DNA of 64,000 bases, from contig NC_068985.1 of NCBI RefSeq assembly GCF_001194135.2, positions 31,364,513 through 31,428,512 on the forward strand. Reading direction: 5' to 3'. The DNA is from Octopus bimaculoides (lineage: Eukaryota). Both the position numbers and the translations under genes were made by a program. Under the pieces are notes generated by a model. The model saw only the letters and a program-made list of their open reading frames with translations, searched no databases and had not been told where the DNA came from. Below are positions 1 through 64,000 of the stretch, in pieces; positions within the stretch are counted from its first letter, which is position 1; every line of letters begins with the position of its first letter.

Positions 1-1663
1 TTTTGTCAAAAAAATTTTTTTTAAAGACAATAATTTGTGAGAAAATGGGGGAGGGGAGTCTTTCCTTTTTTTCTTCACTTCTTCCACATCTGCAAATTCC
101 GTAGCACCAGCTTCCGTCACCAGTGATGACCTTCGAAAAAAGGTCCGCCTTAACTTTCAACTGTTCTTTCAGTTCACGACACGCATTCAGTCGAGACTGC
201 TTTTGATCTTACATGAAGAAGCGAGGCACAAATTTTGCAACAACTCTTTTCATTCGCAATTCCTCGCTCAAAATTGTTGGTAGGAGCTTCAGGACACACT
301 AGTCATATCAACAAGTTCGTCAATTATTTGGTGACAGTCCTCCAAGATCAGTTCATGAATTTTCATGAGGTTTTCATTCGTTCGGGAGATCGATGGTTGT
401 CCTGAATGAGGTTGGTCTTCAAGTGACAAGTGACCATTCCTAAAGCATGGAAACACTCGAAAACTTGTGTTTTGCTCATGGCAGCATCCTTGTAAGTTGT
501 TTGAAGTATAACAACTGTTTCGGCTGCCATTTTCCCCAGCAGAAAACAGAATTTTACGGAAGCACGCTGTTTCTTCGTTTCAGCCATTGAAAAAATTGGA
601 TCGTATATATGTGTATGTGTATGTTTGTGTGTCTGTGTTTGTCCCCCCAATATCGCTTGACAACCAATGCTGGTTGTCAAGAGACCGATAGAATAAGTAC
701 TAGGCTTACAAAGAATAAGTCCTGGGNNNNNNNNNNCCGATAGAATAAGTACTAGGCTTACAAAGAATAAGTCCTGGGGGTCGATATGCTCGACTAAAGG
801 TGGTGCTCCAGCATGGCCACAGTCAAATGACTGAAACAAGTAAAAGAGAAGTTGTAGGCTGCAAAATCTCGGTCAGTTTTCCACTTTTATTTTCTGAATT
901 AACATTTTTAATATGTTTATCCGTTTTTCCGTGCCTCTCCAGATGAGTTACACTGCATTGAATTTCACAACAAAATTTACAGTATGCTCTTTTGATATTT
1001 GTTTTACTTGGTTCTAACCATGATGAAAATCGAGAATCTAATGAAAGTTTGTTCAATAATTTATGATTATATTGTTTAATTTATTTCTTTGGCGGAGTTA
1101 AACCCAAGTTAATTTCATCACTGCTTTTATCTTTTGTATATCATGAGGGTTATAAATGACTCGTAATTGATAAAAGTTTCACAAGACAGAAAGGAAGCAC
1201 TCGTCACTTATGTATAAAACATGCTATTGACTTGGCATTAGAGGCGACAAGCCAGCGATATTGGATGGTAGGTACGATACACATATTGAACACGTTCTAT
1301 ACCAACTAGCTACCAATTAGCTATAAACTGCCTCGTTATAAAATGTCGCAAAATATATTTTGATATAAAATAGTTAGTCCAATAGTAATGTAATTTATTT
1401 ATTATTACATACACTGTAAACTTATTTGAAAAAAGCCCCAAATTATTGCAGCGTAGTACTAAAGGTATTACCGCACTTCAAAAGTACCAAATTTGGTACA
1501 ATAGTGCAAGGTTCGGCAAGCCAAGAGGCAGTACGACTTCAATCGCCGCCACCGGTCGGCAGACTGATGCTTGAGGTACATCAAGTGGTTTCTAGCACCG
1601 GAAGCATGAACTACAATGGGTTTGTCCTAGAGAACAGTTCCAGTTACTTTTGGGTACCCCTCG
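1..1663 (-). mobile_element. Decayed mariner, interrupted by a SINE and a hAT-like fragment
   Basis: TA-flanked mariner-type end cgaggggtacccaaaag at 1663; transposase N-terminus KQRASVKFCFLLGK..VFE at about 586-363; AKFVPR and VITGD.SW motifs at about 240-100. Confidence 0.75.
855..1330 (-). mobile_element. hAT-like transposon fragment with a BED-type zinc finger
   Basis: WLEPSKTNIKRAYCKFCCEIQCSVTHLERHGKTDKH (W..C2..H..H pattern); ends not defined. Confidence 0.45.
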
Positions 1664-1853
1664 TATTGCAGACAATTTATCTGATACTCTTTCTACTCTG
1701 ACGATCCATTGCACCAAAGCATTATTATTCCTGCTATATTAAAAATAAATAAATAAATAACCCGTTTCATCTATTCTTTTATTTATAAATAAATCTTATA
1801 TATTTCTAGTTTTATCAACTTCTTTCAGAAAAATATATTTGCAAGATTATTAA

Positions 1854-2073
1854 CCTTTTAGCAATTAAACTGGCCATATCTGGCCCAAATAGTCTACCTG
1901 TCTTATGTTCAAACTGACCAGATCCAGCCTTTCATACCTATTCTACAATGTCATTGTAAAAATAAACAATCACATCATTAAAATTTCGAAGCTATGAAAT
2001 AATGTCTGATTAATTCAAAACAATATGAATAAATAAGCATTACATTTGACAGAATAATCTGATTGCTAAAGGG
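1854..2073 (+). mobile_element. TTAA-site MITE (piggyBac-like non-autonomous), copy 1
   Basis: ttaa|cctttta..ctaaaggg|ttac; same family as 3428-3636 and 32358-32574. Confidence 0.7.
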
Positions 2074-2928
2074 TTACTCAAACTAAAATGCTTCTGACGA
2101 GTCTGTACCAAAGGAACTCAATCAGATTATATTCATTTCTTTCATCCTCTGTTCTGTAGTAGATAGCTTACCGCCATTGTATGATTGCTTTTGATACACT
2201 TTGCACTATCATTTTATTATGTGTTTTTTCAGTTTAATTTCACATCATTAACATATTGCATGTTTTGTTTTTTTCTTTTCCATTCACAAACTCACGTAAA
2301 AACTGGCTTTTGGTTCTAATTTTAACCAACTGATGACTGTTGATGTATTATTTCCCATGGTCTCACTTTGAAACAAAAGTTGGTTTCTGATCAACCAGCA
2401 GAAATTGCCTCTCACAAGGCAATTCCCCACCACAATGTGATGTAAAAACTTTTCTCTCAGACATTTATCTTCATTTCCCCTTGCACTCTTTCTCAACTAC
2501 AGATGTAAAGAGTCATAATTTTGCATAGCTACTTCACAACATTTGATTTTGTGGTTCTTTAGTTGCACACTATGTGTTCTGAAACCATACAGAGCCTAAC
2601 CAAAACACATTCTGTGAAAAGTTTTCATACAGACACAATCATATTGAATAACTGATTGAAACATTTCTTCATAGATAATTTGGGTGAACACTTGAACTCT
2701 GACAATATTTGAACATTTGTATAACTTTTTCCATACTCTGGACATAAATTGTATTTGATTTCACTAAACTTTCTCATCTCATTCTAATTTTTTTATGTTA
2801 TGTGTTGAACTGTCATCTACTAAACATTTAAACTGTTTTATAATGTACCATTGCAAAATTTTATGGATGCTGTTTGTCATCCATTGTGACAACTTATTTT
2901 TTATTGAAAGAATAAATCAACTGTGAAA

Positions 2929-3235
2929 GTGCATGGCTTAGTGGTTAAGGTATTCGGCTCACGATCATAAGGCTGTGAGTTCAATTCCCAGTGATGCATT
3001 GTGTCCTCAAACAAGACACTTTATTTCATGTTGCTCCAGTTCACTCAGCTAGCAAAAATGAGTAGTACCTATATTTCAAAGGGCCAGCCTTGTCATGCTG
3101 AATCTCCATGAGAACTACATTAAGAGTACACATGTCTGTGGAGTGCTCAGCTACTTGCATGTTAATTTCAAGAGCAGGCTTTTCCACTGATTGGATCAAC
3201 TGGAAGCCTTGTTGTTGTGACCAACAAAGTGCCAG
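2929..3235 (+). mobile_element. tRNA-derived SINE with a CORE-like middle
   Basis: tggcttagtggtt..gttcaattccc..tgtgtcctcaaacaagacact; tail as in 29154-29330. Confidence 0.75.
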
Positions 3236-3427
3236 AATTAAATGTATTCATCTACTTCAGAATCTTTCTGTCTTCTCATTTATGATGTTTCAATATAACT
3301 CTGGCCAATTATATCTCTCCCTTGGTCTTTCATGAGGTGTCAAATTCTTTATATTCTTCAGTTCTAATTGAAAATTTTTATTCATTTAAATGTAGTTCTG
3401 AGAATATGTATTTTCAAGCTCATTTAA

Positions 3428-3636
3428 CCTTTTAGTATTTAAACTGACCATATCTAGCCTAAAATTTTCTTCCTATTCTATGTTTAAACCGACCAGATCT
3501 GGCCTCTCACACCTAACAATGTCATTGTAAAAGTAAGCAATCACATCATCAAAGCTAGGAAATAATGCATGATTACTTCAAATCCATGTGAATATATAAG
3601 CATTACATTTGACAGAGTAATCTGAAAGCTAAAGGG
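3428..3636 (+). mobile_element. TTAA-site MITE, copy 2
   Basis: ttaa|cctt..ctaaaggg|ttaa; collinear with copy 1. Confidence 0.72.
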
Positions 3637-5175
3637 TTAAATATATTCTTGATAATACATTTGTAACTGAGTGAAACAAAAATGACAAAAAATACCAGAA
3701 TATATGAATTAATAAATCTGTAGACATCCTACCACCATTTGTTCATTAGGCTATAAACTAACAACCTGGGAGTTAAACACCCCCTCCACATATACTTCCA
3801 TAAAAACAGTTCCAATTCCCAACTAACTCTTTCTGTGTAGTAGCATGGAGACAACTTCAGTATCAGCAATCTCCTTCAGACTTACACTGTAACCCTATTT
3901 CTGAGACAACCTAATGTCCACATGCTTCAGACCATAATGGCTGCCTGCTTAATTGTAGAAGCTCCCTATCATCTACATATGTAGCTTCATAGCCACTACA
4001 AAGATGAGTCAGCTAGGAAGTAAAAATCATGTAGAAAGTGGAATTTGCAAGCTAAACCATGAGCTACTCATGTAGGAAGACAGTAACTCTGAACAAGAAC
4101 CAGTATAAGATAAAGGAGGCTCTTCGGTGCAGTTGCAGATAATTTGTCATGCCAGCAGTATGATAAAATGCATCCAATCCATACTGTAAGCATATACACA
4201 ACTAAGTTGGCCAGTTTTTTCTTTTACAGTGTGAGAAAAAAAAAAATGATATGAAATGATTTAGCCTAGTCAGATTTTTGTTAAGCTAAATACCTAAGTT
4301 AAAAGATAGCATGAAATGAACACTTAGAAGATTTTCATAAATTCAAATCAACATCATCATACAATGTAGCTGAAATTTTACATTTAATTTTTTTTTTTTA
4401 TGGTTCTTAAAACATGACACATATTCCTTTTATGATGTCCTGCTATGGTTACATTTTAGCTCTAAAATTTCCTAGAAAGTCTGTAGGTTTTTATATAAGA
4501 TATTCATTTATACATTGGATTGTGCCTTCTGTAGTTTTTATCAGAGTCTTATGCTAAGATAATAAATAAATCTACATGAAAAACATTAAGTTAAGTCGGT
4601 ATTACAAAAATGAACAAGGAATAAGTATATAACGAGGAGAAAATATGAGCCAATGATTAATATTTGTACATTTATTTAGTGATTACTCACTGCACACTTA
4701 TTTCTAGTTAACTTTTTAATGTTCTCTGCATAAAATATATTAAAACAAACTTATTTCTTCTCTAATCAACTTTATTTTCTAACCCAACAAATTTACAATC
4801 TTGTATATTTACTTTTTTTTTTTATAAATATGTTGAAGGCTCTGCCCTGTTGATGAAATCAGAATAAGGCCAAAATATGTTCAGAGTTGTTTTCCATGTT
4901 ACTAGAAAAATGAAAATATTTAATAATTGTATTTGATTTTAGCATAAAGTGATTTGATCAGTGATCAAGTGTTGAACCCGAAAACAACTGAATCATGGTA
5001 GAAATACAAATATACCATTATATCCACTTGTTTTATTTTAAAAATAGTATTGTACATTATAGAGTGTCAAAAAAATGTTGCTGTCCATCTACAACCTGGT
5101 TGCTGTTACTATTACTATTTCACTGCACCTAAATTTATTCCCTTATTTACTTCTTTGGGATTAGCTTTTAAATGC

Positions 5176-5557
5176 TACCTGGCTATGTGGTAAGAAGTTT
5201 GCTTCCCAATCATGTGGTTCTGAATTCAGTCTGACAGTGTGGCACTTTTGGTGTCTTCTACTATAGCCCCTCATCAACCAAAGCCCTGAGTGGATTTAGT
5301 AAATGGAAACTGTATATGAGTCTGTAAGTATAGGTTTGTGTCTCTTTGTCTTGAAACTGTGTAAGAGTTGTAAAACAGTTGCCACTGTCATTCATTTCCA
5401 ATATTGTGAGAACATGGCCACAGGGAAATATTACCTTATTTAGAAACAGATGAGGGTTGTAGACAGGAAAGGCATGTGATTATAGAAAATTTGCCTCAGT
5501 AAACCTCATCCAATCCATACAAACATGGAAAAGTGGATGTTAAACAATGATAATGAA
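5176..5557 (+). mobile_element. CORE-type SINE with an RTE-like tail
   Basis: tggctatgtggtaagaagtttgcttccc head, gtgtcttctactatagcc core, ggatgttaaacaatgat tail. Confidence 0.75.
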
Positions 5558-5742
5558 ACTAACATAACTTTTAATGTTAAGACTGCTCCTCCGTCTGAAC
5601 ATCCATAAAATGTGTCTATGTAAACAAGGGGCATAGTCTTAAAATATGGTAGAACTCATGACACTCCAGTAAATATTGAAAATAGAATTTCCTCACAGGA
5701 CTTTTAGCTGAAAATTTCTTTCATAGCAAAATTTAATACATG

Positions 5743-5958
5743 TGAAGGGTGCGAAAAAGTTCCTCGCTTTGGGTAAAAGAAAATACGGGAGGATCAGTTA
5801 ATTAAGATATTATCCAACATATTCCCCTCTCAGATTCACACACTTATTGCAACAGTCCTTCAATTTTTATAAGCCTTGTAAAAGAACTTGAAAGGTTAGG
5901 CCTCCAACCAGGCCTTTTGTGATATTCTTAAAGCTAGGAACTTTTCAGCACCCCCTTG
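5743..5958 (-). mobile_element. Mariner-derived MITE
   Basis: Inverted ends (agggtgc.gaaaagttcct.gcttt), TA at 5959-5960; retains a transposase-like C-terminus (NKCVNLRGEYV*). Confidence 0.7.
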
Positions 5959-6191
5959 TACTGTTAACTTTGAGTCAATGTGGAAACCTCACTGTGATCA
6001 CTTGACCAGTTAAAACTAGCAATCAAATCTATCGAAAACCACATTCCACTGCCTTATAAAAAAAATACATGTTGGATAATGCATCCTGAAGAACACCAAT
6101 CACCAATATCATTTTATGCCCATTTCCCATTCAGGTACAGGCTATCTGAGCTTCATCATAGTCAATAGCTATCCCAGGTTTTATTACAGGT

Positions 6192-6535
6192 GCATACATA
6201 GCTGTGTGGTTAAGCAGCCTGCTCCCCACTGTGTGGCACCTTAGGCAAATGTCTTCTACTATAACCCCAGGCAAACCAAAGCTTTGTGAGTGGATTTTGT
6301 AGACAGAAACTGCATGGAAGCCCATCATACATGCACGCACATAATACATATATGTCTGTGTGTGTTTGTTTGCTTAAATCCCTGTAACTTAGCAGTTTGG
6401 TTAAAAAAGACTGATAGAATAACTACCTGGTTTAAAAAAAGAAAAGTAAGTACTGAGGTTGACTTGTTCAAATAAAAAACTCTTTGAGGTGGTGTCCCAG
6501 CATGGCTGCAGTTCAATGACTAAAAGATATAACAG
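6192..6535 (+). mobile_element. CORE-type SINE
   Basis: Same head and core; tail ggtgtcccagcatggctgcagt. Confidence 0.75.
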
Positions 6536-7273
6536 AGATAACTAGCTGACCTGGTACAAAGCAATAAAAATAACGTAACAGCACTCTTCCAAGTACCACT
6601 GATGTATTCCACATTTTGTGTTTAGTTGTTTTTGTTGCATTAATGCATTTCGTACACTTAAAAGTTTGATTTGTTTTTTGCCCGTATCTTTACTTCACCT
6701 GAAATTTTATTTGGTACATTGTGTTCCATTGTCTTTTTTCCTACAAATCAAGCATAGTTATTTATCTAAAGCTGTAAAACTGTGGGTATATTACATAAAG
6801 TGCTACTTACTTAAATTATTTAACTTAACCCATCTTTCAAAGAGGAATTGTCAGAACTTTGTGTATTCTACAGCTTTACTTTTCTCATGAGGTTAACATC
6901 AAAAAGACTCAGCTTGCTAATTCTAAACTTCAGACTATCCTATTTGCAATAATAATCTTGTGAAAGCACTCGGAAAATCTAAATACCCGAGTCAAAGAAA
7001 GATATCACTTTAAAACAGAGAGCCAACAATTCTTAAATTAAAAAAACAAAAAAACAGCAGACTCAAATTCAATTTATATAACTTATTACAAAAGAAGGAT
7101 GCATTTGCATTTTATTGTTTGATACCAAAACATTATGATTTACAGTTCAAATAAAATAAATAATCAAAACATTTTATTTTCATTGATTTATTAAAAAAAA
7201 AAAATCTTAGAATGGTGTAAATTACAGAAAAAAAGAAATAGAGGTAATTTTCTTTTTGTTTTGAAGATTAAGT

Positions 7274-7417
7274 TCATGATAAATTTGACTTTGTCATAGG
7301 CATTGTATATATGGGCTGCATGATATGGTGAACAAGATAAAACACAAAACCTATAAAGGCTGAAATACAGCAGAAGACCAAAAGTAGTACCAGATGATTC
7401 TCCTTATACTCATATAT
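7274..7417 (-). CDS. TMEM218: TMEM218 coding exon 3
   Basis: ttttacag|ATA...TGA, 144 nt; ends HHIMQPIYTMPM; AATAAA on the minus strand at 7187-7192 and 7173-7178. Confidence 0.88.
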   Translation of the reverse strand: MYEYKENHLVLLLVFCCISAFIGFVFYLVHHIMQPIYTMPMTKSNLS

Positions 7418-10400
7418 CTGTAAAATAAATGAATAAATAAGCATATATAATATGAATTAAAAAATCGTTAAAGTAAGTTTTGTCACAAACCTACCAGGTA
7501 TAAAACTATAAATTGCAAAAGGTTGACAGGAATTAACAAAAATATATCACACACTAACATCATCATCATCATTTAACGTCTGCTTTCCATGCTAGCATGG
7601 GTTGGACAATTTGACTGAGGACTGGTGAAACAGATGGCTACACCAGGCTCCAATCTGATTTGGCAGAGTTTCTACAGCTGGATGCCCTTCCTAACGCCAA
7701 CCACTCCGAGAGTGTAGTGGGTGCTTTTACGTGCCACCAGCACGAAGGCCAGTCAGGCGGTACTGGCGACGGCCATGCTCAAAATGGTGTATTTTACATG
7801 CCACCTGCACAGGAGCTAGTCCAGCGGCACTGGCAACAATCTCGCTCAGATATCTTTTCACGTGCCACCAGCAGAAGTGCCAGGAAGGCGATGCTGGTAA
7901 CGATCATGCTCAAATGGTGCTATTTATGTGCCACCGGCACGGAAGCCAGACAGCTGCTCTGGCAACAATCACGCTTGAACGGTGCTCTTAGTGCTCCACT
8001 GATATGATAATTTAAATCTCTAAAATAATTTCACTCCCATTAGTCTAAAACACCATGGTTGTGGCAATAATAGAAGTATAGTACTATTACTACCATCATT
8101 GAAACCACCCCCACTCACTCCCTGCCACTGATCTGTCTCCTATCTCTGTTCCTTACAGAGAGCTTTCAACTTTAAAAAATCCTATTCTCTACACGTATCT
8201 ATGTATTTCTGTCTTCAATGTTTTTATCTTAAAAAACTTCATATACTTGGCATTGATGTAAACTACATTAGAAAGTACTTCAACCCTAAACAATTGCTAG
8301 CAATACAAAAGCTGAGGGAGATTACACTTTAATGTATTTACTGGATGTGCAAAGTCAGTGTACATGTATAACAGAGCGCTAGTGTTTTGAGGGAAAAATT
8401 GAGCATAAGAATGAGATGCAGCATGCATCTAAACTAATAGTGCTGATTTGGGCATGTAATGCATATGGATGTAGACAGTTGCATACAGAAGTCCTGATTA
8501 TTTAAAGTGGATGGAACTTGTGGATAAGGCAACCCAGGAAGACATGGGTCAAAGTATTGAAAGCTGATCTGAAGACACTGAGCCTTACGAAGGAGATGAC
8601 TAAGAACCAGGATACCAGCACATTGCTGTACTTAAGTCCTGTCCACCACAGCAGAATTGATACAGGTGCTGGTGCCACATAAAAAGTACCCAGTACATTC
8701 TATGGAGTGGTTGGCATTAAGAAGGGCATCCAGCCATAAAACCAATGCCAGAACAGTCAATGGAACCTGGCAGATCCTTGGCCTTACCAGCTCCGGTCAA
8801 ACCCTCCAACATGTGCCAGCATGAAAAACAGACGTTAAATGATGATGATATCTTGATTACTTGATTAGTGAAGTGAAATTTTATTAGCTTATTGAAAATG
8901 AAACAAACTTCTTCAACAATATTTACTGATATGAACAAATTTTAAGTGTGGTTTAACAGTAGTTTAAAGAAAAATAGTTTAAAGGATTTTACCAAACTGT
9001 CATCAACAGGTACTGGATACTTTGATTTTCTTGGAATGACAATAAAAATTATTGTTAGTAAGGTACTCAGTAAAATTAAAATCGTTCCAAGATATCTAAA
9101 ATATAATAAAGAAAAAACATTTTTAACATATACAGTATATATAGTGATTCATACTGAAAATTACATAACTTGAGTAGCAGCTGGCTGAAGGCTTGATGTC
9201 ACAGCTCATTACTAGGATGATGTAAATATTTGGGACAAAGATTTATTTTCAAAGGTTCAGTATGTCAGAGCTGTAAAATCAGTACATCAGTACATATTGT
9301 AAAGCTGAGTTTGTGAGTGTGTGTGTGTGTTGCATCTATAGAAATCCACACCTTACAAGATAGCAATTTGGGAGTCACACCAATGGATTCCTCATGGTCG
9401 AAAATGCCCGGAATCGGCCACTTATTATTCTTTTCTTCCTTCCTAACAAGTGAATTTTTCCATTAAAAATAATTCTAAACCATAACTTCTAACAATTCAA
9501 CTTCTCTGGTTGACTTTAAGACCCCCCCCCCCAATAGGGGCTTTAACTCATACATTTTAGAGTGCCATGTTCTCCATTTTTCAGGAGCAAAAACTTTGAA
9601 TAGGTTTTATAAGATTTGGACTTTGGAATCTGGGCATAAAGATGAGTAGTATGAGATAAATATATCATGATTAGAATCTTTGATAGGGTGTGTAAAGAGG
9701 GAAAGAACCCTCATTAAAATTCTTAATCTCCAATTTTGATGAAACTCGAATCATAGGTATTCCAGTTCATTAGAAAAAATATAAAAGAAAAGTCTAATTC
9801 TTCAATTCCATGTGACACAGGCAATTCCGGGTATCTCTGCTAGTTTTTTTTATAACTGAACGTGATGGAATATGAGAAAAATGAGAAGTATATTATACAT
9901 ATATAGGAAAGTCCTATTAATCTAGGTAATCTGGTATACCTGATTTTCCATCAATTAATTTTGTGGAAGTGATATGACTGGCTACCAACACCACTTCATC
10001 ATTGTGTATATTCAAGTTAAAAAAACGAGTGGCCAGTACTTATATATTATGTATTTGTGTTTATCTATTTATGGTTGTAAATGTACCATCCAACACAATG
10101 ATTTTAAAGTAAGAATTAGGCAAACTCAGAAACAAAAGATAATTTGAAGGTGGGCATAAAAATTGAAAGAACTACCAAACTGCAATAGGTTCAGAAATGT
10201 ATTGATATATGACAAGACAGAGAGAAAGATAGAAAGTTTGTAACACAAAGGAAAATTTAAAGAATTCTTAAAAGACAACCTGCTGAAAGTAACAGACTAA
10301 ACCTGTAGATAGGGTAAGATCCCACCAAAAAGATAACGACATGGTGGTGAAATAGGTCTGTAGTAACGCTGTGCGCATGCGTAGTCTCACGCATACGTGG

Positions 10401-13400
10401 AATTCAACATCCAAGCTTTCCCGCTTTATTCTGTCTCTTTCTTGCTGGCCAGCGATTGAGCAAGGACGTGTCTAGCTGTCTCTCCATCTTTCGAACTCAC
10501 ACTAGACAGCTCACATCAATATACCAACGTCCCAACAACTATGTTCTCACACACCGAAGATGTCTCAACAAACAAGATTAAAGATGTATATTTTCCACAA
10601 TAAATAAATATTGTTTGTGTTGATAGTTTGGAGTTCAGCGTTCCGTTCATATTTCTAATTTAATATAGGAAAGTCAGGTGTACATCTAATGATATATAAC
10701 CCACTATCCTATAAAGTGGTGACCCCGACGTGATTCGTTCATACAACCCTTCTGATCTGTACAGCCTATGTGATCCTGTTCACACAGTTTTTCTTACAAA
10801 CTGGTGAATTCAAACACGCAGCCCGCTGAGCTATTTAACACTTTCCTATAAAGTGGTGACCCCGACTAAGAAAAAACGCGGCCATGGATTCTGGACTACC
10901 AACCTATAACTGGTGACCCCGACTAAAGAACAAATGCGGCCATGGAGACTGAATTACCAAGCAACGATGACCACCAATGCCACCAACATCTCCAACCATA
11001 GTCAACATGACTTACTATGTACACCAAACTAAACCACCGCGGCAAATCTCTCTTCGATTCTGTTAGGTGACTTAGCTTCACCACGNNNNNNNNNNNNNNN
11101 NNNNNNNNNNNNNNNNNNNNNNNNNNNNNNNNNNNNNNNNNNNNNNNNNNNNNNNNNNNNNNNNNNNNNNNNNNNNNNNNNNNNNNNNNNNNNNNNNNNN
11201 NNNNNNNNNNNNNNNNNNNNNNNNNNNNNNNNNNNNNNNNNNNNNNNNNNNNNNNNNNNNNNNNNNNNNNNNNNNNNNNNNNNNNNNNNNNNNNNNNNNN
11301 NNNNNNNNNNNNNNNNNNNNNNNNNNNNNNNNNNNNNNNNNNNNNNNNNNNNNNNNNNNNNNNNNNNNNNNNNNNNNNNNNNNNNNNNNNNNNNNNNNNN
11401 NNNNNNNNNNNNNNNNNNNNNNNNNNNNNNNNNNNNNNNNNNNNNNNNNNNNNNNNNNNNNNNNNNNNNNNNNNNNNNNNNNNNNNNNNNNNNNNNNNNN
11501 NNNNNNNNNNNNNNNNNNNNNNNNNNNNNNNNNNNNNNNNNNNNNNNNNNNNNNNNNNNNNNNNNNNNNNNNNNNNNNNNNNNNNNNNNNNNNNNNNNNN
11601 NNNNNNNNNNNNNNNNNNNNNNNNNNNNNNNNNNNNNNNNNNNNNNNNNNNNNNNNNNNNNNNNNNNNNNNNNNNNNNNNNNNNNNNNNNNNNNNNNNNN
11701 NNNNNNNNNNNNNNNNNNNNNNNNNNNNNNNNNNNNNNNNNNNNNNNNNNNNNNNNNNNNNNNNNNNNNNNNNNNNNNNNNNNNNNNNNNNNNNNNNNNN
11801 NNNNNNNNNNNNNNNNNNNNNNNNNNNNNNNNNNNNNNNNNNNNAGCTCTGCCAACTGACCACGACTTCCTGTGTACGGACATTCAACTTGTGTAATTCT
11901 TTTACGAACTGGATATATAGCTTTTTGTCTCTACAGACACTTTTAATATGTTCTGTGTTTTCACTCACACACACACTTGTGCACTCACACATTTTCTTTC
12001 ATTTGTACATTGCATGCATGTTCTCACGAGTGTACATTTCATTTCTTTCATTTTTCTTTGTGTGTGTTTGTGCTACATCTTGTGGGTGGTTTTCAGTGGC
12101 CATCCTGCCTCAGGCGTTCCAACAAAAAAAAATTATATTATCGTGCGTTCCACACTGGCGAGGGGAGCCCTGTAGTAACGCTGTGCGCATGCGTAGTCTC
12201 ACGCATGAGTAGAATTCAACATCCAAGCTTTCCCGCTTTATTCTGTCTCTTTCTTGCTGGCCAGCGATTGAGCAAGGACGTGTCTAGCTGTCTCTCCATC
12301 TTTCGAACTCATGCTAGACAGCTCACATCAGTATACCAACGTCCCAACAACCATGTTCTCACACACCGAAGACGTCTCAACAAACAAGATTAAAGATGTA
12401 TATTTTCCACAATAAATAAATATTGTTTGTGTTGATAGTTTGGAGTTCAGCGTTCCGTTCATATTTCTAATTTACTATAGGAAAGTCAGGTGTACATCTA
12501 ATGATGTATAACCCACTTTCCTATAGGTCTATAGATAGAGCCATAAAGGCTAACAGACAGGCAGGAAAAACTGCAAGGATGTGGGCAGCAAAGAGCAACA
12601 TGAAGAGAAGTTAGATATCAGGTATACTTAGTAAGAAGAGAAGCTGTGAATAAAAAATTTCAAATGTTCTAAGACATGGTGGCAGTGAATAAAAGAAAAT
12701 TGAGATGACATTGGGGCAACGTGTTCAGAATGATAAGGGTAAATTGGGTATAAGAGAAATCAGTTGTAGTGTACAAGAGAGAAGACTGTAATGGTATAGG
12801 TATGTATTGCTAATGGATGATGACAGCTGCATAAGCAAGTGCTGAGTGTCCAAGTGAATGGTACTTGTGGAAGAGGGAGACCAAGGGAGACTTGGGATGA
12901 GGTGGTGTGAAATGTTGCCAGGATTTTACATCTGATAAAGAAGATGATAGAAGAATATGTAAACTAGTGACATACGGTATTGCAGAAGACCTGAACACCC
13001 ATGCCGACTTAGTGCATGCATTCCTCCCTTTTGCTGTGTCCAGTCTCCATCCTTTCATCTCCTCAACTCATCATGTCATGACACCCATGACTGAGAGGAA
13101 GTTTGTGCATACTGAATATCTCCTGTCTTCATACCAAATCATAAGTCATGATGTTTGAGTAGAAAGGGATTGCATGCCAGCAAACTTTACTCATCCACTC
13201 TGACTCTCCTGTTATCATGCTTAGATATTACCTTGAGTATAAATCCAGACCCCTAATCAACATCTCATCTCTCCTCTGCACCACTCTAGCCATATATAAT
13301 ATGGAGTATCCCCTCCCCAGCAAGCACTTGTTTTAAGTGTCCACTTCAGGGTTTGATGAGGTAGTTAGCCACAATGCATCAATCTTATTTACGTATTTCT

Positions 13401-16400
13401 CTTCTCAAACAAATATACAATTCTCAATTTATTCTAACAAAGTTCACAGATTTTGGTCCATTCTTAATTCTAGACACCAATACCTACTAATCCTCTTGAA
13501 GATGAAATTTGTCTTATTGTATATCTCTAACCTATCATTGTTGCCCAGATTACACAATATTCCAATTTCTTTTGTAAAGCTGATGGTTGATGTAGAATGC
13601 ACGCCACCATTCAGTTCTCTTCCTTGATTGTCAATAATAAAAATTTGCAGTTGTTCCAGCTCATATAGACTATTTTAAATACTTCTGTTGTTTCATCTAC
13701 TCTCTGAATTGCTCCAATCACCATATGTTTGACTATTTGTCCTCCACAGAGTACATCTTTCTAAACTTGTTATTGTTGAGAATCACATTCCGAGTTATTT
13801 TAATGCACACAACTCCTCTAAGCTCCTGTACTCCTCCCAACAACACTGGGACAGAGGCCAAATCCCTTGCCATCTTAAGCTGTCTGCACCAGTAATCTTG
13901 AGTAATCTTGACCAACTTACTAAAACTCCAACTATGCTTGATCTTAAACTCACTGATACTTCAGATATACTGGTTGGATAAAGCTTTACTAATTCTACTC
14001 TCACTATTTTTGGCATCAAATGTGCTTTAGCATCATTCTGCCTGAAATGTGTGTGTGACTGATACCTTTCTCCTTGGCATATCCATTAAACAACCAAAGC
14101 ACATATCCTCAGCCCCTTAAAGTGGATCATGCGCAACTGCACTGCAGTTATACAGACATAGAACACAACATCAGGAGAAAAAAACACAATCACCAATTTG
14201 AAGGTATTCACCTACCACTGCAACACCTTCAAGAAGACCATCATGAAAGCAAAAACTGTTTTCCTGCATTTCACAATCTCCAAATGCTTTTGTCCCCTAA
14301 ATTGCAGCAGCAATTTCTGATTTTTTGTCAAAATGATTTTTACTAATTTTGCAGAATCTTCTACCATACTTATCACCTGACAGGACTTTTTAAATAGCAC
14401 CTGTACGGATTCCAATACTGCACTTGCAGACACACACACCACTTATAATCTTGATTAGGCAAGGAATAGTGAGGTTGACTGATGAGCTAGGATATTCACT
14501 TAAAGAATTTGGATGGATCTAAAGAACTGAGTTTTTTCTAAAATAGAGTGAATTTTTGAAATTGAGAGGAAGGGAGCAAGTTCTAAATGGGAGTGACTTA
14601 TTGAGTAAATGCTTTGCCAAATATCTTCATTGCATCTAGGCAGAAAGAAGAAATAATTGGATTATGTGTTGGTTGAATCTGTTGTAGATGATAAAGAAGT
14701 TAGAGAAAGGAAATGACAGTTCTATGCAAAGATCAAGTCTTTGATGATTGACCTCTGCACAAGAGACTGCAATTTGGGTCCAAGCAAATGTTTTTGCTAT
14801 GATAAATTTGACATCCCAAGTAAACTATCGTATAAAATTTTCCTGAAACTTTTCCATTCTATTTATATTTTGAATGGTACCCAAATTCCAGTGTCCTATT
14901 GTAATTTAGATTTAATATAAATTTTGTACTCTTCGTTTGTAAGAACACTGTAAATCGTTGTAGATACAGAAATAGCTTGTTAAAAAATTTCATGACAATA
15001 TTGGAGTTTAGATCATTAGAAATAATTATTCGTAAATCTTTAATTGCAGAAACCAAGGGAATGAGAGTAAAATCAAATTCATATTGTTCTGAATATTGCC
15101 ATGTCTGAAATCTAATTTTAATTTTAGATTTGAGTCAGCGATTTTAGAGGGATGGTTCAGTCGATTACATCGACCCAGTGTTCAACTCGTACTTATTTTA
15201 TTGACCCCGAAAGGCAGTCAACCTCGGCGGAATTTGAGCTCAGAACACAAAGAGCCAGAAGAAATGCCGCTAAGCATTTTCTCGATACGTTAACTCGCCA
15301 CCTTCATAAATGAAAACATTGCATTTGGACATGGCAATTTTTAGTTGCACTGAATTTGCTAATTGAATACGTTTTTAAAATCCTTCTTACAATGTGCACA
15401 GTCACCAAGTTAAAAAATGTCGTTAGTAACTCCAACTCAACGAGACAAATTGTCCAGTGTCTCCTCCGTAATCCTCCCGCTAGATTCTTTGGTAATCTTC
15501 AAGTTTAGGGGGGTAAAAAAAGTAAATAAAAATATTCAAGGGAAATAACTGAACGACTTACCAGTATTATCCGTTTTCTTCTAGCTGTTTATAAATAAAT
15601 CACACCCTAACCCTAACGTCAATCAAATCACGTGTGTGATTTATTTATAAACAGAGATGTACGTAGAATACTGGTAAGACGTTCAGTTACTTCCCTTGAA
15701 TATTTTTTTTTTACCCCCCCCCTAAACTTGAAGATTACCGATTCTTTAATCACTCTTTCTACAGGAACTACCCAACTACGGAAACATTGGTATTTCATCT
15801 CGCACAACAGCCATCTGAGAAGTACCGACATATCAGATACACATTTAAATGTTGCGTCTACTTATTTTGGCATAACTACAGGGTTTTACCCACCAGACTT
15901 TGGGAGGTCATAACTTTCAGAAAAATGAATATTTTTTAATGAAATTTTCTATGCATATAGTATTTACTATGTAGAATCCGAATATACAAAAATTTCCGGT
16001 GAAAGTGTTTTGGAATTGGGGTGGGGGACAATTTTCGGAAATTCCCCTCCCAAAGTCTGGGCTGTAAAACCCTGTAGTTATGCCCTTATTTTATCACATT
16101 ATATTTTTTTTGTCTCATTACAATTAGTGGCATCGCAGGAAGAGAAGATTTGGGAATAAAATTTGATGCCCTCAGTTTTGAAATTATACATTTTTCCACA
16201 CTCGTTCACCAGTAATTAATCTATTAATTAACACAATTAGAAGGTTAATATAGATGTTAATACAGGAACACATCGAGATTATGGAATTAAAGCAATTTAA
16301 ATAGTACAAATCAATGACGTCTGAAAGGAACAATTAAAGAACTGAAAAAACTTCAATTGGGTGTAGCCAAAACGGCATACTGAGAAAAATATTTTGCGTC

Positions 16401-17214
16401 ATATATTAATGAATTTACTTTTCGAAACAAGTCACTGATTGGTTAAAATTACCCAAATACGACAACTTTAACACGAAATAACTTCTGAAATACGAAATTT
16501 TGTCAAAAGCGTTCAGAGTAAACCGTGTTCTACGTAAGAAATTCTACCAGTATTCGAAGTTTCAAACTGTTCAGTTAAAAAAAAAACATCAATTAAAAAA
16601 CCTGTGATTCAAACTGAACAGATCCAAATAAAGTAATCTAGTTACAGTCTGATACCAAAGGCGAGTGATTGCCAACATCACTTAAATTCAATGTGTGTTG
16701 CCAACAACATATTTTTTCTTTAATTAAAAAATTTCCACGTGACTTTACGCACTCATATAAGTAAAATCTGCTTGTTTGATAATCTTTAAATTTTACTAGC
16801 ACAATCTTAGAAAAAAAAAACAAAAAGATTCCACGCATTTACCTGAAAGGGGCTTTTCGTAAGTACATTAACAAAAATTTTATATTTTAACTTGTATATT
16901 TTAAGTTTCGTAGATAAACTTTACCGTTAAATATATTCAAATTTTGATTTGAAATTAAAGAAAAAATTATAATGTAAAAATAAACGTGCCTAACTTTGAT
17001 GAAGTTTTATCAGATTATAATTAAAACTTCAAAACAACATAAACGGTTTATATATATATATAAATATTGTGTATGTAGATATATAAAATATTCAAATTTG
17101 TACTTGCCTGATTTTTCCAGTAGAATAACTGGTGAATACACAAATGGTCAGTGATATGATCCACATAGAAGCCAAAAGGACGATACCAACACCAACACCA
17201 AAAATCAGCCCCAT
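7274..17214 (-). CDS. TMEM218: Transmembrane protein 218 (ciliary transition zone), 3 coding exons, 117 aa
   Basis: Exons 17214-17108, 9095-8993 and 7417-7274 splice to MGLIFGVGVGIVLLASMWIISLTICVFTSYSTGKIRYLGTILILLSTLLTIIFIVIPRKSKYPVPVDDSLIYEYKENHLVLLLVFCCISAFIGFVFYLVHHIMQPIYTMPMTKSNLS. It has three hydrophobic segments and resembles remembered human TMEM218 (LGVGAG..W..C, FPR..FP, HYVLEPIYAKPL). Confidence 0.88.
7558..8002 (-). mobile_element. RTE LINE 3' UTR fragment
   Basis: Reverse complement of the family tail, with several gtgccacc(g/a)gcac units. Confidence 0.85.
8440..8850 (+). mobile_element. Decayed RTE LINE 3' fragment
   Basis: cccaggaagacatggg (PRKTW) and tail cagacgttaaatgatgatgat. 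Confidence 0.75.
8993..9095 (-). CDS. TMEM218: TMEM218 coding exon 2
   Basis: ttttag|A TAT...TTG|gtaaaa, 103 nt, phase 2-0; hydrophobic helix followed by IPRKSKYP. Confidence 0.88.
9287..9843 (+). mobile_element. Non-autonomous Helitron-like element
   Basis: A|TC start followed by taaagctg and (GT)n; GC-rich subterminal segment then CTAG|T end. Confidence 0.4.
10359..12525 (+). mobile_element. Short LTR retrotransposon (Gypsy-like, probably non-autonomous) in TMEM218 intron 1
   Basis: 355-bp LTRs at 10359-10713 and 12171-12525 (about 11 differences), TGTAG..CTATA ends, 4-bp TSD GGTC, PBS TGGTGACCCCGACGTGATT at 10717-10735, purine tract at about 12157-12170; 759 N inside. Confidence 0.9.
12560..14460. 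mobile_element. Old RTE fragments in opposite orientations (+ about 12560-12915; - about 12930-14460)
   Basis: + strand [16 protein letters not shown]; heavily decayed RT-like sequence on the minus strand. Confidence 0.5.
15132..15308 (-). mobile_element. SINE with a MetaSINE-like central domain
   Basis: Minus strand aaattccgccgaggttgactgcctttcggggtcaataaaataagtac. Confidence 0.55.
15491..15739. mobile_element. Merlin-type palindromic MITE
   Basis: GGTAATCTTC..GAAGATTACC, long inverted arms, perfect 8-bp TSD GATTCTTT, central CCCTAA repeats. Confidence 0.85.
15869..16084. mobile_element. Merlin-type MITE
   Basis: GGCATAACTACAGGG..CCCTGTAGTTATGCC, perfect 8-bp TSD CTTATTTT. Confidence 0.85.
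16200..16625 (+). mobile_element. Decayed Merlin (IS1016-like) transposase C-terminus and 3' end
   Basis: Broken frames give NIDVNTGTH and KYFASYINEFTFRN, similar to the Merlin VDP.TG.HT and F.SYL.EF..R motifs; ends in GATCC; the 3' region matches the MITEs at 56025 and 57128. Confidence 0.55.
17108..17214 (-). CDS. TMEM218: TMEM218 coding exon 1 (GC donor)
   Basis: ATG at 17214; ends AG|gcaagt, 107 nt, phase 2. Confidence 0.85.
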
Positions 17215-17226
17215 AGTGGGTTACCC

Positions 17227-17268
17227 GTCGCGATGACAACGTTGTTTATTTATTCCAAACTAGCCAAT
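17227..17268 (-). promoter_or_regulatory. TMEM218 promoter: RFX X-box-like site and CCAAT box
   Basis: GTCGCGATGACAAC at 17227-17240 (one mismatch to the GTYNCYATRGYAAC-type consensus), 13 nt upstream of the ATG; CCAAT at 17264-17268. Confidence 0.65.
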
Positions 17269-19737
17269 CGCATTCTAGTAGTGTTCATTTCAATTGTACT
17301 TGTAATAACGTAACTATTGTGAACACACCAGAGATCAGGCCTGGTAGAATCATTAGAGCGGTGGTGTTTAGAATCTTACGATCTTTAGTTTCAGTTATTA
17401 AAGTTCTGAAGGAATTCAAATCCAGCCGAAGTCAACTTTGCTTTACATTTGCCCTGGATCGGTATATTTTATACCTAGAGGTCAATGTACATACCCGGTC
17501 CGCAAATTCGAGAACTTGTGCCTTTGTAAGAAATCAATGTAATAAACGTGTCTAACATTTGACTAATTTTATTATATAAAAAAAAAATTTAAAAAATAGA
17601 TCATATAAAAATAGTCAGAAACTGAAAGAAACCCGTTGTGTATGTATTTAATATATATATATATATATATTTATTTGTGTGGGTGTGCAGGGAGACTGAT
17701 CCGGGTTTTGTTTTTTTCTTTTTTTGTGTTGCCCAAAAGTCTCGAAAAAATTACTATATAAAGTTGAATCGCAATTCGTAACAAATGGACACATTTTTAT
17801 GTATTCTAACTTTGTTGTAGCTGACCATATGCATATGAAACAGTAATGCTGTGAAACTGCTGGAAATAAAATAACAATGTTATACTTGCAGTGAGTATTG
17901 ATTTACCTATGGAAAGTAGTTTCAAACTACACTTGTGTATCATAACTTAATAACATGGTCACTTTATAATCCAAATTAATGAAAATGACAAAACCATCAT
18001 TAAAGTTCAAGCTTGTATTTTCAAAATTTAATCCTTCTTAAGCCTTGGTCCTGATTTTTTGGGTATCGGCTCAGCTAGAAAGAGTGTTGCCTGGGCAAAT
18101 GGGGCAACTCCCCCAGCATCCGCCACTGGTGTGTGTGTGTTTATCTCCCACCACCGCTTGACAACCAGTGTTGGTTTGTTTACGTCCTGGTAAACATAAC
18201 AGTTTGGCAAAAGGGACTGATAGAATATGTCTCAGGCTTTTAAAAAAATAAGTACAGGAGTCGATTTGTTCCTCTAAACCCTTTTAGGCAGTGCCCCAGC
18301 ATGGCCGCAGACCAATGACGGAAACAAGTAATAGGAAAAAGATAGAAGATAAAATTACTGCGAGGACACGTTTTTTGCACAAGAGTTGCAACATGTCTGA
18401 AGTTATTCCCTCTATTTGCCAGGAAAATGGGGGGAAAATAATATTAGTACTTGAATAATTATATTTTTCTCTCACTATGTGCTTATCCATACTTACTTTT
18501 CAATGTATTAAATAAGTTTCATCTATTTCCCTATTATCTATCACATAGAAGGTGTTTCAAAATGATGTTTTAGTCTTTTTTTATGTCCAACTTTCACTGA
18601 ATTCAGAGGTATGTAAGTGCTTAAGCTATTATGTACAAATAAAAAGAAATATAAATGACTAGCTTAAAAGCCACACTCCGTGTGGACTTTTAAACTAGCT
18701 CCTGTGGAGGACTAATTGGGACTGTGGCCCCAAACTAAAGACAGCTGAATAGCATGACTATAATACATTTATAATGACTATATGCCCTGGTGGCGTTTGA
18801 TCAGCAGTTTAGGACAGATGAGAATTAATTCTGTAATGCAATCATTCTATTGTTCTAGTTCCAAGTTGAATTCCAACTGTTGGCTAATTTGTTCCAAAGT
18901 TCTTATCTTAATGTAAAACTAATGAAGCAAATGTCATTTATCTCCCCATTTGATCTCTGACATCATCAGACAAACACCAAGATGGTGTGAGTCAGCCAAG
19001 CTTTAGCTGCTAGAAATAGCAACCCAAATGCTTTTAAATCAGAACCCAATCTGGATATTCAAGAACCAAATGAAGGGCAGATTTTCAATCCTGGGATCAT
19101 CTTGATTCTAGAATGGTATAACATGTTTAGAGCAAATGTAGACTCAGTTACAGGGATCCCAAATGGACAGGCAGAATTTTGCTTTTAATAATAGAAATAA
19201 ACACATGTCCAATGAACTTATGGAAGCACCAGTAACAACTTTCTTTTCCAATAAAGTTCAGTTAAAATGACATAGAATTAAAATACTTCACAGCATATGA
19301 ATTAATTTTGGTATATGTATGAATGACTGTGTGGTTAAGAAGCTTGCTTCTCAACAATCTGGTCTTGGGTTCAGTCCCATTGTGTACTTTGGATGAGTGG
19401 CTTTTACTACAGCCCAAGGTTGGCAAAAGCCTTGGGAGTGGATTTTGTAGATGTAAACTGAAGGAATCCTAATGAATGTGTGTTATTGTGTGTGTGTAAT
19501 ATATGTGTGTGTATATATATATATATATAGCAATAAGAAAATGGAGGGGAATAGACAGTATTCATCAACTTGCAGACATTGTATTGTGTCAATTTACCTG
19601 TTTATTTTTTACTAAAAGGACAATAACAATATACAAACACATGCGACATATTATGTCATATCAGTAATTAAAAAAAGACATCCCGTGATAGAAAATGGGA
19701 TAATGACTATAGCTATTTCAGTCTAGAGGTGACATGC

Positions 19738-19738
<1 letters not shown>

Positions 19739-19802
<64 letters not shown>

Positions 19803-19860
19803 TATACATATATACACACACACCTATATATATATACACATATACATGTATATGTGTGTG
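19739..19860. repeat. Compound microsatellite (CT)n(AT)n(AC)n
   Basis: Read directly. Confidence 0.9.
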
Positions 19861-19994
19861 TTTGTGTGTATCCTTGTCTATAATTCACATGTTGGTTGTA
19901 AATGGGCATCACTGTCCTACAGACACCTATGCATCTTATACTGGAAGTACTCTTTCTCCACACCTCCTGAATCCCTACTTTTTTCTCTAGTTTA

Positions 19995-20372
19995 TATTTA
20001 TATATTCATTCTTTTACTTGTTTCAGTCATTTGACTGTGGCCATGCTGGAGCACCTCTTTTAGTCGAAGAAATTGAACCCAGGACTTATTTTTTGTAAGC
20101 CTAGTACTCATTCTATCTATTTTTGCCAAACCACTAAGTTACAAGGACGTAAACACACCAACATCGATTGTCAAGCGATAGTGGGGGGACAAACACATAC
20201 ATATATATATATGATGGGCTTCTTTCAATTTCCATCTACCAAATCCGTTCACAAGGCTTTGGTTGGCCCGAGGCTATAGCAGAATACACTTGCCCAAGAT
20301 ACCATGCAGTGGGACTGAACCTGGAACCATGTAGTTGGGAAACAAGCTTCTTACCACACAGCTATGCCTGTG
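19995..20372 (-). mobile_element. CORE-type SINE, near full length
   Basis: Reverse complement of the same family. Further partial copies at 600-848, 18120-18345, 19315-19520, 42130-42332, 47310-47420 and 62790-62990. Confidence 0.8.
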
Positions 20373-20972
20373 CCCATATTAATTTATTTTTAATTAAATT
20401 TTCAGAAATTTTGAATTGAATTTTTTCTAGAATGCCAAATACAGCCTTATCCATCCTCTTATACAGATTCACAATATGTAAAAGCACGTGCATATATTGT
20501 AGTAGGCAAGAATCATGTGACATAGGTGCCGAAACTACCAGATCATGTGATTTCAGCATAGTGCACTTCCTCAGTGGTAGGTGCCCAGTCACTGCATACC
20601 AGCCAAACCTCACTGCCAATGATATATAGAATAACAGTGTCTTTTCAGATACTGATATCACACATAGCCAGCAGGTTTATTAGAAAATAAATATTAGCAA
20701 CAGAAGCGGTATTAATACCAAAAGCGATCTTTATATCCTCTGGTACCCATGTCTGATGATTTTTTTATATGCTACAATATATGTGTGCTTTTAAACACTG
20801 TGAGTCTAAAGGAGAGGACCTCGCAAAACAAATAACACAGTATTTGGCATTCTAAAAATACATCCACATTAAGTTGGATATAAAGATTGCTCTTCGGTAT
20901 TAATTCTGCTTTTGCCATTAATATTTATTTTCTAATAAACCTGCTGGATATTTGTGACACACCTACACAAGG

Positions 20973-21579
20973 GTGCACCACCCAACCCAACTTTGTTTGA
21001 AAAAGTGCCACACCCTAACAGTTGAGGGAACCCGTGGAAGAGGCAGGCCCAGGAAGACCTGGGCTGAGGTGGTGAGGCAAGACCTTCGTACATTGGGCCT
21101 CACCAAGGCGATGACTACTGACCGAGACCTTTGGAAATGTGCTGTGCGTGAGAAGACCCGGCAAGCCAAGTAAGATCGTTGCCAGTGCCCCTGGCTCTTG
21201 TGCGGGTGGCACATGAGATGCACCATTTTGAGCGTGTCCGTTGCCAGTACTGCCTGACTGGCTCCCGTAGGATTTTCGAGTGAGATCGTTGCCAGTGCCC
21301 CTGGACTGGCTTGTGCGGGNNNNNNNNNNNNNNNNNNNNNNNNNNNNNNNNNNNNNNNNNNNNNNNTTCGAGCGTGGCCGTTTTCGTGCGGGTGACACGT
21401 AAAAGCACCCACTACACTCTCTGAGTGGTTGGCGTTAGGAAGGGCATCCAGCTGTAGAAACTCTGCCAAATTAGATTGGAGCCTGGTGTTGCCATCCGGT
21501 TTCACCAGTCCTCAGTCAAATCGTCCAACCCATGCTAGCATGGAAAGCGGACGTTAAACGATGATGATGATGATGATGA
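20973..21579 (+). mobile_element. RTE LINE 3' fragment
   Basis: [27 protein letters not shown], then the family 3' UTR and (GAT)n tail. Confidence 0.88.
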
Positions 21580-21968
21580 TAGCTTTCAGAAAACACATTT
21601 TCACAGTTCACATCAACGTCATCACTAGATAATAATGCTAAACAAGTAATCTTAGAAACTTAATTATTGATTTCTTAACTTAAGAACAGCCACAAATTTA
21701 CAAAGGATTGAAAGGCGGTGATATTTACAGTTTTCTTTTGGGAACTGGTGGTGGGAGTAAAATGAATAACTTAACCAGAAATCCACACTGATTCATACTG
21801 TCAATTCATTGAATATATTTTTTTTTATGGTTGACTGGTTTTCCTTCCTTGTTGGCTAACTGTGCTTCATGCTCTTCTGAATACATTCTTTTCATATTGC
21901 TTAGCATTATATCATAAATTTAATAATTCAAAACAAAGCCTATTTAAAAATGATAAAGAACATTGAAC

Positions 21969-21978
21969 TTTATTTATT
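21969..21978 (-). terminator. Candidate PRDM10 polyadenylation signal (tandem AATAAA)
   Basis: Overlapping AATAAA hexamers on the minus strand followed by U-rich sequence; would give a 3' UTR of about 3.7 kb. Other AATAAA sites exist. Confidence 0.3.
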
Positions 21979-24068
21979 CAAAGTGATCTTTTAATCTTCC
22001 ATTTTTCTCTATGATTTAGCAGAGAAAGGCAATTATAAATACTGAGTAGGTACACAAAAAAGAATTATCACCATTGTGGTGATGGGGGTGGGGGTGGCAC
22101 ATTTCAATCTCACTCTTCAAGAAAACAAAGATTGACAATCTTAACTGTTTTGATCACCTGTGTAAAAGGAGGGATTGTAATAGAAATGTGTCTTGTACAT
22201 CAATATAAATATATAATAGATAGTATGTCTCTATGTACATGTAGAAAACAAATATGTATTTTGGTTTTATGTTTGTGAATATATATATATGTATAAATTA
22301 TATATAAAAGTGGTTGTGGACACAAGTATTGCACATCGTTCATTGATTGCAGTAGTTTTACAGGACACATATGACAAGACCAATGTTATCTAGGTTAAAA
22401 AAATTTTTTTTTTAAATAATGGAATTATGTAAAGCAACACAATATCAGAAACTGCTATGCTAATGACAACACTAGAAGCATTATTAAGTTTAAAAAAAAA
22501 CAAACTAGCAGTAACAGTAGTTGTAATTATTGATAAAATTATTAAATAGTATAATCATATAAAATGTGGGCTGAGTAGTTATTGATTTCTTTAGGCTTGA
22601 CATAAGTAAAACTTTCTATGTACAGTATAGTGAATTGAATAAGCTACAGTAAAATATCCATCTGATATCCTATCATCACAGCCATAATTACTGCTCTCAA
22701 CAATAGTTATATTAAATAAACTTGAAAACAACATGGTAAGCTATCTTGCACCAGACATATTGCTTGTTTTTAATTTCTAATGTGAGAAGCAGTGAGGATA
22801 AAGTCATTTATTGTACACAAGCAATTTTCCATCATGGTCTGTTTGTGCCTAAATCATCAAACATAGTGCATGAAACTGAGACCACATCTGAGTCTGCAGA
22901 ACAAATGCTTACCTAATGTTCCTGTAGCATTAAATAGATGACAAACAAATCTTCTGATACCAACAGTGTATTCACAGTCATGAATAACTATTCTTAAAAC
23001 AAACCTGGTATCTGTGTGCTCAGGCATGAGAACTGAGGTAATGTAGAATAAATAGGTAATATATCAACACACAAACATGTACTTTGACATTTTATTCTTT
23101 TACTACTTTACCTCTGCATAATGATGTAAATAAATGATAATGATTTTTCATTAGAAAATGAAGCTTAGATGGAATGCAGTGTCTTATTCTATACAATGCA
23201 GCATGTTCAGCAAATATATGCCCATATCTTGGGAATAAACCAATACTTATACTTCTTTAATGAGTCTTAAGAGGCCAAATTCTTTGAAGGTAAAGTTATA
23301 TATAATCAATCAAAGTAAACTTTATATTAATGGTATTTATAGCTAACCAGACATGGAAAATAAAAATCACAAAGACAACAACTGAATTCAGAAAGATGAT
23401 GCACTAAACTAGATATTAGTAATACAAATTGAGTGACTACCAAATTCAGAGGTCACATAAGTTATTAATGAAGTACTTTTGTTAGCAACAGTGATGATAA
23501 CTTTGATATAAATCAATAAAAATACTTAAAACAACAAGAAGAAATCTGTAAGAGTAGCAACAATAGAAGTAGTAAAACAATGTATCCCTGAGCTTCAAGG
23601 GGCTTAGAAAGATGGTGTATAGCTCCAATTTCTATTGTATAATGTAGATGAGAAGAACTTATTCTTAGAAGGATGTCAGTTTATACCAGGAGTGAATTTT
23701 TCAAAAGATCTGATACTCATTCCCAATAACAACATGAATTGAGGCTAGTGGAATTAAGAGTATTACCTAGAGAAACAATACGTTTGCGGCAGGCATAAAC
23801 TCATTACCTACATGCTAGGAGTCTAATACTTTATCTATTCAGACATTTCACTTCCAACATTTGTATTAGTAGTAGCAGTAGTTGCAATAAATGAATACTT
23901 AATATCTCCACATGTCTCAACAAGTTTATTAACTTGGGTACTGCTGAAATCTGGTAAACTGTGATAAGTAGAGGAAAATATAAACAACTACCTGGATAAA
24001 ATATCAGTTTTAACATAAGTGATTTTCGCAAAAGATCTGGTGTCTGTTGCCAAGTGCAAGGTGAACTG

Positions 24069-24109
<41 letters not shown>

Positions 24110-25634
24110 NNNNNNNNNNNNNNNNNNNNNNNNNNNNNNNNNNNNNNNNNNNNNNNNNNNNNNNNNNNNNNNNNNNNNNNNNNNNNNNNNNNNNNNNNNN
24201 NNNNNNNNNNNNNNNNNNNNNNNNNNNNNNNNNNNNNNNNNNNNNNNNNNNNNNNNNNNNNNNNNNNNNNNNNNNNNNNNNNNNNNNNNNNNNNNNNNNN
24301 NNNNNNNNNNNNNNNNNNNNNNNNNNNNNCATTTTTAGTAAAGTTCTAATAATATAGATTACTAACAATGGTACAAGGCCACTAATTATGTTAGGGCTCA
24401 ATCAATTACATTAATTTCTGAACTAATTTTATCAACAATGGAAAAATAAAAGGTAAAGGTGACTCCAGTATGATTTGAGTGTAAAGGGACATTGCTAAAT
24501 TACCTCAAAGCATTTTGGTTATACTCTTCCAAATTTACTGCCCATCATCCCCTTATATATAAAATTAAAATGATTTCTTATATAAGCACAAGGCTTCATT
24601 TTATGGGGGGGGGGGAGAAAATGCAAAACTGTGTACTGCATGTCTTTATCAAAGACATTTATGATATAAGAAGAGTAATCAGCTTCAACTGGAAATTGAA
24701 ACCAGGTCTTAGCTTTGGCTTACATGGAGTTTGCTCTAAAGCATTTGTCACAACCTCATTAATAATTTCTACTGGCACAAAGTCACAAGTTTGTAGAGGA
24801 AGAATGTAGTAAATTGAACCAACCCCAGCTCATGCCTGATATTCATTTTGTACACTATGGAGGGATGAATGACAAAGAAAATACTTGTGAGTTCTGAATT
24901 CAGAATATAGAGGAACAAAGCTAAATACACAATAGGCATCTGGTCTGCAAATTTACCTTTTCTTATCTTCCTTTTAATATTGATTTCTCCCTCAGAGGCC
25001 TTCATTTTTTTTTTCTTATATTAGTTGAGAAGCTTGAGCATTAAATCATTGTAGGCATATAGCTAGTAATAAATATTCATAGAACATATGACAGCTTGGC
25101 AATAATGCTTAAGGTCTAGTGAGTAAAAACAATAGAATAAGCAGAAGTACAGAACTGTGAATGAGTGTGTGTGTGAGTGTATACATGTCTAACAGAGAGA
25201 TGAGAATCTGTATATGTATGTGTGCATGTTTGTGAAAGAAAAAGTTAAACATCAACAAAACGGTGCGAGTAATAGAATTAGGAATAGACAAGTATGCAAA
25301 AGAGAGAGAGAATGTTAGAGACGAACAGACACATTAAGAAACGGAGAAAAGGATGGAAGAAGAGCAATCGTTTTGGTCATGAAACAACATAAACAAAACT
25401 ACTGGTTTCAACAAGACATTTGGACAGATATACAACATCTGTCAGAAATACAAAACACATAGATGCAGAGCTAAAACAATCCCACAAAACAGCCAGATAG
25501 AATATTAGTAAGACTCAGATCAGTAGCATACAGATAAATATTTAAACAGACACTCAATAAACTTGCAGATAGGGAATTTTTTCAAAGAGAAAAGAAAGTG
25601 CCCCGCTGTCATTTTGACAAAATGTCTGACTGGC

Positions 25635-27681
25635 TCAATTGAAGTTGAAGTTATTCCAAGTCCTAGCCAGAGCCAAAGTTGCATTAGTCATACTGACAGA
25701 AACAGGAGATGTAGCCAAGGAAGAACTTATGGCTTGGTGAGAAGTGGTCAGTGTTTGACCAGTATCTGCAGCAGGAAGTGAAGCAATAGTTTGTACAGTC
25801 TGTTGTTGTTGTTGATTGGCAGCAGCAGCAGCAGCTGCCAGTTGAGTATGCACCAGATTCTGTCCAAGGTGACTGAGTTCAATTGTTGTCGTTGGCTGAC
25901 CACCAACAACGGACACTGTGCCAATTTGTGCTGGTTGAATTTGAACCATTGCTGTATGGCCTGTAGGGTTAGCCGTATTAGTAACTCTAGCCACTGAGTA
26001 TTCTCCTGAAGGCTGGTAATCATGAGATAATGTTTGTGTCAGCTCAGTCATAGCTTGGGTGAGGAGATCAGCCTGTTGATATTGGTCAGAGATAGCTTGT
26101 GTTGAAACAGGACCATGCACCTCAGCCATAAATTCTTCCTCAGTAACACCATGGGAATTGTCAGACAACATTGCAGCTGTGTGTTCTTCTTTCACCCGTT
26201 TGACAGATGATTGTGGAGGTGACATTTCAGGATGCTTTTTCCTGTGATGTTGCATCAACTTTGCCTTGCTGGCATACTGCTTGTGACAGAAATCACACTG
26301 ATGTGGCATTGTGGTAATACTCCCCACCATTTGGGAGTATGTTGGGTTTGGATGGCCTGGAACTTCATGGATTTGAGACTTCTTCCGACTGCTCATTGGT
26401 AGTTCAGATCCAGGATGGTTCTTTAATATATGAGCTTTTCGCTTTGAGCTGGATTTGTAGACTTTTTCACAGTACTGACAATAATAATCTCTCTGAGTTT
26501 TCAATATAGGAAGCTTCAATTCAGGCACAGTATCTGGTTTTATGTCAGGATGTCTTTTGGCCAAATGGTTAACCAGCATACCCCGCCGTTTGAAACCAAG
26601 GAGACATGTGTGACATTTGTATATAAAACGGTGATAATCATTAGGTGATACTTTGGGGATGAATTTTTTATGGTTGACTGGTTTTTCTTCCTTGTTTGCT
26701 AATCGTGCTTCACGCTCTTCTGAATGCATCCTTTTCATATGTTCTTTTAGTTTGTCCTTTCTTTTGAACTGGCGACCACAGCTTTCACACATAAACTCCC
26801 GGTGAGAGGAATGTCGTAACATGTGCAATTTCAGCTTATCCGGCCGTGGAAATAGCTTATCACATTCAGGGCAGGGATATTTTATTGCTGAATGGAATGC
26901 ACGCATGTGCTTTCGAATAGTAACAAATTCATCAAATACCCGGGTACATATGGGACAGTTATATTTACCATTGGCATCTTCATGTTCAGTCACATGACTC
27001 TTTAATGAACCTACTTGGTCAAAGTCTGAATGACAGAGTGGACACTCATAATATTTTTTATCACTATGTGTCTTCATGTGACAGGACAATGCAGAGTTAT
27101 TCATGAAGCGCTTAAAACACACTTGACATTGAAGTGGTTTAGAATTCTCATCACCATGACACAAAAGGTGTTTCTGAAGGCGTTCATAGTTACTAAAAGC
27201 TTTCCAACATTTCTGACATTTATGTGGTCGTTGAGGATTGTGCAACATCTTGCGTTTAGTTTTGCCATGTACACTAGCATGTTCTATAAGGTCTTGTTGT
27301 TTTTGGAAGGATAAAAAACATACTGGACACGCCAAAACATCTGAGTCTAAAGTAATGACACTATCAGACTCTTCCAAAGAAGCAACTTCATTGCTGGCAT
27401 CTCCATTGGTAATCTGTTGCATTTGGATGGCATTTGCTAGCACTGGTTTTGCTTCATTGGGATCACAAGCAAGCCTTTTCACTTCATCTAAGCCAACATC
27501 TTCAGCAGCATGGGTGAGTGTGTGTAAGTTCAGTAAGTTTGAATTATCAAATGTCAGGTCACAATGTGTACACACCCACTCATTTCCACCAGTTACTTTG
27601 CCTTTCTTACGATACAGAGATTTTAATGATCGACGTCTAAGGGCCTCATGATCCAACCTGCGATGATATTTCTTCAGTGTT
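25635..27681 (-). CDS. PRDM10: PRDM10 terminal coding exon, 11 C2H2 fingers plus Q/A-rich tail
   Basis: Open frame of 2047 nt after ttttccag| (phase 2); stop at 25637-25635. Confidence 0.95.
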
Positions 27682-30600
27682 CTGGAAAAAAAAAACATTT
27701 GCATATTAATAAGTGTGTATGTGTATTTGGGTGTGTATATGTGTGTGAATAATCAATTATCCTTATAAAAAGCAAAGTTTGTTTCTTTGTATGTTGACTG
27801 CTGAAAACACTAAACAAAATTGATAATATTTCAGGTATTTCATTTCATTTAAATTAATTTGATCATTCTGCAGATAACTGTGCACTTATCTTCCGAAAAC
27901 GGAATGGAGAGGGCCAAGTTGGTGGTGTATTGGCTCCTATTTCTAGCAATTCATGTACTGTCTATTTCACCATAATGCATTTTACAGAGTGAAAAAATAC
28001 TTCACCTATCAATCAATCCACCTCCAACTTTCTCAAAGTTTATACATTACAGTTATTCCTTTGAAGTTACTGCTGGACCTCTGCCTTCTCTCTGTCTATA
28101 TGTCTCTTTCTATGTCTCTATCTCTCTCTCTCTGGTTCTATATGTGTCTCTCTCTCTCACTATCTCTACCTCTTTTTTCTCTCAAGAGAAAAACATGTGA
28201 GAGAGAGAAAGGGGGCTCCACAGAAAAACTGCTTTCTCTCTGTCTATATGTCCCTCTCTATGTCTCTATCTCTCACTACCTCTACCTCTTTTTCTCTCTA
28301 GAGAAAAAATATGTGAGACAGATAGAAAGGGGTTGGTAGTAGTGGTGACAGTATAGATTAATAGGTATTGGTGGGTGTGGTGGTAGTATTGGTAGCACAA
28401 TTTAGATATTCTAAATAAATGTTAAAAATTATGTTATGTAATATTGAAATACCTTTTAACAACTTTTATTGTAAGGAAAATGGGCATTATGATAGATGCC
28501 AATATGTGCCTTATTAATTAATACATTTGAGTACAAACCGGGCTGAAGGCTGGGAGGCCTGCTAGCATAATATAAAAGTACTTAAGAGGCATAAATATAA
28601 TTTTTGTAAATTTATCAAGCATAGGGAAGTACCTTTGAAGTAACAAAGTTAAAATACAGAAAAAGAAAAATTTAAACTGGCTTCATATGAAGCGAAACAT
28701 GGTAAAACAAAACAACAGTAACACAAACAATTTGTTTCTTCTTACCAATCATCAGAGAAACTAATCAAGAGGCTCTAAAAAAATTTCATTTATAGCTTAG
28801 TAAGAGGAAAAAGGTTAGTACTTATGACCTTTTTGTGAGGCCGCCAAGATTAGTGGAGAGAAAGAAAGATCTTAAACTGAATCTGAAGGCTTGCAATGGA
28901 GAACATTTTTAACAAACACTGAAGTGTTGAGTTATTGGTATTTTAGAAATGAAGGAAATCTCAAGTGCAGGAGATAGCTGTGAAAACAACTTAGAGGATT
29001 CGGCAAAATACCCTTACAGATGGATCTTCTTAGCTGTTTTCACAGTTATTCTCCTATATTTGAGATGTCCTTAATTTCTTATAATGCAAAGAGCCAGTTG
29101 GTGGTTAAGCCTACCACCTTGGGGATTTGGGAATATTGCAGTAAATCAAATGTTAGCACTCCGTCGCTTACGACGTCGAGGATTCCAGTTGATCCGATCA
29201 ATGGAACAGCCTGTTCGTGAAATTAACGTGCAAGTGGCTGAGCACTCCACAGCCACATGTACCCTTAACGTAGTTCTCGGGGATATTCAGCATGACAAAG
29301 TGTGACAAGGCTGACCCTTTAAATTACAGGTACAACAGAAACAGGAAGTAAGAGTGAGAGAAAGTTGTGGTGAAAGAGTACAGCAGGGTTCGCCACCATC
29401 CCCTGCCGGAGCCTCATAGAGCTTTAGGTGTTTTCACTCAATAAACACACACAATGCCCGGTCTGGGAATCGAAACCGCGAGCCTATGATTGCGAGTCCG
29501 CTGCCCTAACCACTGGGCCATTGCGCCTCCACAGTAAATCAAATAGGTAAAAGGGAATTAGCAATTAACTCAGACAAGATTATATATAAATGCCAGCAGT
29601 CAAAACATTGAGGAGGATCACAGCTGATATAACACAGACATGGTTCTTGGGCCAGAATTAACAAAGTCGAGGAAATGCAGATTGCGAGAGTAACTGGGTA
29701 ACAAATATTTATAGAATTTCATTTTAATGTAAATCTTCCAACAGCATATGTGAAGATTTGCAATAAATTTATGAAAGCAAGGAAATGACTAAATAGAAAC
29801 TAGTAACTTACTTGTTTAGATAGAATGTAGAAGATTTCTTCTTCCAAGGATAATTACAGATTTCTCCATTGGCAGACTTGAAAAATAAAAAGTTTTATGA
29901 GGCATTATTTATGATAAATTTAAATGTACTAGTTTGTTTATAAAAGCCATTAAAATAATTATATTATTAAATATATTAAAATAATTATATTATTGGCATA
30001 GCTTAAGTATACGCTTATGGAGTAGAAAATTTCCCCAACTTTTGCCAAGGAATAAAAGATTTATAACATCAAAACTAATAAGGATATAATCTTGTTTTTA
30101 TAAATATTTACAGTGATCCTAGTTGAAATAATGGTTTTATAAATACCTTCTGATAAAATTACCTATCATATACAATTTGCAGTAGTCTCTATAAAAAATA
30201 GTTTATAGAGCAATAATAGAGAAATAATTAAGTTATTCTTTCTATCAGGTCATCCCATAAGTTCTGTCTGAATTTTGAATATAGAAAACAAGTGATCAAA
30301 TGTTATATTCAATTGAAATTTAATCATCAATGTACTTTCCCTGATCATCTATGACTTCCTTCCATCTATTTACAAGCTTTTTAATCCCATCAATGTAAAA
30401 CTCTTTTGGTTTCAAAGCGAAGAACTCTGAAATGTCAGTTTCGACCTCCTGCTGGCTTGCAAAAGTTATGTTCCCCAAATGATTCTGTAAACTACAAAAC
30501 AAATGGTAGTCTGAAGGAGCAAGGTCAGGAGAATAAGGTCGATGGGGAATTTTTTCCCTACCAAGTTCTTCAATCTTCTGTGATGTGATTTTTGCAGTGT

Positions 30601-33600
30601 GGGGTCGCACATTGTCCTGATGAAACATCACACCTTTTCGATTCACTAAAGCAGGTCTTTTTTACTTCAAAGCTTGGTTCAAACACTCTAATTGCTGACA
30701 ATAGACTTGAGCATTGATTGTTGCATTAGGTGGTAACAATTCAAAGTGAATTACTCCTTTGCAATCCCACTAGACAGAGAGAAGAACCTTTTTCCCATGA
30801 AGTTCCCTTCTTGGTTGTGGTTGAGCTTTTTCCCTTTTACCAAGCCACTGTTTACGACGTTAAACATTTTGATAGAAGATCCATTTTTTGTCACCAGTCA
30901 CAAGTCTATCCANNNNNNNNNNNNNNNNNNNNNNNNNNNNNNNNNNNNNNNNNNNNNNNNNNNNNNNNNNNNNNNNNNNNNNNNNNNNNNNNNNNNNNNN
31001 NNNNNNNNNNNNNNNNNNNNNNNNNNNNNNNNNNNNNNNNNNNNNNNNNNNNNNNNNNNNNNNNNNNNNNNNNNNNNNNNNNNNNNNNNNNNNNNNNNNN
31101 NNNNNNNNNNNNNNNNNNNNNNNNNNNNNNNNNNNNNNNNNNNNNNNNNNNNNNNNNNNNNNNNNNNNNNNNNNNNNNNNNNNNNNNNNNNNNNNNNNNN
31201 NNNNNNNNNNNNNNNNNNNNNNNNNNNNNNNNNNNNNNNNNNNNNNNNNNNNNNNNNNNNNCAACTGGACGTCCTGTTCGATCTTCATCTTCAAGGCTAA
31301 AATCTCCACTTCTGAATTTTGCAAATCATCTTCTGCAAGTTTTTTCATTCAAGCATTCTTTCCCATAAACTGAGTGTATGTTTCGAGTCGCTTTGGTTGC
31401 TGAGTTTCCTTTTTTGTACTCATAAAGCATTATGTGCCTCAAATGCTCTTTGGATACTTCCATGTTAGAAAGGGTTTTAATCAAAGAAATTTTAATTCTA
31501 TTATTCTGTAAAATAATATTTAATTAGTTTAAATGTACACAAATGCATAAAAATAATTTTTAATTCCATTAGACATTCTAAAATACTATTAAATCTCATT
31601 CAATTTTAAAAAAGGTAAAATCGGACAGAACTTATGGGATGACCTGATACGTTGGGGATGATATTATATACTATTAATTGGCATTAGAAACAGCATACAG
31701 TTATGATACTATTGAACTAATTACACAATATTATCACATTTCTGAACAATTAACTGGCTACAGATCTAATGCAACCATAAAAACAGATATCAAACAGAAT
31801 AAAGGATAAGATTCAAATACATAAAAAAATAAAAGTCCATGAATATAATTAGAGAAGACTGGAGAGAATTAATGGAATCAAATATTATGCAAAAGAATTA
31901 AAGATTAGGATTACACAAAAGAATTAAGGAAAGATGACAATTAATAGCCAAATTGAGAAAGATTAAGAAAAAATTTAGAAACAAAATCACTCTGATTATA
32001 AATAAAAGAGAATAATAGAGAAGCAAAAGGACATTAGTTATATTTACCACTTTTGGGTGCCGTCTCTTTCGTTTCAATGTTCCTGCTTGTAAAGAGAATC
32101 CTTTACGTCGGTTCTTCTGCATCATTGTTTCACCTCTAATACTAAAGTCATCATCTTGATGGCGGTTTGATGTATTTTCTTCATGAACAACTAAATGCTT
32201 CTGAAGTGCAGCTGATGTTTTAAATCGTTTATTACATTCATAACAAGGCCATTTGCGTTCTTGTTCATCCAAAGCTGTCAATTGGATAAATTCAGAATGA
32301 ATCACATGAAATTCTAATTTACAAAATGGAACATTTTAAAGTTAACATTACTTTTAACCCTTTAGCAATCAGATTCCTCTGTTCAAATGTGATGCTTATT
32401 TATCCATTGTTTTTAATTAATCATGCATTAACTCATTGCTTTCAGATTTCAATGTAGTGATTGTTATTTTTAGAATGACATTGTAGGGTAGGTGTAAGAG
32501 GTCTGACCTGGTTTGTTTGAATATAAAACAGGTAAATATTTGGGCCAGATTTGGCCAGTTTAAATGCTAAAAGGTTACAGTTATAAATTCTTTGCATCAG
32601 TTATTAAGATATAATAATATTATGATGGCTAGTCTTTAACTAAATCAAACTTGTCCATTTTACATGTCTTCTGTCCTCCTCCAGCAAAGTCCCTCAATCT
32701 TTCAGTCACATACTAAACTGCCTTCTCATTTATAATTTGTCTTGAAGCATGAACTTTGCATGGATTCAAATTGAACATTAACTGTATTAACATCAAATAG
32801 TTATCTCTACTTTGTAGAAGAATCTGAGAAGGCTTATCTTCAATTGAAGGAGAGCCTGATAGGGATAGCGATTCTGCTCCACTTCCTTAGATAAAATTAT
32901 ACAGAAGTAATTAGTTTTAAAGTTTTATGGCAGTGGTTTTTATCTGGGGTCCATATAAGATTTTATTGTTAAAAAATTTATGTGCAATAAATTAGTTATA
33001 CATCTCCAATGCACAAAATATTAAAATTTTTTCATACAATTCCTAATAATATTTCATCATCATCATCATCGTCGTTTAACGTCCGCTTTCCATGCTAGCA
33101 TGGGTTGGACGATTTGACTGAGGACTGGTGCAACCGGATGGCTACACCAGGCTCCAATTTAATTTGGCAGAGTTTCTACAGCTGGATGCCCTTCCTAACG
33201 CCAACCACTCGGAGAGTGTAGTGGGTGCTTTTACGTGTCACCCGCACGAAAACGGCTACGCTAAAAAAACAGTAAGATTTTCCTTTTATGTATAGTGAAT
33301 AGCTGTGGACATCCAGTAGAGAAAAGTAGGAATCAAAGGGGTCTACAGGCAAAAAATGGTTGCAAACCACTGCTCTGTGGTATACAACCTAGTTGCCATA
33401 TCACAGTGGAAAAAAAGAATTCAGTGTTATGATACATAAAATATATAAACTATAAATAATGACAATGGTGATAATAATGATGATGATGATATATTTCACA
33501 AGTATTTTTATATATTGTAGTATTATAGTAATACATCAGGCAACAATAAACTCAAAAATAGAAGGAAATAGAAATAAAAACTCTCGGTTTAATTCTAAAA

Positions 33601-35562
33601 TTGTATAAGAATGATTGTATTTTAGAAACAGTTTAATTTCCATCATTATAATTTGCTACTTTAGATATTTAAAAAAATTTTATGAGTAGATATTAATATT
33701 TTCAGAAATATGAATATTAAAAAGAAAAAAAAAACATAGTGACAGCCTCATCAAGAAAATTTCAAAATGATTGCTCAACCTTCTAAAATAGCAGCTAAAT
33801 CTTCCCCAAATCACACCTTAGCTTCTTAGAAAAAGCATACAATGGATAATGTAATCTAGATTGCTTTGCTCACAGGTCTTCTAGTGTAAGACTAATTTGG
33901 GGGTGAAACAACAACCTATTAAATAATGTTAATCAAATGTAGAATTATTGGTTTGGTTGAAATCCCAAGTAAGTTTTAACATTCGTCCATTACGTTGTAC
34001 TAGTGTGAAATACTGGCATCTTCTGGGGTTTTTTCCTCATGTAATGTTGTTAAGAAGTGTTACAGTATACTGCAATTTATCCCATTTGTTCCAGAGATTG
34101 TTCATCTGTTTGAAATTCTGACAATAAGAGAACTTGAGATGAGCACTGGAAGCTATTAAGGCACTTGTTCATTATATGGCAGCTTAAAGTGTGAGCTGCA
34201 TATCTCCATAGTACCTACTGTAAACAGATGGACAGATTCAAGAATCCATTGTTTTTGTCAGGAACACAATGAAGGTTTAGATGCAGGTATGGCCTGCTGA
34301 CTCTTTTGAGGAGAGGCTAACAATTCAGTTAGCCTAGAAGACTAACTTTCAGCAAGACAATAAGGTTACTTTTGTGTAATTTCAAGTCAAGTAATTTTTA
34401 ACACTTTTCATCTATGTTTTATGGCAATCATTTAAATTTATCAATTTAAAAAAAAAGAAACCATAAATATTTCCATCTTTATTGTAAACCTTTATACCAT
34501 TTACAGCTTGCATTTACTAATAACATATTTCATACACAATCAATCATCAGATATTTTATTATTTGCCATCAATGAAATGCATACAAGAGTATTTAAGGTT
34601 ATTGAATTGAAGTTAAAGTAAACAGAGGTTGTGACATTAATAACTTTCTTAAAGTGTATGTACCCAACCATGAATTAAAACTGAATTGTTAACTTACTCT
34701 CTAAGCATTTCAACAAAAGCTAAATTCTTATCGATAGCATCCATTAGTTTCTATGTAAAACATTTCTTGCATTAAAAACATGAAAATGTGGACAATAACC
34801 TTCAATATCTTCATCTGTGATATCAAGAACATGTGCTCCAATACGTTCAGCATAATGTGCTGCATACCACACCTAGAAACAGAAAAAGGTGATGATATTT
34901 TCTATAATAGGAATAATGTGGAAGTGTGATGTGCACCACTCATAAATAAACTTTTTACACTGGAGTTACATGCTTGTGTGTTGAAGAACAGCACCAATGT
35001 TTCTATATTTGAAATCGAATATTTTTACAAGAAATAAACATTTCAACAAATTTCTGTTACCAAACTGGAAGATGCCCTGCCCCACCAGATTAGACATACA
35101 ATTTAATGCAATTTAGCCTTTTCCCCATTTGCATATTTTCACTAGGCATGGTTATTTTAGATGTAAACATTCCATTAACAATATTCTTCCTCTGATGGGA
35201 TAGAGGTATGTAATCTTTATTCCTCTTTTCTCTTAAATTTTCCTTCTTGCATGTTTCCTTGTGATTTTTTTTTTTTTTTGTGGATGCAGGCTTGGCTATG
35301 TAGTAAGAAGTTTACAGCCAAACCACATGGTTTTAGGTTCAGTCCTGGTGCATGGCACCTTAGGCAAGTGTCTTCTACCATAGCCTTAGGCTGACCAAAC
35401 ACTTGTGGGTGGATTGTGTGGTAAGAAGCTTTCTTCCAAATCACATGGTTCTGGGTTCAGTCCTACTGCGTGGCACCTTGGGCAAGTGTCTTCTACTATA
35501 GCTTTGGGCTGACCAAAGTCCTCTGAGTGGATTTGGTAGATAGAAACTGAAAGAAGCTCATC

Positions 35563-35600
<38 letters not shown>

Positions 35601-37949
35601 TCCCACCATTGCTTGACAACTGATCCTGGTGCGTTTATGTTCCCATAACTTAGTGGTTCAGCGAAAGAGTCTAATAGAATAAGTACTAGGCTTACAAAGA
35701 ATGAGTCCTGGGGTTGATTTCTTTAACTAAAACCCTTTAAGGCAATGCTACAGCATGACTGCAACAAGTAAAAAGAATAAAAAAACAGAATGTGTGTGTA
35801 TGTGTGTTACTGTCCCCTTGCCTTGACTTTGCATGATAGTTGTAAACGAGTGTCATCATGCAAGTGGCGTCTTTCGTTTCTAATCTTCTCTGCAAACATG
35901 GTTATGGGAAAATATTATCTTTCTTGGAAAGAGGTGAGGGCTGTTGACAAGAAGAACATTCAGACATGGAAAATCTACCTCAGCAAATTCTGCCTGACAC
36001 ATAAAGCATGGCAAAATGATGATAATGATTTTTTTATCTCACCATCTTCCTCCCATTTCCACGCAGAGTAACTATGTCATCTGAGTCTGAACAATTGCTG
36101 GTGTGCACGGTACACTACACAAGCCTGTTCAATTACTGCACTATCCAAGAATGAAACCTGTGGTAGCTCACGTATAACTCTTGTATTCATTAAACAATAC
36201 TTATCTCTTGCTTGATTGTGTACTTTTTTGCTGATCCTGCCAACAAGCAAGCAGTACACTATATATNNNNNNNNNNNNNNNNNNNNNNNNNNNNNNNNNN
36301 NNNNNNNNNNNNNNNNNNNNNNNNNNNNNNNNNNNNNNNNNNNNNNNNNNNNNNNNNNNNNNNNNNNNNNNNNNNNNNNNNNNNNNNNNNNNNNNNNNNN
36401 NNNNNNNNNNNNNNNNNNNNNNNNNNNNNNNNNNNNNNNNNNNNNNNNNNNNNNNNNNNNNTATAACATCTTCCGTCACATGCCAGGGAGAAAAACTAGA
36501 AGTAGTTGATAGCTTCTGTTACCTAGGTGACTAAGTCAGTAGCTGGGGTGGATGCTCTGACAGCTTAGCTGCTAGAATAAAAATAGCCAGGGCAAAGTAC
36601 AGAGAGCTCGTACCTCTGCTGGTAACAAAGGGCCTCTTGCTCAGAGTGAAAGGTAAACTGTATGACGCATGTGTGCAAAAATCCATGCTACACGACAGTG
36701 AAACATGGGCTGTGACTGCTGAGGACATGTGTAAGCTTGCAAGAAACGAAGCTAGGATGCTCCGCTGGATGTGTAATGTCAGTGTGCATATACAACAGAG
36801 TGTAAGCGCCCTGAGAAAAAGTTGGACATAAGAAACATCAGATGTGCTGTGCAAGAGAGACGACTGCGCTGGTAATTGTCATGTGTTACATATGGATGAG
36901 GACAGCTGTATGAAAAAGTGTTACATCCTAACAGTGGAGGGAACCTGTGGAAGAGGTAGACCCAGGAAGACCTGGGATGAGGTGGTGAAGCACAACTTTT
37001 GAACATTGGGCCTCACAGAGGCGATGATGAGCGACTGAGACTTTTGGAGATATGCTGTGCTTGAGAAGACCCGGCAGTCAAAGTGAGACTGTAACCGTAG
37101 CCTATGCCAGTCTAGCATAACTGGCCTGTTTAAGAGTACCCTTCAATCATTAGGCAAGACCTATTAAGTCAAGTGAAATCATTGTTGTGGCCGATGCCAG
37201 TACCACCTGACTGGTCTTGTGCCGGTGGCACATAAAAATACCATTCAAGTGTGGTCGCTGCCAGTGCCACTTGATTGGCTCCTGTGTCAGTGGCACGTAA
37301 AAAGCACCATTCAAGTGTGGTCGATGTCAATACAACCTGACTGGCCCTTGTGCCGGTGACACGTAAAAAAGCACCCACTAAACTCCGGAGTGGTTGGCAT
37401 TAGAAAGGGCATCCAGCTGTAGAAACCTTGCCAGATCAGATTGGAGCCTGGTACAACCTTCTGGCTTGCCAGTCCTCAGTTAAACCGTCCACCCCATGCC
37501 AGCATGGAAAGCAGACGTTAAATGATGATGATGATATACACACACACCCAGTAATATGACAAATTTGTACTTTACAGATTGCATGATAATTAGTTATTAT
37601 TAGTTATTTTTAAACAAAAGTGCACAACTTTTTATAAAATTATGAATTATTTGGGGCTGCAGCCCAAGTTTACAGACTGAAAGAATAGTTGGAAAGAACT
37701 AATCTCTGATACACAGTATAAAGGAAGTATATGTGTCTTATCTTGTAGCTAGTCTTCTGCTACAGAACATTCTGTTTTGTGAACAATATCTCTCCTTAGA
37801 TGATGTATAATGAATAGATCACTTTATGACCAGCAGTCATAGAAATTGAATATAAAACTGCCCAGAACAGACAAATGTGTATTACAGGAAAAATAACCTC
37901 AAAATGCTTCTTAGGAGCATGCACACTTGGTAATAAGTCATAAGTACTC

Positions 37950-38026
<77 letters not shown>

Positions 38027-41000
38027 TGATGATGATGATGATGATGAGTAATAGTAGTAGTAGTAGTAGTTATATCTAAAAAAAACTTACTTTGAGCTCC
38101 TGCCTTGGCTCAATATTTTTAGAAACTGTAAAATAGATATCTTGACAGTGTTGATAAGCAACAAGGTTTTGTTCAGCAAAGTTCTCAGCAGGTCGTACAA
38201 ACATCATCCAATTACATTTATTCTCATCAGACATTTCAATGTAGAAACACTCATTATTTTCACGCTCTAACTGCAAGGAAAAAGGAAAGGAAAGAAATTA
38301 TATTAAGGATGACTAAACAGAAAGAAACATCAAATATATCAAATTTTTAAAAAAATAAATTAGTATAGTGAGATAACCAAAAGGTGAAAAACAAGCATTA
38401 ATAAGTAATATACTCATAATGAAATAATGACATGTAGCATATGATCTTGAAATGCAGGATATATAGTTCTATTCAGCATTTAGTCACAGAGAATACATAA
38501 AAGGGGTCAACAATATACAGTATTGGATCTCATTTAACAGTAAATACCATTCTTAATTAACAACTTTCTATAAATTTCAACAATAAACTATATATTCTGA
38601 TCATTTCCATCTACAGACTTCAGCTAATGATATTCATATATCCATATATTTCAATTAATATAATTCAGTAATTAATATAATTCATAAATACTTTGTTGAA
38701 CACTATTTGAATGGAAATTATATCTGATAACTATACATGTAATAAAAAAGTATAAGTAGTTAAAGGCATTTCTGGAACTTTGGCTTCAGGTATTGTTTCA
38801 ACACATGACAGATAACTTTATGAAGAACAAAATTTGAACAAAATTAAATGAAACAAAAACTTCAATAATTAATACATTTGAAACTAACCATTAAAACAAA
38901 CCGACAGTTTGTCAGCTGATTTTGATTGGCTACCGGTTCACCAATAAATGGTCCAAACTGTGTAGATTTTGCAATGGGACGTTTTGCAAATACTCCAAGT
39001 TCTAGTAGAGAAAAAAAGAAAAGATCACATACAATATTTTTTGATCAATTGAAAAAATGTCTCTTTACAAATAAGCGGTTGTTCTCTCTAAAATAAATTC
39101 AATATATCACCACAACAATAAATAAGCACAGAAAGGGAATTAAAATGTAGACAACTTTTATAAGTAGATTTAATGATAAAAATGAATCTTGTGAAAAAGA
39201 AATGAATTATTATCATTAAAGACATTTATCTTTAGTCCAGTGACTTTTTTTTATAGTGGCTTCAATTAAGTGTACTATCATATCAATTGGCATGAGGTTG
39301 AGTAACAATCAGGCAATTTTTTTGTTAATTATTACGATAAAAATTTTTTAACTTAACTGATTAATACAATATCTTTGATAAGTAAATTAATCTGGTAAGA
39401 TTTGTTAATTAACAGACAAGCACTGGGCATGTCAATCCTATGACAGAGAATCAACTCCTGGTTGCAACCATATGCTTGTGTGAAGTTAGTCAAGTAAATC
39501 AACAAAGCAAAACAATCTAGAAACAATGCTTAATCCAAACTTAGTATTTATGGTAACACTACATATAACTCCCACATCTGGGACAGCAACACGTAAGAAT
39601 ATTGCAGATTGCATTTCACATAACAGGTCCCCCAATTGACAATCATGAGAGTTGGTCACTAATACAAATTTCAGTCTCTAACTCACAGACATGCTGTCTC
39701 CTCACTCTGTCTTCTCTACCACTACTCCAGTGGCTTTTATTTTTCAGGGTTGGCTTGTCTGGTGCCACTCCTAACCAAATAAATCATCTCTCTTCTTTTC
39801 CTCACCCATATTGTGTTTATTCCCTACGCTAATCACTATTTCTAAACCTTCTTCAAAATGATGGCTCTATAAAATTCCCTCCTTGTCCATGTTTTTTTCT
39901 TGCTGTTGTTCAAGATAAACTTCAACTGCATCATTCTTGACAGTCTCATTAAATATGTGAAAATTATAGGTGCAGCCATTTCCTTCAGGTCCAACCATTA
40001 AAAACAAACAAAAACAACTTAAGTTAAAATCAACAACAGTACCAATATACTCAATTACCAATTATCTACTTATAAAGAAATGACTACAGTTACAATTTAA
40101 ATGTTAATAACTAAAATGAGTATGTTTAAAAGAAAAAAAATTTTTATTGTCATATTTTTAAAATAATACAAGCAAGCATACAAATTACACAACTAACCTG
40201 TACTTTCACCAAGTCGAAATATCTGAAGTATTGGAGGCAAACTGGACCAGGCCCGAGACAAGACTACTTTATCAGGTACAATTTGTAGGCGATGTTCTGG
40301 ACATTCATTTTGGTAAGTAGCCATGCATTCTTCACACCCTTGATAAAAGTAAAGTTTAAAATGTAGTTCTGATTGGAGTAAAACAAATATGCAAAAATTA
40401 CAATGAAAATTATAAAATACTTACAAAGTTCATCAGGGTTATATGCCTTGGTAGGTTTATACTGACGGCGATGACTCGACCAGCTTGACTCGGCTTCCAT
40501 ATTGGCAATGCGGTTTGATTTACGCAACTTCAATAAGAAATACAAACAACAAAAGAGAAGTTAATTTCAATTCTTTCTTTTAGATTAAGGTCATTTTTTC
40601 ATGTAGACAAAAACCAAAATATTTTGATTTTTTTTTTTTGCTACCATCATTTTCCTAAAAGTCTGGAAGTGTGCTGGTACTTATAAATAAAAAGTGACTG
40701 AGGATAGGTCTCCCTCTTACCTGTCCTTCCACCTCTGTCTGGACAGGGTATCAATCCAGTGAAAGTTTTGTTACAATGCCTTTGAGAAGCATGTTCTTGA
40801 GAAATAAGCATATTTGTAATAAGAAGTAAATAAGGTATCATTACAAGATACAATCAATTGACATTGGTAAGCAGGCCAGACTTGTCTTGGGCAGTTGAGA
40901 CTCTTACAGTCTGGATAACTCTAAACATTTGAACATTAATATTAGTATGCATTTTGAGAGCAACTGAGCTGTCATTAGCTTTGCTTAAACACATACGATC

Positions 41001-44000
41001 AAACATTTAAGACTATCAAAAGCCAAACAGATTCCAAAATAATTTTCAGTTGCCAGCTACATCAAGTTAATCTCGAAGGACTATTATGTAACAACTAAGT
41101 CTAAGTTACCCATATTCACTATGGCTACCACCAAAGTCTTCATTTATAACTACAATATAAACTATGAGCAGACAATCATTGCAAGCAGCAATACAGTGAT
41201 TGCATTAGGCTGTGGAAGATTGATAAAGAAATGCATTGGAAGGTAAATAGTACGTAGAACATAGAAAATAAAATACTTCAGTAATTTTGATGTAAACAAG
41301 TTATCTTGTTTCCTGTCCCAAATCATATAAAAATTAAAAATAAAACAAGAAAATTTCAACTTACTTGTCGTTTTGAATGAGGAATATTTTCTTTTTCCTC
41401 TTCTAAGCAATTGAGAATGTTATTAGTAATGTTATTAGATGCAGCAGCATTACCAGAAACCCTGTTTGATGCAATATTAACAGAACCTCTGCTTGATCCA
41501 GCAATGTTGCCAGAGCTTATGTTAGAGTCAGCAGTATTGTCTAGTCCATTAATAGAGCCATTGATATCAGCAGAAACACAACTAGATCCAGTGATATTAC
41601 TCGGCCCAGTGTTGCTAGTTCCGGCAGTATTGCTAGAAAAATTGCTGGGTCCAGTAATATTACCAAGTCCACTACTGCTAGCTCCAGTAATATTTGGACC
41701 ATGGCTTAGGCTACTAACATTAGCTGAATCATTGTTAGATCTAGCAACAATTTCTTCTAGATTCTGAGATATTGCTAGATGAGCACCACCTGAAAAAAAA
41801 AAAAACATTGACAGGTAATATCACTAATAACTGATACATCAACATAAAGCCTCAGGTGCTTTAAAGCAAAGCAAGAAGGCTGACATCCTGCACATGCACA
41901 CATAAAATTTATGCTATCATATAAAAATAGATTTTAAAATTATGATGATGTTCATTGTCATTGTTATCATTATAAACTTTTGCATTTTACTTGTTTTATT
42001 CATTGAACTGTATACCTGGTGGTGTATCACCTTGACCTCAGTACTTACAAATTGACCTCAGAACTTACTATTCTAAGTCTGGTATTTATTTTACTTACTA
42101 AGTTACAGGGTCACAAACAAACCAATATTGGGAGTGGAGGACAAGCATAGACACAAAACATGCCTGTGTGCATGCGTGTGCATGCACACACACATACACA
42201 ATGGGCTTCCAGACAGTTTCTGTTTACCAAATTCATTTACAAGGCATTAGTTGACCTGGAGGTAGATTAAAAGACACTTGCCCAAACAAGCCTGAAACCA
42301 CATGGTTGCAAAGTGAGCTTCTTAACCACACAGAATAAAATGATAGAAGACAATTATTACTATTATTTAGGTCCATTGTTCTCAAGAGTACATATCACTG
42401 AATAAACAATTTCTGGTACTGAACTAAGTGGAATAGATTCAATATGTACAAGAGACTTCAAGGAAAGTAAAGTTACACTAAATCAGTGATGTCCTGTATT
42501 CTACAAAGTCATTAATAGGATATAGAACATTGCTTTTGTAACTTTTCATGTTTATGTAATGATTAAAGGGACAATACACTGATAAAATTTTTCATCTTTC
42601 ACCAGTGTGAATCTTTAAAGAAGGATTTTTCTTACAACACAAAGTAAAAATGATGACATGCCCAACATTAGGAGGATTTTAGCCTAGCACTGCAACTTAA
42701 AAAATCCTCATTACTTACATAGTACTCCATCTATTTACACATTAGTTAATAGAGCTATTGGTAGTTAAATTTCAATAGCTTAATGCAGAGCAAGTAAACT
42801 CACTAACCAAAATAAAAATATATGAAAAAGAAAGAGAGATTTAAATGACAGAGAATCAACTTACTTGATAAATCTGCATCAACTTCAGCAGAACTGTCAG
42901 CAACACCATCAGTACTAATTGAGTTAAGATGATGTTGCCGCCTAAAATTATCAATTATACAAGACTGGGCAGCCTCAACTCTTTGAAAAACACCAATATC
43001 CCTTTCCAAGACAACACTTGGTGATACGGAGTTGGTACCATCCACAGTTGATGATAACTGTCCACTGCTAACAGCAGAAACTGCTACACCCAAGACCTCA
43101 CGTGTTGTAGTACTAATACCATTGCTACTAGATATGGTAGAATGGAGACCATTAGCATCATTTGTCTCTTCAATACCATTGTCAGTGTTGAATGCCACAC
43201 CAGAACCAACTGAAAACAAAGAAATAAAAAAAAAAGAACAATACAATCAAACTATTCAAGATAACATGAATACAAAAGAAAAAAAATAAAGATTCAAATT
43301 ATGAAAATTAGTAGAACATCTTAAGACACTTCATTTTGAACAGATCTTCAAATTTCAATATTTGTTAATGTTATTATTATAGACTTCAGTGAAACAGTAA
43401 ATCTCCAGTAAAGAATCAGTTGATTGTAAAGTTGGAACCAACAAATAGCAAACATCTTACATTTCAGATTCATCAAGGACTATACTGTGTATGCAATTAT
43501 ACACTTCTATTTAGATGCATGTAGTACGAGAGTAAGAAATATTGTGAGGACTCCAAGGTGGTAGTTTGGATATTTTTATTCAGTGTGTGGTGTCCAACAT
43601 ATATTTCCTGTTCTATAGTTCAAAATACTGGCGTTTACCAATATAATATATAAAAGAAAAAATAATGAACATTAGCAACTATATGTATGATAAAGGATTT
43701 TTTCAAAAGGTAGTTCACCTTGGGCAGAGCTAAAGTCTTGGCTGTCTTCTTGGGTTGTATCTGGTTCTCCACTCAGAGTTTCCATAGGTTGGTGCTGACT
43801 CTGTAACAAATGGGTTTATTCATATGTAATTCAATGACACTAACAGATATATTAAAAAACAAGATGAGGTGGACATATACAAGCAGCAGTGATGATAATT
43901 AGTTACCATGCAGCCAACCAGGAACAAAGAAATTTGTGATAGTCATGCTTTTCTCGATGCCATTAATAACACATTAAGTTAAATAGCTTCAATTGTGAAT

Positions 44001-45174
44001 TGAATATATATATTTATTAATAAATTTTAGCCCTACTATGATGCTTACCATTGAAGGAAATCATCTAATCTGGTTTACAACTAAACAGTCCAGATTTGTG
44101 ACATTGATGTCTTTCTACTGTAGTAGCATTAAATAAAGTGATGTTGTTTCAACTTGGAATCAAAATAAGATCATAAACTGCTCTATAGCACTAGTGAGAG
44201 AAGCAGAGGAAAATAAGAAAATGAAACTCAGTAGAGAGATTGTAAAAAGAAAGCCAAATTGCAATACATTTGCAATGTTAGTAATATTACTATGTTATGA
44301 AAAGAATCTACAAACCACAGAACCAATAGTGGAAGCCTGGTGAGTACTGTCGTGATCCCTTTGGAGACTCAATGTAGACTGGCTCACAGTACAATCAACT
44401 GGAGAAACAACACGCTGCACTGCCATCAAGTTGTCATTCATAACATGATGTCCATGAAAAGTCTGCAATGGAAACATAAAGAAAGCAATAAATAAAGTGT
44501 ATAACAAATATGAAGTTCTTCAAAGAGTTTTTTTTCTATAATTATCGGACTTCTTTCCAAAGGTAGAGTATAATCAAGAATTCTCTAGAATGCTATAGAT
44601 TAATTTTATAAGAATCTTCTGAAAAGTGTTGGACAAATAATAAAAACAGACTTACGGCATGCTGCAGTGTGGTACTGTCAACAGTTGGAGCAGCAATGAG
44701 CTGTGTGCCATTAGCAGTTTGTAAGGTTGAGTATGTAGCAATACCATCACTTCCAGAAACCACTTCCCCACTTTGGAATTCATCCACAGGTGAAATCCTT
44801 TCAAATGAAGATTGTGCTGGCTGATAGAGATTGGCTCCATGAGGAATGTTGATTTGGTACGTAGCAAATTGAGGTGACTGAAAATCAACATACTGTGCTG
44901 TAAATGTACTTGAAGCTGCAGCAGCTGCTACTGCTGGTGTTGCAGCTAAAATTGGGAGACCCTGATGAGCAGTGGTTACAGTAAATGTTCCACTATTTGA
45001 AGGAGGGGCAGCAACAAATTGGGCGGACTGCAAAACAGCTTGTTGTGTCTGCACTTGTTGATGCAACTGTGCTTGAGACGGCTGTGGGTGCTGTGGTGGC
45101 TGTTGTTGGTGTTGCACCTGTTGTCCCACTGCTGCCCACACTGTGGTTTGATTAGAACTGCTATCACTCTCCAT
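25635..45174 (-). CDS. PRDM10: PR/SET domain zinc finger protein 10 (PRDM10 orthologue), 13 coding exons, about 1474 aa
   Basis: Phase-consistent exon chain: 45174-44656, 44462-44316, 43800-43719, 43209-42865, 41789-41365, 40527-40425, 40338-40198, 39001-38889, 38270-38091, 34872-34800, 32274-32048, 28561-28539, 27681-25635; total 4425 nt. It encodes a zinc knuckle (WCEEC..CPEH), a PR domain ([38 protein letters not shown]) and fingers matching remembered human PRDM10 motifs ([50 protein letters not shown]). Confidence 0.95.
28080..28335. repeat. CT/GA-rich tandem duplication, 2 imperfect copies
   Basis: tctctctgtctatatgtc...gagaaaaa.atgtgaga..gaaagggg occurs twice. Confidence 0.7.
28539..28561 (-). 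CDS. PRDM10: PRDM10 candidate microexon 12 (23 or 20 nt, QASQPSAR)
   Basis: atgcTAG|CAG|GCCTCCCAGCCTTCAGCCCG|gtttgt; supplies the phase 0 to 2 change needed between exons 11 and 13. Confidence 0.65.
29154..29531 (-). mobile_element. tRNA-derived SINE, near full length
   Basis: A-box tggcccagtggtt, B-box ggtttcgattccc; 3' half shared with 2929-3235. Confidence 0.85.
30245..31647 (-). mobile_element. Full-length mariner (DD34D) with a disrupted transposase, in a PRDM10 intron
   Basis: About 27-bp TIRs (tcaggtcatcccataagttctgtc..), TA TSD on both sides. The transposase runs 31463 ([19 protein letters not shown]) to 30320, with VTGD.KW and [13 protein letters not shown] (34-residue spacing counted); one premature TGA, a frameshift and a gap. 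Confidence 0.93.
32048..32274 (-). CDS. PRDM10: PRDM10 coding exon 11, first C2H2 finger
   Basis: [23 protein letters not shown]; tgacag|..GTG|gtaaat, phase 1-0. Confidence 0.88.
32358..32574 (-). mobile_element. TTAA-site MITE, copy 3
   Basis: ttaa|ccctttagca..; reverse complement of copies 1 and 2. Confidence 0.7.
33052..33262 (-). mobile_element. RTE LINE 3' end
   Basis: (CAT)n gtttaacgtccgctttccatgctagc...; near-identical to the reverse complement of 21380-21579. Confidence 0.85.
34800..34872 (-). CDS. PRDM10: PRDM10 coding exon 10, PR/SET C-end
   Basis: [24 protein letters not shown]; ttctag|..|gttatt, 73 nt, phase 0-1. Confidence 0.92.
35283..36030 (+). mobile_element. Composite of CORE-type SINEs (duplicated head, two tails)
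   Basis: Head at 35283 and again at about 35418; (GT)n; first tail to about 35790, RTE-like tail to about 36030. Confidence 0.75.
36466..37535 (+). mobile_element. RTE-clade LINE, 5'-truncated (RT C-terminus, 3' UTR, (GAT)n tail)
   Basis: [40 protein letters not shown] with stops and frameshifts; tail gttaaatgatgatgat. Confidence 0.88.
37948..38070. repeat. Compound microsatellite (AAT)n(GAT)n(TAG)n
   Basis: Read directly; ends about 20 nt from the PRDM10 exon 9 donor. Confidence 0.95.
38091..38270 (-). CDS. PRDM10: PRDM10 coding exon 9, PR/SET core
   Basis: [28 protein letters not shown]...RQELK; ttgcag|..|gtaagt, phase 0-0. Confidence 0.95.
38889..39001 (-). CDS. PRDM10: PRDM10 coding exon 8, PR/SET N-part
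   Basis: [20 protein letters not shown]; tactag|..|gttagt, phase 1-0. Confidence 0.92.
40198..40338 (-). CDS. PRDM10: PRDM10 coding exon 7, PR zinc knuckle
   Basis: [35 protein letters not shown]; atcaag|..|gttagt, phase 1-1. Confidence 0.92.
40425..40527 (-). CDS. PRDM10: PRDM10 coding exon 6
   Basis: ttgaag|TTG...CTTT|gtaagt, 103 nt, phase 0-1; ends ...YNPDEL. Confidence 0.85.
41365..41789 (-). CDS. PRDM10: PRDM10 coding exon 5 (S/N/G-rich)
   Basis: tttcag|GT...CAA|gtaagt, 425 nt, phase 1-0. Confidence 0.85.
42865..43209 (-). CDS. PRDM10: PRDM10 coding exon 4
   Basis: tttcag|TT...TCAA|gtaagt, 345 nt, phase 1-1. Confidence 0.85.
43719..43800 (-). CDS. PRDM10: PRDM10 coding exon 3 ([27 protein letters not shown])
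   Basis: ttacag|AGT...CAAG|gtgaac, 82 nt, phase 0-1; bridges the phases of exons 2 and 4; absent from the ORF track. Confidence 0.8.
44316..44462 (-). CDS. PRDM10: PRDM10 coding exon 2
   Basis: ttgcag|ACT...GTG|gtttgt, 147 nt, phase 0-0. Confidence 0.75.
44656..45174 (-). CDS. PRDM10: PRDM10 coding exon 1 (Q/A-rich N-terminus; exon acceptor at 45231)
   Basis: ATG at 45174 with in-frame stops upstream in the same exon; acceptor ttttag at 45232; donor GCC|gtaagt, phase 0. Confidence 0.85.
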
Positions 45175-46823
45175 TGCAAATAGTTTTCAGTCTTCCTGCC
45201 AAGATAAAGAGGTATCATGTCATCTTTATACCTAAAATATAAAAGAAATAACATTTTAATAAGGTTGAGTATGCAACAGACTAATTAAACTTAGATAAAT
45301 TATATGCAATAATACCACAGCAACAATGATGATCACGCACCCAGGATTGTTTGTGAGCTAAATGACTGTTTCTATGAAATTCTCTTGCGATGCACCTTAG
45401 TAACAGATGACAGAAAGCTTGTTATAAAGGCTAGTGACTTTAATAGAAATAACTAGTCAGCAAATGATGGTTATTCCTATGTAGATGTTTATGCTATACA
45501 GAATGAATTTTTGTGATGCAAATGATGCAATAGATAGCCTCTTATATGAATATATCCCCACCCATTTCCCCTATTTTATTAAATACACCTGAGAGCACAA
45601 TAGGTCACTGAGAGGTACTTGCCTGGCCTTATCAATTTCAGTCTCTAAACAGCTCTCCATAAACTAGAAACCAAATGAGTTGATTCTGATATATAACTAT
45701 ATTCATATCAGCACATGTAACTAACTGTTATAAGCATAGAAAGTATCCTTTAGCCTTAATCAGTTACTAACCCTCAACAAAACTCAAGTAAGAGTCACAT
45801 TAGTGCACAGCTCACTTATATGAGAGTATGCTGCTGCTACATATGACATCCTAAACCATATCCAAAATGCCATTTAACTGATTAGTAAAGATTCAATTAC
45901 TAGCTTATAGACATGCTGTGTCTTCTCTCTGCCTCTTCTATTTCTATAACAATAGCTTCTGTTCTTTTATGATAGGTAGCTGCATACTCTCTGAATACAG
46001 GCCTATTTGTCTCTTCTCCCATCCTGTACCCTTACAGTGTCTCATCTCCCAGATTTCATATTCTGCCAATCCTTCCTATCCAGGCCTGTAACTTCTTGGA
46101 ATCCCTTCTCCACCCACATTATTCTTACAGCCATCAACTCATAAATGTTTGAGCTTAATATCAACTGCACCAATCACATGAGCCCCAAAGAACTATAAAA
46201 GCCAAAAGCACTGTCCCTTTTCCTGACTATTTTATAAAAAAAGATAAGATTTAACTATTTAGAAAATTTCTGAGTGTACTCAATGGTCAATTAGCAAGAA
46301 ATGAAACAAACTGATTCAAGGTAGGCCTGCTCAATAAAGTCTGAACTGGGGAACTAAATAACAAGTTGGCTCAAATCAATAGTCTTCTAAGCACTGTTTA
46401 TATCATTATAGCCAAATGAAGCATTATGTACCTTCAAAAGGATCCTCACATTACTGTTTTGTAAATGATATAAATACAATATGAGAACAATGTAGAACCA
46501 ACCAACATATACAGGCATAGGAAATCAGATTTGAAATTAGCATTATGAATGCATTTTAATTTTTGCTTCTGCAATACATCATTCATATATTTGTTCATTC
46601 CATATCAATTTTTCCTTACTAGCATAGGTTGGATGAATACAGAGGTATTGTTTTACGGCTGAATACCTTGAATATCCTTTTTGTCATTAATCCTTACCTG
46701 TTTTTCAAACAATGGATATACGATGATATATGAGCAGAGAATGTCAATGAATATCATTGCTTTTTTGCTCAACAAACTTTTATGTGAGGGCAGAGACATA
46801 CACATGCAGGCAAATGCACATCA

Positions 46824-47416
46824 TTATCATCATTTAATGTCTATGTTCAATGCTGGCATGGGTTGGACAGTTTGAGAGGATCTGATGGCTTGAAGATTGC
46901 ATCATGTTCTAATGTTTGCTTTGGAATGGTTTCTATGGCTAAATGCTCTTCCTAATAGTGTCCATTTTACATCCATTTTACAGTGTGCAGTGGGAGCTTT
47001 TTTCATGGTATCATTAATAGCAAGGTCATCCATGCAGCTTGCAAGACTAAGATCAACTATGAGTGGAGCTACAGTAAAAAGGGAGGCAGCTTTATGCTAG
47101 GAGATGAAGGGCTTAAGTATGAAGAAGGAGCCAGAACAGAACAAGTTTCCTGCTGTAGAGGAGCTACATGAATACTCATGTTTTGGAAGTGAGGGTTTGG
47201 AACTGGTAAGAAATAAAATCTATTGATTTTAAGGGAAAGAGAAACATTTTGTAACAGCCATGTACTTTCCAAGAGAGCTACTAATTTATTCTAATGGCTT
47301 TATGCAGAGGCACAATCACGACTGGGTGGTAAGTTTTCTTCACAATCAGATGGTTCCAGATTTAGTTCCACTGGGTGGTACCTTGGGTAAGTGTCTTCTT
47401 TAACTGAAAGAAAACC

Positions 47417-47453
<37 letters not shown>

Positions 47454-48330
47454 ATATACATACATACATATATATATCATCATCATCATCATTTAGCATC
47501 TGTCGTCCATTGGTTTAACCAGGGCTGGCAAGTTGAGAGGCTGCATCAGACTCCAATCTAATTTGGCATAGCTTCTATGGTGGGATGCCCTTCCTAATGC
47601 CAACCACTCTGAGAATGTAATGGGTGCCACAACTACAATTTCACTTGGTTTGATGAGTCTTCTTCTCAAGCACAGCACATTGTTAAAAGTCTTGGTCATT
47701 TGTCATTGCTTCCATGAGGCCCAGTGCTTGAAAGGTGCTTTTCATTTTCAATGCTATTGGCATGGGCACTACTTATGTGACACTAGCATTGGTTACATTG
47801 CCTCTGTGAGATCCAACATTCGAAAGGTGCTTTTTACATGCCACCAGCATGGATCCCAGTTACGTGACAGTGACAAGAGCCACTACTGTGATTTCACTTG
47901 GCTTGACAGGTCTTCTCAAGTACAGCATATCACCAAAGGTCTTAGTCACTAGCCACTGCCTCTGTGAGGCCCAACATTTGAAGATCATGCTTTACCACCT
48001 CATCTTGTGTCTTCTTGGGTCTCCCTCTTCCATAGTTTCCTTCCACTGGTAGAGATCAGCACTTCTTCACACAGCTGTCCACATTCATATGTATCACATG
48101 ACCATACCAATGCAGTCGTCTCTCTTACACACCACATCTAATGCCTCATGCCAGACTTTTCTCTCAAGATGTTTACACTCTGTGGTACATGCACACTGAT
48201 ATTGCACATCTAGCAAAGCATACTAGCTTCATTTCTTTCAAGCCTACACATGTCCTTGGCAGTCACAGCCCATGTTTTACTGCTGTGTAGCATAGCTGTT
48301 CACACAGACATCATACAATCTGCCTTTCTC
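46824..48330 (-). mobile_element. Two decayed RTE fragments (46824-47270, 47476-48330) with a SINE head between them
   Basis: Family tails at 46824 and 47476; a decayed RT C-terminus in 47950-48330. Confidence 0.7.
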
Positions 48331-50325
48331 TCACCCAACCTATTCTTATTCTAGCAGCTATGCTCTCAGGGTATCCACCCCAGCTACTGACTTGGTCACA
48401 AGGTAATGGAAGCTATCAACTACTTCTAGTTTTCCCCCTGTAGCATTTGATGGAGTCTATTTTCTGTACATTTTTAATGTTAATTGTATCTGTGCACCTT
48501 CCACACACAACAGCTAATTTCCCTGTTAACCTTCCTCTGATATTGCTCCACCACTTATGTGATCATAACTTACATATACACACATATATGTGTATACATA
48601 TGTATACATACATATGTGTGTGTTACTGTCTCCTTCTCTTGACATCATGTGATAGCTGTAAACAAATATCAGTGTCATGCAAGCAGTGTTCTTCATTCCT
48701 AATCTTCCATAAGAACATGTCTGGTTATGGGGAAATATTGCCTTGCTTGGAAACAGGTAAGGGTGGTGACAGGAAGGGCATCTGGCCATTGGAAATTTAC
48801 CTCAACAAGTTTAGCCTGATCCATGCACACATGGAAAAGCAGATGTTAAAATGATGATGATGATGATGATGCAGCAAATGAAAGAGAGTTACATACTCAA
48901 TTTGCTGCTCCAATAAGCACTTACCACATTACTAGTATCTATTTTACCAAAATTCTGCATTCTGAAATACTACATCCTGCAATAATTACTCATTTTTTAT
49001 AAAGCTCATAGCTGAACACTGCTCCCACTCTTGGGACAGAGCTGTTGTTATACACAGACATCCAGCATGTAAGAAAAAAGGCCACCTAACTGACTGACAC
49101 GAAGCCATTCACCAACACCTTCTAACTTCTAACCTACAGATGTCTCCTCACCCTGCCTTCCTTACTGCTACCTACTACAGTGGCCTCTGCTAATCAGACA
49201 TGGCTGACATATTCCATGATTACTGAGACTCTCCCTGCTTTCTCCTTCTTTCATCATTTATATCGTGTTGTCATTTCCAGATCTCACACTAATCACTTCA
49301 TCCAGTCCTTCCTCCTTAGAATGTCAACTTTTGGAAATTTCCTTTCTACCTAGGGGTTTATCTGCAGCCATCAACTTGTAACTGTTTAAGAGCAACATTT
49401 AACATCATTGATCTTACAACTCTTATAGGGTCTTCAAATTGCTACAGACACTGCCCCTTCATCCAAACAAAACCAAAAAAAGAATCTTAGCTGATGTAAA
49501 TATCAACCACAATAAATAACAAAGGACCATCAAAGTGTTTCATCAAGCAGGTGGAAATAGCAGCCAAATCTTCCTCAAATCGCATCCTACCATTTTAGAT
49601 GAGGAAAAGACACATTAGATAATGTAGCCCTTTATAGCCTTAAAAAGGTGGGGATGGTCACTGCTGGAAAGCCTTTGGTCAGAGGTCTACCCTTCTGCAA
49701 GATGCTCGTAAGGGCCATTGTTAATGTTGGTTAACTTGTGATCTCCTGAGTTAAATCAACAACAATTGCAGTCAAGTCTTCGGTGTTACAAAAGGAAAAG
49801 ACACATTGGATAATCTAGTTTCTAATAAGATGCGATGGCTTCGGTAGGAAAGCATTTTGTTATGGATTTGCTCAATCACAGCTGACCTTTGACGAAACAA
49901 CGGGACTCTATGCGGTCGTTCGACCTAATAGAAATAGCAGTTAAATCTTCTTTACATCACTATCATGTTGAAAACAAAAATGACACAAGCAATATATAAA
50001 GTCATGAATATTGAAAGGGACGGCGACATAGTTATAGGTAGAACAGCATTAATCATAGATGTGCTAACTCAGGTCAGGCGTAGGGCTAAATAACACATTT
50101 CGGTAAATTTTCCACAATCCTATATCGACATAGGCGCTCGGGATAGAATTTGTACATCATTATTAGTACGCCTAATTACATTGAAATCATATAGTGTCAG
50201 TGTAGAAATACCGAGTTACAACTAATATGTAACTCTATCGTAGTATGTAGTAATCAGATACAAGCACCGTAAGCTTCTGACCAATCTTTGCAAATCGGTT
50301 TCGATTCCGAATTGAAGCCATATAT

Positions 50326-50650
50326 GTCACTAATGTCACTGAGAAAGCCATGAACGTCACAAAGCTCGATTCTCCACCTCCTTAAACCCGAGGACTTGAA
50401 CCAAAATAAAAAATGTGTATTAAAATATATATTTATCTAACAGCCATGATATGTAAAAGTCATTACACTGCCATGTAACCACATTTGCTACACGGAACTA
50501 TGCCGAAGTACTATATTTATTAACATGTTTGTTATCTCTCTAATTACAAAATGTATTAAATTCTAATTTAGACACAAAGTCTTGAATGTATAACCGAAGA
50601 GAACAGCTGAGTTTGTGACATTCATGCCGTTCTCAAAGACATTGCAGACA
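50326..50650. mobile_element. Degenerate MITE-like inverted repeat
   Basis: About 45-bp imperfect inverted repeats at about 50326-50375 and 50600-50650. Confidence 0.4.
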
Positions 50651-51124
50651 CTGGCGTAATGAAATGACAACACAGAGGAATAAGAACAAGATCGCAATCT
50701 CGTTTCACCGGGGGTTTTCCACTAATGTGCACTCATTATAACAACATAAAAGCCGAAATAAATAAAATTATCAGGAAAGCAGCTTAAAATTTGTTACGTC
50801 ATTATATTGTTAAGAACTGAAGAGATTCTTTCAAATACTCTTTTTCTGCGTTTGCAACTAAACAATTAACAACAAGTAGCATGTTTATTACGTACAAAAA
50901 CGGTCCAGTCTAAGTCTTATTTCGATGATAGGTAGGATCGATCCAAGTTTCTTCGCTAATTTTTCATCTAGCGCCCCTCTTCCCCCTTATAACATAGCGG
51001 CCGTTTCCATGTCAGCAGGGAGAAAGGGGGAGTAGGAGCAATCTACTTCGACAGGAAGGTTCCAAAGTGGACGCCATTGCCAGGGGTGGGGGACACAACA
51101 AAGACCTGCGCTCATCTCGCTTAC

Positions 51125-51300
51125 CTTGTTTCCATAGACTGGGCGTCATGCAACCGCCCTAGGATGTTTAGTAATTGCACTGAGAGCAAGTTCGTCGCAG
51201 ACGTATAGATCTGTTGAATGCAAACACAAGTAACGTCCAACGATGTCTTCTTTGGACAGCTCATATACAGCTTGACCTACCTCCTCTGCCTAATGGCCAA
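51125..51300 (-). other. Candidate non-coding first exon of PRDM10 in a CpG-rich promoter region
   Basis: Strong donor CAAG|gtaagc at 51125/51124 inside a CpG-rich segment (about 49850-51400) upstream of the 45231 acceptor; TSS unknown. Confidence 0.45.
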
Positions 51301-52149
51301 ATCACGCAGTTTCTCGCATTAACTAGCGCATAATCTCGTAAGCCTTACATTTGCAGACACTCTCGTTCAAAGGATCGTTCTCTCTTGATATGATTTTTTA
51401 ATTGTATTTACGCTTATTTTTTGTTACATTCCATATATAGTCCCTGGTTAACATGTGATGAAAATTATTTAAAAATACTGTTTAAGTATTACTTACAAAA
51501 TTATTTTATATGCAAAAAGAACAAAAACAATTATGTTTGCTACAGGGAATGGAAATGTTTTCATGACGTTTCAGAAATACTACATGTAAGAGATTAAATT
51601 GGCATATCTAGCTATAATAAGTTAAGGTTTATTGAGTTATTGTATTTTTCTTTTATTATTATTGCAGTAGACATAATAGAGCTTCAGAGTATATTTACGT
51701 TTTCAAAGTTCAAATTTCACCAGGGGCTGATAATTTTTTTTTTAACCCCAAAACCACAGTACCACTGATATACTACTTCGAATCAATCGAATATAACCAT
51801 TGTGAAGTGTTGTAGAGCAGGAGCCGAAATCACTTCGTTTATTTTAATTCTTCGTTATTTTTCAATCTGTAGTAATTCTGGCAAAATTTAATTAGCACAT
51901 CGCTTTTCTGAGTTTAAACTGTTCCACCTAAGTTTCCTTTCGTCTCCCTGATTGATGTAATTAATTAATGTTACAGTGTTACTATAGAAATATATTTCGC
52001 TAAAAGTACGTGATCAACATAAATCATTTTCTGAAAAAAGCGAGTCAAATGGGTCTCTGGATTATTGGTTCTTAGCCAAATGTTCACTTCTCATTAGACT
52101 TTTGCAGTTTTCTAACGTAACGTTTGAGAATTATAGGTGACTGTGTCGC

Positions 52150-53395
52150 TAGAAAGTTTATTATCATCATGATTTGTCTTCAATGAAGATTCAGGAAAGG
52201 GGCTGTCCACATCGACTGCAAGCTTGTGGTGGTTGACTAGGCCAATACGGAAAAAGTAGACCCAGCTATTAGAAAATTTCCATTTTGGATTCAAAGCTGC
52301 TGTGTCATGGTTTTTAATCTCTTTTTGCCATCAAAAACAGTCCTACGTGCATTCTTGAAGGAGGAGATAGACTGGTGAATGGTGCGTTACCAAACCTTAT
52401 GACATACCATCCTTCAGATCACTGACAATAGTCAACGTGATGGATTTCTTTAGAGACTCTTCGTACAACCCTATCATTGATAGCAAGTGGAGAGTTTACC
52501 ATACAACACAATCTTGAGTAGGCAATGATCTTCTTTTCGAGAAATGTACTCTGCCCAACGCAGCTGTAAATTTAACAGCATTGCCTCAATGCGGGTGATT
52601 TCGAGGACCTCAGGATAGTACCAAGTTAGCACTAGCGGAAGCGCTCATGGAATGTTATGTGGTAATAGTAGGTAACTCATGATTTGGAGCCAAAGAGAAA
52701 GATGGTCAGTTTGTTATTCCAGACTCTTTTATACAGTCTGTTGAATGCAGTGCTTGCTTTTGTCATTCTCTTGTCAAACCCTTTATCATCATACAAGATT
52801 ATGCAATTCAAGTAGCCGACCTGTTGGACTGTCTTCAGCAATGTCTTGCCAACATTGAAGATAGTAATCTTTGTGAAGCGCGTAGCTCCTGAATATGTTG
52901 TTCCAGTGTCTTGGTATATAGTCACTTAAAGTTAAACAGGCTGCCATTAGTAGAGCAGTGGATGTAGTGATCAGTCTCCTTGTCATCAAATTCTTTAGTG
53001 GCCCTTATGAGCTGAAGGAGATGTTGAAAGTAGACACAAGAATGCAACCATGCTTTAAATTGTTTTCTATTGGGAAGGGCTTTGAGAGTTCGTTGCTGAG
53101 TCTCATTTAGCCACACCAGTCTTCAGTGTACCTGTATGACTATGATGTGGAGTTTGGTGGGGACAACCCACTCATTCTATGATTTTCCACATGCCCTTCA
53201 CGCCCAGTGTCGAACGCTCTGTTAAGGTCTACAAATGTCACATACAAACCCTTGTTGTATTCCCATTTCTGGAGCTGCCTGGGAACAATTCCATGTTGGC
53301 TCCTGTTAGCTCTGAATCCACATTAGCTCTCTGGGAGGTGTTCTACAAAGAGGAGTACCAGTTTGTTCAGAAGTATTCTTGAGAGGATTTTTTTT
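52150..53395 (-). mobile_element. Second RTE-like LINE family, decayed RT with a C-terminal zinc-finger-like end
   Basis: NGSLFNF, YLNCIILYD..KASTAFNRLYKRVWNNK and FRIGLVNH motifs in broken frames. Confidence 0.7.
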
Positions 53396-53407
53396 TTGCG
53401 ATGGAAC

Positions 53408-53779
53408 TGTAGTGACGTCATATTGGCGCCAAAAGGCAGGCGCCATTACTGAATCCTTAACCACGCATGCGTGGGTTTCAACATCGAAGCGTTCCCGCTA
53501 TTATTCGGTCTCTTACCAAGGCAGACAGCGACCAAGCAAGCTCTCCCATTTGAGTGTGGTTGAATCAAGTTGTCTCTATAACGACACCAGCACGAAGAAC
53601 CGTACATCTACATTTCAGGCTACTCTAAAACCGGACAATTAGATGCTGTTTACCTTTTCCACCGAACAATAAATATTTGTTGTTGTTGATCAGTTTGGAG
53701 TTTCTGCGTTCGGTTCTCTTCCAATTTAATGTAGGAGAGTTAGGTGTATATCTAAAGATATATAACCCACTCTCCTAAA
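53408..53779 (+). mobile_element. Solo LTR related to the 10359-12525 element
   Basis: Starts TGTAGT; shares tcaacatc.aagc.ttcccgct and the 3' end (agtttggagtt..atatataacccact.tccta); flanks GAAC/GAGC (TSD with one mismatch). Confidence 0.8.
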
Positions 53780-54555
53780 GAGCGAAGAGTTATTCTCCAA
53801 AACAATAAAACGGAGATAACTCCAATAATATTAGTTAACGGAAATTTTAAGTGAAAGTGACAATCATGTTGCTTCTCAATGAAGCAAATTCCACTCAGTT
53901 TGCAAAACTTAAAAGCAATCACTATATATAGATCAACCCACTCCTATCTGAGATTTGGTTCCTTTTTCTAGCTGTTCAAGTGACCATGTAAAGATTCCTT
54001 TGTTGGTTCTCACCTATAAAAGAGCTGTTCTACACATTCATTCAGTCTGGTCAGAAGATGTCTGTTAAATGTATTCAAGAAACGCTAATTTTTGGCAACT
54101 TTATTAAAAAATAACAAAGTCAAAGGAAAACAAAAATATTATCTGCTTTTATGATTCAATATAGTTTCCTTTCTGTTGTGTTACTAATGTCAGTGCATTT
54201 GCCAGTTGTGAAGAAGTTCTCTAAAATGAGATGATCAGCTCTTGCTGGTACTATGAAAGTACTGTTACAAAGCCTTTTAGACAAAAAAATGTTCTGAGTG
54301 ACATTTCAGTAAACACTAATCAGATTGCACGAGGTCGTCTGCATTATTGTAGGTTACTTTCAATAAATGAATTGATAGGAAACGGAAATAATAATGTTGT
54401 GAGACCATGTATAACAGTTTCAAATGTCAATTGCTTATGCTCAAAGGGTGACCGTTCTAGGCATTATTCCTGGCATTACCTCGAAAACCTATGGTCTTGA
54501 AATAGCTACTATACTCCCCAAACTCTAACTTTCTCTGTTTATATCCCATCTTTAA

Positions 54556-55360
54556 CCCTCTGGTGGTGCAGTTCTGTTTTTTTCATGGTTAGTTTGATGA
54601 GGTATGGAGAACCCCACTCATAGTTTTAGCTATTTTTAGTACATTTTATTACTTTATATGTGGTCTTAAGTAATAATATTATCAAAAAACATATTCTGAT
54701 ATAATGTATTTATTTAACATGTAAACAAAATAAATGAGTATTCTTTGAAAATGAAGGTCAAAACAAAAGGAAGCTGTTTTTTGGTGGGGAGAGCGCTCCT
54801 TTCATATCTACTTGTTTATTCATTGTTTGCACTATCATCTTTATCTCTCTGAGCAATACAAGTGTGCATAGCATATTCCAAGCAGATGGGCTTATACCAC
54901 TTCTGGCGGCAATTTCTTGTCTTACGATCTTTTGACCTGGAGCACAACGAGCATCTTTGTATGGAATCTCCATGATGTTTTGGAGGTAATTCCTTAGATG
55001 CTGAGAAATGTTGAATCTTCCTTTTTCAAGTCTTTCCTTAAATATGAGTTTGTTTTGCAATGAGGGATATGGTCCTCCACCAACTTTCGGTGCCTGATAG
55101 CTGTTTGAGAGTTTGCCATAAATATATTGTATGCTTTTATTCCTGCAACATTGAGGTCAATGTCGAGTATTTCTGGAAACATTGTAGATGGAACACAACT
55201 GATCCACGGTGTCTACCCCTTCTTTAGTTAGTACTGTTGTAGAAGGTAATAATCTCAGGTTTTCTTTTTTCTTTTGTACTTTCATCAATTGCAGCATCAT
55301 GATGCATTGTGCCCAGTAGGACAACATTTTTACCTTTCTTGGGAACATATGAAGTCAGTG
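54556..55360 (-). mobile_element. piggyBac transposase remnant (3' part)
   Basis: SYVPKKGKNVVLLGTMHHD..KPEIITFYNST/KEGVDTVDQLCSIY and a Cys-rich tail RCSLCSRSKDRKT; frameshifted; TTAA|CCCTC end at 54552-54560. Confidence 0.85.
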
Positions 55361-56024
55361 TAACATGGCTTAGATTGTCTGGATTATAGCTACATGGGCA
55401 CTTTACTTTACCCTACTTTGTAATTGATTTTGATGTGAACTGATTGCCGATTGCGCACGAGAAGCTTACTGTGATAGCTGCATGATACTTTGAACCAATA
55501 TTTTATACTACTCATTTACGCACACACACACATGTAGGAGCTCTCTAAGCCCTGTTTAACTGAAATTCGAAACCGAATCTACACGCTTGTTGCTTCTGAT
55601 TCCTTTGTGTTTTATCGCCATGCTGATCTGACCTCCTAGGACCTTTGCTGGTCACTAAAGGGTCAGTCCTTTGTTTTAGGTTTGACCTACTTCCTGGCCA
55701 TACCCTATATAACTCTCTCTTTTTTCTTCAGTCCAATCGGCTGGCACAGAACACACGTTCGTGTCAGCCGTTAACCAGGTGCAATAGCATCGGCCGATTC
55801 GGAAAGGGGCATCGCAACCTTACCCTTTCTTCCTCCCTGTCAGCAGAAGGCATAGATCACACACAACCAACAACCAGAGAGCCAGCAACACATCAACACT
55901 ATTGTCAATTACTATGTATATTTTACTAACTACGGATCTAGTCTTTCTCGCACGCAAAATGAGGCCCCTCAATTTTGGTGTATCGATGCAACTCTGAATT
56001 TTGATTACGATCAACCAATTAGTT

Positions 56025-56600
56025 GGATCTATTTTAAAACGGGGGCGCCAGTTTTCATTTGTTTTATGTAGTGTTTTTGGTACGGAAAGACTTTCAAACT
56101 TCGTATACTTATCTATTTTGTGTTATAGAACAGAAAAATATTTTTGTATTCGAATTTATTTCATGTAAAAAATTGTCTTATTTCGATAATTTCTACTAAT
56201 CACTGACGTCTATTCAGTTGAAAACAGTTAGCGCTGTAACGGTGTATATCGTATTAATCCCCTAACTAGACTGTTAACCGTAACCGTAACCCTAACTCGA
56301 GAATCCGAACTCTAAAATTGTTACACACATAGATACGCACAGCGTAATTTATTATATAAACAATATATGCGTATAAATTACGATTAAACCGGATGAAATA
56401 TGGCACAGGGAATAACATTTTTATGACCGCCCAGCAGTGATTGGTTGAAATTACAGAAATACGACAACTTTCACATGGAATAATTTGCGAATTCCTTTTT
56501 TTTGTTAAGAAGATGTTTTATATGACACATTCTACCAGTGTCCCAAGTTTCAAAGTGTTTCGTTAAGAAAATACTGGCGCCCCCGTTTTAAAATAGAGCC
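56025..56600. mobile_element. Merlin-type MITE (GGATCT family)
   Basis: 28-bp TIR ggatctattttaaaacgggggcgccagt (1 mismatch); flanks AATTAGTT/AATTAATC; central TAACC(G/C) repeats. Confidence 0.8.
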
Positions 56601-57127
56601 AATTAATCTCGTAAATTAAAGAATGGGATGTTATTTGGAATTAAAGTTAGGAAATTTGGTTGATTTTAGCCAATCAACAGACAGCGTGGCATTAGCAGCT
56701 TGTTACCATGACGACCGCATGCTATATGCTGTTGTCTGTTAATTTTTCACACTTGATTCTTCAAACCACGAGATTCTTTTCACCCGCATGTTTTGTTTTA
56801 ATTTTTCTGTGTTTGTAAATTATATATTTTTCTGTGCTTCTGTGTTAGTATTTTTCTGTACTTTTTCTGTGTTAGTATTTTTAGATATTATTCATTTCAT
56901 TTCATATATTTTTGGAACTCATTGACTCAGCTGGATTTATGATTTCACTAGGTTAATTTTATTCATAAAAATTTTAATTAGGAGTATTTCTTAGGTCAAT
57001 TTTATTCATAAAAATTTTAATTAGGAGTATTTCTTAAACCGTTAGCTTCACATTTCAACAGCTTAAATTAAATTTAACCCACGTAACAGGAACTGAGAGG
57101 GATATCGTGGAACAGAGAAAGTGTTTG

Positions 57128-57689
57128 GGATCTTTTTTAAAACGGGGGCCACATTTTTCATTAATGTTTTACGTAGTGTTTTTGGTACGGAAAGACTTTC
57201 AAACTTCGTATACTTATCTATTTTGTGTTATAGAACAGAAAAATATTTTTGTATTCGAATTTATTTCATGTAAAAAATTGTCATATTTCGATAATTTCAA
57301 CCAATCACTGACAAGTATTCAGTTGTTTACATTTACTCCTTGGCTGATTAAGCGATGTAAAGCGTATTTAATCTCCATACCTTCGTTTTATTTGCTTTTT
57401 TCATTTTAAATTTGCTTTAACCCTAACCCTAGGGTTAGGGTTAGGGTTAATTGTTTCAGAATCGTTTGTTTATGTAGTCGGCACTTAATGTATATCGGCT
57501 GAATGGACGTCAGTGATTGGTTGAAATTACAGAAATACGACAACTTTAACATGGAATAATTTATGGATTTCTTTTTTTTTTTAAGAAGACTAAGAGAAAA
57601 AGATGTTTTATATGACACATTCTACCAGTGTTCCAAGTTTCAAAGTGTTTCGTTAATGAAAAATGTGGCCCCCGTTTTAAAAAAGATCC
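57128..57689. mobile_element. Merlin-type MITE (GGATCT family)
   Basis: TIR ggatcttttttaaaacgggggccacatttt, perfect 8-bp TSD AGTGTTTG; collinear with 56025-56600 except at the centre. Confidence 0.88.
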
Positions 57690-58172
57690 AGTGTTTGTGA
57701 TACAGCTAATTTGAGATTTTTGAATTCTGCATGCAAAAACGTATAAGATACAGGTATTCTTCTCTTTGGGACAAATTCTTTGTTGATCAGTGTTATTCTT
57801 ATCGTAGTTTACAAATCCAAGCATGAAAACAACGAAGAGACAAAAGAAACAGTAAGATAATACATGTTGATTTTATTAGGTATTTCTGTTTAGGTAAATT
57901 TTCAGATTAACACCCGCACGATTTTCACTAGGGTGTTAGGGCTTTAGGATCAGGGTTAGTGAATTCCGTCCCTAACCCTCAGTTTCTCTACATACTCCTA
58001 CTCCTTCTCCCTCCTATCAAGTTCACTCACCTTCACAACCTCTCTCCTCCCTGTCACTCATCTAGCATTCCATTTTGAGCATACCTTCTACGCATACATA
58101 TTATCTAATTTTAGGGATTCAACAGAATCAAAGCACATCAACACATAGGATGTTGGAATAGCTAGGCACGAT

Positions 58173-59919
58173 GGCGGAATTCTGGTTTAAGCACCCCATA
58201 TAACTTTTTTATTTTGGGGAATTTTCAGAAAAATTTTGTGAATTGGTGTTCTGCACACGGGAATTCATACGATTATGCAGATTTTAAAATTAATTTTTGT
58301 AATCCCCACCCCTCATTAAATCCTAAAATGGCAGAGACGGACTATATGTAATCTGAACCTCCCCCCCCTTATTTATTTTTTTTACGGAATCCCACGTTTT
58401 AGGCTATGAAGATTCCGATTCTGAAAAAAAATTGTTTGAAAAATTTCAATTCCCCACCCCCACCAAGCAGGCTATTTACATGCTAGAAATAACAGCCAAA
58501 TCTCACAAAACTAGTGTTAGGGTTAGGGTTAGGTTTACAGTGTGGATCTATATAAAAACCGGGGGTGGGGGAGTCAAAATTTTGAAATTGAGATTTTTGA
58601 AAATTTTTTTTCAGAATTGGAATCTCCATAGCCTAAAACGTGGGATTCCGTAAAAAAAAAAATAAGGGGGGAAAGGTTCAGATTACATATAGTCCATCTG
58701 GACCGTACAGACAGTCCAAATCTGCCATTTATGGCTACAAGTTGAGAAAGTTTCATAAATACAGAATATATTTTTAACAAGTTGAAAGAACGAAAGGACA
58801 TCTTTTTCTCTCTCTCGGTCACCGACCATCGCTTTCTTTCTTTGCCCATGTGCTTTTCACTCGACATTTCTTCACATCAAATTGAAAGATAGCCCCATTT
58901 ATTTCTGTTTATAATTTCAAAATAACTTTGAGATCCAAGTTCAAAAAGTTAAAAATATTCGCACATAAGCACGGCCTATTATACCATCTAGGGTATTCCT
59001 TCGTTTTGACTCGATTTTTGGAACATGTGTTGTCTTATCAACTGTCAGTTGACGAAATGGGAAAAGCTAATGGGTTGTACGTGCGTGCGTGCGCGTGCTT
59101 GTTCCTCTGTTTAAGCACGTACGCGCACACAGAGATGAACAAGCACGCATGCACACACACACAAAGAACAAGCACATCATATAACAGGTCATAACTTTTG
59201 TACTTTTTGGTATTTTCAGAAAGGTTTGCAAATTTGTGTTCAACGCACTGGACCTCGCACGATTATGTAAGAAAAAAAATTAACAAATTAGACTTAACCC
59301 GTATCGAAAAGCTTGAAGTCATTGCCTGAATTTATCCACAGTGATTTAAAAAAAAAAAAGGTATATAAAAGATAATGGTTAATGTTTACAACTTACCTGG
59401 AAACGAAAATCAATATATTTTTCTGTTAGTAAATGTTCTCTTCTTATAAGCCGAATGGGGATATGAATTACAAAAAAAAATTATGCTTAAATCTGAGCAA
59501 TGGACAACCCTTGAACGCATCATCATGCTGTTAAATGTATTCATGAGGAGAAAATATTGAAAAACATTAATACATGTCAGAATGACAAAGAAACGAGGGA
59601 AGTGGCAGGTGGTTGTGGGATGTGCTAAAAGCAACAGCTAAATTTCTTTAAATCACACACCTTTTCGTCTGAAAATTACTTTGAAATTATAAACAGAAAC
59701 AAATGGCAGATTTGGACTGTCTGTATTTTAAAACTATGATGAAAAAAAATTCGAGGAAGAGTGGAAATTTTAGGATTTATAGTAGGAGGGGATTAAAAGG
59801 TTAAAAAAAAATCGTATCAATTTCCACATGTAGAACACAAATTCGCAAAAATTTTCTGAAAATCCCCCCCCCCCCAAGTTATGAGGGGTTATATGGAGTG
59901 CTTAAACCAGAATTCCGTC
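58173..59919. mobile_element. Large foldback-like element with a nested palindromic MITE (58339-58695)
   Basis: Terminal inverted repeats g(g/a)cggaattctggtttaagcac; inner inverted arms at about 58700-58930 and 59670-59725; the nested element GGACTATATG..CATATAGTCC has central TTAGGG repeats; TSDs unclear. Confidence 0.6.
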
Positions 59920-60388
59920 ACGATAACATAGAGCTCACAGTCAATTAAACAACATGAAATATATCAAGTATTGTGAGAATATCGTAAATTGTAGATCCGA
60001 CTGTACCAACTTTTTGCTCGTTAATACAATGAATCAACGGCGCTATTGTTCACAAAATGCTAAATAAACTTTTACTCTTTAGAAGTAAAGGTACTAAGGG
60101 ACGTAACTGAAATTAAAATAGGCGCCGGTGACTCACAATCTTGTGGTTGTCTGGAAATCTAACTTTTCAGCGTAAGTCACACAAATCATAATTTTTATAT
60201 TGAAATCGTCGTATCTTCTACTTGTATTTTTTTCTTTTTACAGCTTCTTTTTCACAAGCATTGTTATGCAATTAATTTCTGTGCTATTTTATTCGATTGT
60301 CTATTAGAGCCATATACCGTTGGATTGCAGTTGATCTATTCAAATTTGAATGTGTATCCGAACACTGGAAGTAATCAGTTGGGATTTT

Positions 60389-60964
60389 GGCACTATCATG
60401 CTATTATTAGCTGTCAGAAGTGAAAGTGCTCACTGCTAGTGAAGTATCTGTCTGTCTGCCTGCATGCCTGTTGATTCTTTGGCTACTGACAGCTAATACC
60501 ATGACTGGCCGGAGCGAGCTATATGTCTGTCTGTCTCTCTCTCTCTCTATCTATCTATTACTCGAAAGTTCCCGCGTCCGCGCTAGCTAGTCGTGAGTGG
60601 TCGATCCTATTATTTTTAAACTTCAAACTTCATTTGTTTTCTATTTTGATAAATTCTCTCTGTTGAAAATTATATTTTTATATTTTAAATAATTTGCAAT
60701 TTCAGGAAATATGTTTTTATATTAAATTTGTGTTTTCTACTCACGACTAGCTAGCGCGGACGCGCGAACTTTCGAGTAATAGATAGATAGATAGATATAG
60801 AGACAGACAGACAGACAGATAGCTCGCTCCGGCCAGTCATGGTATTAGCTGTCAGTAGCCAAAGAATCGACAGGCCAGCAACAGGCATACAGGCAGACAG
60901 ACAGATACTTCACTAGCAGGCAGTGAGCACTTTCACTTCTGACAGCTAATAGCATGATAGTGCC
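60389..60964. mobile_element. Merlin-type foldback MITE with about 210-bp TIRs
   Basis: GGCACTATCATG..CATGATAGTGCC, perfect 8-bp TSD GGGATTTT. Confidence 0.88.
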
Positions 60965-62607
60965 GGGATTTTATATAAATTAGAAAGTCTTAAGGAAGAA
61001 TGTATGACGTGAAAACAGGAGTTGTATTAAAATTCAATCTTAAAGTTAGGCACTCTGACATACCTACACAATTGTGCTCCACCCGCCTTTGTTTTCTCAA
61101 GAGATATATACGTGATGTGTGTGTGTCCGTATGTATGCCTGACAAACCAATTTCGTTTCTTCTCAACTTCCTCAAAAATGGCCATTTCCTTATGAAATTT
61201 TCTACAAGTACCTTTCAGACGGTGTGAATAACGATTATATCAGAATTTAATGTGAAAAAAAGGAGAAAAAAAAAACCGCAGGCTCGCACACATACATACT
61301 GACACACATGACATATCTACAAAATGAAACTTGAAATTTCGAAAAAAATTGGGCCAAAAATTGTGATGTATGTATGCATACATACATGCAGGCATGCCCA
61401 ACAATATATTTTTCACATTAAATTCTGATGTAGTGATAATGAACACCATCTGAAAGGTATTTTGTAGAAATTTTATTCATCAAAAAAGATGGATCTAGTT
61501 AAATTCATTAACAAAATTAGCCCTCTTTAATTTTGCTCAGATTGTTTTCAATTTTGGTGTATTGATGCAGTTCTGAATTTTGATTTCGCTCGACTTATTA
61601 CTTTATCCCGTAAATTAAAGAATCTGAAGTTATTTGGAATTAAAGTTGGGAAAATTTTGGTAATTTTAACCAACCAACAGACAGCGAAGCATTAACAGCT
61701 TGTTACCATAACAATCGCACGTTGTGTGGATTCTTCAAGTCGGACCAGAATGAACCATTCTGTATTTTTATTGGATTAATTGGGAAATCTCATAAGGAAT
61801 CGGTTTATCGATTTTTCCATTCATCGATTGNNNNNNNNNNNNNNNNNNNNNNNNNNNNNNNNNNNNNNNNNNNNNNNNNNNNNNNNNNNNNNNNNNNNNN
61901 NNNNNNNNNNNNNNNNNNNNNNNNNNNNNNNNNNNNNNNNNNNNNNNNNNNNNNNNNNNNNNNNNNNNNNNNNNNNNNNNNNNNNNNNNNNNNNNNNNNN
62001 NNNNNNNNNNNNNNNNNNNNNNNNNNNNNNNNNNNNNNNNNNNNNNNNNNNNNNNNNNNNNNNNNNNNNNNNNNNNNNNNNNNNNNNNNNNNNNNNNNNN
62101 NNNNNNNNNNNNNNNNNNNNNNNNNNNNNNNNNNNNNNNNNNNNNNNNNNNNNNNNNNNNNNNNNNNNNNNNNNNNNNNNNNNNNNNNNNNNNNNNNNNN
62201 NNNNNNNNNNNNNNNNNNNNNNNNNNNNNNNNNNNNNNNNNNNNNNNNNNNNNNNNNNNNNNNNNNNNNNNNNNNNNNNNNNNNNNNNNNNNNNNNNNNN
62301 NNNNNNNNNNNNNNNNNNNNNNNNNNNNNNNNNNNNNACCCCTTGGCCCATGGGTTGGGAACCTTTACTGCAAGGAAAATAGAACACCCAAAAGGTCTCT
62401 CAATCCTCTGTGTCAGAAGAGGTTATGTTTGGATCACAACTAAGCCTTAACCTAACCCTAAGCTAACCTAGCGAAGGGGGGCTCGGGAGCCTCTAAAAGG
62501 CAGCAACTACTCCCAATCTAGGAGTACTATCGGTCAAGGCTGCATCGAAGATATGCATTGGAGAAGGTTGCCTCGAAGATCTGCATTGGAGAAAGTTTGC
62601 ACACTAT

Positions 62608-62782
62608 TATCATCATCATCATTTAACGTCCGCTTTCCATGCTAGCATGGGTTGGACGATTTGACTGAGGACTGGCGAACCAGATGGCTGCATCAGGTTC
62701 CAATCTGATCTGGCATAGTTTCTACAGCTGGATGCCCTTCCTAACGCCAACCACTCCGAGAGTGTAGTGGGTGCTTTTACGT
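62608..62782 (-). mobile_element. RTE LINE 3' end
   Basis: Same family tail as 33052-33262. Confidence 0.85.
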
Positions 62783-63449
62783 TTGCATTAACAAATCAAC
62801 ACTGGTTGCCAACTGATATGGGACAAACACACACACATGAAAGGCTTTTCAGGTTCCATCTACCAATTCCACTCACAAGGCTTTGATTGGCCCAAGGCTA
62901 TAGTAGAAGACACTTGTGCAAGGTGTCATGTAATGGGACTGAACCCAAAACCATGTGTTTGTTTCTTATCACACTGCCATGCCTTTGCCTATCTTAAAAA
63001 GGACATGTTGATCATTGTAGTCTTACATATGCAAAAGGGCTACCAAATCTTAACTTGCCTTATAACTTATATCAATGACCGAAGTAGATTGACCTGGCTC
63101 ATAAAAAAAGGGGTGTTTGTAAAGTTTTGTTATGAGAATTCATAATTGCAGCACCATTTATTGTACTTTATTAAAGTAAATTTCATACATAAAATAAGTT
63201 TCAGAAACTTTACTTCCATTTCATTTCTTAATTTTCTTTTAAGCTTTTGCAATAAATTAAAAGAGATTCAGCTTCAGATGTAAATTGTTTTGATGCACCC
63301 AAACATTCCATCAGTTTGGAAGCTGAATTGTATTCTTTGATTGGGTAAGAACATTTCAAATAGAGAAAAGGGTATACATTTCTTAGATTTTCAAAACTTT
63401 TTGGTAATGTTTATTTCAGTTGTTTGAATTGTTATGATTGAAGTGAGTG

Positions 63450-63900
63450 TTCTAATACCTTGATGATGAGGAGGTGGAAAGTGAAGTGTTCCTAGTAGTT
63501 TAGTTGATAAAACATGAGGTATGGTCAGTGTTAAAGTTTTGAAAATTAAATGACCACATGGGCAGTGAGACCAAAGATATATGTAGGCAGGCCTTGTGAA
63601 AGTGGAGACAATTGATAGGAGCTCCTACAATTGTTGATTTGAACTCGGCCTACCTACAGATTCATATGGATGAGAAAGTGTGAAAATAGTAGCTGGTAGA
63701 ATATAATAGCAAGACTAGGATGGTGGCTCAGACTGAACCTCTTGCTAAACATCATAGCAACAATACTTGAGACAATATTGGGAGAAGTGGGGTTTCTAAC
63801 TTCTACAGAGATGAAAAGAAGATAAGGCCAACATCCTAGTCCTACAAAGATCACAGAGGGAGTGACATCTGGTTTGGTGGATGAATGTCTATGAAATGGT
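63450..63900 (+). mobile_element. Decayed LTR-retrotransposon reverse transcriptase fragment
   Basis: KWRQLIGAPTIVDLNSAYLQIHMDEK (RT D..AY.Q motif), multiple stops. Confidence 0.55.
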
Positions 63901-64000
63901 GTGAGTTGGGAATTAAGCTGGATTTATTTTTTTATTGTAGATAGTTAAACAGAAAATGATTTTTGTTAACTTGCTGCCATGTGAAGTGTTCTTTAGATCA

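Follow-up and report, generated by a model that had tools for sequence, protein, structure and literature searches.

Conserved across metazoans and small (PMC4794247), the TMEM218 family has three transmembrane (TM) helices (PMC4794247; PMC8009330). A sequence-only reading of a 64,000-nt stretch of the Octopus bimaculoides genome (the whole of which is here called the window) proposed that a TMEM218 orthologue lies there in three short exons, hidden from an open reading frame list and likely to have been mis-annotated. The locus thus raises two questions, namely whether the pieces form a genuine TMEM218 gene and whether that gene had been overlooked. In this study, the exons, their relatives, the intervening introns and the public annotation were analysed, and we conclude that the minus strand at 7274-17214 is very probably the single-copy O. 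bimaculoides TMEM218 orthologue, with three coding exons and three membrane spans, and that by homology its role would be that of TMEM218 in nematodes and mammals.

Three coding exons and their splice sites

Read on the minus strand, segments of 107, 103 and 144 nt (354 nt when joined) give 117 codons followed by TGA, and the O. bimaculoides product of 117 aa is MGLIFGVGVGIVLLASMWIISLTICVFTSYSTGKIRYLGTILILLSTLLTIIFIVIPRKSKYPVPVDDSLIYEYKENHLVLLLVFCCISAFIGFVFYLVHHIMQPIYTMPMTKSNLS. The features of the locus, in the direction of the gene, are:

17227..17240, minus strand: candidate RFX X-box GTTGTCATCGCGAC, 26 to 13 nt upstream of the ATG; a putative regulatory site
17108..17214, minus strand: coding exon 1, 107 nt, with the ATG at 17214, codons 1-35 and two bases of Arg36; holds TM1 with the invariant GxGxG motif, the Pfam TMEM218_N match spanning residues 2-58
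9096..17107, minus strand: intron 1, phase 2, GC-AG (CAG/GCAAGT ... TTTTAG/), with the assembly gap within it
11086..11844, no strand: assembly gap, 759 N of estimated length, wholly within intron 1 and touching no coding sequence
8993..9095, minus strand: coding exon 2, 103 nt, from the final base of Arg36 to Leu70; holds TM2 and the conserved Pro57-Arg58
7418..8992, minus strand: intron 2, phase 0, GT-AG, 1,575 nt
7274..7417, minus strand: coding exon 3, 144 nt, Ile71-Ser117 and the TGA at 7276..7274; holds TM3 and the C-terminal QPIYTMP motif (family consensus EPxxAKP)

When exact GT/GC-AG spliced models were sought exhaustively, this was the only one to emerge. Codon 36 (Arg) is split by the phase-2 intron 1, and the phase-0 intron 2 follows codon 70. 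With the slash marking the splice point, the first intron has CAG/GCAAGT as donor and TTTTAG/AT as acceptor, while the second has TTG/GTAAAA and TTTTACAG/AT. The start codon has an A at -3 and a G at +4, and an in-frame TAA lies 9 nt 5′ of it in O. bimaculoides. When the segments were read, joined and scanned for hydropathy (Kyte-Doolittle, 19-residue scan), three peaks above 1.6 were found at about residues 3-28, 38-56 and 79-99, and the proposal that three exons join in frame to encode 117 aa with three hydrophobic stretches held up. Both the length and the three peaks agree with a family of ~115 aa and three TM helices. The GC donor claimed at intron 1 was likewise seen, here and in both O. 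sinensis and Argonauta hians; it is genuine and conserved among octopods, whereas vertebrate introns have GT at this site.

The same intron positions and phases recur in O. bimaculoides, O. sinensis, Argonauta, Priapulus, grass carp and pangolin, and exon 2 is 103 nt long in all six species mapped. Coding exons measure 107/103/144 nt in the two Octopus species and Argonauta, 119/103/141 nt in Priapulus and 110/103/135 nt in grass carp and Manis javanica, so that vertebrates differ from octopus in exon 1 (110 versus 107 nt) and exon 3 (135 versus 144 nt). For the mammal, introns were mapped on a Manis javanica model (last 115 residues only) in place of the Manis pentadactyla isoform X2, and they fall in phase 2 within Arg37 and in phase 0 after codon 71. 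Vertebrate TMEM218 and the octopus gene both have three coding exons, the first intron (phase 2) lying at a basic residue that follows TM1 and the second (phase 0) behind the loop. The intron positions and phases given for the human gene in the sequence-only reading are right for the mammalian (M. javanica) and fish models, these being the vertebrate genes that were read.

Family membership and selective constraint

The protein matches Pfam PF25810 (TMEM218_N) at 30.1 bits, where the curated cut-off is 27, a margin of just 3 bits (E = 4.9e-7), residues 2-58 aligning to positions 3-59 of the 60 in the profile. A word-indexed protein search reached two Octopus proteins only, and relatives in other phyla came to light with an exhaustive HMMER scan. 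It recovered 91 relatives at E <= 1e-3, nearly all of 104-125 aa, and every named one is TMEM218, from the molluscs Argonauta and Ruditapes, from Priapulus, from cyprinid fish and from the mammal Manis. The Manis TMEM218 isoform aligns over its full length (E = 5.5e-11, 34% identity). PF25810 was matched by 51 of the 56 aligned relatives, and no other family recurs among them. With the Pfam score above its cut-off and all named HMMER relatives being TMEM218, the reading as a TMEM218 orthologue is supported. Searched by sequence, the PDB contained no solved relative.

The residues that the family keeps are present, namely G8 and G10 (56/56 relatives), P57 (55/56), W18 (54/56) and R58 (43/56). 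At the C-terminus, the octopus protein has QPIYTMP in place of EPIYAKP. The mammalian and fish proteins (M. javanica, M. pentadactyla and Ctenopharyngodon idella, and human according to PMC8009330) are likewise of ~115 aa with three TM helices, and share with octopus the GxGxG in TM1, the PR that follows TM2 and, at the C-terminus, a motif resembling EP(I/V)YAKP. Among the octopods, the O. sinensis TMEM218-like protein (P0002) is 90% identical and that of Argonauta hians (P0003) 51% identical, both with 117 aa, exons of 107/103/144 nt and the GC donor.

Despite this shared architecture, identity between octopus and vertebrate TMEM218 is only ~30-34%, and the juxtamembrane Arg at the start of TM3, found in vertebrate TMEM218 and in 47 of the 56 relatives, is Leu79 in both Octopus species, where it is preceded by His78. 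With an inferred offset of 35 residues, the His78-Leu79 position would correspond to the residue altered in the recurrent human variants p.Arg115Cys/His (PMC8009330). Low identity and the replacement of this Arg could both point to a lineage-specific TMEM218-like protein that has diverged in function and lost its role at the transition zone. We consider this very unlikely, given the conservation of protein length, of topology, of motifs and of intron positions, and given that a conserved X-box-like site of a kind typical of ciliary genes lies upstream, and that no paralogue, i.e., no second Octopus family member, was seen in the exhaustive HMMER search.

Loss of the common Arg could also be expected of a decaying, non-functional TMEM218 relic that still reads through by chance, as could the dN/dS of 0.52 between O. 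bimaculoides and O. sinensis, a value derived from just 22 substitutions (14 nonsynonymous and 8 synonymous). Such a pseudogene is highly unlikely, however, since O. bimaculoides, O. sinensis and Argonauta hians each preserve the start, the stop, the 117-codon frame and the four splice sites in spite of a synonymous divergence to Argonauta of ~0.92, the invariant Gly8/Gly10 and near-invariant Trp18/Pro57 are retained, and dN/dS against Argonauta is 0.40 (78.7 nonsynonymous and 43.3 synonymous differences). For the TMEM218 orthologue that we favor, dN/dS values of 0.4-0.5 indicate moderate constraint only.

The assembly gap and repeats in the introns

Intron 1 has a nominal length of 8,012 nt, with 7,253 nt actually read. 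The gap within it is separated from exon 1 by 5,263 nt and from exon 2 by 1,990 nt, and an identical gap is present in GCA_001194135.2. Since the gap is wholly intronic, the reading frame across it is irrelevant and only the length of the intron is uncertain; the gap is without effect on the gene. Length varies in any case among the octopods, from 555 nt in Argonauta to 4,953 nt in O. sinensis and ~8 kb in O. bimaculoides.

That the three-exon gene is a scaffolding artefact, with exon 1 wrongly joined to exons 2-3, is scarcely credible: a gap of estimated length does separate exons 1 and 2, a 356-nt direct repeat (96.9% identity) flanks it and most of intron 1 is unaligned to O. sinensis, but the ungapped O. 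sinensis chromosome carries the three exons in matching order and orientation, 4.95 kb apart at this intron, between the same upstream PRDM-type and downstream TPR genes, O. sinensis has blocks collinear with intron 1 at either end, and the corresponding Argonauta exons are 555 nt apart. Compared with its orthologues, the octopus protein has no missing residues at the exon 1/2 junction. The sequence on either side of the gap belongs together. Alignment to O. sinensis across the gap left the middle of the intron unaligned, with only ~850 nt of intron 1 in collinear alignment, and thus continuity rests on exon order, the collinear intron ends and the shared neighbors.

The sequence-only reading had also described an 8-kb intron filled with transposable elements (TEs). 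This is confirmed only in part. The size of ~8 kb stands, and ~15% of what is read of intron 1 (1,113 of 7,253 nt) has a second copy in the window; intron 2 in turn holds two inverted copies of a ~185-nt interspersed repeat. The description is less apt for coding remnants of TEs, as none of seven ORFs in intron 1 (82-138 aa) and one in intron 2 had a Pfam match, so that "TE-filled" rests on short interspersed repeats only. Scans of the whole window for tRNAs and Rfam families found nothing and so offered no link between the ~185-nt repeat and a tRNA-derived SINE.

Existing annotation, predicted role and a candidate X-box

The second question is settled by the public databases. An identical 117-aa protein is present in NCBI, UniRef and EukProt as "transmembrane protein 218 [Octopus bimaculoides]". 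The NCBI/UniRef entry (P0001; CM046605.1 of GCA_001194135.2) is 100% identical over 117 residues and represents the same gene with no difference, the annotated gene range in that assembly being 9,941 nt and exactly 7274-17214. With the protein public under its correct name and over the same range, the expectation of a hidden or mis-annotated gene was mistaken for this genome; the gene is indeed invisible to an ORF track, but only to a mechanical, prokaryote-style ORF list. What was found is an existing automatic annotation, rediscovered, of an ordinary and correctly annotated gene. The importance of the finding is small because the exact gene model was already public with correct name and coordinates, while the reading of exons from raw sequence proved accurate.

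The exact octopus protein was found on genome contigs only, with no octopus transcript contig among those matched. For a relative with 44% identity (P0004), Logan contigs of ~1.4 kb carry a 462-nt ORF free of interruptions, evidence of a contiguous mRNA for that other species alone. In the Octopus vulgaris annotation (OX597818.1), a 93-aa TMEM218 product looks wrong and could be corrected.

The description of human TMEM218 as a transition-zone protein linked to Joubert and Meckel syndromes, given in the sequence-only reading, is found in the literature (PMC4794247; PMC8009330), where biallelic human variants lead to both syndromes (PMC8009330). The experimental basis for a mechanism in octopus comes from Caenorhabditis elegans TMEM-218 (T23E7.5), which belongs to the same family by the description in PMC4794247 rather than by direct alignment. 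It is a peripheral MKS-module protein at the transition zone, its localisation depends on MKS-5, CEP-290 and MKS-2, and tmem-218 is synthetic with nphp-4 (PMC4794247). These functions were shown for the nematode protein and are carried over to octopus by homology. Octopus TMEM218 would accordingly be a peripheral membrane component of the ciliary transition-zone MKS module, recruited to the transition zone via CEP290, MKS5/RPGRIP1L and core MKS proteins, and would help, in redundancy with the NPHP module, to build the gate at the ciliary base. The gene structure, the family membership, the conserved intron positions and the public annotation are shown directly; expression, splicing, localisation and function in octopus are predicted, as is RFX control through the X-box-like site.

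The X-box-like site GTTGTCATCGCGAC is identical in O. sinensis. Its Argonauta counterpart is GTTGTCATCGTAAC at -23, within the longest invariant upstream block, in a region that is otherwise unalignable between Octopus and Argonauta. Sites with at most one mismatch to the X-box consensus RTHNYYWTRRNRAC number 112 in the window against 109.7 expected. Since this density is that of chance, the motif by itself carries no weight, and only its conserved position in Argonauta counts. Two readings are offered jointly and tentatively, as possible rather than probable: the GTTGTCATCG..AC element, 13-26 nt 5′ of the ATG, may function as an RFX X-box, and/or the His-Leu pair may be a natural "compensated" substitution. 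If functional, the X-box element would show that in cephalopods a transition-zone gene is controlled by RFX. The His-Leu that stands in for Arg, if it is indeed a compensated substitution, could tell what the role of that Arg is.

Gene model, family identity and existing annotation

Read on the minus strand and spliced, three exons join into 354 nt, that is 117 codons plus TGA:

17214..17108, minus strand, exon 1 (107 nt)
9095..8993, minus strand, exon 2 (103 nt)
7417..7274, minus strand, exon 3 (144 nt)

Enumeration of all GT/GC-AG paths giving the exact protein returned this single spliced model. Intron 1 opens with the GC donor that the sequence-only reading had pointed out (CAG/GCAAGT, the slash marking the exon boundary), whose remaining positions agree with the usual donor consensus, and closes at TTTTAG/AT, while intron 2 runs from TTG/GTAAAA to TTTTACAG/AT. 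Intron 1 is in phase 2, falling between the second and third bases of codon 36 (Arg), and intron 2 is in phase 0, after codon 70. The same reading had joined these exons into a 117-aa protein with three hydrophobic segments, which is borne out by the exon lengths and by Kyte-Doolittle peaks (19-residue window) at residues ~3-28, 38-56 and 79-99. The ATG is preceded by A at -3 and followed by G at +4, and an in-frame TAA lies 9 nt 5′ of it.

The gene at 7274-17214 is confirmed as TMEM218. Residues 2-58 score 30.1 bits against the Pfam family TMEM218_N (PF25810; E = 4.9e-7), above its curated cut-off of 27, and no other Pfam family came close to that score for the octopus protein. The HMMER check proposed earlier, run on the spliced peptide as an exhaustive scan over 1.84 billion representatives, yielded 91 matches at E <= 1e-3, nearly all of them 104-125 aa long and matched end to end. 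Those that carry names (Argonauta, the clam Ruditapes, Priapulus, pangolin and cyprinid fishes) are all TMEM218, and PF25810 is matched independently by 51 of the 56 aligned relatives. A word-indexed protein search returned two proteins, the 117-aa 'transmembrane protein 218 [Octopus bimaculoides]' of NCBI, UniRef and EukProt (100% identity, 100% coverage) and O. sinensis 'transmembrane protein 218-like' (90% identity). These results support the proposed orthology.

The annotated gene of the identical protein lies on CM046605.1 (GCA_001194135.2), where the fetched locus is the reverse complement of window 1-27214. Its range of 9,941 nt equals window 17214..7274 exactly, so for O. bimaculoides a correct annotation of this known gene, with identical coding limits, already exists. 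The mis-annotation thought likely is therefore not present in this genome. The description of the gene as hidden holds in a narrow sense, since no TMEM218 exon appears in its coding frame in the mechanical list of ORFs (>= 60 aa) and the ORF track cannot reveal it, but the identical protein is already annotated in public databases.

The O. vulgaris gene model is probably wrong. Its product on record (P0005, 93 aa; GCA_951406725.2) lacks exon 1 and departs early within exon 3; in the DNA (locus L007, OX597818.1, gene at 3001-7277) exon 2 (~3566-3668) and exon 3 (~4783-4926) are intact and identical to those of O. sinensis. Separately, Logan contigs of ~1.4 kb (L008-L010; SRR8281686, SRR8281687, SRR20545813) hold an uninterrupted 462-nt ORF encoding a 153-aa TMEM218 relative (P0004) with 44% identity to the octopus protein, and are probably transcripts from another mollusc.

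Splice structure and constraint across animals

Exon structure was compared using exact spliced models from six species.

Exon lengths and intron 1 donor of TMEM218
O. bimaculoides, O. sinensis, Argonauta hians: 107/103/144 nt; GC
Priapulus caudatus: 119/103/141 nt; GT
Grass carp: 110/103/135 nt; GT
Manis javanica (last 115 residues of a longer model): 110/103/135 nt; GT

In 6/6 species intron 1 is in phase 2 at the basic residue following TM1, the first membrane-spanning segment, intron 2 is in phase 0 following the loop, and exon 2 measures 103 nt. The intron positions that the sequence-only reading gave for human TMEM218 prove right for one mammal (M. javanica) and one fish (grass carp). 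The GC donor is an octopod feature, reading GCAAGT in O. bimaculoides (window 17108) and O. sinensis (locus L001, 10108) and GCAAGG in Argonauta (locus L005, 1108), whereas Priapulus, grass carp and pangolin use GT in the orthologous intron.

The reading frame and every splice site are intact in the three octopods. Nei-Gojobori estimates are dN 0.054 and dS 0.105 (ratio 0.52; 14 nonsynonymous and 8 synonymous differences) between O. bimaculoides and O. sinensis, and dN 0.37 and dS 0.92 (ratio 0.40) between O. bimaculoides and Argonauta. Constraint is real but moderate, as would be expected of a short, mainly hydrophobic protein. The octopus protein retains the family-invariant Gly8 and Gly10, the near-invariant Trp18 and Pro57, and Arg58, which is common to 43/56 relatives. 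TM3 begins with an Arg in 47/56 relatives; both Octopus species have His78-Leu79 there, with Leu79 at the Arg position (exon 3, window about 7396-7391), and in Argonauta the Arg is displaced by one position. In humans, biallelic p.Gly44Val, p.Arg94* and p.Arg115Cys/His (NP_001245172.1 numbering) lead to Joubert/Meckel spectrum disease (PMC8009330). The three variant positions fit G9, R59 and R80 in the 115-aa core of the pangolin protein; this gives a 35-residue offset, by which the TM3-start Arg would be the residue of the recurrent pathogenic p.Arg115Cys/His variants.

Intron 1, the assembly gap and surrounding sequence

Intron 1 (9096..17107) contains an assembly gap:

11086-11844, assembly gap (759 N), separated from exon 2 by 1,990 nt and from exon 1 by 5,263 nt

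The nominal intron length is 8,012 nt, of which 7,253 nt are read. Because the gap lies within the intron, frame continuity is no issue and the sole uncertainty arising from it is intron length. In the O. sinensis locus (L001, 0 N runs) exons of 107/103/144 nt occur in the same order and orientation between matching neighbors, a PRDM-type zinc-finger gene upstream and a TPR-repeat gene downstream. The corresponding three exons of Argonauta hians all lie within 2.4 kb, intron 1 is collinear with its O. sinensis counterpart at its two ends, and protein alignment with relatives shows 0 residues missing at the exon 1/2 junction. The two sides of the gap therefore belong to one gene, and the gap is harmless to it. 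Between O. bimaculoides and O. sinensis the central part of the intron fails to align, which is why the gap is not directly bridged by alignment.

A 356-nt direct repeat (96.9% identity) lies on either side of the gap, at 10358-10713 and 12170-12525, with a weaker partial copy at 53655-53780; it was not found in the O. sinensis intron. It could be an interspersed-repeat pair, the terminal repeats of an element with its interior inside the gap, or a duplication introduced by assembly. Intron 1 had also been called TE-filled. Such repeat content is plausible yet shown in part only: 1,113 of the 7,253 bases read recur elsewhere in the window and ~6.4 kb are without counterpart in the O. sinensis intron, but no Pfam domains were found among the intron ORFs.

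Other features of the window are:

7550-7746, 8666-8849, 21383-21572, 33061-33250, 37197-37535, 46818-46955, 62600-62782, copies of a ~185-nt interspersed repeat
727-736, 21320-21366, 24110-24329, 30913-31261, 36267-36461, 61831-62337, six further assembly gaps
25635-27704, minus strand, last large exon of a PRDM-type gene (689-aa ORF), with more exons towards 64000

The ~185-nt repeat occurs at least seven times (72-95% identity between copies), with two inverted copies in TMEM218 intron 2; it has no tRNA or Rfam match and is SINE- or MITE-like, judged by size. Several ORFs of the mechanical list (e.g. 30730-31368, 61722-62450) are artefacts translating through N runs. The PRDM-type gene encodes C2H2 zinc fingers (the annotated product, 1,488 aa long, contains PR/SET and zinc-finger domains), is located upstream of TMEM218 in the same orientation, and is likewise its neighbor in O. 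sinensis and O. vulgaris; its model is longer in O. vulgaris (1,808 aa vs 1,483-1,488).

A candidate X-box and probable function from the family

A near-consensus RFX X-box upstream of octopus TMEM218 is a candidate, a lead rather than a result:

17227-17240, minus strand, X-box-like site GTTGTCATCGCGAC, 13-26 nt upstream of the ATG

The site is identical in O. sinensis (L001 9975-9988). In Argonauta it reads GTTGTCATCGTAAC at -23 (L005 978-991), the sole such site in its 1 kb, and sits in the longest invariant block of an upstream region that otherwise aligns poorly. One half-site (GTTGTC/GACAAC) agrees with experimentally supported Drosophila X-boxes and the other has 1 mismatch against RYYNYY N1-3 RRNRAC (PMC2375033). 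The density of the degenerate motif in the window equals chance, so that conserved position alone favors the site; RFX control is predicted by positional conservation between species and not by presence alone (PMC2375033).

TMEM218 is a protein with three TM domains that is conserved in metazoans and some ciliated protists (PMC4794247). Expression of C. elegans TMEM-218 is restricted to ciliated neurons, where the protein is located at the transition zone and requires MKS-5, CEP-290 and MKS-2 for its localization; alone it is dispensable, it is synthetic with nphp-4, and it has been assigned as a peripheral component of the MKS module (PMC4794247). By analogy, octopus TMEM218 would most likely reside in the membrane of the ciliary base and do the same job there as its family counterparts.

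Follow-up and report, generated by a model that had tools for sequence, protein, structure and literature searches.

A tRNA-Trp-primed LTR retroelement of Octopus bimaculoides with repeated LTR-end/primer-site junctions and long tRNA-Trp copies in its leader

Structure and coding state of the element

The window, a 64-kb stretch of contig NC_068985.1 of Octopus bimaculoides, contains at 25635-27704 a large exon of the PRDM10 orthologue, for which the best database match is 73% identical and the next ones, from other molluscs, are 57% identical. A related family is represented by a diverged solo LTR at 53407-53779. The feature described here occupies the part of the window listed in Table 1 and is a bona fide LTR retroelement, present as a small, old copy with a primer-binding site (PBS) for tRNA-Trp. 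Long terminal repeats, a target-site duplication (TSD), a PBS and a polypurine tract were all found; the LTR termini read TG...TA and in this respect depart from the canonical 5'-TG...CA-3' structure. The two LTRs are identical at 344 of 355 positions (96.9%), with 11 mismatches and no gaps, and AATAAA signals are located at 10599-10608 within the 5' LTR. The TSD is given as GGTC, its length being ambiguous between 4 and 6 bp, since TAGGTC is possible if the LTR end is set 2 nt earlier.

Table 1. Coordinates of the retroelement and of the parts of its leader (positions in the window)
Feature	Position	Strand	Basis or remark
TSD GGTC, left copy	10355-10358	.	identical 4 bases outside both LTRs
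5' LTR, 355 bp, TGTAG...CCTATA	10359-10713	+	direct repeat of 12171-12525
Spacer AAG, LTR end to primer site 1	10714-10716	+	direct reading
Copy 1 of the tRNA-Trp 3' part, reverse complement of positions 76-35 including CCA	10717-10759	+	37/43 identity
Possible additional decayed junction: CCTAT, then GTGATCCTGTTCACACA, resembling 10730-10745 of copy 1	10765-10786	+	weak
Copy 2 of the tRNA-Trp 3' part: TGGTGA, 10-nt deletion, complement of positions 60-36	10802-10832	+	19/25 identity
Internal 12-nt copy of the LTR terminus, CACTTTCCTATA	10839-10850	+	identical to 12514-12525 (3' LTR end)
Repeat unit A: CCTATA, AAG, 13-nt tRNA-Trp complement (10854-10866), 36-nt tail, ATG at 10884	10845-10902	+	TRF
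Repeat unit B: CCTATA, AC, 13-nt tRNA-Trp complement (10911-10923), tail, ATG at 10942	10903-10960	+	TRF
Remainder of the leader to the contig end	10961-11085	+	open frames starting here ≤32 codons
Assembly gap, 759 N, inside the element	11086-11844	.	
3' internal region	11845-12159	+	non-coding as far as visible
Polypurine tract GAGGGGAGCC(C), abutting the 3' LTR	12160-12170	+	GAGGGGAGCC itself at 12160-12169
3' LTR, 355 bp	12171-12525	+	direct repeat of 10359-10713
TSD GGTC, right copy	12526-12529	.	

As assembled, the element is 2167 bp long, including the 759-N gap, which makes up about one third of it. The coding state was assessed over the 698 visible internal bases, the further 759 bases being gap. 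In these 698 bases, no frame of more than 39 codons was found on the element strand (longer ones extend into the 3' LTR), no Pfam domain was detected, and no gag or pol similarity to two comparator elements was observed. Given the lack of visible coding sequence and the presence of the 759-N gap, the element could be a non-autonomous derivative or a copy whose interior was lost by assembly. It is short and apparently non-coding, whether non-autonomous or internally deleted. With an LTR divergence of 3.1%, the copy is old and probably inert.

Junctions and tRNA-Trp copies in the leader

A preliminary description made from the sequence alone had proposed that the element uses tRNA-Trp as its primer and contains several LTR-end/PBS junctions, a view that the analysis supported. 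The proposed 5' LTR end, CCTATA, was confirmed at 10708-10713 and is followed, after a 3-nt AAG spacer, by the proposed 19-nt PBS at 10717-10735. The reference used for scoring was the antisense of cytoplasmic tRNA-Trp plus CCA, which was verified in print: a full-length antisense probe for human tRNA-Trp (PMC5737633) is identical to it, and mouse tRNA-Trp 3' fragments and primers (PMC7555719) agree with it. Against this reference, the claimed complementarity of the PBS to the tRNA-Trp 3' end proved perfect (19/19, with CCA). The stretch 10717-10735 is likely the active PBS.

Exact copies of TGGTGACCCCGAC, the 13-nt core of this site, number three in the 64-kb window (10717, 10854 and 10911). 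A search allowing two mismatches returned no additional matches in the 64 kb, and at the same tolerance a count of three was reached in 0 of 100 shuffles (mean 0.34). Every core is preceded by CCTATAA plus one or two bases. The two further junctions, which had been reported at 10845-10866 and 10903-10923, indeed recur there, as CCTATAAAG plus core and CCTATAAC plus core, respectively. It had also been suggested that the junctions provide multiple priming sites, which the matches do not demonstrate for all of them: complementarity to tRNA-Trp reaches at least 18 matching bases only at the LTR-proximal site, amounts to 13 bases at each of sites 2 and 3, and is deleted or decayed at the others.

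The second junction had been described as preceded by the 3' rather than the 5' LTR end. The identity of CACTTTCCTATA with the 3' LTR terminus was borne out. The 28-nt repeat CACTTTCCTATAAAGTGGTGACCCCGAC at 10839-10866 differs from 10702-10729 by a single mismatch, at position 10706, where the 5' LTR has A and the 3' LTR has T; this position is one of the 11 differences between the LTRs. A single later substitution in the 5' LTR thus accounts for the match, and no special mechanism is required. Extension of the LTR-end homology past 12 nt at 10839 was unsupported, and LTR-end homology to the left of 10802 or to the left of 10903 was not significant.

Beyond the cores, two junctions carry much longer stretches of tRNA sequence. 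Copy 1 represents the last 42 nt of mature tRNA-Trp, beginning with TGG (the complement of CCA) and stopping at anticodon position 35, and its match to tRNA beyond the 13-nt core was equalled by 0 of 2000 and 0 of 5000 shuffles. Its differences from the tRNA are unevenly placed, with 0 in the first 19 positions and 6 in the following 24 (P=0.022), a count scored on a mammalian reference, so that some of the six mismatches may reflect divergence between species. Copy 2 is more decayed than copy 1, and 5 of 2000 and 6 of 5000 shuffles scored as high as its tRNA match. It corresponds to a weaker junction noted in the preliminary description: TGGTGA at 10802-10807 followed by a tRNA-like tail was found there, while the likeness of its upstream sequence to an LTR end failed to reach significance. 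The two copies stop one base apart, at positions 35 and 36, both in the anticodon loop.

To our knowledge, the CCA of eukaryotic tRNAs is not encoded by the genes but is added post-transcriptionally. Since both copies start with the complement of CCA, they both derive from a mature tRNA that was copied by reverse transcriptase. The same observations bear on the possibility that the leader received an antisense insertion of a tRNA-derived SINE or a tRNA pseudogene. SINE-like repeats are abundant in the window, but the leader holds only the 3' part of the tRNA (positions 35-76), antisense to the element and with CCA present, whereas in a tRNA-derived SINE the tRNA-like head is in sense orientation, comprises the 5' half, including the A and B boxes, and lacks CCA. 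In addition, the tRNA stretch begins exactly 3 nt past the LTR end, which is the place of a PBS, and no tRNA was detected by ARAGORN in the window or by Rfam in 9500-13500. We regard such an insertion as extremely improbable.

The remaining parts of the leader gave weaker signals. The local alignment of 10765-10786 to copy 1 was equalled by 50 of 2000 shuffles (p ~0.025), and the same segment showed no significant match to tRNA-Trp itself. Copy 1 and 10770-10786 seem to share non-tRNA bases (GTTCA for GAACA; weak). For the 36-nt tails that follow cores 2 and 3, likeness to tRNA was not demonstrable (p ~0.05 to 0.5), and similarity of the tails of units A and B to those of copies 1 and 2 was not significant. 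The leader stacks three intact and two or three decayed junctions between the U5 end and tRNA-Trp sequence, two of them with long copies of the mature tRNA 3' part.

Age and origin of the rearranged leader

The last two junctions had been presented as a 57-bp tandem unit with an ATG in each copy. They are indeed repeated, with a period of 58 bp: TRF reported 2.0 head-to-tail copies at 10845-10960 with 84% identity. The two ATGs are present as well, at 10884 and 10942, and open frames of 10 and 19 codons only. Units A and B differ in 9 of 59 aligned columns (15%), versus 11 of 355 positions (3.1%) for the LTRs; the divergence is about five times higher in the units (binomial P=8e-5, Fisher P=6e-4). 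The two LTRs of an element are identical at integration. The greater divergence of the units thus indicates that the rearranged leader is older than the insertion and survived at least one round of retrotransposition, a conclusion that is drawn from one copy and from one divergence comparison over 59 columns.

The same divergence argues against a duplication at this locus and against assembly stutter, which gives identical copies. In an assembly artefact, a short-read assembler would have looped at the shared 22-28-nt junction and joined leader variants of different family copies. The contig does end inside the element, at 11085, the stack is 125 bp from the 759-N gap, and the shared 28-mer (10702/10839) could be a graph node. 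On the other side, the unit boundaries at 10833-10850 and 10897-10910 are unique sequence that must occur in real reads, and the sequence of the tRNA copies follows that of a real molecule in order. An artefact of assembly is accordingly considered very unlikely.

In normal plus-strand strong-stop synthesis, the DNA is extended to the base preceding m1A58 of the primer, so that an 18-nt PBS results. It has been reported that m1A58 is the plus-strand stop and that read-through gives a 3' end which mismatches the other strand (PMC8599865). The best explanation of the stack, though one that could equally turn out to be wrong, is that the plus strand reads into the tRNA primer, that reverse transcriptase switches at template ends, and that later copies inherit the result. 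In an ancestor of the element, plus-strand strong-stop synthesis would have passed m1A58 and copied the primer up to the anticodon loop, where synthesis may have ended because the tRNA was a 3' half produced by cleavage or because a second block was met. At such a template end, the only continuation would be a jump of reverse transcriptase to another template end, and a plausible acceptor is a minus strand ending a few bases into U5, at the point where RNase H left the RNA template. The U5 end, the spacer and the PBS would then be copied again downstream of the tRNA copy, producing a duplicated junction such as that seen at 10802-10866.

The 58-bp duplication, which extends from the terminal 6 nt of U5 to a point 36 nt beyond the PBS, may have arisen by a jump from a trimmed RNA 5' end to the leader of a co-packaged RNA during minus-strand synthesis; slippage would do equally well. 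The rearranged leader would still have been replicated and passed through later cycles of retrotransposition while decaying. In the cycle that produced the present copy, the LTR-proximal site (19/19) would have been used; tRNA binding may persist at the 13-nt sites, and the copies with deletions are presumably dead. The order of the individual jumps is irrecoverable from a single copy.

Read-through with template switching is supported by the anatomy of the element, by the occurrence of three cores beyond chance, by the significance of copies 1 and 2, and by the divergence that predates the insertion. The 19 perfect nucleotides followed by 6 differences in 24 are consistent with site 1 alone being renewed or used. 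Given that only site 1 is perfect over the length that the primer renews or requires, the LTR-proximal site is suggested to be the one in use. The interpretation given in the preliminary description is partly supported. The origin in reverse transcription that it had proposed is well founded, in that two of the junctions carry long copies of mature tRNA with CCA, whereas its derivation of the junctions from related elements is not supported, no other member of the family having been retrieved.

Some observations fit this mechanism less well. Position 37 of eukaryotic tRNA-Trp is usually m1G, which blocks reverse transcriptases; the tRNA copy extends through it, a passage that is awkward for pure read-through. 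Furthermore, the first CCTATA and the next CCTAT lie 57 nt apart, near the 58-bp period of the tandem pair, and plain tandem amplification also fits these spacings. By this account, a unit of about 58 bp (the LTR end, the PBS and the first leader bases) was multiplied in the DNA of a master copy, through slippage or unequal exchange, and its repeats then decayed, so that reverse transcription is needed for the first tRNA copy only. Units A and B do form a clean head-to-tail pair, and the bases shared by copy 1 and 10770-10786, possibly derived ones, point, if weakly, to the duplication of an already mutated unit rather than to repeated independent read-through. The tails of units A and B, however, do not significantly resemble tRNA or the tails of the two tRNA copies, the retained LTR end varies from 12 nt at 10839 to 6 nt at 10903, and the amplification would still have to precede the insertion. 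We consider tandem amplification, the main alternative, possible but rather unlikely.

It was also considered whether selection has kept the extra tRNA-Trp sites, for redundant priming, for primer packaging, or for soaking up 3' tRNA fragments that block the PBS. The three 13-nt cores are intact amid diverged surroundings, and the stack has outlasted at least one cycle of retrotransposition. Conservation of the cores is nevertheless within chance, as 13 nt would stay unchanged at 15% divergence with a probability of ~0.12. Moreover, copy 2 lacks 10 nt of the core, the fold of the leader RNA is nothing special or stable (z=-0.96), and two comparator elements have one site each. Retention by selection is therefore judged improbable. 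The same low standing is given to the broader proposal that the stack has a function in an LTR family of cephalopods or molluscs, in which tRNA-Trp 3' halves cut in the anticodon loop would prime and be copied whole, or in which the sites would offer redundant priming or act as decoys that capture inhibitory 3' tRNA fragments; we doubt that this is the case.

Relation to known systems

Relatives of the element were sought in several ways. A protein search for family members with a spurious 73-aa frame of the LTR returned nothing. Scans of viral contigs for a double PBS and for the junction also returned nothing, and a single 14-mer gave only chance matches in phage contigs, a collection that is no yardstick for such elements. 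In the literature on natural elements with two PBSs, nothing usable was found. The two comparators, L001 and L002, are Ty3/Gypsy elements of other hosts that were obtained from a metagenome scan for the junction motif. Each has one PBS (14 and ~23 matching bases, respectively), normal gag and pol, and LTRs that end alike. Since they were retrieved by the motif, they serve as comparators for the single-PBS architecture and are uninformative on kinship.

What is known of primer read-through and of template jumps by reverse transcriptase comes mostly from in vitro reactions and from viral DNA that is a dead end. If the origin proposed here is confirmed, it would mean, from an integrated and transmitted element, that errors of this kind can be survived and inherited. 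It would also make the stop point of the enzyme readable on a natural, modified tRNA (here in the anticodon loop), and offer a natural setting in which to ask if additional primer sites are of benefit or of harm to a retroelement. With a single decayed copy at present, the practical weight of the finding is small. The stack combines known things, namely a PBS, primer read-through and leader repeats, and does not amount to a system of a new kind.

The presence of tRNA sequence in circle junctions was reportedly described by Colicelli and Goff (J Virol, 1986). The octopus leader shares with retroviral primer read-through (m1A58, PMC8599865) a DNA copy of the tRNA made by reverse transcriptase, which starts from the CCA and continues beyond the 18-nt PBS. 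The retroviral product is aberrant and usually a dead end, seen in infected cells or in vitro, whereas the octopus copy is integrated, flanked by a TSD, repeated and apparently inherited.

Complementarity of a leader to tRNA past its 3' 18 nt has precedents in Ty1, where boxes in the leader base-pair with the initiator tRNA in its T and D arms, and in retroviruses, which make contacts beyond the PBS. The Ty1 boxes are short, separate and selected; the octopus leader, in contrast, holds one continuous 43-nt copy with 86% identity and a decaying look.

In overall layout, the element resembles ordinary Ty3/Gypsy elements primed by tRNA-Trp, such as Gypsy-32_NVi (PMC10886601), L001 and L002. Like these, the octopus element has an LTR ending in CCTATA, a spacer of 1-3 nt, a tRNA-Trp complement, a polypurine tract preceding the 3' LTR, and a TSD of short length. 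The former have a single PBS of 14-23 nt together with gag and pol, whereas the octopus element combines three intact cores with two long copies of the tRNA, and no coding sequence is visible in it.

With TRIMs and their larger relatives (PMC10886601), the element shares its pair of LTRs, the PBS, the polypurine tract, the lack of coding capacity in what is visible, and a TSD of 4 bp, a length also found in animal TRIMs. TRIMs are defined by a total length below 1 kb and the lack of coding capacity (PMC10886601), and at 2167 bp, with 355-bp LTRs and one third of its length in an assembly gap, the octopus element falls outside this length. A TRIM of the Helenus type carries tRNA-like sequence within its LTRs; in the octopus element, the tRNA-like parts, which are antisense, are located outside the LTR, and the LTR holds no small-RNA gene. 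Tandem repeats in the 5' untranslated leader occur in Gypsy-like elements. The octopus element shares with these the head-to-tail repeats located just past the 5' LTR, and its repeat unit additionally includes the LTR terminus and the PBS.

Complementary segments and a related solo LTR

The whole stack of repeated LTR-end/tRNA-Trp primer-site junctions in the main element is bracketed by complementary segments: a leader segment at 11017-11031 (14 nt) shows 86% complementarity to each of two segments, 10624-10637 and 10672-10685, in U5. Taken whole, the leader folded no better than its shuffles (z=-0.96).

The window also holds a diverged solo LTR, whose final 64 nt share 86% identity with the 5' LTR end of the main element. 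This solo LTR has no PBS after it and is a member of a family related to that of the main element. In L002, a marine metagenome contig that holds one of the two Ty3/Gypsy comparators, the minus strand (1641-430) reads in the order pol 3' end, G-run, LTR, PBS and gag. Either two elements have an LTR in common here, or the assembler has collapsed a single element with two LTRs.

Assembly gaps and other features of the window

The window derives from a scaffold-level assembly with gaps and contains seven N-gaps (at 727, 11086, 21320, 24110, 30913, 36267 and 61831). Since several of these fall within repeats, the repeat structures require read-level confirmation.

Further features of the window
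Feature	Position	Strand	Remarks
SINE-like interspersed repeat family	7550-7925, 33054-33236, 47539-47627, 62600-62782; inverted 20963-21505, 37388-37467		64-94% identity
Open frame	363-839	minus	weak Mos1-type HTH_48 match (E=0.001, under Pfam's cut-off)
Direct duplication	56060-56593, 57165-57683		~1.1 kb apart; 85-94% identity
PRDM10 orthologue (host gene)	25635-45174	minus	C2H2 zinc-finger exons
Diverged solo LTR	53407-53779		start TGTAGTGACG, end CTCTCCTAAA

Some SINE-like copies are followed by internal tandem units of 64-70 bp, and ARAGORN detected no tRNA in the copies of the window. The open frame, broken by a 10-N gap, is probably the remnant of a mariner-like transposase. The PRDM10 orthologue has a large C2H2 exon at 25635-27704 and a further C2H2 exon around 31898-32305; its top database match, a Logan assembly, shows 73% identity, compared with about 57-60% for named mollusc proteins. 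The direct duplication has a more distant copy at 16431-16585.
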